Positions 1 to 64,000 of a stretch of DNA of 64,000 bases are shown one piece after another. The position numbers were made by a program, and so were the translations under genes. The stretch comes from Thermoanaerobaculia bacterium (GTDB lineage Bacteria > Acidobacteriota > Thermoanaerobaculia > Multivoradales > J023): contig DASWIG010000794.1 in assembly GCA_036397835.1 (NCBI GenBank), positions 9,698-73,697 on the forward strand, read 5' to 3'. The stretch's first letter is position 1. The number at the start of each line of letters is the position of its first letter. The notes under the pieces are model-generated. The model ran no database searches, was not told the DNA's origin, and was given only the letters and a program-made list of their open reading frames with translations.

Positions 1-7948: not shown

Positions 7949-9454
7949 TCAGAGCACGACCCGCGTGTCGAACTTCCCAGTCAAGACCTTGCCGCCGGTC
8001 TTGACCTGGACCCAGATCCGGTACGGCCCCGACTTCGGGAACTCGAACGGGAACGAGACGCGATGAGTGGACTTGGAGCCGGAGCTCATCCCGTGGTGCA
8101 TATGGTGTATGCCGCCGTTGCCGCCGCCTCCCGCAGGCTCACGCTCACCCCGCTGGAACAGAGCCTGGGAGGCCATGGAGAAGGTGCCTGTGGGGTGTAG
8201 GTGGGCGAAGACCGCGCCATCGAATCGCCGGACGGCCGCATGTCCCATCATTCCCATGTATGGCTCCAGCAGAGCCGGGTTTCCGTCGGGATCCAGAACC
8301 GAGAACCGCAGCGACGTGCCACCTCGCCGATCAACCTCCTCCGGGTTCTCCCACACCATCCGATAGTCCTCCGCCAGCGGGCTGGTCGAGTTGTCGCTGA
8401 TCTGGCCAGGCGACTCGGCGGGCTCGCTGAGATGCCAGGAGTCGTCAGGGTCGCGGGCAAGACGCGGAGCGGTGGTGGAATCCTCAGCCCACGCCTCAGG
8501 GGGATCCGGCAGCGCCACTACCGCGGTCAAGGTCTGGCTGAGACCGCTCGCCATGGTGATGTCGGCGTAGACGCGATAGCTACCTGCAGGCAGAGGCGGC
8601 ACCCCGATCTCGAATCGCGATCCCTGGCGAACAGGGTGAACGTGCGCGAAGGCGTCGAGCTCCGGCTCGCGGAGGAGGAACGCGTGCATCAGCTTGCCGT
8701 GGTCGGTGACCAGGTCCGGCCAGGCGCCGTCGCCTCCGGCGAGGGTCGCCAGCGCCAGCGAGAGGATCGGCTCGCCTCCCTCCAATCGCACTTCTCCGAC
8801 CACCGGAAGCGGCTGGGCGCCCGGCTCGAGACGGTGGTGCTCCAAGAGATGCCACAGGGACCATCCGGTCAGCATGACCGCGCCGACGACCAGAGCCGTT
8901 GCGACGCCCGCGCGCCACGCCCGCTGCCGCTGGCGTGCGTCGGGCTGGGCGCCGGGGCCCGATCGACGCCCCGCTCCTCGTGCCGCCAAGCCTGAGCCGA
9001 GCGCGAGGACGATCGCCAGGGCTGCAAAGAGGACCGTGCCGGTCGATGTCGGCTGCGCGGCGCCGGCGACCGCGTTCATCGGAATGATCGCCTCTCCGAG
9101 GCCCAGCGGCCCAACGACGTTCACGTGCACCGCGTAGACGCCGGGGCTGGCGATCGGGAAAACGGCGCTGTAGAGGTTGCTCTCTCCGGGCACGAGCGCC
9201 GCCGTCACCGGCGATGATTCGGCAGACTTTGCCTCCCAAAGGACCGGCAGCACGGTGACCTTGTCGACCTCGTCCGCCCTGACCGTCACCGTGATCTCGG
9301 CCTGACCCGGCAGGGACTCCGGAGGCCGCAGCACGGCGCTGACCGGATACGGCCCAGCCGTGTCGTGGAAGAAGATGTTGGACGTGCCCACATGTCCAAG
9401 AGCGAGCATGGGGCACAGCAGCACGAATCCGGTTGCGACGAGGTGCCTTTTCAT
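7949..9454 (-). CDS. Secreted/membrane-anchored protein with two FAHxHP repeat domains and a His/Met-rich loop (putative metal-binding)
   Basis: Start reassigned to MKRHLVATGFVLLCPMLALG|HVGTS (signal peptide). This ATG at 9454 overlaps the stop of the PDZ gene (ATGA). There are two internal TM helices. The repeats are 'MHAFLLREPELDAFAHVHP..AGSYRVYA' and 'GHAAVRRFDGAVFAHLHP..SGPYRIWV', and the loop reads 'GGIHHMHHGMSSGS'. The 695-aa track ORF has a spurious 5' extension. Confidence 0.65.
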   Translation of the reverse strand: MKRHLVATGFVLLCPMLALGHVGTSNIFFHDTAGPYPVSAVLRPPESLPGQAEITVTVRADEVDKVTVLPVLWEAKSAESSPVTAALVPGESNLYSAVFPIASPGVYAVHVNVVGPLGLGEAIIPMNAVAGAAQPTSTGTVLFAALAIVLALGSGLAARGAGRRSGPGAQPDARQRQRAWRAGVATALVVGAVMLTGWSLWHLLEHHRLEPGAQPLPVVGEVRLEGGEPILSLALATLAGGDGAWPDLVTDHGKLMHAFLLREPELDAFAHVHPVRQGSRFEIGVPPLPAGSYRVYADITMASGLSQTLTAVVALPDPPEAWAEDSTTAPRLARDPDDSWHLSEPAESPGQISDNSTSPLAEDYRMVWENPEEVDRRGGTSLRFSVLDPDGNPALLEPYMGMMGHAAVRRFDGAVFAHLHPTGTFSMASQALFQRGEREPAGGGGNGGIHHMHHGMSSGSKSTHRVSFPFEFPKSGPYRIWVQVKTGGKVLTGKFDTRVVL

Positions 9455-10554
9455 CGACCCGTAGACTCCCGTGTTAGATCGGAGGAACCAGCAGGGGTGG
9501 TCACCTCGGCTGGCCGGTCCGCCGGATGCTGGCGGCTCTTGTGCAGACTGTAGGTGAACGCCAGAATCACCGGCAGGAAAAACAAAGTAAAGGGCTGTTG
9601 CGACGGACCTCCCGGGATGACCGAGTAATGAAAGAAGCTCAGAACGAGATATGGAATCATCGGCAGCACGACGCCCCAGGTCAGCACGTTGAGCCCGAAT
9701 GCCCGGCGTTCCTCCGGACTGGTCGTGACCCACCTGTAGACCAGCACTGCGAGGCAGGCGATCGCGTACACGTTGGGCAGCAGGTGCCCGGCCAACAAGA
9801 CCAGGATTATGAACAGGACGTTCTCCAGCGGCGGCGAGGTGAAGGCGGCGATCATTTTGGCCACGATCAGTGCCGAGACGACCACCCCGGGCAGATAGAT
9901 CCAAAACACGGTTCTGCAGCCCCGGCACCGGCTCTTGCCGCCCCCGCCGCAGGAATGCTCGGCGATGGCCAGCGGCCTGGGAAAGACGAGTAAGAAGTGG
10001 AGAAGCAGGCCGGGAGCCAGTGTACCGAGGACCCACGTCATCCAGAAATCGACTTGTGTCAGCAAGGTCGAGTAGACTTCGGGATTCCTGCTCAGCATGA
10101 ACGATTCGTTGATGGCGCCCAGCAGGTAGAGCATGCTCGCCAGGCTCCCGATCTTGAGGAAGAAACCCAGGCCGGAGAGCACCCAGAACACCAGCATTGC
10201 GGCGATCGCCAGCATGATCGCCTTGGCAAAGGGCGTAAGTCCAGTAATCTCCCCCTCGATCTGCACAGGCTGTCCGTCGCGCCCGACGGTTATGCTGAAC
10301 TGCTCACCGATGCTGAGCTGGCCTGTGATCCCATCAAGGCTCTTCAAACGGTCGCCCACCTGGAATCCGGCCTCCTCGGCCGCGGTAGACGACACGACCC
10401 GCACGATCTCGTACCCATCGTCGGCTGGCCCGATCTCGACGCCGAGAACACCGGTATCGAGAATATCGAGGGCACCCGCGAAGATCCAAGCCAGGACCAG
10501 AGCCGCCGCGAGAATCAGCTCGGGCTTGAAGCGCGTGAATCGGAATTCGCTCAT
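9451..10554 (-). CDS. PDZ domain-containing polytopic membrane protein
   Basis: Track ORF of 367 aa. It has an N-terminal TM helix, a PDZ-like region 'YEIVRVVSSTAAEEAGFQVGDRLKSLDG', and then about 7 hydrophobic helices. It starts 30 nt after the NRPS-TE stop. Confidence 0.75.
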   Translation of the reverse strand: MSEFRFTRFKPELILAAALVLAWIFAGALDILDTGVLGVEIGPADDGYEIVRVVSSTAAEEAGFQVGDRLKSLDGITGQLSIGEQFSITVGRDGQPVQIEGEITGLTPFAKAIMLAIAAMLVFWVLSGLGFFLKIGSLASMLYLLGAINESFMLSRNPEVYSTLLTQVDFWMTWVLGTLAPGLLLHFLLVFPRPLAIAEHSCGGGGKSRCRGCRTVFWIYLPGVVVSALIVAKMIAAFTSPPLENVLFIILVLLAGHLLPNVYAIACLAVLVYRWVTTSPEERRAFGLNVLTWGVVLPMIPYLVLSFFHYSVIPGGPSQQPFTLFFLPVILAFTYSLHKSRQHPADRPAEVTTPAGSSDLTRESTGR

Positions 10555-10583
10555 TTTGGACTCCTTCTCTTCGAATCTGAGAA

Positions 10584-13500
10584 TCAGATCCGAGAATTTG
10601 AACCCAGTCGGTTTGCAATTTGCACCTCCAACCGCTCTGCCAACTGTGCGACGTGAGGTTGCTGGAGAAAGGAGAAGTGATCACCGGAAATCTCCTCGAC
10701 GGTGACGCCGCCCTGAGCGTACCTTCCCCAGCCCAGATCCGAGCTCAAGGTCTCCTTCCCGGAGCCGTCGCGGGCTCTGAACAGATAGACCTGGCCCGGG
10801 TAAGGTCGGGGATCGTAGCGCTCCTCGGCGATCAGAGTGGACTCGAAGACTCGGAACAGGTGGCGAGCTTCCGGCAATCCAACCTCTGGCGGCAGCTTCT
10901 TGGCGGCTTTGGCCTCCTCCAGGACGAGGGCGAGCTTTTCGTCAGTCGACAAGCGCCCGAGCTCCTCTGCGGACAGAGCGAGTCGATCGAGCGACAGACC
11001 GAGGTCGAGGGCGAAGATCGCCAGCGGTTCCAGATCACCGCCCTCCTCAAGCTCGTCGTGTGGCTGTTGCGCTCGCGAATCCATGAGAACGAGGAGCCCA
11101 ACTTCCTGACCCCGAGCCTGGAGCTGCCGGGCCATCTCGAATGCGATCAACCCACCTACTGACCAGCCGCCGAGAAGGTATGGACCTTGCGGCTGAACGC
11201 CACGAATCGTCTCCAGGTAGTGGGCCGCCATCTCTTCGACGCGGCTGAGAGGTTGCTGGGAGCCGTCGAGGCCCAGGGCCTGCAGAGCATAGAACGGCTG
11301 CTCCGGTCCCAGATGGCGCGCCAGCTCGACGTAGCAGAAGACGTTTCCGCCGACCGGATGGACGCAGAAGAACGGCGTTGCCGAACCACCGGGCTGCAGC
11401 GCCACCAGGCTGGACTGAGCGAGGGGCTCGGTCTCGTGACGCAGAGCGGCGGCGAGTGCTTCGACCGTGGAATGCTGAAACAGCGCCGCGACAGGCAGGG
11501 CGCGGCCGAGGCGCCTTTCGAGACATGCCATGAGACGCACCGCCAAGAGCGAGTGGCCACCCCGCGCGAAGAAGTCGTCGGTGACGCCGATCGGGCGGGT
11601 ATCCAAAAGCTCTTCCCAGATCTGAACGAGCTTGAGCTCCAGCGCGTCGCGCGGCGCAACGGTCGGGCCGTGGCCGCCGGCCATCTCGGGCTTGATCCCG
11701 GCCAGCGCCCGCCGGTCGAGCTTTCCGCTCGGCGTCCGGGGCAAGGCCTCGAGGAATACGAAAACCGATGGGATCATGTAGTCGGGAAGCCGCCCGGCCA
11801 GGGCGGCGTCAAGCGCACCGGCCGAAAGTGCCACCTCCGAGTCCGTCACCAGGTACGCTTGCAAGCGGCGGTCACCGGAAGCATCGAGCGGCGCCAGGAC
11901 CTCCACCTCCCGGACCGCGGGATGTTCGCCGAGCACCGCTGCGATCTCGCCCAGCTCGATCCGGAAACCGCGTACCTTGACCTGATCATCGACCCGTCCC
12001 AGGAACTCGAGGTTGCCGTCGGCCCGGTGGCGGGTCAGATCGCCGGTCTTGTAGAGGCGCCCCCCTGGTCGATCTCCGATGGGATCCGGAATGAACTTCT
12101 CGGCGGTGAGCCGCGGGCGGTGGAGATAGCCCCGCGCGACCGGAACCCCTCCGATGTGGAGCTCGCCGGCAAGCCCCATCGGCACCGCAGAGAGCTCGCG
12201 ATCCAAGGGGTAGACCCGAGCATTCGCGATCGCCCGGCCAAGCGGTACGGCCCGCCCCGCCGCCTCCGGATCGGAGAGTCGAGAGAGCTCACAGGCGATG
12301 GCCACGATGGTCGCTTCCGTGGGACCGTAGGTATTGAAGAGCCGGACCTCTCGTCCCACACGATTCCGCCAGGCGGCCCACCGGTCCGGCAACGCCGCCT
12401 CACCTCCGATGATCACTTGCCGCACGCAGCGCGGCCACCCGAGGCAGCCCGTGCAGAGTGCCGCCGTCACCTCATGCCAATACGCTGTCGGGAGGTCCAA
12501 TACCGTCAGTCCCAGTTCCTCACAACTTCGCAAGAACTCGGCCACCGAGCCTGGCATGGACTCGCTGCGCAGCACCAACCGGGCACCTCGGGTCAGGCAC
12601 GAGAAGATCTCTTCCGCGCTGGTATCGAAGCTGCTCGAGGCAAACTGGAGCATCCGATCTTCGGGCTGCAACGCCAATTCCTCTGCCCGGCTCTCGATGT
12701 AGTTCACCAGCGAGCCGTGCGCCACCAGGACTCCCTTGGGATTTCCGGTCGATCCAGAGGTATAAATGACGTAGGCGGGATTCTCGGCCCCGACCCGGCC
12801 GAGCGTACTCTCTCCGCTCTCGTGACGCAATGTCGCCTCGTCCTGGCTCAGCAACACGACCTTGACCCGTTCCGGCAGTCGAATCTTGGCCAACGACCTC
12901 CGGGTCAAGAGCAGCGACGCCTGAGCATCATGCATCATGAAGGCTCGACGCTCTTGCGGATAGGATGGATCCAGGGGCAGGTAGGCCGCTCCGGACTTCA
13001 GAATCCCAAAAAGCCCCACCACGAGCTCCAGCGAACGTTCCAGGCAAATGCCCACCACCACCTCGGGGCCCGCACCCACGGCTTGCAGATGGCGGGCCAG
13101 GCGGTTGGATCGCTCATTCAGTTGCCGGTAGGTCAGCCGCGCGCCGCCGAATTCTACCGCTGGCTGATCAGGCGTCCTCGCCACCTGGTCTTCGAACAGC
13201 TCGTGGATGCATCGATCGCGGGAATAGGCCTTGCCGGTGTCGTTCCACTCCACCACGACTTGACTGCGCTGCGCCCCGGCGAGCAGCGGTAGGCCGAACA
13301 CGTGCCGTTCGGGCTGGGAGACCACCGTCGCCAGCAAGCTCCGGAGATGTCCCTGGAATCGTTGGATCGTGGTGCTGTCAAACAATTCTGTGTTGTATTC
13401 CACTTCCCCGATGAGTACCTCTCCTTCCTCCGTCATCGCCAGCGTCAAGTCGAAATTCGCCGTCATGGTCTCCGCCTCCAACCGGCTGATCCGCAATCCG

Positions 13501-16500
13501 GTACCTTCGACGGCTTCTCGCGGCGTATTCTCCAGCAGGAACATCACCTGAAACAGCGGCGAGTGGGCGAGGCTTCGCTCCGGCTCCAGCTCTTCGACCA
13601 GCTTCTCGAAAGGCAGCTCCTGGTGAGCGTGCGCCTCCAGCGCGATCTCCCGCACCCGAGCCAACAACGAACGGAACGTCGGGTTCCCCGACAGGTCGGT
13701 GCGTAGCACCAGCGTATTGACGAAAAATCCGATCAGCCCTTCGATCTCCAGCCTGTTGCGTCCCGCGATCGGCGTTCCTACGCTGATGTCGTCCTGACTC
13801 GTGTAGCGCGCAAGAAGCGCTTGAAACGCTGCCAGCAGAGTCATGAACGGCGTCGCTCCCTCCTTGCGGCCGAGCACCAACAGCGCTGCGCTCAGATCCG
13901 CCGGCAGCACAAAAGTCCGGGTCGTCCCGCGGTGAGTCTGAACCGCCGGCCGCGGCCGATCGGCAGGCATCTGGAGCAGCGGCGGTGCACCCTTTAACCG
14001 CTTGCGCCAGTAGTCGAGCTGTGCCGCCAGCACCTCGCCGCGCAGCCAGCCGCGCTGCCAGGTCGCGTAGTCCGGGTACTGAATCTCCAGCTCCGGAAGG
14101 GGTGAAGGACGCCCCTCGACAAATGCTCCGTACAGGGTCGCCAGCTCCCGCATCAGGATTCCCAGGGACCAGCCGTCGCTCGCGATGTGGTGCAGCGTGA
14201 CCAGCATCGCATGATCCTCTTCCCCGAGCCTTAACAGGAGGGCCCGCCACACCGGTCCTCGAACCAGGTCGAAGGGCCGCTGTGCCTCGACCCGCGCCAA
14301 CCGCAGCATCAGATGGGAGCGCTGCCGGTCGGGAATCTGTTCCAGGTTCACGACCGGGAAAGGCACCGGCTCGGGGGGAGCCGTCACCTGGACCGGCTCG
14401 CCATCCACCGAGTGGTAGCTCGTGCACAGCACTTCGTGACGCCGCACCAACTCGCTGAGGCTCAGTTGAAGTGCTCTCCGCCGCAACGGACCCTCCAAGC
14501 GCAGCGCGGCGGGGACGTTATAGGCAGGATTGCCGGGCTCCAACTGATCCAGGAACCACATACGTTGTTGGGCAAACGAGAGGGGCAGTCCCTTTCTGCC
14601 GAGGGCGCCGTCCCTGGGAGCCGGCACCATGGGTGGTGGCCCCCAGCCCTCGGCGCTTTCCATCGCCCGGTTCACCCTCGCCGCCAGGCCGGCGATCGTC
14701 GGCGCCTCGAAGAGAGCGCGCAGCGGCAGCTCGATCCGGAAGGCTCGCACCACGCGGGAGAACATCTGGGTCGCCAGGAGCGAGTGGCCGCCGAGCTCGA
14801 AGAAGTTATCGTAGACGCCCAGCCCTTCGATTCCCAGCAGATCCGACCAGATCTCGGCGAGCAGCTCCTCACTCGGGCCCCGCGGCGCAACGAACGTGCC
14901 CCGCGGAGTCGAGAGCGCGTCCCCAGGAGGCGGCAATGCCCCCCGGTCCACCTTGCCGTTCGGCAAGCGGGGCAGCGACTTGAGCTCGATGAACAGCGAC
15001 GGCACCATGTAGTCCGGCAGTCGCTCGGCGAGAAAATGCCGCAGCTCGCCGCTGGCGGGAACGCCTTGCCCGGATGGCGTCACGTAGCCCACCAGCCGGA
15101 ACGAGATCGGTCCGCCGCCTCCTGCCTCCCGGAAGTCGCCCGGCCCCTCGTGGCGCGCCATCACCACCGCCTCTTCGATGCCGGGGTGTTGGGCCAGCGC
15201 CACCTCGACCTCCCCCGGCTCGATGCGGAAACCCCGCACCTTTAGCTGGTGATCGATCCGCCCCCAAAACTCCAGGTCGCCGTCCGGGCGCCAGCGCACC
15301 CGATCGCCCGTCCGGTAGAGACGTTCTCCCCGCTGCCCGCTGCAATCATCTGGCAGGAACTTCTCCGCCGTCATCGCCGGCCGCCGGAAGTAGCCGCGCG
15401 CCAGACCCGCCCCGCCGATGAGGAGCTCTCCGAGCGCTCCGATAGGCAGCGGCCGCCCACGTGCATCGAGCACATAAGCCCCGGTATTCGCGATCGGGCG
15501 CCCGATGGACACCGGGGTCCCCGTCTCCGCCGACACGCGGTCGACCAGAGACCATATCGTCGTCTCCGTGGGTCCGTACATGTTCCACAGCGACGCGCCC
15601 CGAGCCAGCAGCCGCCCGGCGAGCCCCGGCGTCAGCTCCTCGCCGCCGCAGAGGATCTTGAGCTGCGGCGAGCCCCGCCAGTCCGCCGCTTCCAGCATCC
15701 GCCAGGTCGCCGGCGTGGCCTGCATCATCGTCGTCTTCGAGGTCGCCAGGCGCCGCAGAAGCTGGCGGCCGTCGGCGGCCACCGTCCCGCCGACCAGCTC
15801 GACGCGGCCGCCCATGGCCAGCGGCAGGTAGAGCTCGAGCCCGGCGATGTCGAACGACAACGTGGTCACGGCGAGCAGCACGTCCCCTGCCGTGAATCCC
15901 GGCTGCAGGCTCATCGACCGCAAGAAGTTGACCAGCGCGCGGTGGGTGATCTGTACCCCTTTCGGGCGGCCGGTCGATCCGGACGTGTAGATCTGGTACG
16001 CCAGTTGCCCCGGTCTCACGGCGCGGCTCGGAGGCTCCACGCTTTCCCTCGCGATCTCCTCCCAGGCCGTGTCCAGGCACAGCCGAGGAGCGGTAGCGGC
16101 GGCCAACGCGGGGCGCCCGCTGCGCTCGATCACGCGCTCCTCGGTCAGAATCAAACCCACCCCAGCGTCTTCTTCGAGCAGCAACGCCAAGCGTTGGTCA
16201 GGATAGCCCGGATCCAGCGGCACGTAGAAGCCCCCCGCCTTGAGCACGGCTAGCAGAGCGACCACCATCGCCGGCGAGCGCTCCAGGCACACCGCCACCG
16301 CCACCTCGGGACCCACCGACCGGCGCCGCAGATGGTGCGCAAGCCGGCTCGAGCGCCGGTCAAGCTCGCGGTAGCTCACCTGCGCCTCGCCGCAGACCAC
16401 CGCCACCCGGTCGGACGTGGTCGCTGCAAGTGCGGCGAACCACTCTGGCAGCCAGGGCTCGCGACTCCCGCCCGAATCCGTGTCATTCCACTCCCTCAGC

Positions 16501-19500
16501 AACTGCGAACATTCCCCTGCTCCCAGCAGCTCGAGCTCGGAGAGCCGCCGCCGAGGTTGCGACACCACTCCCTGGAGCAGGTGCTTGAAGTGCTCCACTA
16601 GCCGCCCGATGGTGGTGGCGTCGAAGAGATCCGTGTTATATTCCACAGCCCCCCTGAGCCCTTCTTCGGCCTCCTCCATCAACACCGTCAGATCGAACTT
16701 CGCCGTCTCGGTCCCCACCTCCAACGGCTGAATCCGAAGTCTCGAAACCGCCAGACTCTCCGCCGGCGCATTTTGCACGGTGAACAGTGCCTGAAACAGG
16801 GGCGAGTGCGCCAAGTTCCGCTCCGGCTCGAGCGACTCCACCAGCTTCTCGAACGGGAGATCCTGGTGCGCGTGCGCCGCCAGCGACACCTCGCGCACCC
16901 GCGCCAGCAGGTCCCGGAACTCCGGATCGCCCCGTAAATCGACGCGCAGCACCAGGGTGTTGAGGAAAAAGCCGATTAACGCCTCGACCTCCACTCGGTT
17001 GCGTCCCGCGATCGGAGTCCCCACGCTGATGGCGTCCTGACCCGTGTAGCGGGACAAAAGGACCTGAAACGCCGCCAGCGAGGTCATGAACAGCGTCGCT
17101 CCCTCCCGGCGGCCGAGCGCCCCCAGCTCCGCGCTCAAGCCCGCCGGCAATGCGAACGGACGACTCGTGCCGCGGTAAGTCTGAACCGCCGGCCGCGGCC
17201 GGTCGGTGGGCAATTGAAGCAGCGCCGGCGACCCTTGCAATTGCCTTCGCCAGTAGGTGAGCTCCGTCTCCAAGGCCCCCTCGCGCAGCCAGCCCCGCTG
17301 CCATGCCGCAAAATCCGCGTACTGGATCCCCAGCTCCGGCAAGGGTGAAGGACGGCCCTCGACGAGCGCTCCGTACAGAGTCGCGATCTCCCGCGTCATG
17401 ATCCCTAGCGACCAGGCGTCGCTCGCGATGTGGTGCAGCGTCGCCAGCACCGCATGGGCCTGCGGCCCCAGACGCACCAGGGTCACCCGCAATATGGGGC
17501 CCCGGGCCAAATCGAACGGACGTAGCGCCTCGCCGCGCGCCAACCGGCCCAGCTCGCGGGAAACCGCCTCCTCCCCAAGCCCTCCCAGATCCACCACCGG
17601 CAACGCGACCTCCTCGGGAGCCGCGATCACCTGCACCACCTCGCCTCCCCGCGCGGAAAAGCTCGTGCGCAACACCTCGTGGCGACGCACCACTTCGCTG
17701 AGGCTGCGCCGCAACGCCGCCGCGTCCAACGGACCTTCCAGCCGCAGCGGCGTAGGAACGTTGTACGCCGGACTGTCGGGCTCGAGCTGAGCCATGAACC
17801 ACAGCCTCTCCTGGGCGAACGACAGTTGCAGAGCCTGGTCGCGAGAGACCGGCTCGAGCGGCGGGGCTTCCACCATCCGTCCCGCCCTCAGGCCTCGCTC
17901 GATCGTCGCCGACAGCCCCGCGACCGTCGGCTCCTCGAAGATCGTGTGCAACGGCAGCTCCAAGGCGAAGACCCGACGCAGCCGCGAGATTACCCGGGTG
18001 GCGAGCAGCGAGTGAGCCCCCAGATCCTCGAAGAAGTCGTCGTGGACGCCCACCTCCTCGCGGCCCAGGACCTCGGCATAGATCCCCGCCACCACCTCTT
18101 CCACGGGGCTGCGGGGAGCCGCAATCAGAGTCTCGTCGACGTTCTCGCCGGGCGCCGGCAAGACCTGTCGATCGACTTTACCGTTGGCGTTCAGGGGCAG
18201 CGCCGACAGCTCCACCACGGCGGCCGGAATCATGTACGCCGGCAAACGTGCCTTCAGGAACCCGCGCACTTCTTCGTGCGACAGCTCGGTCCCCGGCTCG
18301 GGCACCACATAGGCCACCAGACGCTTGTCCCCGGGCGTGTCCTCGCGCATCACCACCACTGACTCCCGCACCCCCGATGCGCCCCCCAGCACCGCTTCAA
18401 TCTCCCCCGGCTCAATGCGGAAACCGCGGACCTTCACCTGCTGGTCGATCCGGCCCACGAACTCGACTGCCCCGTCCGCCCTGTAGCGCGCCAGGTCCCC
18501 GCTCCGATACAGACGGGCCCCGGGCCGCGAGCTCCGAACATGGGGCGTGAAGACCGCCGCCGTCAGCCCCGGACGGTTGTTGTAACCGCGCGCCAGACCG
18601 TCGCCCCCGACGCACAGATGGCCGACCACCCCCACCGGCACCGGCCGGTCGCCGCGGTCGACCAGGTAAACCTTTGTATTGGCGATCGGACGCCCGATCG
18701 GCACCGTATGCGCCCCGCGACCGACCCGCCGCGGGCGGTGCCAGGTGGTGAACGTCGTGCTCTCCGTGGGACCGTACACGTGCAGCAGACGCCCCTGGAA
18801 ACCGCCCTTCCGTCCCTCTCCCTCGAGTACCGTCCGCACCTGCGTTGGATCCACCGCCTCCCCGCCGAAGAGCAGGTGCTCGAGCGACCGAAACGAGCCC
18901 CCCTCTTCCTGCGAGAGCTGGTTGAACAGCGCCGTGGTCAGAAACATCGCGCCGATCCGCCGTCGGCCGATCTCCTGCCTCAGCTTGCCCGCGGACAGCA
19001 CCTCGTCCTTGGCGAGACCCTCGAGCCGACCCCCGTTCAGCAGTGCACCCCAGATCTCGAAGGTCGCAGCATCGAACGAGGTGGTCGACGCCTGAGCCAC
19101 CCTGCTACCCGGGCCCAGGCGCAGGTAATCCGTGTTCCGCACCAGCCGTACCACCCCACGATGGGCGATTGCCACGCCTTTCGGACGTCCCGTCGAGCCG
19201 GAGGTGTAGGTCACGTACGCCAGACGATTCCCGCCACCCGGACTCCCAAGGCTCGTCTCGCACTCCTCAGCCATCGCCCGGCCAGACCCGCCCACGATCA
19301 CCACCTGGACCGCACGCAAAGGATGGTGCGCCGGCAGCTCTTCCAGCCGCGACTCCCGATGCGCGAGATCCGCTCGATCCCGGCTCGCCACCACGACGTC
19401 GATCCTGGTGTCGTCCAGCATGAACGCCACCCGCTCCGGCGGATAGGTCGGATCGATCGGCACATAGGCGCCGCCCGCTTTCAGGATCGCCAGGCTCGCG

Positions 19501-20525
19501 ACCACCATCTCCGCGCAGCGTTCCACGCACAGACCTACCGCCGACTCTCCATCTCCAGTCACCCCCAGTCGCCGCAGGCGGTGCCCAAGCTGGTTCGACC
19601 GGCGGTCCAGCTCGCGGTAGCTGAGCTGTTGCTCGCCGTACGCCGTCGCGATCGCCTCCGGACGCCTCGCTGCCTGCTGCTCGAACAGCTCGTGGAGACC
19701 CATTTCCCCGGGATAGTCCGTAGCCGTGTCGTTCCACTCTCCCCAGAGCTGCCACCGCTCCGCCGCGCTCAGCATCTCTATCTCCCTGAGCGCGACCCCC
19801 GGCTGCCCCAGGGCGCTTCCCAGCGCGGTGAGCACATGGCGTCCGAACCGCTCTATGGTCGACCGGTCGTACAGCTCCGCCGCGAAGCTCACCACCCCAC
19901 GCAGGCCCTCATCGAACCGCTCGAGACGCAGCGCCAGCTCGTGTCCCAACTCCGGCATCGACCCGTGAAGGCCCTCAAACGCCAGCGCAACCTGGAACAG
20001 CGGACACCCCTCGCTTCGCCCCTCCAGGCCCAGGTCGGTGAGCAGTCGAGCGAGGGGATAACGCTGCCGGGCGTAGGCCTCGAGCAAGGTCGTGCGGATC
20101 TGGAGCAGAAACTCCTGGAACGACCGACCCGGATCCACCACGTCGCGCAGGATGACCGCGTTCGGCGAGCCGGTAGCCCGCTCGCCATCGAGGCGAGGCG
20201 GGGTAGCGATGGTGACCGCCTGGCTCTCCGTGTAGCGGTGCAGCACCCACTTCAGCACCGCCATCAGCGTCGTCAGGATCAAGAAGGGCGAGTCGCGGGT
20301 CAGCTTCCGCAGGCGCTCCCAGAGCGCGCCGTCGATGTCGAGCGAGATTTCTCCGGCGCGCTCGCACCATCGCTTCTTGTGCGGGCGGTCGGGGCGCAGC
20401 CGCGCGATCTCCCGGTCTCCCGAAAACACCGCCAACCAGTAGTCCCGTTCCTCCAGGAGAGCGCGGTCGAGGACCACCAGGTCGGGCTTCTTCACGGGCT
20501 TGGAGGCTGTGATCACCTGTGCCAT
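10584..20525 (-). CDS. Non-ribosomal peptide synthetase, 3 modules plus thioesterase: (C-lobe remnant)-A-T-C-A(Gly)-T-C-A-T-TE
   Basis: Track ORF of 3313 aa. It has three A cores (LAYVTYTSGSTGRPKG, LAYQIYTSGSTGRPKG, PAYVIYTSGSTGNPKG), three T domains (GAHSL/GGHSL) and two full C domains (HHIASDAWS, HHIASDGWS). The TE carries GGWSVGG and GDHFSF. Confidence 0.95.
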   Translation of the reverse strand: MAQVITASKPVKKPDLVVLDRALLEERDYWLAVFSGDREIARLRPDRPHKKRWCERAGEISLDIDGALWERLRKLTRDSPFLILTTLMAVLKWVLHRYTESQAVTIATPPRLDGERATGSPNAVILRDVVDPGRSFQEFLLQIRTTLLEAYARQRYPLARLLTDLGLEGRSEGCPLFQVALAFEGLHGSMPELGHELALRLERFDEGLRGVVSFAAELYDRSTIERFGRHVLTALGSALGQPGVALREIEMLSAAERWQLWGEWNDTATDYPGEMGLHELFEQQAARRPEAIATAYGEQQLSYRELDRRSNQLGHRLRRLGVTGDGESAVGLCVERCAEMVVASLAILKAGGAYVPIDPTYPPERVAFMLDDTRIDVVVASRDRADLAHRESRLEELPAHHPLRAVQVVIVGGSGRAMAEECETSLGSPGGGNRLAYVTYTSGSTGRPKGVAIAHRGVVRLVRNTDYLRLGPGSRVAQASTTSFDAATFEIWGALLNGGRLEGLAKDEVLSAGKLRQEIGRRRIGAMFLTTALFNQLSQEEGGSFRSLEHLLFGGEAVDPTQVRTVLEGEGRKGGFQGRLLHVYGPTESTTFTTWHRPRRVGRGAHTVPIGRPIANTKVYLVDRGDRPVPVGVVGHLCVGGDGLARGYNNRPGLTAAVFTPHVRSSRPGARLYRSGDLARYRADGAVEFVGRIDQQVKVRGFRIEPGEIEAVLGGASGVRESVVVMREDTPGDKRLVAYVVPEPGTELSHEEVRGFLKARLPAYMIPAAVVELSALPLNANGKVDRQVLPAPGENVDETLIAAPRSPVEEVVAGIYAEVLGREEVGVHDDFFEDLGAHSLLATRVISRLRRVFALELPLHTIFEEPTVAGLSATIERGLRAGRMVEAPPLEPVSRDQALQLSFAQERLWFMAQLEPDSPAYNVPTPLRLEGPLDAAALRRSLSEVVRRHEVLRTSFSARGGEVVQVIAAPEEVALPVVDLGGLGEEAVSRELGRLARGEALRPFDLARGPILRVTLVRLGPQAHAVLATLHHIASDAWSLGIMTREIATLYGALVEGRPSPLPELGIQYADFAAWQRGWLREGALETELTYWRRQLQGSPALLQLPTDRPRPAVQTYRGTSRPFALPAGLSAELGALGRREGATLFMTSLAAFQVLLSRYTGQDAISVGTPIAGRNRVEVEALIGFFLNTLVLRVDLRGDPEFRDLLARVREVSLAAHAHQDLPFEKLVESLEPERNLAHSPLFQALFTVQNAPAESLAVSRLRIQPLEVGTETAKFDLTVLMEEAEEGLRGAVEYNTDLFDATTIGRLVEHFKHLLQGVVSQPRRRLSELELLGAGECSQLLREWNDTDSGGSREPWLPEWFAALAATTSDRVAVVCGEAQVSYRELDRRSSRLAHHLRRRSVGPEVAVAVCLERSPAMVVALLAVLKAGGFYVPLDPGYPDQRLALLLEEDAGVGLILTEERVIERSGRPALAAATAPRLCLDTAWEEIARESVEPPSRAVRPGQLAYQIYTSGSTGRPKGVQITHRALVNFLRSMSLQPGFTAGDVLLAVTTLSFDIAGLELYLPLAMGGRVELVGGTVAADGRQLLRRLATSKTTMMQATPATWRMLEAADWRGSPQLKILCGGEELTPGLAGRLLARGASLWNMYGPTETTIWSLVDRVSAETGTPVSIGRPIANTGAYVLDARGRPLPIGALGELLIGGAGLARGYFRRPAMTAEKFLPDDCSGQRGERLYRTGDRVRWRPDGDLEFWGRIDHQLKVRGFRIEPGEVEVALAQHPGIEEAVVMARHEGPGDFREAGGGGPISFRLVGYVTPSGQGVPASGELRHFLAERLPDYMVPSLFIELKSLPRLPNGKVDRGALPPPGDALSTPRGTFVAPRGPSEELLAEIWSDLLGIEGLGVYDNFFELGGHSLLATQMFSRVVRAFRIELPLRALFEAPTIAGLAARVNRAMESAEGWGPPPMVPAPRDGALGRKGLPLSFAQQRMWFLDQLEPGNPAYNVPAALRLEGPLRRRALQLSLSELVRRHEVLCTSYHSVDGEPVQVTAPPEPVPFPVVNLEQIPDRQRSHLMLRLARVEAQRPFDLVRGPVWRALLLRLGEEDHAMLVTLHHIASDGWSLGILMRELATLYGAFVEGRPSPLPELEIQYPDYATWQRGWLRGEVLAAQLDYWRKRLKGAPPLLQMPADRPRPAVQTHRGTTRTFVLPADLSAALLVLGRKEGATPFMTLLAAFQALLARYTSQDDISVGTPIAGRNRLEIEGLIGFFVNTLVLRTDLSGNPTFRSLLARVREIALEAHAHQELPFEKLVEELEPERSLAHSPLFQVMFLLENTPREAVEGTGLRISRLEAETMTANFDLTLAMTEEGEVLIGEVEYNTELFDSTTIQRFQGHLRSLLATVVSQPERHVFGLPLLAGAQRSQVVVEWNDTGKAYSRDRCIHELFEDQVARTPDQPAVEFGGARLTYRQLNERSNRLARHLQAVGAGPEVVVGICLERSLELVVGLFGILKSGAAYLPLDPSYPQERRAFMMHDAQASLLLTRRSLAKIRLPERVKVVLLSQDEATLRHESGESTLGRVGAENPAYVIYTSGSTGNPKGVLVAHGSLVNYIESRAEELALQPEDRMLQFASSSFDTSAEEIFSCLTRGARLVLRSESMPGSVAEFLRSCEELGLTVLDLPTAYWHEVTAALCTGCLGWPRCVRQVIIGGEAALPDRWAAWRNRVGREVRLFNTYGPTEATIVAIACELSRLSDPEAAGRAVPLGRAIANARVYPLDRELSAVPMGLAGELHIGGVPVARGYLHRPRLTAEKFIPDPIGDRPGGRLYKTGDLTRHRADGNLEFLGRVDDQVKVRGFRIELGEIAAVLGEHPAVREVEVLAPLDASGDRRLQAYLVTDSEVALSAGALDAALAGRLPDYMIPSVFVFLEALPRTPSGKLDRRALAGIKPEMAGGHGPTVAPRDALELKLVQIWEELLDTRPIGVTDDFFARGGHSLLAVRLMACLERRLGRALPVAALFQHSTVEALAAALRHETEPLAQSSLVALQPGGSATPFFCVHPVGGNVFCYVELARHLGPEQPFYALQALGLDGSQQPLSRVEEMAAHYLETIRGVQPQGPYLLGGWSVGGLIAFEMARQLQARGQEVGLLVLMDSRAQQPHDELEEGGDLEPLAIFALDLGLSLDRLALSAEELGRLSTDEKLALVLEEAKAAKKLPPEVGLPEARHLFRVFESTLIAEERYDPRPYPGQVYLFRARDGSGKETLSSDLGWGRYAQGGVTVEEISGDHFSFLQQPHVAQLAERLEVQIANRLGSNSRI
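10587..11410 (-). other. Thioesterase (TE) domain of the terminal NRPS
   Basis: 'PFFCVHPVGGNVFCY', the GxSxG motif 'GGWSVGG' (about 11150-11170), and 'ISGDHFSFLQ' at the C-terminus. Confidence 0.85.
14945..16490 (-). other. Adenylation domain, predicted Gly
   Basis: Specificity-lining residues read from SFDIAGLELY / MQATPATW / ILCGGEE / NMYGPTETTIWS give DILQLGMIWK. This is close to the classical Gly code DILQLGLIWK. Confidence 0.6.
19790..20525 (-). other. N-terminal remnant corresponding only to the C-terminal lobe of a condensation domain (about 245 aa, no HHxxxDG)
   Basis: The protein starts MAQVITASKPVKKPDLVVLDRALLEERDYWLAVFSG.. and runs straight into '..REIEMLSAAERWQLWGEWNDT' (the C-A linker). 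Motifs C1-C3 are absent. Confidence 0.6.
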
Positions 20526-20548
20526 CTAGGAAGGACCTCACTCGTTTC

Positions 20549-23500
20549 TCAAAGCTCAAAATCGAACTCTTCGCTCTCGTCCTTCACGTCCGCCGAACTG
20601 GAACGACCCTCGGCCTCCCCACTTCCGAGCGGGATATCGAGGATGCGCCATTCTGGGTTGCCTCGGACTTCCTTCAGGATCGTCAGATAGTGCGCCAACA
20701 TCTGGGCGATGGTTGCCCGATCGAAAAGCTCGGTATCGTATTCCATGACTCCCGCGAGACCGCCTTCTATCTCGACCATGGAGAAGGCCAAGTCGAACCT
20801 CGAGGTTCCGCTATGGGCTTCCTCGACGGGTTCCAGGTGGAGGCCCGGCAGCTCCAGAGCCTCGGCCGCGACGTCCTGCAGACCGAAAGCCGCGCGAAAT
20901 ATCTGGGCGTCCTGCACGGTGCGGTCGGGCTGCAGCTCCTGAACCACCTTGTCGAAGGGCAGATCCTCGTAAGAATAGGCTTCGAAAGCCACCTCGCGAA
21001 CCCTCGAGATGAGCTCGCGGAAGCTCGGGTTTCCCGAAAGATCGGTGCGAAGCGCCAAGGTATTGACGAAAAAACCGATCAGGCCCTCGACCTCGCTCCG
21101 GTTGCGATTGGCGACGGCAGTTCCCACAACCAGGTCTTCTTGCCCGGTGTAGCGATAGAGCAGGGTATAGAACGACGCCAATAGAGTCGTGAACAGAGTC
21201 GTTCCCTCTTGCAGGCTCAACTGCCTGAGGCCCTCGGTCAGGGCCCTTGAAACGCCGGTGGGCTCTGCGCTGCCGCGCCACGATTTCACCACCGGACGGG
21301 GTCGGTCGGTCGGCAGCTTCAAGGTCGGCAACCCGCCAAGCTTCGTTTTCCAGTAAGCGAGCTGGCGTTCAAGGATCGCCCCACTGAGCCACCGGCGCTG
21401 CCAGACCGCGTAGTCCGCGTACTGAATCGGCAGCGGCGCAAGCTGCGGAGCCCGCCTTTCCACGAAGGCCCGGTAGAGCTCAGCCATCTCCCCGACGAAG
21501 ATGCCGTTCGACCAGCCGTCGGTGACAATGTGGTGCATGATCAAGAGCAGCACGTGCTCCTCGGTGTCGAGCCAAAGCAGAGTCGAGCGCAGCAGCGGAC
21601 CCTTCTCGAGGTCGAAAAGCCGCCGTGACTCGAGAATGGTCAGCCGCGACGTTTCCGACTGACGTGCAGCGGACGGCAGTTGCCGCAGATCGATCAGCGG
21701 TAGCTCGAGCTCGAGCTCCGCCGCAATCTGCTGAACTGGTCCGATATCCATCTCCGGAAACGTGGTACGCAAGGCCTCGTGGCGTGCGAAGACGCCGTTG
21801 AGGCTTCCTTTGAGAGCGGCGACGTGGAGCTGCCCCTTCAGGCGGACGGCGGTGGGCAGGTTGTAGATCGCCGCCTCCGGCGCCAGTTGATGGTGGAACC
21901 AAAGGCGCTGCTGTGCAAACGAGAGGGGCAGATCGCCATCACGTGGGGCCGGCTCGAGAGGGGGTGGTGCGCCCAAGGTGGGAGCCGCCTGCATCGCTTC
22001 CTCGACCCTGGCTGCAAGACCCGCCACCGTCGGGGCCTGAAAAACGGCGCGCAATGCCAACTCGACGCCGAAAGCTTGCTGTAGCCGGAAGATCACCTGG
22101 GTTGCCAACAAGGACTGGCCGCCGAGCTCGAAGAAGTTGTCATTCCTGCCCACCCGTTCCAGACCCAAGAGCTCGGTCCAGATTTCCGTCAGGATTTCTT
22201 CGCGTTCGTTGCGCGGGGCGACGAATTCGCTGCGAAGCTCGGGCCGCGAAGTGTCCGGGGCAGGCAAGGCGAGGCGATCGAGCTTGCCCTGGGGTGTCAG
22301 CGGAAAGGCGTCGAGAGGCACGAAGGTTGCGGGCACCATATGATCAGGCAGCCTGTCGGACAGGAACGACCGCAGGTCGGGGACAAGCCCATCGCGCACG
22401 GCCTCGGGCACCACGTAAGCCACGAGCCGTTTTTCGCCGGCCTGATCGGCGAGGGCCAGCACCACCGCCTCGCGCACCTCCGGGTGCTCGTTTAGCACGG
22501 CGCCGATCTCGCCGAGCTCGACGCGGAATCCGCGCAACTGGATCTGGTGATCGATGCGCCCCAGGAAATCGAGCTCGCCGTTGGCACGCCGGCGGGCCAG
22601 ATCGCCGGTGCGGTAGAGACGCGCGCCGGACTCTTCACTGAACGGATCTGGGACGAAGCGCTCGGCGGTCAGGGCCGGGCGACGAAGGTAGCCGCGGGCC
22701 AGGCCTGCTCCGGCGACGAAGATCTCTCCAGGCACGCCGATCGGTACCGGCTTCAGCCGGCGCTCGAGGAGGTAGATCCCGAGGTCGGAGAGCGCGACAC
22801 CGATCGGGCTGCTCCCGGCCTTTGCCGGGTCAGACCGGCTCAGGAGCCGGTAGGTGACGTGGACCGTCGTTTCGGTGATTCCGAACATGTTCACCATCTG
22901 CGGGCGCCGATCGCCGTGACGCCGAAACCACGGTGCCAGGATGGAAGGCTCCAGGGCCTCACCGCCGAAGATCACCAGGCGCAGAGGCAGCTCGGAAGAT
23001 CCCATGGCCCGCGTGGCCTGCTCCTCGATGACGACCAACTGACGAAAAGCCGACGGGGTCTGGTTGAGGACCGTGACCCTTTCCTGCACCAGCAGGGCGA
23101 GAAACTCCTCGGGAGCGCGGCGGCTGACATGGTAGGGCACCACCACCAACCGGCCGCCGTAAGCCAGAGCTCCCCACAGCTCCCAGACCGAGAAGTCGAA
23201 AGCGTAGGAGTGGAACAGAGTCCAGACGTCGCGGCCGTCGAATCGGAGATGGACCGAATCGGGAACGCGCTCGGCCGCCGCCAGCAGGCGGGTGACGTTC
23301 CTATGCGTCACCGCGGTCCCTTTGGGACGGCCGGTGGATCCTGAGGTGTAGATCACATAGGCTGCCTGATCCGAGTGCGGCCAGGTGCCGAGCTCGGAAG
23401 TAGGGCCGGCGCCGATCTGCGGCCAGTCACGATCCAGACAGAGCACCGGATGGCCCGCCACTCGATAGGCGGTAGGGACTCCTCCCATCTGTCGCTCGCA

Positions 23501-26500
23501 GGTCAGGAGGATCTCAGCCCCCGCGTCCTCCAGGGTAAAGGCCAGGCGCTCTGCGGGGTGCGACGGATCGAGCGGAAGGTAGGCGCTCCCCGCTTTGAGG
23601 ACGCCGAGGATCGCCACCACCATTTCCAACGAGCGGTCCAGCATCAGGGCGACGAGTCGCTCGGGGCCGGCACCCAGGGACCTTAGGAGACGGGCCAACC
23701 GCTCAGACCTGCGATCGAGCTCGCCATAGGTGAGCTGCAGCGTTCCCTGGTTGACCCCGACGGCCTCCGGGGTGCGCTCGACCTGAGCCGCGAACAGGGC
23801 CGGCAGGGAGGCGGCAGGGGCGTCGGTGCGCGCACCCCACTCCACCTGCAGTTGGCACCGCTGCGCCGATGTGAGCAGCGGCAGCTCGGTTATCCGCTGG
23901 CCGGGAGTCGAGCCCATCGCCCCGAGTAGGGCTTCGAAATGACCTTGCAAGCGGCCGACCGTGGTTCCGTCGAAAAGGTCGGTGTTGAACTCCAGACCGG
24001 CGGTGACGCCCTCCGGGGCCTCCCAAAGCGACAGCGTCAGGTCGAACTGCGTCGTTGCGTTGTCGATTTCCAGAGGGCTCATCGCCAGCCCGGGGATCTC
24101 CACAGCTCCCTGCGGCGCGTTCTGGAACACGAACATCACTTGGAAGAGCGGCGAGTAGGAAAGGTCGCGCTCCGGTTCCAGCTCCTCGACCAGCTTCTCG
24201 AACGGCAGGTCCTGGTGGGCGTAGCCCCCCAAGGTCGTCTCCCGCACCCGTCGAACGAGGGTGGAAAACTGGGGATCTCCCGCCAGATCGCTGCGGATGA
24301 CGAGGGTATTGACGAAAAAGCCGATCAGATCTTCGATCTCCCGTCGGTTGCGGCCCGCGATCGGCGTGCCGGTACTGACGTCGGTTTGGCCCGAGTAGCG
24401 GGAAAGCAGCACCTGAAACGCCGCCAACAGAGTCATGAATAGAGTCGCTCCCTCGCTGCGGGCGACCGCGCCCAAGAGCCCCCAAAGCTGTGCCGGGAGC
24501 TTGAAGAAGCGGACCTCCCCGCGGTAGCTCATCACCGCCGGCCGCGGCCGGTCAATGGGTAGCCGCAGGAGCGGTGGCGCACCCTCCAGCCGCTCGCGCC
24601 AATATGCGAGCTGAGCCTCCAGCGCCTCCTCCCGCAGCCAGCCGCGCTGCCAGACCGCGAAGTCCGCGTACTGGATCTCGAGCTCCGGCAGGGGAGAGGG
24701 CCGGCCGGCGATGAAAGCCGAGTAGAGGGTCGCAATCTCGCGGGTCAGCACTCCCATCGACCAGCCGTCGGAGACAATGTGGTGCATGTTGACGAGCAGG
24801 AGGTGCTCCGCAGGGGCGAGGCGAACCAGCGTCGTCCGCAGCAGCGGACCCATCACCAAGTCGAATGGATGGCGGACGTCCGCTGCCGCCAGCCGCAGCC
24901 CCTCGGCTTCGCGCGCCCGCGGGGGAAGCGTCGAGAGGTCCACCAGACTCAGATCCAGCGGCTCGGGTGGGTCGGCTTCTTGCACCGTCTCGCCGAGGAA
25001 CCAGGAAAAGCGGGTTCGCAGCACCTCGTGGCGGCGCACCACCTCGGAGAACGCTGCCGCGAGCACCAGGGGTTCCACCCTCCCCTTCGCCCGCAGGGAA
25101 ACCGGGATGTTGTACGCCGGGTTGTTCGGCTCCAACTGATCGAGGAACCACAGGCGCTGCTGAGCGAACGACAGCGGCAGCGGTTGATGCCGGGATACCC
25201 GGTTCATGGGGGGTAGCTCGAGCCCCTTCCCGGCATGCCGCAACGCCGAGACGGAGTCGGCCAAGTGCGCTACCGTCGGCTCCTCGAAGACTTCGTAGAG
25301 CGGGATCTCCACCGCGAAGACTTGACGCACCCGCGTGATCAACTGCGTCGCCAGCAGCGAATGCCCGCCGAGGTCGAAAAAATCGTCCTCGACACCCACC
25401 CGCTCGACGCCCAGAACTTCAGCCATGATCCCGGCTAGGAGCTCTTCCTCCGGCGTACGCGGGGCGACGTGCCCGGTTTCGTCGGCTGCGCTCTCAAAAT
25501 CCGGTAGGGCTTCGCGGTCCACCTTGCCGTTGGGGTTGAGCGGGAGCGCCTCGAGCCAGACAAAGGCCGACGGCACCATGTACTTGGGAAGAAAAGTCTC
25601 GAGCGCCGAGCGTAGCGTCTCGGCATCCTGGGAGGCTCCGGGCGCCGGGACCACATAGGCTACCAGCCGCTTTTCCCCGGACCGCTTCGACTCGGGGCCT
25701 TCCTCACGGACGACGACCACCGCTTCGCGCACTCCCGGCGCATTGCCCAGCGCCGCCTCGATTTCCCCCAGCTCGATGCGAAAACCCCGGACCTTGACCT
25801 GGTGATCGACTCGACCCACGAACTCGATCGCGCCGTCGGCGCGGGATCGCATCTTGTCTCCGGTCCGATAGAGGCGGTCACCGGGCCGCGAGCCGAATGG
25901 GTGAGGCGTGAAGACCTCCGCCGTCAACGCCGATCGGTTGTGGTATCCGCGGGCGAGACCGTCGCCGCCAATGCTCACCTGTCCCACCACTCCCAACGGC
26001 ACCGGCTCAACTCGGCGGTCGAGCACGTAGACCTCGGTGTTGGCGATCGGACGGCCGATCGGCACGGTGCGCGAATCCGAATTGACGTGCACGGTGCGGT
26101 GCCAGGTCGTGAAGGTGGTGCTTTCGGTGGGGCCGTAGACGTGAAGCAGCCGTAGCGGCGGGTCTCCTGCAAGCACCGCCCGCACCCGTGAGGGGTCGAC
26201 CGCCTCGCCCCCGAAAAGCAGATGTTCCTGCAAGGCGAAGGCGGCGTCATCCTCCTGTGACAGTTGATTGAACAGCGCCGTGGTGAGGAACATGGTGCTG
26301 ATCCGCTGTCGGCGGATCTCGGCCACCAGCTCGCCGGGGGCGAGGACCGCTTCCCTGGAGATCACCGCCAGCCGGGCACCGTGGAGCAGTGCCCCCCAGA
26401 TCTCGAAGGTGGCGGCGTCGAAGGAAGTGGTGGAGGCCTGGGCCACACCGTCCTCGGCCCCCAGGTGGATATAGTCGGTGTTCATCACCAGGCGGACCAC

Positions 26501-29500
26501 GCCTCGGTGGGGAATGGCCACTCCCTTGGGCGTTCCGGTCGAACCGGAAGTGTAGATCACGTAGGCCAGACGATCGCCGCCGGTCGCGATAGCCGGATTC
26601 TCTTCGCTCTTGCGCGCGATCGTCGCCCGGTCGCGGTCGATCAAGACCACCCGCACCGCGCGCCTTGGATGCTCCTGGGGAAGGATCGCGAGGAGGGACT
26701 CCTGCCCCACCACCACCTCCGCGCCCGAGTCCTCGAGCATGAAGGCGAGGCGCTCGGATGGATAGCCCGGATCGAGGGGAACGTAGGCGCCTCCCGCCTT
26801 CAGGATGGCGAGAAGAGCCACCGTCACCGCTGCGGATCGCTCCAGGAACAGGCCAATCCTAACCTCGGGAGCCACCTCCAACTGCCGGAGGTGATGGGCC
26901 AGACGGTTGGCTCGGCAATTGAGCTCGAGGTAGCTCAATTGCTCTGCGCCGAAGGCCACCGCGATCGCCTCAGGTGCGAGTTTCACCCGCTGCTCAAAGA
27001 GCTGATGGATGCCCAGCTCGGCCGGGTAGAGTGCAACGATGTCGTTCCACTCCCGGAGCAATTGCCCGCGCTCGCAGGCGGCCAAGAGCGGCAGGTGCGC
27101 AACGGGCTCCTCGGGCCTTTCGACGATTCCCTGCAGCAAGGTCTGGTAGTGCCGCAGCAGGCGAGTAATGGTGGTCGCATCGAAGAGATCACTACTGAAC
27201 TCGAACGCCGCCTGAATCTCTTTGGCCCCTTCAATCACTACGAGCGAGAGGTCGAAGGGCACCGCTCGGATCTCGAGCGAGAGCGGGCTCATCCTCAGAT
27301 CCGCAGTCGCCCACTGATCCTCCGGCGGCCGGTCGAGCACGAACGTCGCCTGGAATAGGGGCGAGTGGTAGAGGCTTCGCTCCGGCTCCAGCTCCACGAC
27401 CAGCTTCTCGAACGGCAGGTTCTGGTGGGAATGGGCATCGAGGGTCACCTCTCGAACCCGCGCCAGCAGGGTACGGGAATCCGGATCTCCGGACAGATCC
27501 GTGCGCATGACCAGGAGGTTCACGAACAATCCGAGCAGTCGCTCCACCTCCAGCCAGTTGCGACCCGCGAGCGCCGTCCCTACGCTGATGTCGTCCTGCC
27601 CCGAATAGCGGGCAAGCAGTGCTTGGTAGGCCGCCAGCAAAGTCATGAACAACGTCGCCTCCCCAGCCTGAGCCAACGCGTTGAGCGACTCCCACAACCT
27701 CGCCGACAGCCCGAGCGACCGGCGTGCGCCGCGATAGCTGCGCGTCATCGTCCGCGGTCGGTCGGTGGGGAGCTCCAAGAGCGGTGGGGCGCCAGCCAGC
27801 CGTTCTCGCCAGTAGGCGAGCTCGGCTTCGACCGTCTTTCCTCTAAGCCAGCGCCGTTGCCAGTGGGCGAAGTCGGCATACTGGATCGTCAGCTCCGGAA
27901 GCTGCGGAGCGCGACCGCGCAGAGCGGCCTCGTAGAGGATTGCCAGCTCGCGGTTCATCAGATTCTCCGACCAGCCGTCGAAAGCGACGTGATGAACCGC
28001 TCCCAGGATCACGTGGTCGGCGCCCCCGAGCCGCGTCACGAGGGTCCGCAGAACCGGACCACGAGCGAGGTCGAAGGGCCGGGACCACTCACGCCACGCC
28101 AGCCGCCGCACTTCGAGGGCGGCCCGAGGCTCCGGGAGCTCCTGGAGATCGACCAATGGCAGCGGCAGCGAGGCGGGCGGGGCGATCTCCTGCTTCGACG
28201 TTCCACCCCGCAACGGGAAGCTGGTGCGCAGCACTTCGTGCCGCTGCACCACCCGATCGAGGCTCGAAGACAGAGCTGCGATCGACAGCGGACCCTCGAA
28301 GCGCACGGCGATGGGCATGTTGTACGAGGGGCTGTCCGGCTCAAGCTGATGAAGGAACCACAGCCGTTCCTGGGCGAAGGAGAGGGGCAGTTGCCGGTCC
28401 CTGGCCACCGGCTCCAAGGCCGGCATCTCGGTGATTTGGGCGACCCGCATCGCCTCCTCGATCCGTGCCGCCAGAGCCGCCACGGTCTGCGCTTCGAACA
28501 GCGTCCGCAGCGGCACCTCCACGCGGAAGGACTGGCGCACCCGGGTCACGACCTTGGTCGCCAGCAGCGAGTGGCCGCCGAGCTCGAAGAAATTGTCGTG
28601 GAGACGGACCTGAGCGAGCCCGAGCACCTCCCTCCAGATCCTCGCCACGAGCTGCTCGACGGTCGTCGCGGGGACCGCCGGGTCGGCGATGAGGAAGGGC
28701 AAGGTCGGCGGGGCGTGGCGGGCCAGAGCTTTGCGGTCGACCTTCCCGTTGCGCGTCAGCGGCAAGGCGCCGAGGACGACGAAGACTGCCGGCACCATGT
28801 ACGCCGGCAAGGATCGTCGCAGGAAACGATGTAGCTCGCCAGGGGGGGGCTCGTGGCCACCGCGGGCGACGACATAGGCGACCAGTTGCTGTCCTCCGGA
28901 GCCATCGCTCCGGGCCACGACCACCGCACGCTCGACCGCCTCGTGGCGGCCGAGCGCCACCTCGATCTCGCCCAGCTCGATGCGGAAGCCCCGCACCTTG
29001 ACCTGGAAGTCGATGCGGCCCAGGAACACCAGGCTGCCGCCCGGGCGGGTGCGCGCCAGGTCGCCGGTGCGGTACAGACGCCCGCCCGCCGCTCCCCGGG
29101 CATGGGGCACGAAGACCCGGGCCGTGCGAGCCGGCTCGCGCCAGTAGCCTCGGCCGACGCCGATCCCGCCGACGCACAGCTCGCCTGGAACCCCAAGGGG
29201 CGTCGGAGTCAGACGGCGATCCAGCAACTCCAGGCGCAGGTTACGCAGCGGACGGCCGATGGAAATCTGTACGTCGCCGGCGTCCAGGTTGCGGATCACC
29301 TGATGGCTGACGTCGTCGGAACACTCGGTGGGGCCGTAAGCGTTGAGGAGCGGAATGTTCGGAAAGAGGCTAAGCCACCGGCGGGCGAGATCCTTCGGAA
29401 GGGACTCCCCGGTGGGAATCATCCAACGGAGAGCCGTGAGCCGTGGGCTCGACGGTCGCCGGTCCGCCACCTCCTCGAGGAGGAAGTGCAGTAGCGACGG

Positions 29501-32500
29501 CACGGTTTCGAAAACGGTCGCCCGGCTGCGATCGACCTCGGCGAGCATCCGTTCGGGATCGTGGGCTATCTCGTCAGAAACGACCTCCACGCGACCGCCG
29601 ACCAAGAGGACGGCCAGGAACTGCCAGATCGATATGTCGAAGCACTGGGAAGCGGTCTGAATCACCACGTCGTCGGCACCGAGATCGAGCTCCTCGACCT
29701 TGGCGCGGAGATGATTGACCATCCCGCGGAGAGTCACCATCGCACCTTTCGGCACTCCGGTCGATCCGGAGGTGTAGATCACATAGGCGAGCTGATCCCC
29801 AGAGCTCGGTATCGGGAGCTCTGCCCCTGACGGGTCCGAGAGGTCCTCGATCCGCAAGAGCCGTGGCCGCCGCATTTCGGGCAGCCTCGCGATGGCCTCG
29901 GCCACGATCGCTTCGAGCGGATCACCGACGAGCACCATGGGAGCTGCGCTGCGGTCGAGAATCTGACCGATTCGGGCGCTCGGATGGAGGGGATCGAGAG
30001 GAAGATAGGTGCCGCCGGCCTTGAAGATCGCGAGCATCGCCGCCAGCAGATCCACCCCTCGCTCGGCGAGGATCGCCACCACCGTCTCCCGGCCGGTCCC
30101 GAGGCAGGCGAGGGCCTGCGCCATTCGGCTTGCCCGCCGGTCGAGCGCGCCGTAGCTCAGCCACACCCCATCGCAGACCGCCGCCATCGCCTCCGGGCTG
30201 CGCTCCACCTGGACCTCGAGGAGGTGGGCGACGCTCTCCACCGGCGCCTCCGTCCGTGTGTCGCTCCACTCCACCAGCAACTGGTGCCGTTCGCCCGTCC
30301 CCAGAAACGCCAGCCGAGCAAGGCGCTCCTCAGCACGGTCCGTCACCGCCCGCAGCAGCAGCCGATAATGATGGATGAGCCGCTCGACGGTGGCGGCGTC
30401 GAAGAGATCGGTGCTGTACTCCATCATGCCGAAGATCCCGCCCTCATGGATCTCCATGAGCTCGACGGAAAGGTCGAACTTCGCCGTCGTGGTCGCGACC
30501 TCGATCGGGGTCATCGTCAGGCCCGGAATCGGCCAGGCCCACTGCGGCGCGTTCTGCAGCGAGAAAAGCACCTGGAACAGCGGCGTGTAGGAGAGGCTGC
30601 GCTCCGGCTCCAGCTCCTCGACCAGCTTCTCGAACGGCATGTCCTGGTGGGCGTAGGCCCCCAAGGTGATCTCCCGCACTCGTTCCACCAAGTCCAAGAA
30701 CCCCGGATCTCCGGAGAGGTCCGTACGCAGGACCAGGGTGTTGACGAAGAACCCGATCAGATCCTCGATCTCCAGCCGGTTGCGCCCCGCGATCGAGGTG
30801 CCGACGCTGACGTCGTCGCGTCCGGTGTAGCGACCGAGGAGGGTCTGAAACCCCGCCAGCAGAGTCATGAAGAGCGTCGCCCCCCGCTGGCGGCCAATAG
30901 CCTCGAGCGCCTGGCACTGGCTCTCCTCCAGCCGGAACGAGCGGATCGCACCGCGGAACGTCTGCCCGGCGGGCCGCGGCCGATCGCTGGGAAGCTCGAG
31001 CAGCGGCGGCGCACCGGAAAGCCGCTCCCGCCAATGGGCGATCTCGGCCGCGAGCACCTCACCGGAGAGCCACTGGCGCTGCCAGGCCGCGAAGTCCGCG
31101 TAGGCGACCGCGGGCGTCCGCAGGGGCGATGAGCTCCCGCCGTGGAAGGCGTGGTAGACGGCGGCAACCTGCTGGGTGAGGATTCCCATCGACCAGCCGT
31201 CGCTGACGATGTGGTGCATGGTCAGCATCAGAGCGTGATCCTGGTCCGCGAGCCGAATCAGGCTGGCTCGCAGCATCGGGCCGCAGGCGAGAGCGAATGG
31301 CCGCCCGGTCTCGGTCTGCACCAGGCGTCCGAGCACGCGGTCACGCACCTGCTCGCCGAGCCCGCCTAGATCCACCAGCGGCATCGGCACCAAAGCCGGC
31401 GGGGCGATCACCTGCAGCGGTTCCCCTCCCGGGGAAACGGCGAAGGTGGTGCGCAGCACCTCGTGGCGCCGTACGACCTCGTTGAGACTGCGCTCCAAGG
31501 TGACCAGCTCGAGCGGTCCCTCGATGCGAACCGCGAAGGGGACGTTGTAGAGCGGGCTGTCCGGCTCGAGCTGGTCGAGAAACCACAGCCGCTCCTGCGC
31601 GAACGACAGCGGCAGCCCCTTCGCGGCCCGGGCCTCGGGAGGCAACGGCTCCAGAGGCGGCGCCTCCCAGCCCCGGGCCGCCCTTAGCTCCCGCTCGCAC
31701 GTCGCAGCCAGATCCGCCACCGTCGGCTCCTCGAACAAGACCCGCAACGGCAGCTCGAGCGAGAAGGCCTGTCGCACCCGTGAGACGAGCCGAGTAGCCA
31801 TCAGCGAGTGGCCGCCCAGCTCGAAGAAGTCCTCGTGGATGCCCACCCGTTCGAGGCCAAAGACCTCGGCCCAGATCGACGCCAGGATTTCTTCGATGGG
31901 GGTGCGGGGCTCGTCGAGAGCCACATCGTTTTCCCTGAGCCGGTTCCAGTCCGGCACCGGCAACGCGTCCCGGTCGATCTTGCCGTGGTGCGTCAGCGGC
32001 AGATCATCGAGAATCACGAAGGCCGCAGGTACCATGTACTCCGGTAGCTTGTCGGCGAGAAACCTCTTGAGCTCGCGACCGTCAGTCAGATCGCCGTCGG
32101 CGGGCACGACGTAGGCCACCAGGCGTTTGTCGCCCAGCCCTTCCTGGCGCGCCAGCACCACGACTTTCTGCACCGCGGCGTGCTGGCTCAGCACCACCTC
32201 GATCTCTCGCAGCTCGATGCGGAAGCCGCGCACCTTGATTTGGGTATCGGCGCGCCCCAAGAACTCGAGCTCGCCGCCTGACAGCCAGCGCGCGTGATCG
32301 CCGGTCCGGTACAGACGCTCCCCGCCACACCGGCTGAGGGGACTGGGGACGAACGCTTCCGCTGTCGGTTTCGGCCGGTCCGCGTAACCGCGCGCAACGC
32401 CGCTGCCGGCTCCGTACAGCATGCCCGCCACCCCCATAGGCACCGGCTTCATCCGCCGGTCCAGCACGAAGACCTGGGTGTCGGCGATCGGCGGCCCGAT

Positions 32501-35032
32501 CGGAATCGACCGCCCCGGCTCCGGCGCCGCCGCCATTCCCTGCATCCGGCGGCAGCAAGTAAAGCCCCCGTTCTCGGTCGGCCCGTAGCCGTTGACCATC
32601 ACCGTTTCCGAGAACTCCGCGAGCACCCGCCGCACGTGCGTCGGCGAGAGCACGTCGCCACCGGAGAGCACCTGCCGCACCGGTCGCAGCGCCCGCAAAT
32701 TCCATTCCACCATTTGGTGGAACAGTCCTGCGGTCAGCCACAACAGACTCACCCGGTAACGGGCGACGGCGTCCGCCAGCTCCTCCAGGGAGGGGGCTTG
32801 CGGCGGGAGGACGACCAGGCGACCGCCGTGGATGAGCGCTCCCCAGATCTCCAGCGTCGATGCGTCGAACGACAGCGGCGCGGCCTGCAGCAGCACCTGG
32901 TCCGCGCCGAGATCGGCGTAGTCCACCTCGCGCAGCAAGCGCACGATGTTGCGATGAGTGTTCGCCACACCCTTCGGCAGTCCCGTCGATCCAGAGGTGT
33001 ACATGACGTAGATCACGTTGTCGGGCCAAACTGCGACAACCGGGTTGTCCTCTCGCTCCACGATCGGCTCGCGGTCGAGACAGACGATTTGGGACTGGAG
33101 CTGCGAGAACAGCTCTACCCACCGCTGGTGGGTCAACACCACCGGCACCCGTGAGCTTTCCATCATGTAAGTGAGGCGATTCTGGGGAAGGGAGGGGTCG
33201 AGAGGGACGTGCGCCGCTCCCGCCTTGTGGATGCCCATGAGTCCCACGAGCATGTCCAGAGACCGCTCGATGCTGATTCCCACCTTCGCGTCCGGCCCCA
33301 CGCCGACGGCGGCGAGGCGATGAGCCAGACTGTTCGCCCGCCGGTTAAGCTCTCCGTAGCTGAGGTGTTCCTCGCCGAAGAGCGCAGCGATCGTCTCGGG
33401 CCGGCGCGCGGTCTGCTCCTCGAAGAGCTGGTGGATGCAAAGCTCGTCGCGGTGGCGGCTCGCGGTGTCGTTCCACTCGAGAAGAAGCTGCTGTACTTGT
33501 TCCGCAGTGAGGAGCCTGAGCTCGGAGAGGCGGGTCTCGGGATTCTCGGCGGCCCCCGCGAGCAGGCTCCGGTAGTACCCCAGAAACCGCCGCATGGTGG
33601 TTGCGTCAAAAAGATCGGTATTGTACTCGAAGACTGCCGTCAGACCGTCTGGGACGTCCGCGAGATGGAGCTGGAGGTCGTACTTGGCAGCGCCGTTGTG
33701 AAGCTCTTCCGCAACGACCTTCAGGCTGCGCGCCTCCGGGATCTCGCGAGGGAAATTGTGCATGGAAAAAACGGCCTGGAAGATCGGCGAATAGCTCAAC
33801 GAGCGCTCCGGTTGAAGCTCCTCGACCAGCTTCTCGAACGGCATGTCCTGGTGTTGGATCGCGCCCGCTACCACTCCCTGGACTCGCCGCAGCAGCTCCC
33901 CGACGCTGGGATCCGCCGAGAGATCCGTACGCAGCACCAGGGAATTGGCGAAGAAGCCAATGAGCTCCTCGATTTGAGGCCAGTTGCGGTAGGCCATCGG
34001 TGTGCCGACGAGCACGTCCTCCTGGCCGCTTATGCGGCTGAGCAAGGCTTTATACGCCGCCACCAGGGTGACGAAAAGCGTCACGCGCTGCCGCTGGCTG
34101 ACCGAGCGCACGGCGTCGCGGAGCTCCTTGGGGACGTTCAGGAAGGCGGTGGCGCAGGGATAGGTCTGTACTGCCGGCCGCGGGCGGTCGGTGGGCAGCT
34201 CCAGGATCGGCGGGCTCCCCGCGAGCTGCTCCTTCCAGTAGTCGAGCTGATCCTCGAGAGCCTCGCCTTGGAGCCACTGCTGCTGCCAGCGGGTGAAGTC
34301 CACGTACTGCAGTGACGGCTCGGGGAGCGGGCAAGGCTCGCCGCGAGAAAACGCTTCGTAAATCGTCACGATCTCGCGCACCAGAATCACCATCGACCAG
34401 GCGTCGGCGAGAATGTGATGCACGGTGACCGGCATACGGTGCTCGGCGGAGCCGGTTCGCAGCAGCAGGGCCCTCACCAGGGGACCCCGCATCAGGTCGA
34501 AAGGCCGCACCGCCTGGGCGGCGGTCAGCCTCTCGGCTTCTGCCCGGCGCCGCTCAGAGTCAAGACGCTGCAGATCGACCATCGCCAAGGGCAACCTGAG
34601 GCAAGGCGCCACCACCTGAACTGCCTGCCCATCCACGGTGGCGAAGGAGGTCCGCAGCGCCGCGTGCCGCCGTATCACCTCATTCAGGCTGGCCGCGAGC
34701 GCCCCAGGATCGAGAGGATTGCTCAGGACCAGCACCTTGGAGTTGTTGTAGGCAGGGTTGTGTGGCTCCAATTGGTAGAGGAACCACAGACGGATCTGCT
34801 GAAAAGCGAGGGGCGGAGGTCCGTCCCCCGACTGGACCACCAGCGGCGGCGGAGTCTTAGCCCTCTCCCGCGGGGCGAGGAAAGCGAGGATCTCGGCCTT
34901 GCGCACGCCGAGCTCGGAGCGCAGATTCCCGGTCAACACCCCCTTGGGCGCCTCGAGGCGCAGCCGGTCGCCACGGACCGAGATCTCGACGCCCAGATCC
35001 CACAAGTGCTCGATGAACGTCGCCGTGTTCAA
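20549..35032 (-). CDS. Non-ribosomal peptide synthetase, 4 modules plus a terminal C: TubC-type docking domain-C-A-T-C-A-T-C-A-T-C-A(Thr)-T-C
   Basis: Track ORF of 4827 aa. C-domain starts (LPLSFAQ..) are spaced about 3.2 kb apart, so there is no room for E or MT domains. It has five HHxxxD motifs, four A cores and four GGHSL/GGQSL T domains. The TTG start overlaps the upstream TGA stop (35029-35032). Confidence 0.95.
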   Translation of the reverse strand: MNTATFIEHLWDLGVEISVRGDRLRLEAPKGVLTGNLRSELGVRKAEILAFLAPRERAKTPPPLVVQSGDGPPPLAFQQIRLWFLYQLEPHNPAYNNSKVLVLSNPLDPGALAASLNEVIRRHAALRTSFATVDGQAVQVVAPCLRLPLAMVDLQRLDSERRRAEAERLTAAQAVRPFDLMRGPLVRALLLRTGSAEHRMPVTVHHILADAWSMVILVREIVTIYEAFSRGEPCPLPEPSLQYVDFTRWQQQWLQGEALEDQLDYWKEQLAGSPPILELPTDRPRPAVQTYPCATAFLNVPKELRDAVRSVSQRQRVTLFVTLVAAYKALLSRISGQEDVLVGTPMAYRNWPQIEELIGFFANSLVLRTDLSADPSVGELLRRVQGVVAGAIQHQDMPFEKLVEELQPERSLSYSPIFQAVFSMHNFPREIPEARSLKVVAEELHNGAAKYDLQLHLADVPDGLTAVFEYNTDLFDATTMRRFLGYYRSLLAGAAENPETRLSELRLLTAEQVQQLLLEWNDTASRHRDELCIHQLFEEQTARRPETIAALFGEEHLSYGELNRRANSLAHRLAAVGVGPDAKVGISIERSLDMLVGLMGIHKAGAAHVPLDPSLPQNRLTYMMESSRVPVVLTHQRWVELFSQLQSQIVCLDREPIVEREDNPVVAVWPDNVIYVMYTSGSTGLPKGVANTHRNIVRLLREVDYADLGADQVLLQAAPLSFDASTLEIWGALIHGGRLVVLPPQAPSLEELADAVARYRVSLLWLTAGLFHQMVEWNLRALRPVRQVLSGGDVLSPTHVRRVLAEFSETVMVNGYGPTENGGFTCCRRMQGMAAAPEPGRSIPIGPPIADTQVFVLDRRMKPVPMGVAGMLYGAGSGVARGYADRPKPTAEAFVPSPLSRCGGERLYRTGDHARWLSGGELEFLGRADTQIKVRGFRIELREIEVVLSQHAAVQKVVVLARQEGLGDKRLVAYVVPADGDLTDGRELKRFLADKLPEYMVPAAFVILDDLPLTHHGKIDRDALPVPDWNRLRENDVALDEPRTPIEEILASIWAEVFGLERVGIHEDFFELGGHSLMATRLVSRVRQAFSLELPLRVLFEEPTVADLAATCERELRAARGWEAPPLEPLPPEARAAKGLPLSFAQERLWFLDQLEPDSPLYNVPFAVRIEGPLELVTLERSLNEVVRRHEVLRTTFAVSPGGEPLQVIAPPALVPMPLVDLGGLGEQVRDRVLGRLVQTETGRPFALACGPMLRASLIRLADQDHALMLTMHHIVSDGWSMGILTQQVAAVYHAFHGGSSSPLRTPAVAYADFAAWQRQWLSGEVLAAEIAHWRERLSGAPPLLELPSDRPRPAGQTFRGAIRSFRLEESQCQALEAIGRQRGATLFMTLLAGFQTLLGRYTGRDDVSVGTSIAGRNRLEIEDLIGFFVNTLVLRTDLSGDPGFLDLVERVREITLGAYAHQDMPFEKLVEELEPERSLSYTPLFQVLFSLQNAPQWAWPIPGLTMTPIEVATTTAKFDLSVELMEIHEGGIFGMMEYSTDLFDAATVERLIHHYRLLLRAVTDRAEERLARLAFLGTGERHQLLVEWSDTRTEAPVESVAHLLEVQVERSPEAMAAVCDGVWLSYGALDRRASRMAQALACLGTGRETVVAILAERGVDLLAAMLAIFKAGGTYLPLDPLHPSARIGQILDRSAAPMVLVGDPLEAIVAEAIARLPEMRRPRLLRIEDLSDPSGAELPIPSSGDQLAYVIYTSGSTGVPKGAMVTLRGMVNHLRAKVEELDLGADDVVIQTASQCFDISIWQFLAVLLVGGRVEVVSDEIAHDPERMLAEVDRSRATVFETVPSLLHFLLEEVADRRPSSPRLTALRWMIPTGESLPKDLARRWLSLFPNIPLLNAYGPTECSDDVSHQVIRNLDAGDVQISIGRPLRNLRLELLDRRLTPTPLGVPGELCVGGIGVGRGYWREPARTARVFVPHARGAAGGRLYRTGDLARTRPGGSLVFLGRIDFQVKVRGFRIELGEIEVALGRHEAVERAVVVARSDGSGGQQLVAYVVARGGHEPPPGELHRFLRRSLPAYMVPAVFVVLGALPLTRNGKVDRKALARHAPPTLPFLIADPAVPATTVEQLVARIWREVLGLAQVRLHDNFFELGGHSLLATKVVTRVRQSFRVEVPLRTLFEAQTVAALAARIEEAMRVAQITEMPALEPVARDRQLPLSFAQERLWFLHQLEPDSPSYNMPIAVRFEGPLSIAALSSSLDRVVQRHEVLRTSFPLRGGTSKQEIAPPASLPLPLVDLQELPEPRAALEVRRLAWREWSRPFDLARGPVLRTLVTRLGGADHVILGAVHHVAFDGWSENLMNRELAILYEAALRGRAPQLPELTIQYADFAHWQRRWLRGKTVEAELAYWRERLAGAPPLLELPTDRPRTMTRSYRGARRSLGLSARLWESLNALAQAGEATLFMTLLAAYQALLARYSGQDDISVGTALAGRNWLEVERLLGLFVNLLVMRTDLSGDPDSRTLLARVREVTLDAHSHQNLPFEKLVVELEPERSLYHSPLFQATFVLDRPPEDQWATADLRMSPLSLEIRAVPFDLSLVVIEGAKEIQAAFEFSSDLFDATTITRLLRHYQTLLQGIVERPEEPVAHLPLLAACERGQLLREWNDIVALYPAELGIHQLFEQRVKLAPEAIAVAFGAEQLSYLELNCRANRLAHHLRQLEVAPEVRIGLFLERSAAVTVALLAILKAGGAYVPLDPGYPSERLAFMLEDSGAEVVVGQESLLAILPQEHPRRAVRVVLIDRDRATIARKSEENPAIATGGDRLAYVIYTSGSTGTPKGVAIPHRGVVRLVMNTDYIHLGAEDGVAQASTTSFDAATFEIWGALLHGARLAVISREAVLAPGELVAEIRRQRISTMFLTTALFNQLSQEDDAAFALQEHLLFGGEAVDPSRVRAVLAGDPPLRLLHVYGPTESTTFTTWHRTVHVNSDSRTVPIGRPIANTEVYVLDRRVEPVPLGVVGQVSIGGDGLARGYHNRSALTAEVFTPHPFGSRPGDRLYRTGDKMRSRADGAIEFVGRVDHQVKVRGFRIELGEIEAALGNAPGVREAVVVVREEGPESKRSGEKRLVAYVVPAPGASQDAETLRSALETFLPKYMVPSAFVWLEALPLNPNGKVDREALPDFESAADETGHVAPRTPEEELLAGIMAEVLGVERVGVEDDFFDLGGHSLLATQLITRVRQVFAVEIPLYEVFEEPTVAHLADSVSALRHAGKGLELPPMNRVSRHQPLPLSFAQQRLWFLDQLEPNNPAYNIPVSLRAKGRVEPLVLAAAFSEVVRRHEVLRTRFSWFLGETVQEADPPEPLDLSLVDLSTLPPRAREAEGLRLAAADVRHPFDLVMGPLLRTTLVRLAPAEHLLLVNMHHIVSDGWSMGVLTREIATLYSAFIAGRPSPLPELEIQYADFAVWQRGWLREEALEAQLAYWRERLEGAPPLLRLPIDRPRPAVMSYRGEVRFFKLPAQLWGLLGAVARSEGATLFMTLLAAFQVLLSRYSGQTDVSTGTPIAGRNRREIEDLIGFFVNTLVIRSDLAGDPQFSTLVRRVRETTLGGYAHQDLPFEKLVEELEPERDLSYSPLFQVMFVFQNAPQGAVEIPGLAMSPLEIDNATTQFDLTLSLWEAPEGVTAGLEFNTDLFDGTTVGRLQGHFEALLGAMGSTPGQRITELPLLTSAQRCQLQVEWGARTDAPAASLPALFAAQVERTPEAVGVNQGTLQLTYGELDRRSERLARLLRSLGAGPERLVALMLDRSLEMVVAILGVLKAGSAYLPLDPSHPAERLAFTLEDAGAEILLTCERQMGGVPTAYRVAGHPVLCLDRDWPQIGAGPTSELGTWPHSDQAAYVIYTSGSTGRPKGTAVTHRNVTRLLAAAERVPDSVHLRFDGRDVWTLFHSYAFDFSVWELWGALAYGGRLVVVPYHVSRRAPEEFLALLVQERVTVLNQTPSAFRQLVVIEEQATRAMGSSELPLRLVIFGGEALEPSILAPWFRRHGDRRPQMVNMFGITETTVHVTYRLLSRSDPAKAGSSPIGVALSDLGIYLLERRLKPVPIGVPGEIFVAGAGLARGYLRRPALTAERFVPDPFSEESGARLYRTGDLARRRANGELDFLGRIDHQIQLRGFRVELGEIGAVLNEHPEVREAVVLALADQAGEKRLVAYVVPEAVRDGLVPDLRSFLSDRLPDHMVPATFVPLDAFPLTPQGKLDRLALPAPDTSRPELRSEFVAPRNEREEILTEIWTELLGLERVGRNDNFFELGGQSLLATQVIFRLQQAFGVELALRAVFQAPTVAGLAARVEEAMQAAPTLGAPPPLEPAPRDGDLPLSFAQQRLWFHHQLAPEAAIYNLPTAVRLKGQLHVAALKGSLNGVFARHEALRTTFPEMDIGPVQQIAAELELELPLIDLRQLPSAARQSETSRLTILESRRLFDLEKGPLLRSTLLWLDTEEHVLLLIMHHIVTDGWSNGIFVGEMAELYRAFVERRAPQLAPLPIQYADYAVWQRRWLSGAILERQLAYWKTKLGGLPTLKLPTDRPRPVVKSWRGSAEPTGVSRALTEGLRQLSLQEGTTLFTTLLASFYTLLYRYTGQEDLVVGTAVANRNRSEVEGLIGFFVNTLALRTDLSGNPSFRELISRVREVAFEAYSYEDLPFDKVVQELQPDRTVQDAQIFRAAFGLQDVAAEALELPGLHLEPVEEAHSGTSRFDLAFSMVEIEGGLAGVMEYDTELFDRATIAQMLAHYLTILKEVRGNPEWRILDIPLGSGEAEGRSSSADVKDESEEFDFEL
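20640..21940 (-). other. Complete C-terminal condensation domain with no A/T partner on the same protein
   Basis: 'LPLSFAQQRLWFHHQLAP', 'MHHIVTDGWS' (about 21500-21530) and 'VMEYDTELFDRATI'. The acidic tail follows: 'SSADVKDESEEFDFEL*'. Confidence 0.8.
22270..23850 (-). other. Adenylation domain, predicted Thr
   Basis: YAFDFSVWELW / LNQTPSAF / VIFGGEAL / NMFGITETTVHV give DFWNIGMVHK, the canonical Thr code. Confidence 0.7.
34880..35032 (-). other. TubC-N-type (beta-hairpin) N-terminal docking domain
   Basis: 'FIEHLWDLGVEISVRGDRLRLEAPKGVLTGNLRSELGVRKAEILAFL' matches the pattern I know from TubC-type NRPS docking domains (..GV.L...GD.LR..AP.G.L...L...L...K.E.L..L). Confidence 0.65.
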
Positions 35033-38000
35033 ATCTCGATCACCTCGCGTTCGACGATGGGAGACGGCAGGGAGGTTTCTTCCTCCAAGGGCGTCCAGCT
35101 CGCCGTTTGACTGCGATCGATGCTACCGCCCAAGAGCGAATGCAGCAGCAGGTCGCCATCTTCGAGGTCGAAGAGAGGGCGGATCGATTCGAAGCTCAGC
35201 GCGCCGACCGGACAAAGGCCGAGGTCCGCAGACGGAGCCGCGTCCTGCAGGAGTTGGATGATAGCTCCCGCTTCCAGCAGGCAGAAGTCCTTCGCCAGCT
35301 CCCCATAGATCGGTGCGACGGCGCTCAGCCGGCCGATCAGGAAGAGGGAAAAGGCGGCGCGATCGAAGGTCGGCCGGTTCGCTGGATGATGGAGATGGCG
35401 GTCGAGCTCGGCGCCGGGCGCCAGGACCACCAGCCGGTGGTCGTAAGGATGGCAATAACTGATGCCGGCCGGCAGCCCCTCCACTCGGCCGGGCTTACAG
35501 TGCAGATAGATCTGCACGGGATAGAGGCTGCCGGCCGAGGGGTAGAGGAGTTTGTAATTGCCGGCGACGGCGATCGGCCGCAAGTGAGCCAGCAGCTTGC
35601 CAAGCTGGATGCCGCCGACGGGGTCGTGCAGGAACTCCCGGTAGCTCTGACGCCGAAGGTAACGCCGCCGCAGACCGTCGTCCCCGATCGCTCCCAGAGC
35701 GATACTCGGCCGCCCTTCGTCGCCATGCCGCAGGCCCGCCAGGCGTCGCCTGAAGGCGTGCCGCTCGCCCAGATCGGTGATCAGCTCGAAGCTCGGCTGC
35801 CGTGACTCCTGCGGCGCAGTCCGCGGGTCGGCGCCGCTGTGGCGGAGCTCATTGTCGTAGGAGCGCACCACAGCGGCGATCGTGGGATCCTGGTAGAACT
35901 CGGCGACCCGGGGGCGGAAGCCGAGATCCCTGTTCAAACGGTTGGCCATCCGGATCAGGTCGACCGAGGTGGCCCCGAGCTCGAACAGGTTGGCCGATAT
36001 GTCGATTCCGCCAACCCCAAGGACCTCGGCCACGATCGCGGCGAGGCGCCCGGCGATATGGGTATCGACGGCCGGCACCTCCGCCTCCGGCAGGTTGGCT
36101 GGCCTCGGGGTGGGCAGGGCTTTGCGGTCCACCTTGCCGTTGGGGGTGAGGGGTAGGGCATCGAGGTAGACGAAGAGCGCAGGCACCATGTACCGGGGCA
36201 GCTTCTGTCCCAAGAACTCGCGCACATCTGCCGGGCTCGGCGCCGGGCTCCCCTCGGCGACCAAGTAGCCGACCAAACGCTTCTGGCCTCGTTGCTCCCC
36301 GAGCGCCACCACCGCCGCCGCGAGCAAACCGGGGTGCTGGCCCAAGGCCGCCTCGACTTCTCCCAGCTCGACTCGATAACCCTGGATCTTGACCTGGTGG
36401 TCCTCGCGGCCCAGGAACTCGATGTTGCCGTCCGGTAGGTAGCGGCCCAGGTCCCCGGTACGATAGAGGCGCTCGCCGGTCTGAGCATGGGCGACGAAAC
36501 TCGCCGCGGTCTTCTCTTCATCGCGCCAATAGCCCTTGGCGAGGCCTATGCCCGCGATGAACAGATGCCCAGGCACCCAGTCCGGACACGGCTCCAGCGC
36601 CTCGTTGAGCACATGGAAGCGCTGGTTCACCATCGGCTTGCCGTAGGGGATACTCAGCCACCCGGGATTTACCCGCCCGAGCGGGTAGAGAATCGACCAA
36701 ATGGAAGCTTCGGTGGCGCCTCCTAGGCTTATCACTTCGATTTCCCCGAAAGTGGCGCGGATGCGGTCCGGGAGGTTGACCGGAATCCAATCGCCGCTCA
36801 TCAGCACCAGCCGCAATGACCTCGGGGCCTGCGCTCGTATCTCTACGATGTACTCCACCAGCAGGTTCACCAGCGCCGGCACCGAGTTCCACACCGTCAC
36901 CCGGTTGTCGGTGATGGACCGGGTCCACGGTGCCGGATCGCGGGCCGCCTGCGGCTCCGGGATGACCAGAGCCCCCCCCGCGGCCAGCAGCCCGAAAACA
37001 TCCCAGACCGAAAGGTCAAAGCTCAAAGAAGAGATGGCAAAGACCCGGTCGCCGGGCCCTACGCCAAAACGCTCGTTGACGTCGAGGATGGTGTTGACCG
37101 CGCCACGGTGGTCGATCATCACTCCTTTGGGCAGGCCGGTCGAGCCTGAGGTGAAGATGACGTAGGCCAAGTCCTCGAGCCCCTGGATCGGCGGCAAGCT
37201 TGGAGGCTCTCCAGTTGGCTCCTCGTTCTCCACCGCGATGCTCTCGATCCCTGGCGGCCACTCGAGCTCGCGCTCCAGCCACGGCTGAGTCACCACCAGC
37301 TCGACCTCCCCGCGCTCCAACAGGAGCCGTCGGCGCTCGCGGGGAAGCCCCGGGTCGACCGGCAGGTAAGCGGCCCCCGACGTCAGCACTCCGAGGACCG
37401 CCACGATCTGCTGCCACCCGCTCTCCATGACCACCCCCACCAGGGTATTGGGCCGCGCCCCCAAGGTGCGCAGGCGGTGCCCGAGCCAACGGCTGCGCTT
37501 CTCCAACTCGCGATAGGTCAGGACCCTCCCGGCGGCAATGACCGCCGCTTGATCCGGCCGTACCGAGACCTGGTGCAGGAAAAGCTCGTGAAGCATCGCC
37601 CCCGGCAGCGGCCCCTCGGTGGCGTTGGCCTCCGACCGCCGGGCGATTTGAATGGCCGGAAGCCGGGATGCCATCCGTCGCTCCCAGAGGTCCTCGCCGT
37701 CCACCGGCGGCTCGGCGAGCCGTTCGAGCAGCTCCCGAAATGAGCCGAACATGGCGTCGAGAAGGCCGGCGGGAAAGAGCTCGTCCACCGCATCCAGAAC
37801 GAGCCTGAGGCCGCCGCTCTCCTCCATGACCTGCATGTCCAGCCAGACCTGGGGGGTCTGGGTGATCGCAAAGCTCACTTTCCCCTGGAAAGCCCGGGGG
37901 AGAAGCTCCCAGTCGGCGTCGGCCAAGTTGAGCGCGCTGGTGAAGACCACCGGCATGGTGACCGCCCGTTCGCTCCCGGAGGCGCGGGTAAGCTCCCGCA

Positions 38001-41000
38001 AGACCTGCACGCCGCTGACCTCCCGGTGATCCAGATCCCGCCAAAGCTGCGTCTGGAGTCGCCGCGCCCGGTCGGCGAAGGAGCTGCTCGCCGAGGCGTC
38101 CACATCGAGCAAGGTCAGCGAGGTGAAGTCGCCGATCAACTCTTCGACCTGGGGGTGCAGGGGGAGGCGATTGAAGAGCGTCAGATTGAGAGTGAAGCGA
38201 GGGATCTTGCTCCACCAGGCGAGTACCGCGGCATAGGCGGCCAGCGGCACGGTCGTGGCGGCCAGGCCGGCGCGTCCGGAGCGCTCTTTCAAGCGCGCCC
38301 AAAGTTCCGCGTCGAGGGAGCCCTGCCGGCGATGGAAGCGGGGGTTTCGTACCATCGACGGGTCGCGCGCGAGGGGCAGCTCGGGCGCAGGCGGAAGGTC
38401 GTCGAGGCGGTCCCGCCAATAGCGGAGCGAGCGCCGATACCGTTCCGAGCCGCGCAGGCTCAATTCCGCCAGGACGTAGTCACGGAAGGAGGGCCCGAGC
38501 GCGGGGAGCTCCGCCGTGGGATGGGTGTAGAGCTCGGCCAGATCGCGACCCAGGACATACAGGCTCCAGGCGTCGCCGATCAGCAAGTCGAAGCTCAGAT
38601 GGAGCCGATGGCGGCCGCCGTCGAACCGGGAGACCCGGAGGTCGAACAGCGGCCAACGGTCGCTCGGCAGCACCTGATGGGACATCCGCTCGCGGATCGC
38701 ATCCAGCTCGGCGGCGAGCGCTTTGGAGCTCTTGCCCGCGAAATCCACCACCTCGATGTCGTACGGCGGCACCGTCGGCAAGATCCGCTGCCGGCCTTCG
38801 ACTTCGACCACGGCCCGCAGCATGTCGTGGCGCTCGATCAGGCGCCGCCAGGCCGAGGTCAGCCGGTCCATATCCAGGCCCTCACCATCGACCTCCAGAT
38901 AGATGTGAGTCGAGACGGAGCCCAGCTCGAAGTCGCCGCTGCGCCCTACCCAGTAGGCTTGTTGAATGTCGGTGAGCGGGAACGGAAGAAAGCGTTCCTC
39001 CGGAGCCGGCGTCAGGACCGGGAGCTCGACCCCTTCCACGGCGTCCGCGGCCGGACGCCGTTGCTCCAGCGCAGCTGCCTGTCCCGCCACGGTGGGGTTC
39101 GCGAACAGTGATTCCAGGGGAAGATCCACTCCCAGGGCACCCCGCAACCGGGTGGCCAGTCGGATGGCCTGGAGCGAGTCGCCGCCAAGCTCGAAGAAGT
39201 TGTCGTGGACACCCACCGCCTCGGCGCCGAGGACTTGACACCAGTAAGAGGCCAGTCGCTCCTCCATCGGGTCGCGGGGGGCCACAAAGGCCGGTTCCTC
39301 GCCTCGGACGACTTCCGGCGGCTCCAACGCCCGACGATCCACTCGTCCGCCGGCGGTTCGCGGCAGCTCCTCCAGCGCCACGAAAGCCGCGGGCAACATG
39401 AACTCGGGGAGCGTGGCGGCCAGGAAGGCCCGCAGCTCGTCGTCGGAGGGTAAGGCCGGCTGCTGGGCAGGGACCAGGTATGCGACCAGGCGCACCGACC
39501 CCGGGCGCCGCTCGCCGGTCACTGCTCGGCAGCCCGCCACCGCCGCTTCCCGCACAGCAGGGTGCTCGCATAAGGCCGCTTCGACTCGTCCCAGCTCAAC
39601 TCGGAAGCCGCGGATCTCGACCTGCTCATCCAGGCGGCCGAGCCACTCGAGGCGGCCGTCCGGGAGCAGGCGAGCCAGCTCTCCGGTCCCAACCGACTCG
39701 CCGTCGCCGAGGCCGGTGACGTAACGCAGCTCCCCCGGGATTCCCAGGGGCACCGGAACGAGGTTCGAATCGACGAGAACCGCCCGCAGCTCGCTCCCGG
39801 CGAGCGCTGTCGGGGCCTCGCCCGCGACCAGTCGGACGGGGCTGGGCTCGACCAGCAACTGATGCCGCTCGGCCACCGTCAACATCTCGATGTCTGCGAG
39901 ACGCTGCCCCGGACTGGAGGCCAGACCAGCCATCAGGAGCAGGAAGTGACGCCCCAGACGGTCGAGGGTGGTGGAGTCATAGAGATCCGTGTTGTACTCC
40001 AGGAAGAAGCAAAAAGTGGTGCCGAGCGGGGCCATCATGCACATCAGGTCGTAGCGGGCCATCCCTTGCCGGCGGACAAAATGCTCGGGCACGAATTCTC
40101 CGTCGATCGGACCTCCGGCCCGGTAAAGGGCCTCCCAGGCGAAGGCGGTCTGAAAGAAGGGCTGTCGACTCGGCTCCCGAGGCACTTCCAGACGATCGAT
40201 CAGGAGTGAGAGGGGGTAGTCGCGATGCTCGATCGCCCCCGCCACCACCTCTTGCGTTCGCGCCAGGAGCTGCCGCACGGTGGGATTACCGGAGAGGTCC
40301 GCCCGCAGGGCGAGAAGGTTGACGAAATTGCCCACCACCCGTTCGAACTCGGGCCGGCGCCCCCCCAGGGGAGATCCCACCACGAAGTCTTCCTGCCCCG
40401 TGTAGCGGCACAACAAAGTCTGGTACGCCGCCAGGGTGACCATGAAGAAGGTCACCCCTTCAGACCGTGCCAGATCCAGGAGCTGCTGGCGCAACGGCTC
40501 ACTCACCTCGAAGCTGCGCAGGGCCCCGCGAAAGGTCTGTGCCGGCGGTCGTGGCCGATCGGTGGGCAGGTGGAGCGCTGGCGGGGCACCGCCGAGCTGT
40601 CGGCGCCAATAGGCCCAGTGCCCTTCACCCTCCTCGCCCTGGAGCTTCCCGGCCTGCCAGCGGACAAAATCGATGTACCGGACCGCCAGGGAAGGCAGGG
40701 AGGCTCGCCCGCCGAGCCTCTCCGCCTTGTAAAGCTCGCGCAACTCTTCGCTGAGAATCGCCGAGGAGACATCGTCAATGGCGATGTGATGGGCCACGAT
40801 CAGAAAAGTGTGATTCTCTGCCGATCGCGTGCAGAGCTGCATCCGGATCGCGGGCCCGCGCTCGAGATCGAAGGGCCGGTGGACTTCCGTCGAGAGGGCC
40901 GCATTCAGCTTGTCCGGGCTCCACGCGGAAGCATCCACCACTTCGAAAGCGACCTCCATGTAGGTCTGGACTCGCTGCACGGGTTCGTCCCTTTCCAAGG

Positions 41001-41277
41001 CGAAGGTGGTGCGCAACGCGGCGTGGCGATCGACCAAAGCCTGGAGGGCGCGGCGCAGCGCCGGCACGTCTATCGGGGAGCGGACCTGCCAGCACAGGAT
41101 CTCGTTGTAGGCCGTGTTGTGCGGCGTCATCCAGTGTTGGACCCACAGCTCCCGTTGGCCATAAGAGAGGGGATGAGAGGTGGGGATGGTGCCGAGCTTC
41201 TCACGCAGCAGCCGCGCGAGGTGCGCCCGCTTCTCTGTGAGCGAGGGTTCGGTTGCCGGTGTTGATGGAGAGCGCAT
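35029..41277 (-). CDS. NRPS: C-(A-domain remnant)-T-Cy-A(Cys-type)-T-Ox (thiazole-forming)
   Basis: Track ORF of 2082 aa. Domains in order: C 'AHHIAIDDVS'; a short A remnant; T 'FFELGGDSLQA'; Cy 'FPLTDIQQAYWVGR' and 'SFDLLIGDAWS'; A 'LAYVIFTSGSTGLPKG'; T 'LFELGATSVD'; and a C-terminal nitroreductase-like Ox 'RRQSYREF..LLYPSAGSLYPVQ'. Confidence 0.95.
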   Translation of the reverse strand: MRSPSTPATEPSLTEKRAHLARLLREKLGTIPTSHPLSYGQRELWVQHWMTPHNTAYNEILCWQVRSPIDVPALRRALQALVDRHAALRTTFALERDEPVQRVQTYMEVAFEVVDASAWSPDKLNAALSTEVHRPFDLERGPAIRMQLCTRSAENHTFLIVAHHIAIDDVSSAILSEELRELYKAERLGGRASLPSLAVRYIDFVRWQAGKLQGEEGEGHWAYWRRQLGGAPPALHLPTDRPRPPAQTFRGALRSFEVSEPLRQQLLDLARSEGVTFFMVTLAAYQTLLCRYTGQEDFVVGSPLGGRRPEFERVVGNFVNLLALRADLSGNPTVRQLLARTQEVVAGAIEHRDYPLSLLIDRLEVPREPSRQPFFQTAFAWEALYRAGGPIDGEFVPEHFVRRQGMARYDLMCMMAPLGTTFCFFLEYNTDLYDSTTLDRLGRHFLLLMAGLASSPGQRLADIEMLTVAERHQLLVEPSPVRLVAGEAPTALAGSELRAVLVDSNLVPVPLGIPGELRYVTGLGDGESVGTGELARLLPDGRLEWLGRLDEQVEIRGFRVELGRVEAALCEHPAVREAAVAGCRAVTGERRPGSVRLVAYLVPAQQPALPSDDELRAFLAATLPEFMLPAAFVALEELPRTAGGRVDRRALEPPEVVRGEEPAFVAPRDPMEERLASYWCQVLGAEAVGVHDNFFELGGDSLQAIRLATRLRGALGVDLPLESLFANPTVAGQAAALEQRRPAADAVEGVELPVLTPAPEERFLPFPLTDIQQAYWVGRSGDFELGSVSTHIYLEVDGEGLDMDRLTSAWRRLIERHDMLRAVVEVEGRQRILPTVPPYDIEVVDFAGKSSKALAAELDAIRERMSHQVLPSDRWPLFDLRVSRFDGGRHRLHLSFDLLIGDAWSLYVLGRDLAELYTHPTAELPALGPSFRDYVLAELSLRGSERYRRSLRYWRDRLDDLPPAPELPLARDPSMVRNPRFHRRQGSLDAELWARLKERSGRAGLAATTVPLAAYAAVLAWWSKIPRFTLNLTLFNRLPLHPQVEELIGDFTSLTLLDVDASASSSFADRARRLQTQLWRDLDHREVSGVQVLRELTRASGSERAVTMPVVFTSALNLADADWELLPRAFQGKVSFAITQTPQVWLDMQVMEESGGLRLVLDAVDELFPAGLLDAMFGSFRELLERLAEPPVDGEDLWERRMASRLPAIQIARRSEANATEGPLPGAMLHELFLHQVSVRPDQAAVIAAGRVLTYRELEKRSRWLGHRLRTLGARPNTLVGVVMESGWQQIVAVLGVLTSGAAYLPVDPGLPRERRRLLLERGEVELVVTQPWLERELEWPPGIESIAVENEEPTGEPPSLPPIQGLEDLAYVIFTSGSTGLPKGVMIDHRGAVNTILDVNERFGVGPGDRVFAISSLSFDLSVWDVFGLLAAGGALVIPEPQAARDPAPWTRSITDNRVTVWNSVPALVNLLVEYIVEIRAQAPRSLRLVLMSGDWIPVNLPDRIRATFGEIEVISLGGATEASIWSILYPLGRVNPGWLSIPYGKPMVNQRFHVLNEALEPCPDWVPGHLFIAGIGLAKGYWRDEEKTAASFVAHAQTGERLYRTGDLGRYLPDGNIEFLGREDHQVKIQGYRVELGEVEAALGQHPGLLAAAVVALGEQRGQKRLVGYLVAEGSPAPSPADVREFLGQKLPRYMVPALFVYLDALPLTPNGKVDRKALPTPRPANLPEAEVPAVDTHIAGRLAAIVAEVLGVGGIDISANLFELGATSVDLIRMANRLNRDLGFRPRVAEFYQDPTIAAVVRSYDNELRHSGADPRTAPQESRQPSFELITDLGERHAFRRRLAGLRHGDEGRPSIALGAIGDDGLRRRYLRRQSYREFLHDPVGGIQLGKLLAHLRPIAVAGNYKLLYPSAGSLYPVQIYLHCKPGRVEGLPAGISYCHPYDHRLVVLAPGAELDRHLHHPANRPTFDRAAFSLFLIGRLSAVAPIYGELAKDFCLLEAGAIIQLLQDAAPSADLGLCPVGALSFESIRPLFDLEDGDLLLHSLLGGSIDRSQTASWTPLEEETSLPSPIVEREVIEI
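35080..35760 (-). other. FMN-dependent oxidase (Ox, nitroreductase/SagB-like) domain
   Basis: 'RRYLRRQSYREF' and 'YKLLYPSAGSLYPVQIYL' (about 35521-35560), as in the thiazoline oxidase domains of epothilone/bleomycin/myxothiazol-type NRPSs. Confidence 0.7.
36120..37600 (-). other. Adenylation domain, Cys-type (Cy-module type)
   Basis: 'SSLSFDLSVWDVFG', 'VWNSVPAL', 'LVLMSGDWIP' and 'ISLGGATEASIWS' match the pattern of Cys-activating A domains (DLYNLSLIWK-like). Position 239 is W rather than Y, so the assignment is tentative. Confidence 0.55.
37700..38990 (-). other. Heterocyclisation (Cy) domain
   Basis: The Cy1 motif is 'FPLTDIQQAYWVGR' (38941-39000). DxxxxD 'FDLLIGDAWS' (about 38566-38601) replaces HHxxxDG. 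Confidence 0.85.
39320..39850 (-). other. Adenylation-domain remnant (C-terminal subdomain only, about 175 aa; A1-A6 absent; A10 Lys->Arg)
   Basis: Between the C-A linker 'EMLTVAERHQLL' and T, only the following remains: 'VPVPLGIPGELRYVTGLGDG', 'GTGELARLLPDGRLEWLGRLDEQVEIRGFRVELGRVE' (A7/A8-like), 'LPEFMLPAAFV' (A9) and 'AGGRVDRRAL' (A10 with R in place of K). There is no TSGSTGxPKG core. Confidence 0.75.
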
Positions 41278-41296
41278 GTCTATAGCGGCGGATGAC

Positions 41297-43840
41297 TCAT
41301 TTCCTCTTGGCGGCGCGCAAGAGCGAATCCACCTCGTCCTCGGTCAGCTCGTCGATCCTCGAGAGCCATCGACGAGCTTCGGCTTCGTCGAGATCTGAGG
41401 CTTTCGTCGGGGGTTGCGCCGGACCGGGTGCCTCGACGCCGAGTCCATCGAGGATCAGGTCGGTGAGATCGACCACGCTGTGGCCCTTCAGGATCCTCAC
41501 GACGGGGACGTCGACCCCCAGCTCGGCCTGCAACCAGTTGGTCAGCGAAAGCGCCATCATGGAGTCGAGTCCCAGCTTGTTGAGCGGCTTGCGAACCTCC
41601 AGGTTCTGTGGCGACAGTCCTAAGGTCCCGGCCACTCGGCTGCGCAGGTGATCCTCCAGCAGCCGGCGGCGGTCGGCGCAGCCGGCGGTCAGAAGCCCGC
41701 GTCGCGACAGCCTGCCAGGGCCTTCGCCGCTTGCGCCGCGCGCCTCGACGAGCGGCCGGGCGACCAGCGGATGGAGCTCTTCGGACGGCCGCACCTCCTC
41801 CGGTTTCGCACGGCGCTGGCGGCGCTCGATAATCACGCCCCGCGCCTCCAGCACCAGCCGGCCGTCCTCGGAGAAGAGCAGTGAGTCCCCTTCCCACGGT
41901 CCTTCCGGCGACTCCGGTCGCAGACGGGCGTGGCACCAGCCGGCGGTCTCGGGTTCGCCATACAGCCGCACGCTACCCAGAGCGACGCCCAGGTAAGTGT
42001 CGTCCAAGTCGACGCTCCCGCCATCTTCCGGCAGAGCGGCCAGCAGGACTTGAAAGCAGGCGTCGAGGAAGCCGAGGCGCACGTGGACGTTGCTCGCGGG
42101 GCTCATTGCCTCCGCCGGGGAGAGAAGCCCCAAGGCTTCCCCTGCCCGCCGCCAGAGCTGCGTCACCCCCTTGAGCGAAGGGCCGTACTCGAGGCCCCGG
42201 CGCTCCATCGCCCGGTAGTGCTCCGCTGCGGAGACGGCCTCCTCGCATCGGGCCTTGACTTCGTCGCGGGCGAGGAGCTCCGGCTCCGACGGCGCCTCCC
42301 GTGAAGGCTCGGGGCGGAGCGTAGCGCTGGCATGGAGTGTCCAAGGTGCCGTAGGTCGCGACCGCTGGGTGGGGCTCAAGACCCGGAAGGAGCCCCAATC
42401 GGGCAAATCGGAGCGCAGCACGACCTGGACGGTCACCGCCCCGTCGTCGGGGAGGACAAGCGCTCTCTCCAGTTTCAGACCCTCGATCTGATGAGCTCCT
42501 GGCCCGAACGCCGCGGCCGCCGCCGAGAGCGCCATCTCGAGGATTGCGGAGGCTGGCAGCACCGCCATCCCCTGGATCCGCTGGTCGCCCAAGAAGGGGA
42601 GACGGCGAAGGTCGAGGTCTGTCTGCCAGAAGCAGGTGCTCGGCTCGACGGCCGACCTCAGCGATACACCCAGGAGCGGATGACCCGTCGCGCCGCGGCC
42701 GTCGGACGGCTCTCCGATTCCGCCGATCGTCGGCTGCGACTCGATCCAGAAGCTCTCGCGTTGCCAGGGATATGCCGGAAGGCGAACGCAGCGGCCTCCA
42801 TCGGGATGGATCTTCTGCCAATTCACCGGATAGCCGGCGGTGTAAAGCCCCGCCAGAGAGGCCAGCATCGCGGCGCGCTCTCCCTCCTGACGCTTGAGGG
42901 AACCGAATGCGACGGCCCCCCCGCCCCAATGCTGGAAGGTCGCTTCGAGCGAGCTCAAAACGATGGGATGGGGACTGATCTCGAGGAAAGTGTCGTATCC
43001 GCTGGCGAGCAGCCGCTGGACCGTCTCCGAGAAGAGCACCGGTGCCCGCAAGTTGCGCACCCAGTACTCGGCGCTGAGCTCCGCGCCGTCGATGGCATCG
43101 GCGGTGACGGTAGAATAGATCGGGACGGACGCAGAACGGGGCTGGAGCTCTTTGAGCTCGCGCAGCACGTCCTCGCGCAGCGGGTCCATCTGGGGACAGT
43201 GAGACGCATAATCCACCCTGATAGGCCGGCAGAAAACCTCCCGACTGTCGAGCTCTTCCAGGATCTTCGCCACCGCCTCCGGCTCGCCGGAGAGCACCGT
43301 CGACCGCGGGCTGGCGCTGACCGCCACCGAGACGCGATCCTCATAACCCGCCAGAGCGCTCCGGGCCTCTTCAGCCGAAAGCTCCACGGAGGCCATGGCC
43401 CCCCTTCCGCTGGCGGACTTCACCAAGCGGCTGCGGCGACAGATCAGGCGAGCTCCGTCCCCGATGGAGAGGGCGCCCGCCACCACTGCCGCCGCCACCT
43501 CCCCCAGGCTCTGACCGACGACTGCATCGGGTTCGACGCCCCACGACCGCCATAGGGCCGCCAGGGCCACCTCGATGGCGAGAATCGCGGGCTGGATCAC
43601 ATCGACCTGGTCGAGCCGGGAACGGCTTTGGTCGGCCGTGAGCTCATCGAGCAGCGACCACTCGACGTGGGGCTGCATCGCCCTCGCGGTGCGCTCGAGC
43701 GCTTCGCGAAAGGCGCTCTCGCTTTCCATGAGCTCGCACCCCATGCCGAGCCACTGGGATCCTTGCCCAGGGAATACGAAGACGAGCCGCGGCGGTTGAG
43801 ACGTCGAGACAAAGCCACCTCTGTTGACCTTGATGTGCAT
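41297..43840 (-). CDS. Polyketide synthase subunit AT-DH(inactive?)-ACP with C-terminal docking helix. It lacks its own KS.
   Basis: Track ORF of 847 aa. AT: 'FVFPGQGSQW', 'GQSLGE', 'VDYASHCPQM'. DH: 'HPLLG', 'LGDQRIQGMAVLPASA', 'LEYGPS', 'LDACFQ'. ACP: 'LGLDSMMAL'. Tail: '..IDELTEDEVDSLLRAAKRK'. Confidence 0.9.
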   Translation of the reverse strand: MHIKVNRGGFVSTSQPPRLVFVFPGQGSQWLGMGCELMESESAFREALERTARAMQPHVEWSLLDELTADQSRSRLDQVDVIQPAILAIEVALAALWRSWGVEPDAVVGQSLGEVAAAVVAGALSIGDGARLICRRSRLVKSASGRGAMASVELSAEEARSALAGYEDRVSVAVSASPRSTVLSGEPEAVAKILEELDSREVFCRPIRVDYASHCPQMDPLREDVLRELKELQPRSASVPIYSTVTADAIDGAELSAEYWVRNLRAPVLFSETVQRLLASGYDTFLEISPHPIVLSSLEATFQHWGGGAVAFGSLKRQEGERAAMLASLAGLYTAGYPVNWQKIHPDGGRCVRLPAYPWQRESFWIESQPTIGGIGEPSDGRGATGHPLLGVSLRSAVEPSTCFWQTDLDLRRLPFLGDQRIQGMAVLPASAILEMALSAAAAAFGPGAHQIEGLKLERALVLPDDGAVTVQVVLRSDLPDWGSFRVLSPTQRSRPTAPWTLHASATLRPEPSREAPSEPELLARDEVKARCEEAVSAAEHYRAMERRGLEYGPSLKGVTQLWRRAGEALGLLSPAEAMSPASNVHVRLGFLDACFQVLLAALPEDGGSVDLDDTYLGVALGSVRLYGEPETAGWCHARLRPESPEGPWEGDSLLFSEDGRLVLEARGVIIERRQRRAKPEEVRPSEELHPLVARPLVEARGASGEGPGRLSRRGLLTAGCADRRRLLEDHLRSRVAGTLGLSPQNLEVRKPLNKLGLDSMMALSLTNWLQAELGVDVPVVRILKGHSVVDLTDLILDGLGVEAPGPAQPPTKASDLDEAEARRWLSRIDELTEDEVDSLLRAAKRK
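41825..42690 (-). other. DH-like domain lacking the catalytic His (Gln codon at 42581-42583)
   Basis: The expected LxxDHxxxGxxxxP reads 'FLGDQRIQGMAVLP'. The YGP and DxxxQ motifs are retained. Confidence 0.65.
42840..43790 (-). other. Acyltransferase domain, YASH type (methylmalonyl-CoA-like specificity predicted)
   Basis: 'GQGSQW', active-site 'GQSLGE' (Gln where most ATs have His) and 'YASH'. YASH is the classical methylmalonyl indicator; HAFH indicates malonyl. Confidence 0.6.
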
Positions 43841-44485
43841 CTGGTCTTGAAACGGTCTGCGGGTGAGCGAGCCGCCTCATCCGCACGTTACCGAAAGCTC
43901 TCGACTATAGCTCTGAGTCACGGGCACCGCACGAACGCCACCCTCCCCCTACCGGTGGGCATCAAGAGCCCGTCTTGCCTTCAGCGTACCACGGGTAACA
44001 CACCGGATCAACTATCGCCGATGAGTGTACGTGCATGCCTCGCTGCGGCCAGCGGCGACTCGCGGCTAGCTTCGCTGAAGCCGACGACGCCTCAGCGAGA
44101 AATAGGCTTATTGCCATCTGACGATTGACGCGAAGCAGCGGTCGTGAGTGTTCGAGTATGCTGAGCAGCCAGAGATTGCTCCGCTCGCCAAAGATAGTTC
44201 CGCATGCCGACTGTCGTCATCGATGCGTTCACACGGCCAAGATCGAAACGCCGTTCGCCCGCAGAGCTGACGGAGAGGCCGGTCGAGGCGCGGTCTGACG
44301 GTCTTGGCGCGGTCTGGCCGTCCCATCGCGCAACCTGACTCTTGCCACCGTCTGCGGGTGTGCTGTAAACTCGCGGGCGTCGGAGGAGAGTGGCGTCTCG
44401 GCAACAGCAGCCGGCTCCGGTCGGTGCAGCAACGCCGGCGTCAGACCGTCGCGAGTCAACCCCAAGCCCTGGAGGAATCCCCACC

Positions 44486-45148
44486 ATGAAGGCAGTACGC
44501 ATCGTCACCCTCATCGTGCTCTATTCAGCCCTCATCCAGCCAGCCACGGCCGCGGCGGAGGATCGTTGGAACATCCGCCTCTATGGGGCCATTCTGTTTT
44601 TCGACGCTGGTCGGTCCGATGTCACGGAGTTCTTCGCCGCGGATATTACGAGCGGCTCGGAGCTCGGCGTCGGGGTCGGGGCCGAGTACCTGCTCACAAA
44701 GCGGTGGGGGGTGGAGGTCAACTTCCTTTTTTCCGCCGTAACTTTAGATTACAAGATCGAGTCGTTCCTTCCTCCCGAGATTCTGCCTTCCTATGAGACG
44801 GAATTCGATATCGATTACCGGCCGATCACGCTTGGTCTGAATTATCATCTCACGCCTTCTTCCCGAGTCGATTTCTATCTAGGCCTGATGTACGCCTATG
44901 TCGACTATGGAAGCGAGTTTATCCCGAACCCGATCGGCCCCCCCACGCCGGTGATCCTCAAAGACGACGACAGCGGCTGGGGAGCCCAGCTCGGCATCGA
45001 CGTGCCGCTCGGAGAACAGGGCCGCGGGCCGTGGATTCTTGCCGCCACCGTGAAGTTCCACTCCTCGACAGTACACGAGCTGACGGAGCCCGACATCAGG
45101 TCCAACGACCTCGAGCTGGTGACCGTCGGGATCGGTCGCCGATTCTAG
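44486..45148 (+). CDS. OmpW-like small outer-membrane beta-barrel protein
   Basis: Start reassigned to MKAVRIVTLIVLYSALIQPATAAAED (signal peptide), with SD GGAGGA 9 nt upstream. It shows an alternating beta-strand pattern and a C-terminal '..VTVGIGRRF' beta-signal ending in Phe. Confidence 0.65.
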   Translation: MKAVRIVTLIVLYSALIQPATAAAEDRWNIRLYGAILFFDAGRSDVTEFFAADITSGSELGVGVGAEYLLTKRWGVEVNFLFSAVTLDYKIESFLPPEILPSYETEFDIDYRPITLGLNYHLTPSSRVDFYLGLMYAYVDYGSEFIPNPIGPPTPVILKDDDSGWGAQLGIDVPLGEQGRGPWILAATVKFHSSTVHELTEPDIRSNDLELVTVGIGRRF

Positions 45149-45152
45149 CTCG

Positions 45153-45175
45153 CGCGAACCCGTCGGCGGGTCGCG
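45153..45175 (+). terminator. GC-rich hairpin just after the OMP stop (possible terminator, no U-tract)
   Basis: cgcga-a-cccg tcgg cggg tcgcg forms a 9-bp stem with one bulge and a 4-nt loop, starting 5 nt after the TAG. Confidence 0.3.
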
Positions 45176-45260
45176 ACTCCCCGCCAGGCCGGCTTCCGCC
45201 GATCTCGGGTGCTGGCCGGACACCGCCGGTGTCGACGCCGCGGCGCAGGCACGCGATCCC

Positions 45261-45290
45261 TTGACAGTCACGTCCGCTGTCCATTACACT
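45261..45290 (+). promoter_or_regulatory. Sigma70-like promoter candidate for the permease gene
   Basis: Perfect TTGACA (45261-45266), an 18-nt spacer, then TACACT (45285-45290), about 210 nt upstream of the ATG at 45504. Confidence 0.35.
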
Positions 45291-45503
45291 GCGGACTTCT
45301 GACGACCCTGGACATCAGACGGGAGGACTTTTGGAATGGCGCCGACGGCTCGGGAGCGAAGCTCCCATAGGCACCATCAGCGGGGAAAGACGGATGCCTG
45401 ACGGGCATGGCGATGACCGAATAGCAGGGTGGCCGCAACGTGCGTGCCAACGGGATGGCGTCACCGCCTTCACATGGCAAGATCACTGAAACGAGGAGAA
45501 TCG

Positions 45504-47918
45504 ATGATGCGCAACCTCGGGGCTTTCAGAGTCGCACTCCGCCGGCTGGCGAAGTATCCGGGCTTCACCGCCCTGGCAGTGGCCGCCCTGGCCTTGGGGC
45601 TCGGCATGACGATCTACGGCTATGGCGCCGTGAACTCCATCTACTTCCGAGGTCTGCCCTTCCCCGAGCCCCAAGAGCTCGTGCATCTGGAGGTACGGAA
45701 CGCGGCGACGGGCGAGCAACGGGGCGTCTGGCCCCTCGACTATCTCGATTGGCGCCAGCAGGAGAGCTTTCAGGATCTGGGGGCCATCGAGCGCGGCAGT
45801 TTCAACGTCAGCGGCGACCAGCTTCCCCAGCGCTACAGCGGCGCTGCCATGACCGCCAACGTCTTCGAGATGTTGGGGGCGGTGCCGCTTCTGGGCCGCA
45901 CCCTGGTCGCGAGCGACGACTTGCAGGGCGCCGAACCGGTGGTGCTTCTGGGCCACGACCTTTGGCAGCAGCGCTACGGCGGCGAGGAGGGGATCGTCGG
46001 CCGGTCGGTGCGGCTGAACGGCGTCGCCACTACCGTAGCCGGCGTCATGCCGCGCGGTTTCAAGTTCCCGGTGGCCGACGACCTGTGGGTGCCCTTGAAG
46101 CTCGACGTCAGCCAGTTCGAGCGCGGCGCCGGACCATATCTCCAGATCTTCGGCCGCCTGCGCGACGGCCTCACGGTCGAGGAGGCCCAGGCCGAGATGA
46201 CGACCATCGCCGAGCGTTTCCAGCAGGACTTTCCGGAGTCCCACAAGAACCTCGGCGTCGGAGTGGAGCCCTATGTGCAGCAGTTCGTCGGCGACCCGGC
46301 GGTGCTCTACGTGGTGCTCGCGGCGGTCGGGTTCGTGCTCCTGATCGCCTGCGCCAACGTCGCCAACATGCTTCTGGCACGGGCCAGCCAGCGCAGCACG
46401 GAGCTGGCGATCCGCTCGGCCTTGGGAGCCCGGCGCGCGGGGCTGATCTTGCAGATGATGGCGGAGAGCCTGCTGCTCAGCCTCGGCGGCGCCGTGATCG
46501 GCTCGCTTCTGGCATGGAAGGCTCTGGACATTACCCACGGCCTCTACGCAGGGCTGGAATGGACGCCCTTCTGGTGGAATTTCTCGATCGACGGCCGGGT
46601 CGTAGTGATGGCCGTCGTGGCGGCGATCCTCGCCAGCCTTCTGGCCGGCCTGATACCCGCGCTACGGGCTTCCGGCCTCGATATGAGCGCCGTCTTGCAC
46701 GAGGGCGGCCGCGGCTCAACCAGCCTGAAGATGAGCCGCCTCAGCAGAATGCTGGTGATCGGCGAGATCGCGCTTTCGTGCGTGCTGCTCATCTGCGCGG
46801 GCTTGATGATGCGCTCGATCAATAACCTCGTCCATCTCGACATCGGCGGCGCCACGGAGGGTTTCCTCAGCGGCACGGTCACGCTCAGCGAAGCCACCTA
46901 TCCCGACAAGCCGGCGCGGGTCCGCTTCCACGAGCAACTGGAGGAGCGGCTGCGGTCGACGCCCGGAATCCTCGCCGTCTCCGTCGCCAGCTCCATGCCC
47001 GGCTCGCAGGTGGACGCCTCCTTCTACACGCTGGAGGGCGTTGAAGTCGTTGACAAGAGCACTCGCCCGGCGGCCTATCACAACATCGTCAGTCCCTCTT
47101 ACTTCGACACCTTCGACGTCCCGCTACTCGCCGGCCGCGCCTTCGATAGCCGCGATCGAGCCGACGGCCAGCCCGTGGCGATCATCAGCCAGCTCTTCGC
47201 CGAGAAGGTGTGGCCGGACGCGGATCCGCTCGGAGAGCGCATCCGACTCGCGGTCGACGAGGGCGAGCTGGAGAACCCCTGGCGCACCGTGGTCGGCGTG
47301 GTGCCCAACGTCGCCCACAACCTCTTCGTGCGAGCGCCGCGGGAGATGGTCTACGTGCCCCTGGCCCAGACGGGTCCCGCGACCCTGAGGATCGGCGTCC
47401 GGGGCACCGGCGAGCCGATGTCCCTGGCGACGACGCTCAGCGAACAGGTGGCCGCCACCGACCCCGACATCCCGGCGTACAACGTGAAGCCGCTGACCGA
47501 TCTGATCCAGGCCGACCGCGCCGCCTTCGTCTTCATCGGCAAGGTGTTCTCGGTCTTCGGCCTCATCGCCATTGTGCTGGCGTCGGCCGGGATCTACGGA
47601 GTGACGGCGTTCTCGGTGTCCCAACGCTCCCAGGAAATCGGCGTTCGCCGCGCCTTCGGTGCGGACGATGGCGCCATCCTCCGTCTGGTCCTCGGACAGG
47701 GCGTCCGCCGTCTGGTGATCGGCCTGATCCCGGGGCTGATCCTGGCCTTCTTGATCTCCAGCCTTCTGAGCTCCAGCCTGTTCGGCTTGGAGAGCACCGA
47801 TTTCCTCTCCTTCTTCGCCGCCGTAGCCCTGTTGACCGCGGTGGTCCTCCTGGCCTGCTATTTCCCGGCACGCCGGGCGCTGAGGGTCCACGCGGTGAGG
47901 GTGTTGCGGTACGAATAG
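45504..47918 (+). CDS. ADOP-family duplicated FtsX/MacB-type ABC permease (no ATPase gene adjacent)
   Basis: The start is chosen at MMRNLGAFRVALRRLAKYPGFTALAVAALALGLG (SD GAGGAG 5 nt upstream). This is the typical '..L..L.K.PGFT..AV..LALGIG' N-terminus. There are two MacB periplasmic plus 4-TM FtsX halves. The track ORF starts 75 nt earlier. Confidence 0.85.
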   Translation: MMRNLGAFRVALRRLAKYPGFTALAVAALALGLGMTIYGYGAVNSIYFRGLPFPEPQELVHLEVRNAATGEQRGVWPLDYLDWRQQESFQDLGAIERGSFNVSGDQLPQRYSGAAMTANVFEMLGAVPLLGRTLVASDDLQGAEPVVLLGHDLWQQRYGGEEGIVGRSVRLNGVATTVAGVMPRGFKFPVADDLWVPLKLDVSQFERGAGPYLQIFGRLRDGLTVEEAQAEMTTIAERFQQDFPESHKNLGVGVEPYVQQFVGDPAVLYVVLAAVGFVLLIACANVANMLLARASQRSTELAIRSALGARRAGLILQMMAESLLLSLGGAVIGSLLAWKALDITHGLYAGLEWTPFWWNFSIDGRVVVMAVVAAILASLLAGLIPALRASGLDMSAVLHEGGRGSTSLKMSRLSRMLVIGEIALSCVLLICAGLMMRSINNLVHLDIGGATEGFLSGTVTLSEATYPDKPARVRFHEQLEERLRSTPGILAVSVASSMPGSQVDASFYTLEGVEVVDKSTRPAAYHNIVSPSYFDTFDVPLLAGRAFDSRDRADGQPVAIISQLFAEKVWPDADPLGERIRLAVDEGELENPWRTVVGVVPNVAHNLFVRAPREMVYVPLAQTGPATLRIGVRGTGEPMSLATTLSEQVAATDPDIPAYNVKPLTDLIQADRAAFVFIGKVFSVFGLIAIVLASAGIYGVTAFSVSQRSQEIGVRRAFGADDGAILRLVLGQGVRRLVIGLIPGLILAFLISSLLSSSLFGLESTDFLSFFAAVALLTAVVLLACYFPARRALRVHAVRVLRYE

Positions 47919-47924
47919 GAGACG

Positions 47925-48701
47925 CTAGGCCTGGAGGGCTCCCCCGTCGAGGACGATAGCTTGGCCGTTGACGCCATAGGCGCGCGGATCGCACAGTGTG
48001 AGGACGAGATAGGCCACTTCCTCGGGATTGAAGATGCGCCGCTGCGGGCTCTTGTTGAGGATCATCTCCCGGGTCTCCTCCGGCGAGGATCCCAGGAGCT
48101 TGGTGAAGCGCTCGACCGCGTAGGCCGTCATGTCGGTCTCGACGTATGCCGGGCAGACGGCGTTGATCGTCACCCCCCTGGTCGCAACCTCGAGGGCGAC
48201 GCTGCGTGTGAGGCCGACCACCGCGTGCTTGGCCGCAGAGTATGCAGAGAGGTAGGCGGAGCCCGTCGTTCCCGCCACCGACGCGATGTTGACGACGCGG
48301 CCCCAGCCGCGCTCAAGCATCCCCGGCAGGAAGGCCTGGGTGCACAGCATGGTGCCGGTCACGTTTACGGCGAAGAGCCGGTTCCAGTCCTCCAGCCGGA
48401 CGTCGCGGAACGGCTCCGAGGAGGTGATGCCGGCGTTGTTGACCAGGACATCGACCCCGCCGAGCTTCTCCTCGGCTTGCCGATGGAGCGCCGCGACCTG
48501 CTCGGGATCGCTGACATCGGCCGCCACCGACCAGGCCCGATGCCCGGCGGCGCGCAGACGGGCGGCGGTTTCCCCGATCTCGTCGCGGGAACGGGCCGCA
48601 ACCACCACGGCCGCTCCCGCCGCCGCCAGGCCCCGTGCCACGGCGGCACCGATGCCGCGCCCGCCGCCGGTGACGACGGCCCGCTGCTGGTCGAATCTCA
48701 T
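47925..48701 (-). CDS. Classical short-chain dehydrogenase/reductase (FabG-like 3-oxoacyl reductase)
   Basis: Track ORF of 258 aa with 'VTGGGRGIG', 'NNAG' and 'SAYSAAK' (the Ser-Tyr-Lys triad). Confidence 0.9.
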   Translation of the reverse strand: MRFDQQRAVVTGGGRGIGAAVARGLAAAGAAVVVAARSRDEIGETAARLRAAGHRAWSVAADVSDPEQVAALHRQAEEKLGGVDVLVNNAGITSSEPFRDVRLEDWNRLFAVNVTGTMLCTQAFLPGMLERGWGRVVNIASVAGTTGSAYLSAYSAAKHAVVGLTRSVALEVATRGVTINAVCPAYVETDMTAYAVERFTKLLGSSPEETREMILNKSPQRRIFNPEEVAYLVLTLCDPRAYGVNGQAIVLDGGALQA

Positions 48702-48899
48702 GGCGCCAGAGTAGGTTCAAGGAGCGTACGTGTCAAGACGGGCTTACCCGGCGCCGTGGGAGCTTTTCGCCACCATCCTGAGTTCCCGAATCGAGCCCGA
48801 TTCGCTAAGCTCTTCAAGCGCAGCCGAGGAGGTGGCCTGTGCGGCAGTGAAGGCCGGGCCACCGCGCCAAGCCCGAGAATCCGAGCCCCGGAGGACGCC

Positions 48900-50846
48900 A
48901 TGTACAAGATCAGCCTTCTCAATATGCCCTTCGCGAGCCTCTCCATGCCGTCTCTCGCCCTGACTCAGCTCACCTCCGTGGTCAAGCGACGCTTCGGCGA
49001 CCAGGTGAGGGTCCGCAACCTCTACCTCAATCACGAGTTCGCCCACTATCTCGGCTTGGACCTCTATTCTCCGATGACCAGCTCGTTGGCAGCCAACAAC
49101 TCGGGGCTCGGGGACTGGTTCTTCCGTCAGGCCGCCTTTCCCGACCAGTCCGACAACTGCCGGGAGTACTTCGAACGCTATTTCCCCAGCCCAGACGCGG
49201 AGACGGAGGTCCGGTTGAAGTCGGTGGTGTCCAAGAGAGCACCGCTCGATCGCTTCGTGCAGGCCTTGGTCGTCAAGTTCGGGCTCCATGAGGAGGATCT
49301 GGTGGGCTTCACCTCGATGTTCGCGCAGAACGCCGCCTCCTTCGCCATGGCCCGGCACATCAAGGAGAAGAATCCCAAGGTCGTCACCGTCATCGGCGGG
49401 GCCAACTGCGAAGCCCCCATGGGGCGCGAGCTTGCGCTCCACGTCGACGCTCTTGATTTCGCCGTCTCGGGGCCGGCGCTCGTCGCCTTCCCGCAGCTCG
49501 TCCAGCATCTGATGGACGGCGAGCCCGAGCGCTGCCAAGAGATCCGCGGCGTCTATTCGGCGGAGAACGCCGAGGGCCTCAAAGGCCTGATGTGGGCCGG
49601 CCAGGAGCTTTCCGTCGAGGTACCGGTACCGCTCGACTACGAATCCTTCCTCCGGGATCTCCAGCGGAACTTCCCGAGCGGCCTGATCAAGCCCAACCTG
49701 ACCTTCGAGACCTCACGGGGCTGCTGGTGGGGAGAACGGTCACATTGCACGTTCTGCGGCCTGAACGGTACTACGATGGCTTACCGCGGGATGCCCTCCG
49801 AAATGGCCATCGAGCTCTTCAATGAGCTCTTCGAAAAATACGGTGATCGGTGCCAGAACTTCGATTCGGTCGACAACATACTCCCCAGGCAGTACTTGAA
49901 GGAGGTCTTCCCGAGGCTGGATCCGCCGGTTGGCACCAGCATCTTCTACGAGATTAAAGCTGACCTCAAAGAGCACGAGATGGAGACGCTGGTCAGGGCC
50001 GGCGTCAACAGGCTCCAACCGGGCATCGAATCCCTGAGCAGCTCGACGCTCAAGCTGATGGGCAAAGGGACCACCGCTTTCAGCAATATCGGCTTCTTGA
50101 AGTATTGTGTCAAGTACGGTATTTATCCGGTCTGGAACCTGCTGATCGGATTTCCTGGAGAAGAAGGGAGCGTCTACGAGAAATACCTGGCCGACATACC
50201 TCATCTCAAACACCTGCCGCCTCCGGACGGTGCCTTCCCGGTGCGCTTCGATCGCTACAGCCCCTATTTCGTGAAGGCTGACGAGTATCACCTTGACCTC
50301 AAACCTTACGACTTCTATAGCTTCATCTACCCTTTCCCCGAGGAGTCCATCGACAACATGGCCTACTACTTCGAGGATCTGAACTACAGCGCCGAGTACA
50401 TCCGCAACACGGCCGCGTGGACTGACAAGCTGAATGCGGCCGTGGAGGATTGGCAAGAGTGTTTCCGTCGTCTGGATGGAAGCAAACCGCGAGCCAAGCT
50501 ATATCTGGAGCGAAAGGGCAACTCTTGGATAGTGCACGACACCCGCAGCGGGGAGCTGGTGGAGCACGAGGTGGGCGCTCTCGCCGCCAGGATTCTCGAG
50601 TGCCTCAGCCAGAAAGGGCACAAGATCGCCCACGTAGCCAAGTACGCCCGGACCGACCCGGCAAGAGCAGGTGAAGAGGTCCAACGTCTGCGACAGCAAG
50701 GTCTGCTCTTCCAGGAGAGCGATCGTTACATCAGCCTGGTGATGGAACCCGGTATCGGTGCCGCAGACTTCAAGATGCCAGGGTTCATGTATCTGAACCC
50801 ATCGCTCGGCAGCGGCAGCCAGCCAGCGGCTCAACTGACCCGTTGA
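48900..50846 (+). CDS. B12-binding-domain radical SAM enzyme of the RiPP-maturation (C-methyltransferase-like) type, 648 aa
   Basis: Start reassigned to MYKISLLNMPFASL (SD GGAGG 5 nt upstream). The cluster motif 'ETSRGCWWGERSHCTFCGLNG' is the variant I associate with the 'RiPP maturation radical SAM' family (TIGR03975-like). The 5' part of the 961-aa track ORF is antisense to the SDR gene. Confidence 0.8.
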   Translation: MYKISLLNMPFASLSMPSLALTQLTSVVKRRFGDQVRVRNLYLNHEFAHYLGLDLYSPMTSSLAANNSGLGDWFFRQAAFPDQSDNCREYFERYFPSPDAETEVRLKSVVSKRAPLDRFVQALVVKFGLHEEDLVGFTSMFAQNAASFAMARHIKEKNPKVVTVIGGANCEAPMGRELALHVDALDFAVSGPALVAFPQLVQHLMDGEPERCQEIRGVYSAENAEGLKGLMWAGQELSVEVPVPLDYESFLRDLQRNFPSGLIKPNLTFETSRGCWWGERSHCTFCGLNGTTMAYRGMPSEMAIELFNELFEKYGDRCQNFDSVDNILPRQYLKEVFPRLDPPVGTSIFYEIKADLKEHEMETLVRAGVNRLQPGIESLSSSTLKLMGKGTTAFSNIGFLKYCVKYGIYPVWNLLIGFPGEEGSVYEKYLADIPHLKHLPPPDGAFPVRFDRYSPYFVKADEYHLDLKPYDFYSFIYPFPEESIDNMAYYFEDLNYSAEYIRNTAAWTDKLNAAVEDWQECFRRLDGSKPRAKLYLERKGNSWIVHDTRSGELVEHEVGALAARILECLSQKGHKIAHVAKYARTDPARAGEEVQRLRQQGLLFQESDRYISLVMEPGIGAADFKMPGFMYLNPSLGSGSQPAAQLTR

Positions 50847-50943
50847 CGGCGCTCAGGAGATCCTTCGCAAGCCGCGACGCGTTGCCAGACGGCGGCGGAG
50901 AGCCGGCCGCGCCCTGCGTGAGTTCAGGGGTCGGCGGACTCCA

Positions 50944-51111
50944 TCAGGGCACAAAGGCCTTCACATGCTGGAACAACCTGATGCTGAGGAAGCCCAGAAT
51001 CAGGCCCACCAGGATATGGATGAGGTAACCTTCAGCAACGCCGCCAATCAGCGCGAGCACCGCGTTGAGAAGCGTGAACAGGGCCAGGAGATTAAGCAGA
51101 ACCTTCACCAT
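50944..51111 (-). CDS. Small (55 aa) two-helix hydrophobic protein, below the ORF-track size cutoff
   Basis: Own translation: MVKVLLNLLALFTLLNAVLALIGGVAEGYLIHILVGLILGFLSIRLFQHVKAFVP*. A strong SD AAAGGAG lies just upstream. It starts 46 nt after the FAAL-ACP-KS stop and has fair G/C3 bias. Confidence 0.45.
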   Translation of the reverse strand: MVKVLLNLLALFTLLNAVLALIGGVAEGYLIHILVGLILGFLSIRLFQHVKAFVP

Positions 51112-51157
51112 GTCTCCTTTACTTGGTTTCGTTCTTCGTCAGTGACGTCTGAGTAGC

Positions 51158-54100
51158 TCACTTCCCCCACGCGAGAAAGGCGTCCAGGGACTCGGCCAGA
51201 TCGGCATGGGTGGCACCGAGCAGCGACAGGCGATGCTCGTGGTGGGTACGGCGGACGCCAGCCGTATAGCACAGATCGGCGAGCGGCGGAGCATCGCCGC
51301 TGCGCAGGAGGTCCCGATAGCGCTGAGCGAGCCCCCGCAAAGCAAGCTCCGAGGCCGCCGAGAGCGGCAGCAGAAAGACCCCGTCGCCGGGAGGCCGCTC
51401 TTGCTGCGGCGCCGGCGCCTCGCGCAGCAGCACATGGGCGTTGGTGCCCCCGAAGCCGAACGAGCTCACTCCCGCCAGCCGCGGGCCGGAAACCTCCGGC
51501 CACGGCCCCAACTGCCGCTGCACTGCGATCGGTAGCTCGTCGAAGGGGATCTCGGGGTGTGGCGTCTCGAAATGCAGGGATGGTGGAACCCGGCCGCGGT
51601 GGATCATGAGAACCACCTTGATCAGCCCAGCTATCCCCGCCGCCGCCTCCAGATGGCCGATATTGCTCTTCACCGAGCCGATCGCGCATCGCTCCCCGGC
51701 CGCGCGCCCTTCCCCCAGCACCCGACCCAGGCTCTGGGCCTCGATCAGATCGCCCAGATAGGTGCCGGTGCCGTGCGCCTCCACGTACTGCACCGCCCCC
51801 GGCACCACGCCCGCGCTGTAGTATACCCGACGCAGCAAGGCCTCCTGGGCCTGGCCGTTGGGCGCCATCAAGCCGTTGCTCCGCCCGTTCTGATTGATCG
51901 CGCTGGCGCAGATCACCGCGTAAACCGGATCGCCGTCAGCCTCGGCCTGTGAAAGTGGCTTGAGCACCACCGCCCCCGCCCCCTCGGCCCGAACGTACCC
52001 GTCGGCTTTGGCGTCGAAGACCTTGCAGCGGCCGTCCCGGGCCATCACCCCGGCTTTGCTGAAGTTGATGGTCGCCGCCGGCGACAGGATCAGGTTCACG
52101 CCTCCGGCCAGCACATGCTTCGCCTCGGCGCGTCGCAACATCTGGCAGGCCTCGTGCACCGCCACCAGCGACGCCGAGCAGGCGGTGTCCACCGAAAGGC
52201 TCGGACCCTGCAATCCGAAAGCATAAGAGATGCGATTGGCGGCGATGGAAACGGAGCTCCCGGTGCCGGCGTAGGCGGTGATGTGCTCCAATGCCGCCAG
52301 TTGCATCCGTCCGTAGTCGTCACTCGAGATGCCGACGACCACGCCGGTGTCGCTGCCGTCGAGCCCGGCGGCGAGGCCGGCGTCCTCGAAAGCTTCCCAG
52401 GCCACCTCCAGCATCAGCCGCTGTTGGGGATCCATGGCCGCAGCCTCGCGCGGCGAGATGCCGAAGAAGTCGGCGTCGAAGCGATCCACTCGGTCGAGAA
52501 AGCCTCCCCAGCGGGTGATCATCTTGCCCGGCACCGAGGGATCAGGATCGAAAAAGGCGTCGATGTCCCAACGTTCCGGCGGAACCTCACGGATCGCGTC
52601 CCGCCCTTGCACCAGCAGTTGCCAGAAGGCCTGAGGACCGTCGGCCCCGGGGAAGCGGCAACCGAGGCCGATCACCGCGATCGGCTCCACTTCCGCGGCG
52701 GGCGCCGAACAGGCCCGCCGGGCCGGAGTCGAGCCGGAGCCGAGATACACGGCGAGGGCGGCGAGGGAGGGGTGGTCGTAGAACAAGGTGGCCGAGACCC
52801 GGCGCCCCAGCCAGCTCGAAAGATCGCCGGTCAACCCCTGAAGGGTGACCGAGTCGAGGCCATAGCGCGCTGGCGGTTGGCGGGGGTCGATGCGGTCGGC
52901 TGCCATTCCCAGCCGCCGGGCGATCGCCGCCACCAGCCAGTCTCGGATCTCCTCCACGCCGCGCTCCGTCCCCTCTTCTCCGACCGAGGTCGGCTCGACG
53001 CTCGGCGCCGCCGCGATCTCAGGCTCGAGGTCTTCGGCGATCGCCCGCAGCGTCCCCGCTTGAAAGCTAACCTTCACCGACTGGCGCTGCAGCTTGCCGC
53101 TTGAGGTCTTCGGCAGCGACGCCGGCGGCACCAGCGTCACCCCCCAGGGACGCACGCCGTGCTCCTCCGCCACAGCCTGACGTATGGCGCCGATGATCTG
53201 CTGCGGATCGACCTGGCGCTGGTTACGCTCCAACTCGGCGACGATCACCAGGCGCTCCTCCCCGGCCCGATCCAGCGCAAACGCCACGGCGCTTTCCGCA
53301 CGCAGCGCGCCGTGACTCCGATCCACGGTCGATTCCAGATCTTGCGGATAGTGGTTCTCGCCCCGGAGGATCACCAGCTCCTTGAGCCGGCCGGTGATAT
53401 ACAGCTCGCCGTCGCGCATGAAGCCGAGGTCTCCGGTGCGCAGGAACGGCCCGTCTTCGGTGTCGACCCGTGAGGCTCGGAAGGTCGCCTCGCTCTCTTT
53501 CTCCCGCCCCCAATAACCCTGGGCCACGCTTGGACCGCTCACCCAGATCTCCCCCACCGCTGCCTCGCCGCTCCCGTGGCCGGTAGCCGGGTCGACGATC
53601 ACCACGTCCGTGTCTTCGTCAGGCCGGCCGCAGCCCACCAGAACCTGGACCTCACCGTCGTCCGCCGCCTCCTCCACCCGGTGCTCACGTAACCTGGCGG
53701 CATCGATCGTCAGGTAGCTCGGCTCCCGCCACCGCGACTGCAGCGACACCCGCAGCGTGCCTTCCGCCAGCCCGTAGCCCGGGCACAACGCCGCACGCCG
53801 GAAGCCACATGCCGAAAAACGTTCAGCGAAACGCTCCAGAGTTGCCCGGCGCACAGGCTCGGCGCCGTCGATCGCCTGCGACCAACTGCTCAGATCGAGC
53901 GGCGGATCCTGCTGTGCCGCCACCTTGCGCACGCACAGCTCAAAACCGAAGTTGGGGGAGGCGCTGTGAGTCCCGCGGTACTCGGAGATCGCCCGCAGCC
54001 AGCGCAGGGGCTTCTGGAGGAACGCCGCCGGGGCCATCGCCACGCACGGAAATCCCCGGAAGATCGGTCCCAGAAGGCCGTAGATCAGTCCCATGTCGTG

Positions 54101-54775
54101 GAAGCTCGGCAGCCACGTCACCATCCGGGTACCGAACCCGGGCTCGGGGGCAAAGTCGAACCCGGTGAGATTGGCGATCAGGTTCCCGTGGCTGACCATC
54201 ACGCCCTTGGGCAACGAGGTGGAACCTGAGGTGTACTGCAGGTAGGCCAGGTGCTCGCCATCCGGCTTCGGCTCTCGCCAGGCCTCTGCTCCCTCCGCGG
54301 CGACGCCGTCACTGGCGATCACTTGCAGCGGTTCAAGCGCCTCCGAGCCAGAGCACCAGCGGCGCAGGTTCCGCTCGGAGGCAGCCTCGGTCAGCGCCAG
54401 GGCGGGTCGACAGTCGGCGGCGATAGCCTCGACCCGGGTCAGCTTGCGAGAGCCCAGGGGTATCTGGACGGGAACGCCCAAGACGCCGGCGTAAAAGCAG
54501 CCGAACAGGCCGGTGAGGAACTCCAACCCGGGAGGATAGAGGAGCAGGGCGCGCTCGCCTTCCAGACCCTGCTCGCGCAGGTGGGCGGCGAGTGCCCGGG
54601 CGCGGCGGTCGAGGTCGGCGTAGGTCAGCGGCGGCGCCGGTCGTTCGCCGTCGAGGAGGAAGAGAGCGGCCTGATCATCGCCCTGGTGCTCGGCTCGGAA
54701 ACGCAGTACGTCGACCAGGGTGCGGAACCTCTCCTCGGGTCGGGTATGGGGCGTCTTGCTCAAGTCACTGCTCAC
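51158..54775 (-). CDS. Loading/first-extension PKS subunit: fatty acyl-AMP ligase (FAAL)-ACP-KS, ending inside the KS-AT linker
   Basis: FAAL: 'LAYLQYTSGSTSLPKGVMVSHGNL'. ACP: 'YGLDSVTL'. KS: 'VDTACSASL', 'EAHGTGT', 'KSNIGHLEAAAG', 'GGTNAHVLL'. There is no in-frame ATG, so I chose GTG at 54775 (SD GGGGAG 7 nt upstream), giving MSSDLSKTPHTRPEERFRTLVDVL. The longer track ORF overlaps the divergent amidohydrolase gene. Confidence 0.9.
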   Translation of the reverse strand: MSSDLSKTPHTRPEERFRTLVDVLRFRAEHQGDDQAALFLLDGERPAPPLTYADLDRRARALAAHLREQGLEGERALLLYPPGLEFLTGLFGCFYAGVLGVPVQIPLGSRKLTRVEAIAADCRPALALTEAASERNLRRWCSGSEALEPLQVIASDGVAAEGAEAWREPKPDGEHLAYLQYTSGSTSLPKGVMVSHGNLIANLTGFDFAPEPGFGTRMVTWLPSFHDMGLIYGLLGPIFRGFPCVAMAPAAFLQKPLRWLRAISEYRGTHSASPNFGFELCVRKVAAQQDPPLDLSSWSQAIDGAEPVRRATLERFAERFSACGFRRAALCPGYGLAEGTLRVSLQSRWREPSYLTIDAARLREHRVEEAADDGEVQVLVGCGRPDEDTDVVIVDPATGHGSGEAAVGEIWVSGPSVAQGYWGREKESEATFRASRVDTEDGPFLRTGDLGFMRDGELYITGRLKELVILRGENHYPQDLESTVDRSHGALRAESAVAFALDRAGEERLVIVAELERNQRQVDPQQIIGAIRQAVAEEHGVRPWGVTLVPPASLPKTSSGKLQRQSVKVSFQAGTLRAIAEDLEPEIAAAPSVEPTSVGEEGTERGVEEIRDWLVAAIARRLGMAADRIDPRQPPARYGLDSVTLQGLTGDLSSWLGRRVSATLFYDHPSLAALAVYLGSGSTPARRACSAPAAEVEPIAVIGLGCRFPGADGPQAFWQLLVQGRDAIREVPPERWDIDAFFDPDPSVPGKMITRWGGFLDRVDRFDADFFGISPREAAAMDPQQRLMLEVAWEAFEDAGLAAGLDGSDTGVVVGISSDDYGRMQLAALEHITAYAGTGSSVSIAANRISYAFGLQGPSLSVDTACSASLVAVHEACQMLRRAEAKHVLAGGVNLILSPAATINFSKAGVMARDGRCKVFDAKADGYVRAEGAGAVVLKPLSQAEADGDPVYAVICASAINQNGRSNGLMAPNGQAQEALLRRVYYSAGVVPGAVQYVEAHGTGTYLGDLIEAQSLGRVLGEGRAAGERCAIGSVKSNIGHLEAAAGIAGLIKVVLMIHRGRVPPSLHFETPHPEIPFDELPIAVQRQLGPWPEVSGPRLAGVSSFGFGGTNAHVLLREAPAPQQERPPGDGVFLLPLSAASELALRGLAQRYRDLLRSGDAPPLADLCYTAGVRRTHHEHRLSLLGATHADLAESLDAFLAWGK
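51420..52690 (-). other. Ketosynthase domain (catalytically complete Cys-His-His)
   Basis: The active-site Cys in DTACSAS is at about 52160-52180, and both His motifs are present. It is followed by about 90 aa of linker and then a stop. Confidence 0.85.
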
Positions 54776-54880
54776 CTGTAGGCTCCCCGAGCGGATTGTA
54801 TCTCGCGCCTGGGGGGTTCGGCCAGCCAGGACGCTCGGTGAGGATAACCGGGACGAAGCACAGGATGTGAGGGTAGAGCG

Positions 54881-57004
54881 ATGCTTGAGAATCTCCGAAT
54901 CTGGATTCCCGCCGCCTTCTTCGCCCTGGCGGTACCGGCCGCGGACGCGCCAGGGCAGCCCGCGGCCGACGAGGCCGCCCCGCCGGGAGCGATCGCCTTC
55001 ATCGACGTCAACGTGGTGCCCATGGACGCCGAGCATGTCCGCGAAGGGCAGACGGTGGTCGTCGACGGGGGCAAGATCGTCGCCGTCGGGCCGGCGGCGG
55101 AGGTGAGCGTCCCCCAGGACGCGCGGAAGATCGAAGGCCGGGGTCGGTTTCTGATGCCCGGCCTCGCCGACATGCACGTGCACCTGCTCGGCGAGGACGT
55201 GCTCCTTCTCTTCGTGGCCAACGGGGTCACGACCGTGCGCAACATGTTCGGCTCGCCCCTCCATCTGCAAATGCGGGAGAAGATCGCACGCGGTGAGCTC
55301 CTCGGGCCTCGGATCTACACCGCCGGGCCGATCATCGACGGCTCACCGCCGGAGTGGGACGGGAGCGCGGTCGTCGAGACCGCGGACCAAGCCGAAACGG
55401 AGGTCGCCAGGCAGAAGGCGGCCGGTTATGACTTTCTCAAGGTCTACGACCGACTTCCGCTCGCGGCCTACGACGCGCTGGTCCAAGCCGCTCGCGAGCA
55501 CCGGATCCCGGTGGCCGGCCACGTCCCCCGGGCGGTGGGGCTGGAGCACGTCCTGGCCTCAGGCCAGCAGTCGATCGAGCACCTGGAAGGCTACAGCGAG
55601 GCGTTGCTCGGCGGGGGCGATTCGGAGTGGAACCGCAAGCGGGCGGTCGACTTTGGTCGGGAGGTCCTGGCGGGGAGGCGGACGCTCTCCGAGCTCTTCG
55701 ACGGCGAGAAGCTCTCCAGTCTGGCGGCCGCGACCCGCGACGCCGGCGTGTGGAACGTCCCGACCCTGGTGGTGTGGCAGAGGGTGCTGGCGAGCGCCAC
55801 CGAGGCCGAGACGCTGCTCGCGCGGCCGGAGATGGCTTATGTGTCCCCGGTCATCGTCGCAACCTGGAAGCCGTCGACGGATTTCCGTCGCAGCGCGCTC
55901 GCCGACGAGGACATGAAAGCCCTTCAGGTCTTCAATCAGTTGCGCTTGGAGGAGATCCGGGCGCTCCGCCGGGCCGGCGCGCGACTCCTTCTCGGCACCG
56001 ACACACCCAACCCCTACGTGGTCCCGGGGTTCTCGATCCATCAGGAGCTGCGAAACCTGGTCGCGGCGGGATTGAGCCCCTACCAGGCGATCCGCGCGGG
56101 AACGCGCGACGCCGCCGAATTTCTCGGCGCGCACGGCGAGTTCGGCACCGTCGAGCCCGGCCGCCGGGCCGACCTCATCCTCGTCGAGGGCGACCCCCTG
56201 GCCGACGTCGGCAACGTGGCGCGGTCTCTGGGGATCATGGTGCGCGGGCGGTGGCTCGACAAGGCAGAGCTCGAGCAGAGACTGGAGCGGTTGGCCGCCT
56301 CGCACACAGCCGGCGACTGGTTCGCCGTACTGCCGCCTCTGCCCGAGGTGGGCGAGTCGGCCAACGAGATCCGTTTCGAGAAGCGCTTCAACGGGACTCA
56401 GTTTGGGGCGGAACGGCTCCTCGTGGCACGTCGCCCGGACGGCTACGAGACCCTTGTGGCGCAGGCGGTCACGGACATCGGAGGCAGGCGAACCGAGCTT
56501 CTGCGGTGGGAGCTGGATGCGGCGGGAGCCACCCGCCAGCTCATCTACGAGGGAACCGGCGGGCTCGGCTCGGCGCGTTTGGAGATCCTCCCCGAGGGCA
56601 GCCATCTAGCCGTTACCGGCCGCCTGGCGTCCAACGAGGCGATCACGAGCGTGCCACCTCTGGCCCCCGAGGTTCACATCGACATCGGCATGGCGGCGAG
56701 CTACCAGGCGCTTCTCGGCCGCCTCGATTCACTGGCGGACGGCGAGTCCCTTACCGTGAGCACCAGGAAGATCGACATCTCCGAAGGCTTCGGCCAACAC
56801 GACGAGACCCTGACCGTCAGGCGGGTGCCGGACGGTCGGCGGCGGGGAGCCTCCGCGACCATCGTGGCCCGCCTCTACGAGGTGGAGGCTCGCTCCGCGA
56901 AAGCGACGGTCCGTTACACCCTGGCGGCCGATGCCGCCGGTTTCCTGGTCAGCGCCGAGCTCGAGCACCAAATGGGCATCCTGAGCCTCCAGCGGGCCGA
57001 GTAG
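54881..57004 (+). CDS. Secreted amidohydrolase-family metallohydrolase with about 240-aa C-terminal extension
   Basis: Track ORF of 707 aa. The signal peptide is MLENLRIWIPAAFFALAVPAADA. The metal motif is 'PGLADMHVHL', and 'IPVAGHV' and 'LLLGTDTP' are also present. Confidence 0.85.
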   Translation: MLENLRIWIPAAFFALAVPAADAPGQPAADEAAPPGAIAFIDVNVVPMDAEHVREGQTVVVDGGKIVAVGPAAEVSVPQDARKIEGRGRFLMPGLADMHVHLLGEDVLLLFVANGVTTVRNMFGSPLHLQMREKIARGELLGPRIYTAGPIIDGSPPEWDGSAVVETADQAETEVARQKAAGYDFLKVYDRLPLAAYDALVQAAREHRIPVAGHVPRAVGLEHVLASGQQSIEHLEGYSEALLGGGDSEWNRKRAVDFGREVLAGRRTLSELFDGEKLSSLAAATRDAGVWNVPTLVVWQRVLASATEAETLLARPEMAYVSPVIVATWKPSTDFRRSALADEDMKALQVFNQLRLEEIRALRRAGARLLLGTDTPNPYVVPGFSIHQELRNLVAAGLSPYQAIRAGTRDAAEFLGAHGEFGTVEPGRRADLILVEGDPLADVGNVARSLGIMVRGRWLDKAELEQRLERLAASHTAGDWFAVLPPLPEVGESANEIRFEKRFNGTQFGAERLLVARRPDGYETLVAQAVTDIGGRRTELLRWELDAAGATRQLIYEGTGGLGSARLEILPEGSHLAVTGRLASNEAITSVPPLAPEVHIDIGMAASYQALLGRLDSLADGESLTVSTRKIDISEGFGQHDETLTVRRVPDGRRRGASATIVARLYEVEARSAKATVRYTLAADAAGFLVSAELEHQMGILSLQRAE

Positions 57005-57044
57005 ACGACCGCCGGCGCAAGCCGAAAGACGTCACATCGCGGGT

Positions 57045-58253
57045 TCAGGAGCCAGGCTCTCCGGCTCGACTCGGGGAGCTCCCCGGTGACCCATTCCGCA
57101 ACCGGGCGAGAAAACGGCCCATGCGTTCTAGAGCTTCCGAGATGACGCTGGAGGAGACGGAGAAGGAGCAGCGAACGAAATCGCCGCCGCCCTGCCCGAA
57201 GATCTGGCCCGGTATGACGACGACCCTCTCCTCCTCGACCAACCGTTCGGCGAACTCAACGCCGCTCAGACCGGTGCTCTTCACCGAGGGAAAGGCGTAG
57301 AAGGCGCCGCGCGGCTCGACGCAGTCGAGACCGAGGCGGAGGAGCCCTTCGTGAAGTTGGCGGCGGCGGCGGTCGAACTCGAGGCGCATCTTCTCGAGAT
57401 TGCTCTCGCCGCTCTCCAGAGCGCAGAGCGCGGCCCTCTGGGCCGTTACCGGAGGACACATGACCATGTACTGGTGGACCCTGATCAGCGCTTCGATCAG
57501 CTCGGCATGACCCGCCACATAACCGAGCCGCCAGCCGGTCATGGCGTAGGCCTTGGAGAAGCCACCGAGCAGGAGGGTCCGCTCCTGCATCCCGTCGAGG
57601 CCGGCCAGGCAGACGTGCTCGACGCCGTAGGTCAGGCGGTCGTAAACCTCGTCGGAGAGGAGCAGCAGATCGTGCCTTCGCACCACGCCGGCCAGCTCCT
57701 CGGCAACGGCGCGCTCGAGCACCGCGCCGGTCGGGTTGTTGGGGTAGTTGAGCACGATCGCCTTGGTCTGGGGCGTGATCGCCGATTCGACGGCGGCGGC
57801 GGCAACCTGGAAGCGGTTCTCGGCCCGCACCGGAACCGCCACCGGAGTGCCTCCCGCCAGGCTGATGGTGGGAACGTAGCAGAGATAGTTGGGTTGGGGG
57901 ACGAGGACCTCGTCGCCCGGATTGAGGAGGACGGTGAGGCTGGCGTGCAGCCCCTGGGATGTTCCCACAGTGAGCAGGATCTCCTTCGCCGGGTCGTAAG
58001 CGACGCCATAGAGTCGCTCCAGATGCCGCGCGACCGCAGCCCTGAGCTCGGGAATGCCCGAGAGGATCGTGTAGCCGGTTTCTCCCCGCCGCAGGGAGGC
58101 GATGGCCGCCTCACGGATGGGCTCGGGGGTGACGAAATCAGGCTCTCCGATGCCCAGCGAGACGACGTCGCGATGGTTGAGGGCGAGCTCGAAGAAGCGG
58201 CGCATACCGGTCCGGGGCATCTGGATGACGCGGTCGGCAAGCCGTCGATGCAT
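57045..58253 (-). CDS. PLP-dependent aminotransferase, class I/II (aspartate aminotransferase fold)
   Basis: Start reassigned to MHRRLADRV (SD GGAG 5 nt upstream). 'NYPNNPTG' and 'GGFSKAYAMTGWRLGY' (PLP Lys) are present. Confidence 0.9.
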   Translation of the reverse strand: MHRRLADRVIQMPRTGMRRFFELALNHRDVVSLGIGEPDFVTPEPIREAAIASLRRGETGYTILSGIPELRAAVARHLERLYGVAYDPAKEILLTVGTSQGLHASLTVLLNPGDEVLVPQPNYLCYVPTISLAGGTPVAVPVRAENRFQVAAAAVESAITPQTKAIVLNYPNNPTGAVLERAVAEELAGVVRRHDLLLLSDEVYDRLTYGVEHVCLAGLDGMQERTLLLGGFSKAYAMTGWRLGYVAGHAELIEALIRVHQYMVMCPPVTAQRAALCALESGESNLEKMRLEFDRRRRQLHEGLLRLGLDCVEPRGAFYAFPSVKSTGLSGVEFAERLVEEERVVVIPGQIFGQGGGDFVRCSFSVSSSVISEALERMGRFLARLRNGSPGSSPSRAGEPGS

Positions 58254-58370
58254 GGATTCTCCCCTGCTCCAAGCCGGTGCTGTCGTCAAGTGGCGTGGTC
58301 TCCTGCGGGCATCATACAATACCGGCCAGGAGTCGACCAAACCAAGAAACGACCGCCGGAGGTGGAAGCG

Positions 58371-59411
58371 ATGGACGAGGCCAGAATCTGGTTGGGGAAA
58401 GATCTCAGCTCCTGGACGGCGAGCATGCTCAGCGGCGTGACCCGCGCCTACCTCGTCTTTGCCCTCGAGGAGGCGGGCGTGTTCGAGGCGCTGCGACGGG
58501 CGGACGGGGAAGGGCGCACCGTTGACGAACTGGCCGCCGAGTGCGGGCTGAACCGCCGCCTCCTCGACGGCGCCCTGACCTTCCTGGCCCTTGCCGACGA
58601 AGTGCTGGCGAAGAACGACGGCCGCTTCACCCTGGGGGAGCAGGCCGAATGGCTCGCCGAGGACATGACTCGGGGGATCTCCCTGCTCTACGTCGGAGGC
58701 TATTCGTGCCTGCTCTCGAATCTCCTACCCGCCTTGCGTGAGGAGAAGCGGTACGGCGAGGACTTCGTCAGGCCCGGGGACATGATCGCCCGCGGCAGCT
58801 ACGTCGCCACCCGCGCCAACTATTCCTGGATCGTCTCCGAGCTGGCGAGTCTGGGGGTGGAGGTGGTGGCCGACCTCGGCTGCGGCGCAGCCCACATCCT
58901 GATCGACGTTTGCCGCCGCCGCCCCGGCCTGCGCGGGGTGGGCATCGACATCTCACCCGAAGCGCTGGTGGAAGCGCGGCACTCGGTGGAAGAAGCCGGT
59001 CTCGCTGACCGCATCAGGCTCATTCAGGGCGACGTCACCCGGCCCGGAGACTATGCGGCTGATCTCGACGACGTGCAAGCGTTCAACGCCAACTTCGTGC
59101 TCCACGAGTTCTTGCGCGACGGTGAAGACTCGGTGGTCGAGCTACTGCGCCGGATGAAGTACCTCTTCCCTGGCCGTTACCTGGTGGTCTCCGAGTTCGA
59201 CGCGCCGTCGGACGAGCAGTATGAGGCCTACCCGATTCCGGACCGGATCTTCATGCTATTCTATCAGCACATCATCCACCCGATGAGCTGGCAGGGCCTG
59301 CCAATCTCGACCGCACGCTGGCGCGACATCTACGACCGGGCCGGCGTCGAGATCATCAAGATCAAGCAAGACCATCCGCGCCGCCTACACGTCCACCTGG
59401 GGCGTTTCTGA
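58371..59411 (+). CDS. Class I SAM-dependent methyltransferase with N-terminal wHTH/dimerisation region (O-methyltransferase family 2-like)
   Basis: Start reassigned to MDEARIWLG (SD GGAGGTG upstream). Motif I is 'VADLGCGAAHIL'. The upstream part of the 686-aa track ORF is antisense to the aminotransferase. Confidence 0.8.
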   Translation: MDEARIWLGKDLSSWTASMLSGVTRAYLVFALEEAGVFEALRRADGEGRTVDELAAECGLNRRLLDGALTFLALADEVLAKNDGRFTLGEQAEWLAEDMTRGISLLYVGGYSCLLSNLLPALREEKRYGEDFVRPGDMIARGSYVATRANYSWIVSELASLGVEVVADLGCGAAHILIDVCRRRPGLRGVGIDISPEALVEARHSVEEAGLADRIRLIQGDVTRPGDYAADLDDVQAFNANFVLHEFLRDGEDSVVELLRRMKYLFPGRYLVVSEFDAPSDEQYEAYPIPDRIFMLFYQHIIHPMSWQGLPISTARWRDIYDRAGVEIIKIKQDHPRRLHVHLGRF

Positions 59412-59459
59412 AGGGGGTCGCCCGGGAGGCCTTCGCCTCGATTCCGCGTCCGTGGGCTC

Positions 59460-60107
59460 TCAATGCCCGATCGACGTTCCCGGACGCGGCCGAAGGCCGG
59501 GAATGAAAGCTGGAGTCGCCGCAGCGTATCGCTCGTAGGCTTGCCCGAACTGCTCCCGGGCCTCCCGTTCTTCGCGGCGGGCGAGGCGGACGTAGGCGAT
59601 GACGAGGATCGGGAACATCAAGAGGGTCAGGAAAGTCGGCCAGGTGAGGAGATAGCCGAGCATCAGCAAGATGAAGGCATCGTACTGTGGATGGCGAACC
59701 AGGGCATAGAGTCCCGTCGTCGCCAGCTTGCCCTCGGTTTGAGCTGCGTGAAGCTCTATCCAGGCAAAGAGCACGATACCCAAAGACCCGAGGATGAGGA
59801 GCGACGCCAGCAGATATACTGGATGTGAATGTGGCATCCCCTTGAGATTGAGGAGCGTGTGCCACAGATGCCCCGACTCATGCGATGAAAAGTCGACCTC
59901 GGGGAAGCGGCTCGCCAACCATCCGGACAGCAGGTACAAGGTCAAAGGGAATCCGTACATCTCGACGAAGAGCGCGACGATGAACGCCGTGAAGGCTCCG
60001 AAGGAACGCCAGTCGCGAGTGGTGGCGGGCCGAGCGAAGCTCATCGCAAAGATGATGAAGAAGGCGCTGAAGAATATGACAGCGGGCCAGTTGCCGTAGC
60101 CACCCAT
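59460..60107 (-). CDS. Membrane methyltransferase of the ICMT/PEMT (isoprenylcysteine carboxyl / phospholipid methyltransferase) family
   Basis: Track ORF of 215 aa with about 5 TM helices and the signature 'TTGLYALVRHPQY..ILLMLG'. Confidence 0.8.
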   Translation of the reverse strand: MGGYGNWPAVIFFSAFFIIFAMSFARPATTRDWRSFGAFTAFIVALFVEMYGFPLTLYLLSGWLASRFPEVDFSSHESGHLWHTLLNLKGMPHSHPVYLLASLLILGSLGIVLFAWIELHAAQTEGKLATTGLYALVRHPQYDAFILLMLGYLLTWPTFLTLLMFPILVIAYVRLARREEREAREQFGQAYERYAAATPAFIPGLRPRPGTSIGH

Positions 60108-60170
60108 GGCGCGATCTCTCTCCTTTGCTCTCCGGATCTCCGCAGAAGCCGCGAGGACGGATCGGCGTCA

Positions 60171-60215
60171 GCCGCGGGATTCTCCAGATTGGCGTCTGCC
60201 GCAGGATTCTACAGA
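60171..60215. repeat. Imperfect 18-nt direct repeat with an embedded 8-bp hairpin in a divergent intergenic region
   Basis: gccgcgggattctccaga (60171-60188) and gccgcaggattctacaga (60198-60215) share 16 of 18 positions. ggcgtctg (60191-60198) and cagacgcc (60212-60219) are inverted. Confidence 0.4.
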
Positions 60216-60447
60216 CGCCGCGGGAGACCGTCAACCCCGTCAGGCGGCCGCGAGCCGGCCTCGGGCGCCGAGCCTGGCCGCGACGCGCGCGCCGACCATC
60301 GCGGGAACCGGACGAGCGCGCGTCCCTCGCACCTGGGCGGCAGGCAGGTCTTTCTATTCCGGTGGCTTGTCTGCTACTGTTTCGGACCATCGCAGCGATC
60401 TCGTGCGGAAGCTCGCGGCGACCGGCAAGAGGACCGTCATCGACGCG

Positions 60448-60861
60448 ATGGAGGCCAAGGTGGAAGACAACCGCCAGGCGCGAGCACCGAGGACCGCGGT
60501 GAGAGGGACGCCGCGCGAGGGGACGAAAGCTCTCGGCGCGGCCACCTCCGGCGCCGGAGCTGCGCTGCTGGCCACCGCCGCCAGCGCCTGCTGCGTCGGC
60601 CCGGCCCTCGCACCGGTCGTCGTTGCCGTTCTCGGTGCCAGTGGCGCCGCCTGGGCGGCGGGGCTCAAGCCGTACAGCCCCTATCTTCTCGCCGCTGCCC
60701 TCGGGTCGTTGCTCTACGGCTTCCGCGTGGCCTACCGGCGGCCCACGGGCTGCCCTGACGGCGCCTGTGCCAGGAGCAGGCCGCCCGCAGCCAGGCTGGT
60801 CTTGTGGGTCGCGGCGGCCGTGTGGTTTGGTGCCGCCCTCGTTAATTCGGTTTGGCGTTGA
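60448..60861 (+). CDS. merT: MerT-family mercuric-ion transport membrane protein homologue
   Basis: 'LLATAASACCVGPALAPVVVAVLGASGAAW..LKPYSPYLLAAALGSLLYGFRVAYRRPTGCPDGACA..RLVLWVAAAVWFGAAL' parallels Tn21 MerT as I recall it: '..ILASACCLGPLVLIALGFSGAWI..LEPYRPIFIG..FFAWRRIYRP..ACKPGEVCA..YKLIFW..'. It shares the CC pair in TM1, the cytoplasmic Cys pair and three TM helices. The start is uncertain: ATG 60448 or GTG 60403. Confidence 0.65.
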   Translation: MEAKVEDNRQARAPRTAVRGTPREGTKALGAATSGAGAALLATAASACCVGPALAPVVVAVLGASGAAWAAGLKPYSPYLLAAALGSLLYGFRVAYRRPTGCPDGACARSRPPAARLVLWVAAAVWFGAALVNSVWR

Positions 60862-60874
60862 AAAGGAGCTCTCC

Positions 60875-61483
60875 ATGCCACGGACGCCCTATTGGACCTC
60901 GATCTTCACGGTACTTTCCCTCGTGGCAGGCCCCGGCGCCGCGTGGTCGGGCCACTCGGTGATCGGCCACGGCCTCGAGCCTCTGCGTTCGGATTTCAAC
61001 GCTGCTCGCGGTCACCTGCGGGCCATTCTGCTCGCCTCCCCCACGTGAGGGGTCTGTCTTCGGGGGGTCTCCGAAGTACAGAAGAAGTGGTTGGCCAAGG
61101 ACGGCAGGCAGGAGATCACGGTGTTCGTGGTGTGGTCGTCTCAGCTCGGAGCCAAGGAGGAGCACCTCCCCGGCGCCATGGAGCTCATGCCCGATCCGCG
61201 GGCACGCCACTACTGGGACCCGAGCGACCAGATCGGCCGAGCGTACCAGAGCCAGCTGCCCGATCCCAGCGCTGATGGGGCAGCATTCAAGCTCAAGACC
61301 GCGGCCTGGGACGTCTGGATGCTCTTTGACCGGGAGGTGTCTTGGGACCAGGGCGGCGTACCGCTGCCCGGGTGGTGGGAGCACCAGCTCCGCGAATTGC
61401 CGCAGGAGCTGCGCCTGGATCCGGAGCGATTCGCGCAAAAGGCGGCTGAGTTTCCCGAACGCGCCCCATCGGACCCGCGTTGA
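60875..61483 (+). CDS. Secreted thioredoxin-fold protein, candidate selenoprotein (UGVC redox motif; in-frame UGA at 61046-61048)
   Basis: The ATG at 60875 has SD AAAGGAG 6 nt upstream. The ORF reads MPRTPYWTSIFTVLSLVAGPGAAW..RAILLASPT-[TGA]-GVCLRGVSEVQKKWLAKDGRQEITVFVVW... The same frame continues without stops into track ORF 61091-61483. G/C3 bias is high on both sides of the TGA, a hairpin lies just downstream, and the beta-strand-UxxC-helix context is Trx-like. Confidence 0.6.
61055..61080 (+). promoter_or_regulatory. Candidate bacterial SECIS hairpin
   Basis: The sequence is tgt-cttcgg / ggggtct / ccgaag-(t)-aca. The 6-bp core stem is extended by 3 bp with a bulged U. The G-rich apical loop starts 16 nt after the UGA. 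Confidence 0.5.
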
Positions 61484-61673
61484 AGGTGCTCGGCTCGGCG
61501 TCGCCAGGTCGTGAAAGCGATGCAGAGCGGCGGCAGCTCGCGCTCCGTGAACGACTTGCGGATGATCCGGGGCGTCAGGGCGATCAGGATCTCGCCCTGG
61601 TCCGTGGTGGAGGCGTCGAAGAACGAGACGAACGTCGAGCCCGGCTCCCCCGCCGCCGACTTCGCTCCCGTCC

Positions 61674-62108
61674 TCAGGAATCCGCTGAGCAGGAACGACT
61701 CGCCCGCGGCGAGCCGCGCGCTCCACCGGGTGCTGCGAGTCGCGGTGACCGGCCCGAAGCCCGCGGTGGCGGTGACGTCGTGGGCGGCGAGCTCGACCCG
61801 GATCTCGACCGCGTCGCTCGCCGCCCTGACCTCGGCGTCTCCTGAAGACCGGAGCCGCTGGCGAAGCTGCTCTCGAACGGCCTCCCGAGCCGGGTCGTCC
61901 TCGTCGAGCCCCCCGTCAGGGGCCGAGCGATCCACGGCCGGCCCACCGTGCTCGCGGGGAAGATCTTCGCCAGGTCTGTCCGCGTGAGCGCGGCGGTCTC
62001 GTTGTCAGCGCGGACGACGACCCGGAAACAATCCTCGGCCGGCTCCGCTGCGGCGAGCATGGCGGGAAACAACCAGGCGGCGAGGACCGCGGCCATTCCT
62101 TCCCTCAT
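61674..62108 (-). CDS. Signal-peptide ORF with frame ambiguity (possible frameshifted gene/pseudogene, or two overlapping genes)
   Basis: The N-terminus MREGMAAVLAAWLFPAMLAAAEP..FRVVVRADNETAALTRTDLAKIF looks real. After about nt 61930 the product becomes Arg/Ser/Pro-rich junk. Meanwhile another frame (track ORF 61210-61935) reads protein-like (..GESFLLSGFLRTG..GEILIALTPRIIRKSF..) with better G/C3. Confidence 0.3.
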   Translation of the reverse strand: MREGMAAVLAAWLFPAMLAAAEPAEDCFRVVVRADNETAALTRTDLAKIFPASTVGRPWIARPLTGGSTRTTRLGRPFESSFASGSGLQETPRSGRRATRSRSGSSSPPTTSPPPRASGRSPRLAAPGGARGSPRASRSCSADS

Positions 62109-62140
62109 TGGTGAGTCTTACGGACGAGGGACCTCGAACG

Positions 62141-63424
62141 TCACTCGCCGACGGGCTCCGCCACCGGCAGCGATTCGAGGTAGGCGTCCGGAGAGAACGG
62201 CTCCAGGGACCGGACCATCTCGGGCAGAAAGTCGCAGCGGCTCGTGTGGGTGCGCCGCGCCTGCTCGAAGAGCCACTCCCGCGCCTGCTCCTTCGTGGGA
62301 CGCTCGCCGCGGCCCATCCAGTAGTCGAGGAGGCGCTGGAAGCCCGGCGTCGCCGGGCAGTGCCAGGGCTGGGTCCGGCGGTCGATCTTCTTGTGCGTCC
62401 ACCAGCTCCAGCCGACGCCCGCGGCGTTCAGCATCGCCGTCGCCCGGCGGTTGACGTCGAAGGGCTCCCCCTGCTCGCCGGTCTCGCCGTGCCAGAGCGG
62501 CACCTTGTACTTGCGCCGCAGCTTCTCCCAGCGCTCGAGGCCCTCGGCCGTCGAGGTGGGCGGATAGCTGTGGAAGGCGACAACCAGGTGGGGGTCCCAG
62601 TCGAGGGGCTCGAGGACCGAGAAGTCCTGGGCCCATTCGTCGCCCTCGACGAAGATCAGGCCGTGCGGGTCCACGGCGCGGATCGCCGCGGTCAGCTTCA
62701 CGTAGAGCCGGCGCAGGAGCGCCGGGTCGACGCCTTGGTACCGCCGCAGCAGGGGCTCATTGAGGAGGTCGTAGCCGAGGATCCGCGGGTTGCCCGCGTA
62801 GCGCCCGGCGATCTTCACCCACAGCTCTTCGAGGCGGGGCCAGAAGACGTCCTTCTCGGTCCACAGACGCGCCTGCCCGTCGCTGTCGGCGATGTTCTCG
62901 GCGTTCTGCGCTCCGGGGGCGCCGTGCATGTCCCAGATGACGCCGATCTCGTGCTTCCCGGCCCACTCGACGACCCGGTCGAGCCAGCGGAAGCCGTCCT
63001 CCGAGTAGACGAACGGAGGCGACGCCGGCTGGCCGTCCCGCGGCTGGAGCCGCGACGCCAGGAGCGCGATGCGGATCGAGTCGGCGCCGAAGGACTTGAT
63101 CGCGCGTACATCGTCCTCGGTGAAGAAGCTCTCGTAGTAGAGGCGCCAGAACTCCTTCGCGTCGTCCTCGCCCACCAGGTCGACGATCGCGGCTTCGAAC
63201 TGGCGCGGCCGGTCGAGGGTGCGGATTCCCCACATGTAGCCTTCCGGCAGCAGCCAGCCGCCGATCCCGAAGCCCCGGAGCAGGACCGGCTTGCCGGTCG
63301 CGCGGTCGACGACGTCGCCGCCGCGGGTCGTGTACGGCGGCGGCTCCGCCGTCACTGCGGCGGCGGACAGGAAGGCGGCGGACAGGACGACGGACAGGGC
63401 GAGGACGACTTTCGTTCTCTTCAT
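62141..63424 (-). CDS. Secreted glycoside hydrolase family 5 (cellulase-like)
   Basis: Start reassigned to MKRTKVVLALSVVLSAAFLSAAAVTA (signal peptide). The acid/base motif is 'YDLLNEPL' and the nucleophile motif is 'LWHGETGE'. The 5' 175 codons of the track ORF are antisense to the next gene. Confidence 0.85.
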   Translation of the reverse strand: MKRTKVVLALSVVLSAAFLSAAAVTAEPPPYTTRGGDVVDRATGKPVLLRGFGIGGWLLPEGYMWGIRTLDRPRQFEAAIVDLVGEDDAKEFWRLYYESFFTEDDVRAIKSFGADSIRIALLASRLQPRDGQPASPPFVYSEDGFRWLDRVVEWAGKHEIGVIWDMHGAPGAQNAENIADSDGQARLWTEKDVFWPRLEELWVKIAGRYAGNPRILGYDLLNEPLLRRYQGVDPALLRRLYVKLTAAIRAVDPHGLIFVEGDEWAQDFSVLEPLDWDPHLVVAFHSYPPTSTAEGLERWEKLRRKYKVPLWHGETGEQGEPFDVNRRATAMLNAAGVGWSWWTHKKIDRRTQPWHCPATPGFQRLLDYWMGRGERPTKEQAREWLFEQARRTHTSRCDFLPEMVRSLEPFSPDAYLESLPVAEPVGE

Positions 63425-63523
63425 GAGCCTGAATCGTATCGTCCTCGTCGCCGCCTGCCACAGGATCGGCGTGCTACGATGCCCCGTAACGGAACCGGCG
63501 CGGTAGAGAGCCAGAGACGCGGA

Positions 63524-64000
63524 ATGGCATCCGTCTTCACCGATTACGTCCGTTCGCTCGACGCCGGAGGGGAGCCGCCCGCCGCCGAAGACTTCGATCG
63601 GCTCTGGGAGGAGCTGCGCAAGCTGCTGACCAGGGAGCTCAAGCGGCGCCACCTGTGGACGAGCCCGCCGAGCTATCTCGGGATCTACGGCTGGCAAAGC
63701 TGGACCGAGGGCCCCGACGCCGGAGCGCTCGAGGACCTCGCCAGCGACTGCTACGTCTTCGTCTTCCTCGACCGCCTGCGCAGCCTCAGGGGCCAGGCCG
63801 CGGCCAAGCCCGACGTCGAGGGCCTCGTCGCCCTGCACGTGCGCAACTTCCTCCACACCGTCCAGAAGAAGCAGGACCCGCTGGGCTACAAGGTCTTCGA
63901 CCTGCTGCGCTCCGCTCTCCGGCGGCTGCTCGACGCGGGCACCCTCCACGTGCTCGGCGGAGCGGAGAACGTCCGCAACGACACGATCTTCGGATTCACC
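63524..64000 (+). CDS. Hypothetical protein, 5' partial view (159 codons, runs off the right edge); faint sigma-70 region-2-like pattern
   Basis: Own translation: MASVFTDYVRSLDAGGEPPAAEDFDRLWEELRKLL..DLASDCYVFVFLDRLRSLRG..LHVRNFLHTVQKKQDPLGY.. It is open to nt 64000 with high G/C3. It is not in the ORF track because there is no stop. Confidence 0.5.
   Translation, partial: MASVFTDYVRSLDAGGEPPAAEDFDRLWEELRKLLTRELKRRHLWTSPPSYLGIYGWQSWTEGPDAGALEDLASDCYVFVFLDRLRSLRGQAAAKPDVEGLVALHVRNFLHTVQKKQDPLGYKVFDLLRSALRRLLDAGTLHVLGGAENVRNDTIFGFT

What the first reader, a model, noticed from the sequence alone, without database searches (positions are those of the whole stretch)
20555..20575. Same C-terminal SE[EL]FDFE tail on the four-module NRPS and on the B12-radical SAM enzyme
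Seen: the NRPS (20549-35032) ends '...ADVKDESEEFDFEL*' (motif at nt 20555-20575). The rSAM at 3874-5877 ends '...PSSAESELFDFESAA*' (motif at nt 5845-5865). Both are acidic and probably disordered tails on otherwise unrelated proteins.

Established: NRPS/PKS subunits and some trans-acting tailoring enzymes are recruited through short C-terminal linear docking motifs.

Inference: the rSAM may dock on the same partner surface as the NRPS tail, for example the half-C N-terminus of the terminal NRPS. That would deliver C-methylation (or another radical chemistry) on a carrier-bound intermediate at that junction.
Basis: partly seen in the sequence, partly recalled or inferred. Interest (0 to 1): 0.65.

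Follow-up and report, generated by a model that had tools for sequence, protein, structure and literature searches.

The report
Shared docking tail on NRPS and methylase
A peptide-assembly enzyme and a separate B12-radical-SAM methylase end in the same short acidic Phe-x-Phe tail, and about 40 unrelated gene clusters show that this tail marks proteins working at a junction where the next enzyme starts with half a condensation domain. It therefore looks like an undescribed docking code that directs helper enzymes to one module.

Summary
NRPS-2 ends ...DESEEFDFEL* and the CysS-like B12-rSAM ends ...AESELFDFESAA*.

Within the window alone the match is only borderline (about 0.045 such tail pairs expected). 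Comparison with other clusters settles it:
- In 60+ loci, mostly soil Acidobacteriota, 41 non-redundant NRPS proteins that end in a full C domain plus a [DE][DE]xFx[FL] tail are followed by an NRPS starting with an orphan C-lobe ("half-C")-A-T.
- None of the tail-less terminal C domains is followed by a half-C (Fisher p about 4e-6).
- Trans-acting enzymes encoded at these junctions carry the same tail: 16 of 22 CmlA-like beta-hydroxylases and about 14 of 24 B12-rSAMs, against about 2 of 120 other proteins.
- The two tails at one junction are more alike than tails from different junctions (p<5e-5), and the likeness is in the amino acids, not the codons.
- The 119 nearest rSAM homologues lack the tail. 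The three whose surroundings I read sit by canonical NRPSs.

Best reading: a short linear docking motif that lets the upstream C domain and the methylase take turns on the half-C-A-T module.

I found no published description.

The parts
20549..35032 (-). NRPS-2 gene (4827 aa): TubC_N beta-hairpin docking domain, four C-A-T modules, a fifth full C domain, and the tail.
   Evidence: Pfam. Domain map by phmmer.
20624..21931 (-). Terminal full condensation domain of NRPS-2 (aa 4368-4803). It has an intact HHIVTDG motif at aa 4500.
20552..20623 (-). 24-aa linker and tail after the terminal C domain: LGSGEAEGRSSSADVKDESEEFDFEL. The SEEFDFE motif is at nt 20555-20575.
   Evidence: The same tail class is found in homologous terminal C domains.
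22010..22195 (-). T domain of NRPS-2 module 4 (aa 4280-4341). It is the donor carrier for the condensation at the junction.
19686..20525 (-). N-terminal 'half-C' of NRPS-3 (aa 1-280). It is an orphan C-lobe without HHxxxDG and is the proposed receptor for the tails. Conserved N-terminal signature: phi-phi-F-D-x-x-L-x-E-E-R-D-Y-W.
   Evidence: AF2 model: pLDDT 83.5, residues 1-15 disordered. Foldseek: the fold is the C-lobe of NRPS C domains.
17904..19685 (-). A and T domains of NRPS-3 module 1. The T domain (aa 811-874) is the presumed carrier of the residue that the rSAM modifies. The A-domain specificity code, read by hand, is DAFFLGVTFK (aliphatic type).
   Evidence: The code is my own reading from motif anchors, not a predictor output.
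10584..20525 (-). NRPS-3 gene (3313 aa): half-C-A-T, C-A-T, C-A-T, TE.
3874..5877 (+). CysS-family cobalamin-dependent radical SAM enzyme (667 aa).
   Evidence: Pfam Radical_SAM and a weak B12-binding hit. PDB CysS 9n1b at E 2.7e-160 and TokK at 3.9e-67. Invariant C195/C199/C202. AF2 pLDDT 90.
5794..5874 (+). 27-aa C-terminal extension of the rSAM (aa 641-667), absent from 119 homologues. The SELFDFE motif is at nt 5845-5865. It is predicted disordered.
   Evidence: pLDDT is below 50 for residues 655-667.

Best explanation
The tail [DE][DE]-x-F-x-[FL], placed after a disordered linker of about 20-25 residues, is a short linear docking motif. It belongs to one kind of split NRPS module. In that kind of module the catalytic C domain sits at the end of the upstream protein, and the downstream protein begins with a catalytically dead orphan C-lobe (half-C) fused to A-T.

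Proposed sequence of events in this window:
1. The A domain of NRPS-3 module 1 loads an aliphatic amino acid onto its T domain.
2. The CysS-like B12-rSAM is held at this module by its ...SELFDFE... tail. It methylates the pantetheine-tethered residue.
3. The terminal C domain of NRPS-2 is held by its near-identical ...SEEFDFE... tail. It condenses the upstream peptide with that residue.

The two proteins would take turns on one low-affinity site.

Shown here: both motifs exist; the motif is tightly associated with half-C junctions; unrelated trans enzymes at such junctions carry it; the two tails at a junction co-vary; the rSAM tail is predicted disordered; and the half-C model has the C-lobe fold and lacks the catalytic motif.

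Inferred: physical binding; that the half-C (rather than A or T) is the receptor; that binding is by beta-strand addition or Phe-pocket insertion; the order of events; and the chemistry, a C-methylation of a T-bound aliphatic residue.
For: - Terminal-C homologues from many lineages end in the same motif: ENEQFDFQ, AEQFNL*, AEAQFSFE, ADQFVFDF*, EDQFML*, ADEFAF*, EDQFAL*.
- The gene order [..C+tail] - [CmlA-like or B12-rSAM + tail] - [half-C-A-T..] recurs in L002-L004, L007, L009, L014, L018, L022, L023, L028, L030, L031, L033, L039, L041, L045, L046, L050, L054, L058 and L059.
- L028 has the C tail ESEEFDFCA*, almost the window's, followed by an rSAM ending ASEAFNF*.
- Non-redundant counts: motif with half-C next, 41 (plus 1 reached through an rSAM-C fusion); no motif with half-C next, 0; no motif with a canonical NRPS next, 5. 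Fisher p about 4e-6.
- Enzyme classes carrying the motif: CmlA-like 16 of 22; B12-rSAM about 14 of 24 in three architectures; other proteins about 2 of 120.
- Independent ascertainment through terminal-C homologues: 6 of 6 motif-bearing versus 0 of 2 motif-less are followed by a half-C.
- Tails at the same junction are more alike than tails across junctions: 40 identities against 21 expected, p<5e-5 over 20 junctions.
- Only 39 of 77 identical residues use the same codon, and 3 of 7 in the window. The likeness is selected at the protein level and is not a DNA duplication scar.
- None of the 119 nearest rSAM homologues has the tail. The three checked sit beside canonical NRPSs with no half-C visible.
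- The rSAM tail has pLDDT below 50.
- The half-C has no HHxxxDG, and its model has the C-lobe fold.
- CysS binds a pantetheine-linked substrate in a channel (PMC12846815).
Against: - There is no binding datum and no complex model.
- In the window the rSAM gene is not at the junction. It lies about 14.7 kb from it, on the other strand. In most other loci the enzyme gene sits between the two NRPS genes.
- No close orthologue of this rSAM exists, so conservation of its own tail cannot be tested.
- The tail is not obligatory. 6 of 22 CmlA-like enzymes and several rSAMs at half-C junctions lack it (L006, L029, L032, L051, L060).
- Half-C also heads starter modules with no upstream C domain (L016, L020, L025, L040, L044). 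It therefore has a role beyond docking.
- Most loci were found through the half-C and come from Acidobacteriota. This means ascertainment bias and phylogenetic non-independence.
- If both tails use one site they compete, and how turnover is ordered is unknown.
Confidence: 0.68

Rival explanations
1. The tails are docking motifs, but the receptor is not the half-C. They might bind the A or T domain of the split module, or an MbtH-like protein. Alternatively the enzyme tail binds the upstream C domain while the C-domain tail binds the enzyme, in a daisy chain.
For: The association shown is with the half-C-A-T module as a whole. No contact was mapped. Half-C also occurs at starter modules with no tailed partner in view.
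Against: The A and T domains of these modules are ordinary. The half-C is the only feature that separates motif-associated junctions from the five motif-less ones. Junctions with no enzyme gene between the two NRPS genes still carry the C-domain tail (L010, L013, L015, L024, L026 and L047), which rules out an obligatory daisy chain. The likeness of the two tails at one junction fits one shared site better than two different ones.
Confidence: 0.18
2. The enzyme tails are non-functional scars. When a tailoring gene was inserted between the C gene and the half-C gene, the 3' end of the upstream gene was duplicated onto it. On this reading the likeness reflects history and not function.
For: Tails at one junction are more alike than tails across junctions. 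The enzyme genes usually lie exactly at the junction.
Against: Only 39 of 77 identical residues share a codon, and 3 of 7 in the window (Ser is AGC versus TCA). That is close to the rough expectation for two-codon amino acids. The window's rSAM is about 14.7 kb from the junction on the opposite strand and still has the motif. The motif sits on three unrelated enzyme scaffolds: CmlA-like, CysS-like rSAM, and another B12-rSAM family with or without C-like domains. The core F-x-F and the acidic positions are kept across phyla.
Confidence: 0.06
3. The two tails in this window resemble each other by chance.
For: The match is only 7 residues. About 0.045 such pairs are expected among 23 tails, and the pair was noticed after the fact.
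Against: The same motif class recurs at more than 40 analogous junctions and on about 30 trans enzymes. It is the only occurrence of the pattern in all six frames of the window. The 119 rSAM homologues have no such tail.
Confidence: 0.03
4. The tail is a signal for something other than assembly-line docking, such as a degradation tag, a localisation signal or a chaperone-binding signal shared by cluster proteins.
For: It is an acidic, disordered C-terminus. The rSAM ends in ...SAA, which faintly recalls ssrA-type tags; that comparison is from memory.
Against: The motif is restricted to proteins acting at half-C junctions. It is absent from other NRPS subunits, transporters and enzymes of the same clusters (about 2 of 120). 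Many tails end exactly at F or L, unlike known degrons.
Confidence: 0.05

Closest known systems
SLiM / beta-hairpin docking (betaHD, TubC_N) pairs of NRPS and PKS-NRPS (Richter 2008; Hacker 2018; Kosol 2019; reviewed in PMC9113145)
   Same: A disordered C-terminal motif of fewer than 15 residues on the donor binds a folded N-terminal element of the acceptor. One motif class can recruit more than one partner, and the betaHD is also found on some tailoring enzymes such as halogenases. This window uses such a pair at the NRPS-1 to NRPS-2 junction (TubC_N at NRPS-2 aa 5-52).
   Different: Here the acceptor has no alpha-beta-beta-alpha-alpha betaHD. It has an orphan C-lobe. The donor motif follows a C domain, not a carrier protein. 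The motif is acidic-F-x-F. In this system the trans enzymes carry the SLiM, whereas in betaHD systems the enzymes carry the folded domain.
COM (communication-mediating) domains of NRPS (Hahn and Stachelhaus 2004; from memory)
   Same: An acidic C-terminal donor element and an N-terminal acceptor element give subunit order at a junction that involves C-family domains.
   Different: COM donors follow E domains with a TPSD motif and form a helix. COM acceptors are the N-terminus of a full C domain. Here the donor follows a catalytic C domain (HHIVTDG) and the acceptor is a half-C. COM-like tails (..DFPESGLSQKDFESL..) do occur in my control locus L063, where no half-C follows.
X-domain recruitment of P450 Oxy enzymes in glycopeptide NRPS (Haslinger 2015; PDB 4tx3 appears among the fold matches)
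   Same: A catalytically dead member of the C-domain superfamily, built into the assembly line, serves as a landing platform for trans-acting tailoring enzymes that modify carrier-bound substrates.
   Different: The X domain is a full two-lobed C-like domain in the last module. From memory, the P450s bind through a folded surface and not through a C-terminal linear motif. The X domain does not also dock the neighbouring NRPS subunit.
Interface (I) domain of siderophore NRPS partnered with Asp/His beta-hydroxylases (Reitz et al. 2019 PNAS; cited in antiSMASH 8; paper not held)
   Same: A non-canonical C-superfamily domain next to the A domain of the module whose T-bound residue is hydroxylated. 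It is proposed to position the hydroxylase. This is conceptually the nearest precedent, and the half-C could be related to it.
   Different: From memory, the partners there are Fe/alpha-ketoglutarate hydroxylases, fused or stand-alone. As far as I know, no shared C-terminal tail motif was described, nor docking of the upstream C domain. I could not compare sequences, so whether half-C and the I domain are the same is open.
CysS / TokK cobalamin-dependent radical SAM methylases
   Same: The window's rSAM aligns with CysS over its full length (E 2.7e-160). CysS methylates a pantetheine-thioester-bound substrate held in a channel.
   Different: CysS is 630 aa and ends at the catalytic core. The window enzyme has 27 extra residues carrying the motif. 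The 119 nearest relatives lack it. The substrate here is probably an aliphatic aminoacyl thioester and not an alkoxy-aminobenzoate (inference).

Membership tests
betaHD-SLiM docking pair (TubC_N, PF18563) | [quoted passage not shown] | tested here: not met
   Pfam finds no TubC_N in NRPS-3, although it does in NRPS-2. The AF2 model of NRPS-3 aa 1-280 has residues 1-15 disordered and then a helix and the C-lobe.
betaHD-SLiM docking pair (TubC_N, PF18563) | The donor carries a short, intrinsically disordered C-terminal linear motif. | tested here: met
   The rSAM tail 655-667 has pLDDT below 50. The NRPS-2 tail lies 24 aa beyond the last residue of the C domain. The motif core is 5-7 residues.
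COM domain pair | The donor follows an epimerisation domain and contains the TPSD motif plus a helical acidic segment. | tested here: not met
   The last domain of NRPS-2 aligns end to end with the module C domains and has HHIVTDG. The printed sequence of the C domain and tail contains no TPSD.
COM domain pair | The acceptor is the N-terminus of a complete C domain. | tested here: not met
   NRPS-3 starts with C positions 185-444 only.
X-domain type recruitment platform | A C-superfamily domain lacking the catalytic His motif. | tested here: met
   NRPS-3 aa 1-280 has no H[HRQ]xxxD[GA].
X-domain type recruitment platform | A full two-lobed C-like fold placed after the last T domain and before the TE. 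| tested here: not met
   Only the C-lobe is present, at the N-terminus of the subunit and before an A domain.
Interface (I) domain (Reitz 2019) | A non-canonical C-superfamily domain directly N-terminal to the A domain of the module that a partner beta-hydroxylase modifies. | tested here: inconclusive
   Position and context agree: half-C-A-T preceded by hydroxylase genes in many loci. But the hydroxylases here are CmlA-like diiron or PhyH-type, and the definition is recalled from memory.
Interface (I) domain (Reitz 2019) | Sequence membership in the I-domain clade (antiSMASH profile). | not testable with these tools
   No I-domain profile or reference sequence is available, and the paper is not held.
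Cobalamin-dependent radical SAM methylase, CysS/TokK type | An N-terminal Cbl-binding Rossmann domain, a CxxxCxxC radical SAM core and the family's C-terminal domain, with full-length similarity. | tested here: met
   9n1b at E 2.7e-160 over residues 1-640 and TokK at 3.9e-67. Pfam Radical_SAM passes its cut-off; the B12-binding hit is below its cut-off. C195, C199 and C202 are invariant. The AF2 model is confident.
Cobalamin-dependent radical SAM methylase, CysS/TokK type | Methyl transfer to an unactivated carbon of a pantetheine-bound substrate. | not testable with these tools
   This is an enzyme activity. It is only inferred from CysS.
NRPS condensation domain (PF00668), for the half-C | Two CAT-like lobes with HHxxxDG in the N-lobe. 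| tested here: not met

The most novel reading that the evidence does not exclude
An orphan C-lobe at the N-terminus of an A-T module may be a general docking hub. The upstream catalytic C domain and module-specific trans-acting tailoring enzymes all address it through one C-terminal code, [DE][DE]xFx[FL]. The enzymes seen so far are diiron beta-hydroxylases and several B12-radical-SAM architectures. The junction-specific flanking residues would give each junction its own address. If so, the code lets one read from sequence which module a trans enzyme modifies. It would also be a portable handle for directing tailoring enzymes to chosen modules. I found no description of this receptor-motif pair in the literature I could search.
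Probability: 0.4. Interest if true: 0.85.

Novelty: new variant of a known kind. Interest (0 to 1): 0.74.

Why it matters
Which module a stand-alone tailoring enzyme acts on is one of the hardest things to predict in NRPS clusters. It is usually settled only by experiment. A sequence-readable address would help in three ways:
- It would improve structure prediction from gene clusters. Here it predicts a C-methylated aliphatic residue at the fifth residue added after NRPS-1, that is NRPS-3 module 1.
- It would explain why some modules are split between C and A with a leftover half-C.
- It would give engineers a small transferable tag for recruiting hydroxylases or radical SAM methylases to chosen modules.

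It would also add a docking class to the known COM, betaHD-SLiM and helical-bundle types. In this class the assembly-line subunit and the trans enzymes appear to share one site.

Tried and rejected
1. Conservation in rSAM homologues. 119 proteins at 45-53% identity all lack the tail. There is no close orthologue, so this test cannot decide. I replaced it with context checks.
2. Complex modelling. Only the isolated rSAM and half-C could be modelled.
3. A word-indexed homologue search with the half-C returned one hit, so it was uninformative.
4. The exhaustive representative search was dominated by summed scores of giant NRPSs. It showed only that N-terminal half-C proteins are common, about 23 of the top 150 (my count by eye).
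5. tblastn of the half-C against plasmids gave only matches of about 30% identity. I took these to be ordinary internal C-lobes and did not inspect them. No annotated, characterised cluster came out of it.
6. The 251-aa protein between C and half-C in L001 is not related to the half-C.
7. Literature searches for a described C-tail/half-C or enzyme-tail docking system found nothing relevant. Reitz 2019 is not held.
8. I looked by eye for covariation between the tail and the half-C N-terminus. There are too few independent junctions, so I dropped it.
9. I considered a resemblance to the beta-clamp-binding motif (QLxLF) and to ssrA-like degrons. I set both aside, because the motif is confined to half-C junction proteins.
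10. The hit to LgrA module 2 first suggested a Gly-specific A domain. The hand-read code DAFFLGVTFK does not support this.
Full report
**1. Observation**

The two C-termini read exactly as reported. NRPS-2 (20549-35032, minus strand) ends ...GRSSSADVKDESEEFDFEL*, with SEEFDFE at nt 20555-20575. The 667-aa enzyme (3874-5877, plus strand) ends ...PSSAESELFDFESAA*, with SELFDFE at nt 5845-5865. A scan of all six reading frames for FDFE and related acidic F-x-F patterns finds only these two sites. For 23 ORF tails of 20 residues, about 0.045 pairs sharing at least 6 of 7 residues are expected. On the window alone the match is therefore suggestive, not conclusive.

**2. Anatomy of the locus**

- NRPS-2 is a TubC_N beta-hairpin docking domain, four C-A-T modules and a fifth complete C domain (aa 4368-4803, with HHIVTDG at 4500). 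A 24-residue tail follows.
- NRPS-3 (10584-20525, minus strand) starts 23 nt downstream of NRPS-2. Its first 260 residues align only to positions 185-444 of a C domain and contain no HHxxxDG. A-T, two C-A-T modules and a TE follow.
- With a 15-sequence alignment, AlphaFold2 models residues 21-265 of this "half-C" confidently (mean pLDDT 83.5) and residues 1-15 as disordered.
- Foldseek matches the model to the C-terminal lobe of NRPS C domains (Txo1/2 C-A, TycC, TomB) and to the glycopeptide X domain.
- The enzyme at 3874-5877 is a cobalamin-dependent radical SAM protein. It matches CysS over its full length (PDB 9n1b, E 2.7e-160) and TokK. Cys195, Cys199 and Cys202 are invariant.
- Its AF2 model is confident (pLDDT 90) up to about residue 640. 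Residues 655-667, which include the motif, fall below 50.
- CysS is 630 residues long. It holds a pantetheine-linked substrate in a channel, and the native linkage is a thioester (PMC12846815).

**3. Is the rSAM tail conserved?**

The 119 best homologues (45-53% identity; Streptomyces, Haliangiales, Longimicrobium and many metagenomic proteins) all end within a few residues of the conserved ...NIxPxW. Where they have extensions, these are unrelated. None has F-[DE]-F or the looser motif. There is no close orthologue. The three tail-less homologues whose surroundings I read lie beside canonical NRPSs with full-C starts. No half-C and no F-x-F tails are in view there.

**4. Is the NRPS tail conserved?**

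Yes. Among homologues of the terminal C domain, those that end just after the domain carry tails such as ENEQFDFQ, AEQFNL*, AEAQFSFE, ADQFVFDF*, EDQFML*, ADEFAF* and EDQFAL*.

I read the surroundings of six such proteins, chosen without knowing what follows them. In all six the next NRPS begins with a homologue of the window's half-C, with an N-terminus like ..FDxxLKEERDYW.. (L001-L003, L059-L061). Two control terminal C domains without the motif (L062, L063) are followed by NRPSs that start with a full C domain.

**5. The key finding: trans enzymes carry the same tail**

In L002, L003 and L059 a CmlA-like diiron beta-hydroxylase gene lies between the terminal-C gene and the half-C gene. Its product ends in the same kind of tail:

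| Locus | Terminal-C tail | Enzyme tail |
|---|---|---|
| L003 | TADEFAF* | LEDEFVFD* |
| L059 | MEDQFML* | MEDEFQFD* |
| L002 | AEDQFAL* | SDDYFRFN* |

I then scanned one genome per species and the JGI metagenomes with a half-C alignment. This gave 55 more loci, mostly Acidobacteriota (Pyrinomonadaceae, Blastocatellia) but also Xanthobacteraceae, Holophagales and Gemmatimonadota. The pattern recurs throughout.

B12-radical-SAM enzymes occupy the same position with the same tail in L014, L022, L028, L033, L041, L045, L046/48, L052 and L058. They come in three forms:
- alone (559 aa);
- fused to a half-C-like domain (about 800 aa);
- fused to a full C-like domain (about 1200 aa) (Pfam).

L028 is the closest parallel to the window. 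Its C tail is ESEEFDFCA*, its rSAM tail is ASEAFNF*, and half-C-A-T-C follows.

**6. Counts** (non-redundant)

| Terminal C domain | Next NRPS | Number |
|---|---|---|
| With motif | Half-C | 41 (plus 1 that reaches the half-C through an rSAM-C fusion) |
| With motif | Contig ends | 3 |
| Without motif | Half-C | 0 |
| Without motif | Canonical NRPS | 5 |
| Without motif | None in view | 1 |

Fisher p is about 4e-6.

| Protein class | With motif |
|---|---|
| CmlA-like | 16 of 22 |
| B12-rSAM, all forms | about 14 of 24 |
| All other ORFs | about 2 of 120 |

Caveat: most loci were found through the half-C and many are related. The independent 6-of-6 versus 0-of-2 test in section 4 matters for that reason.

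**7. One site or two?**

Across 20 junctions, the tail of the upstream C domain and the tail of the enzyme at the same junction share 40 identities at seven variable positions. Shuffling the pairing gives 21 (p<5e-5), and BLOSUM scores behave the same way. Examples:

| Locus | Terminal-C tail | Enzyme tail |
|---|---|---|
| L009 | SEPEFRF | PEPQFVFD |
| L050 | DTEAQFTF | DTEDQFVF |
| L041 | HQFSFGH | EVFSFGK |
| Window | ESEEFDFEL | ESELFDFES |

This is not a recent DNA duplication. Only 39 of 77 identical residues use the same codon, and 3 of 7 in the window (Ser is AGC versus TCA). Selection at the protein level on two tails that track each other is what a shared receptor predicts.

**8. Mechanism proposed**

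The half-C is a dead structural lobe, presumably retained on the A domain. I infer that it packs on the A domain as C-lobes do in C-A didomains, because its model superposes on the Txo C-A structures.

Splitting the catalytic C domain off leaves the module's carrier domain open to other enzymes. Both the C domain and the tailoring enzyme are then tethered by a flexible linker of about 20-25 residues that ends in an acidic F-x-F motif. The alternating aromatic pattern suggests either a short added beta-strand or two Phe side chains in a hydrophobic groove. The half-C's own disordered N-terminus is basic in this window (KPVKKP). The conserved phi-phi-F-D segment after it is modelled with low confidence (pLDDT about 55). 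Either could take part. All of this structural detail is inference.

In this window the module's A domain has a hand-read specificity code of DAFFLGVTFK, an aliphatic type (my reading). The likely chemistry is therefore radical C-methylation of a T-bound Val/Ile/Leu-type residue before condensation.

**9. Comparison with known systems**

- The junction is not a betaHD-SLiM pair. NRPS-3 has no TubC_N, although NRPS-2 uses one to receive NRPS-1, which ends ...EREVIEI*.
- It is not a COM pair. There is no E domain, no TPSD and no full acceptor C domain.
- In logic it resembles the glycopeptide X domain and the siderophore "interface domain", both dead C-family domains that position trans enzymes.
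- It differs from both in three ways: it is a single lobe at a subunit N-terminus, it appears to be addressed by a linear motif, and it seems to serve the neighbouring NRPS subunit as well.
- I could not test whether the half-C belongs to the interface-domain clade.
- The 2021 docking-domain review lists no such class. Eight full-text searches found no description.

**10. Verdict**

I class it as a new variant of a known kind, SLiM-mediated docking. It has practical value for assigning trans enzymes to modules.

Noticed in passing
window 1372-2583 (-) and 2580-3326 (-): Two genes lie directly upstream of the B12-rSAM gene. One is a CdhD-like (corrinoid/Fe-S protein delta-subunit family) protein with two 4Fe-4S ferredoxin motifs. 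The other is a class I SAM methyltransferase. They may form a dedicated cobalamin-handling or reductive-activation pair for the rSAM.
   Followed up: no
window 34877-35020 (-) (NRPS-2 aa 5-52) and 35029-35100 (-) (NRPS-1 C-terminus): The NRPS-1 to NRPS-2 junction uses a different docking system. NRPS-2 has a TubC_N beta-hairpin docking domain, and NRPS-1 ends ...SPIVEREVIEI*. One assembly line therefore uses two docking codes.
   Followed up: partly
window 51158-55270 (-), 41297-43840 (-), 45429-50846 (+): There is a split PKS module. FAAL-ACP-KS (ending in the KS-AT linker) and AT-DH-ACP are separate genes about 7 kb apart. Between them, on the other strand, lie a MacB/FtsX-type permease and a second radical SAM gene (47961-50846). 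That second radical SAM protein has no F-x-F tail.
   Followed up: no
window 35029-41277 (-): NRPS-1 has a nitroreductase-like oxidase domain (aa 1875-2047), which suggests a thiazole or oxazole. Its first module has a C domain and a T domain but only a roughly 60-aa fragment of an A domain between them.
   Followed up: no
window 7237-7908 (-): A MerB-like alkylmercury lyase family gene sits inside the cluster, next to an MFS transporter (5928-7211). This is an odd member for an NRPS cluster.
   Followed up: no
window 26000-27000 (-) and 18500-19000 (-) (NRPS-2 module 3 and NRPS-3 module 1 A domains): The two A domains share an identical stretch around core motif A5 (LLHVYGPTESTTFTTWH). They probably have the same substrate specificity. 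Only NRPS-3 module 1 has the half-C.
   Followed up: no
P0050, P0054, P0069, P0073, P0076, P0080, P0086 (CysS-family proteins, several named by their sources as Streptomyces): One group within the rSAM family has its own conserved C-terminal extension, ending ..EKG[LI]xAH[VA][AE]I*. It may be a different docking tail for a different partner.
   Followed up: no
P0111 (726 aa): This CysS-family rSAM is fused to a C-terminal carrier (PP-binding) domain. That is another way to bring the enzyme and the tethered substrate together.
   Followed up: no
L014:6102-9746, L029:4595-8260, L046:1728-5198, L033:6567-8963, L022:5298-10004: B12-rSAM enzymes are fused to a full C-like domain (about 1200 aa) or a half-C-like domain (about 800 aa), and then carry the F-x-F tail. 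In L029 this fusion protein seems to supply the only C domain for the junction.
   Followed up: partly
L005:9098-9961, L006:8764-9630, L032:5912-6784: PhyH-type dioxygenases of 287-290 aa sit just before half-C genes. They end in a conserved ..DYxDPDFCPVLW.. segment, which is not the F-x-F motif. How they would be recruited is unclear.
   Followed up: no
L046:5316-7427, L047:50-2323, L048:7707-9980, L053:334-2406: An S46-family peptidase gene lies directly upstream of a half-C NRPS gene in several related soil metagenome clusters.
   Followed up: no
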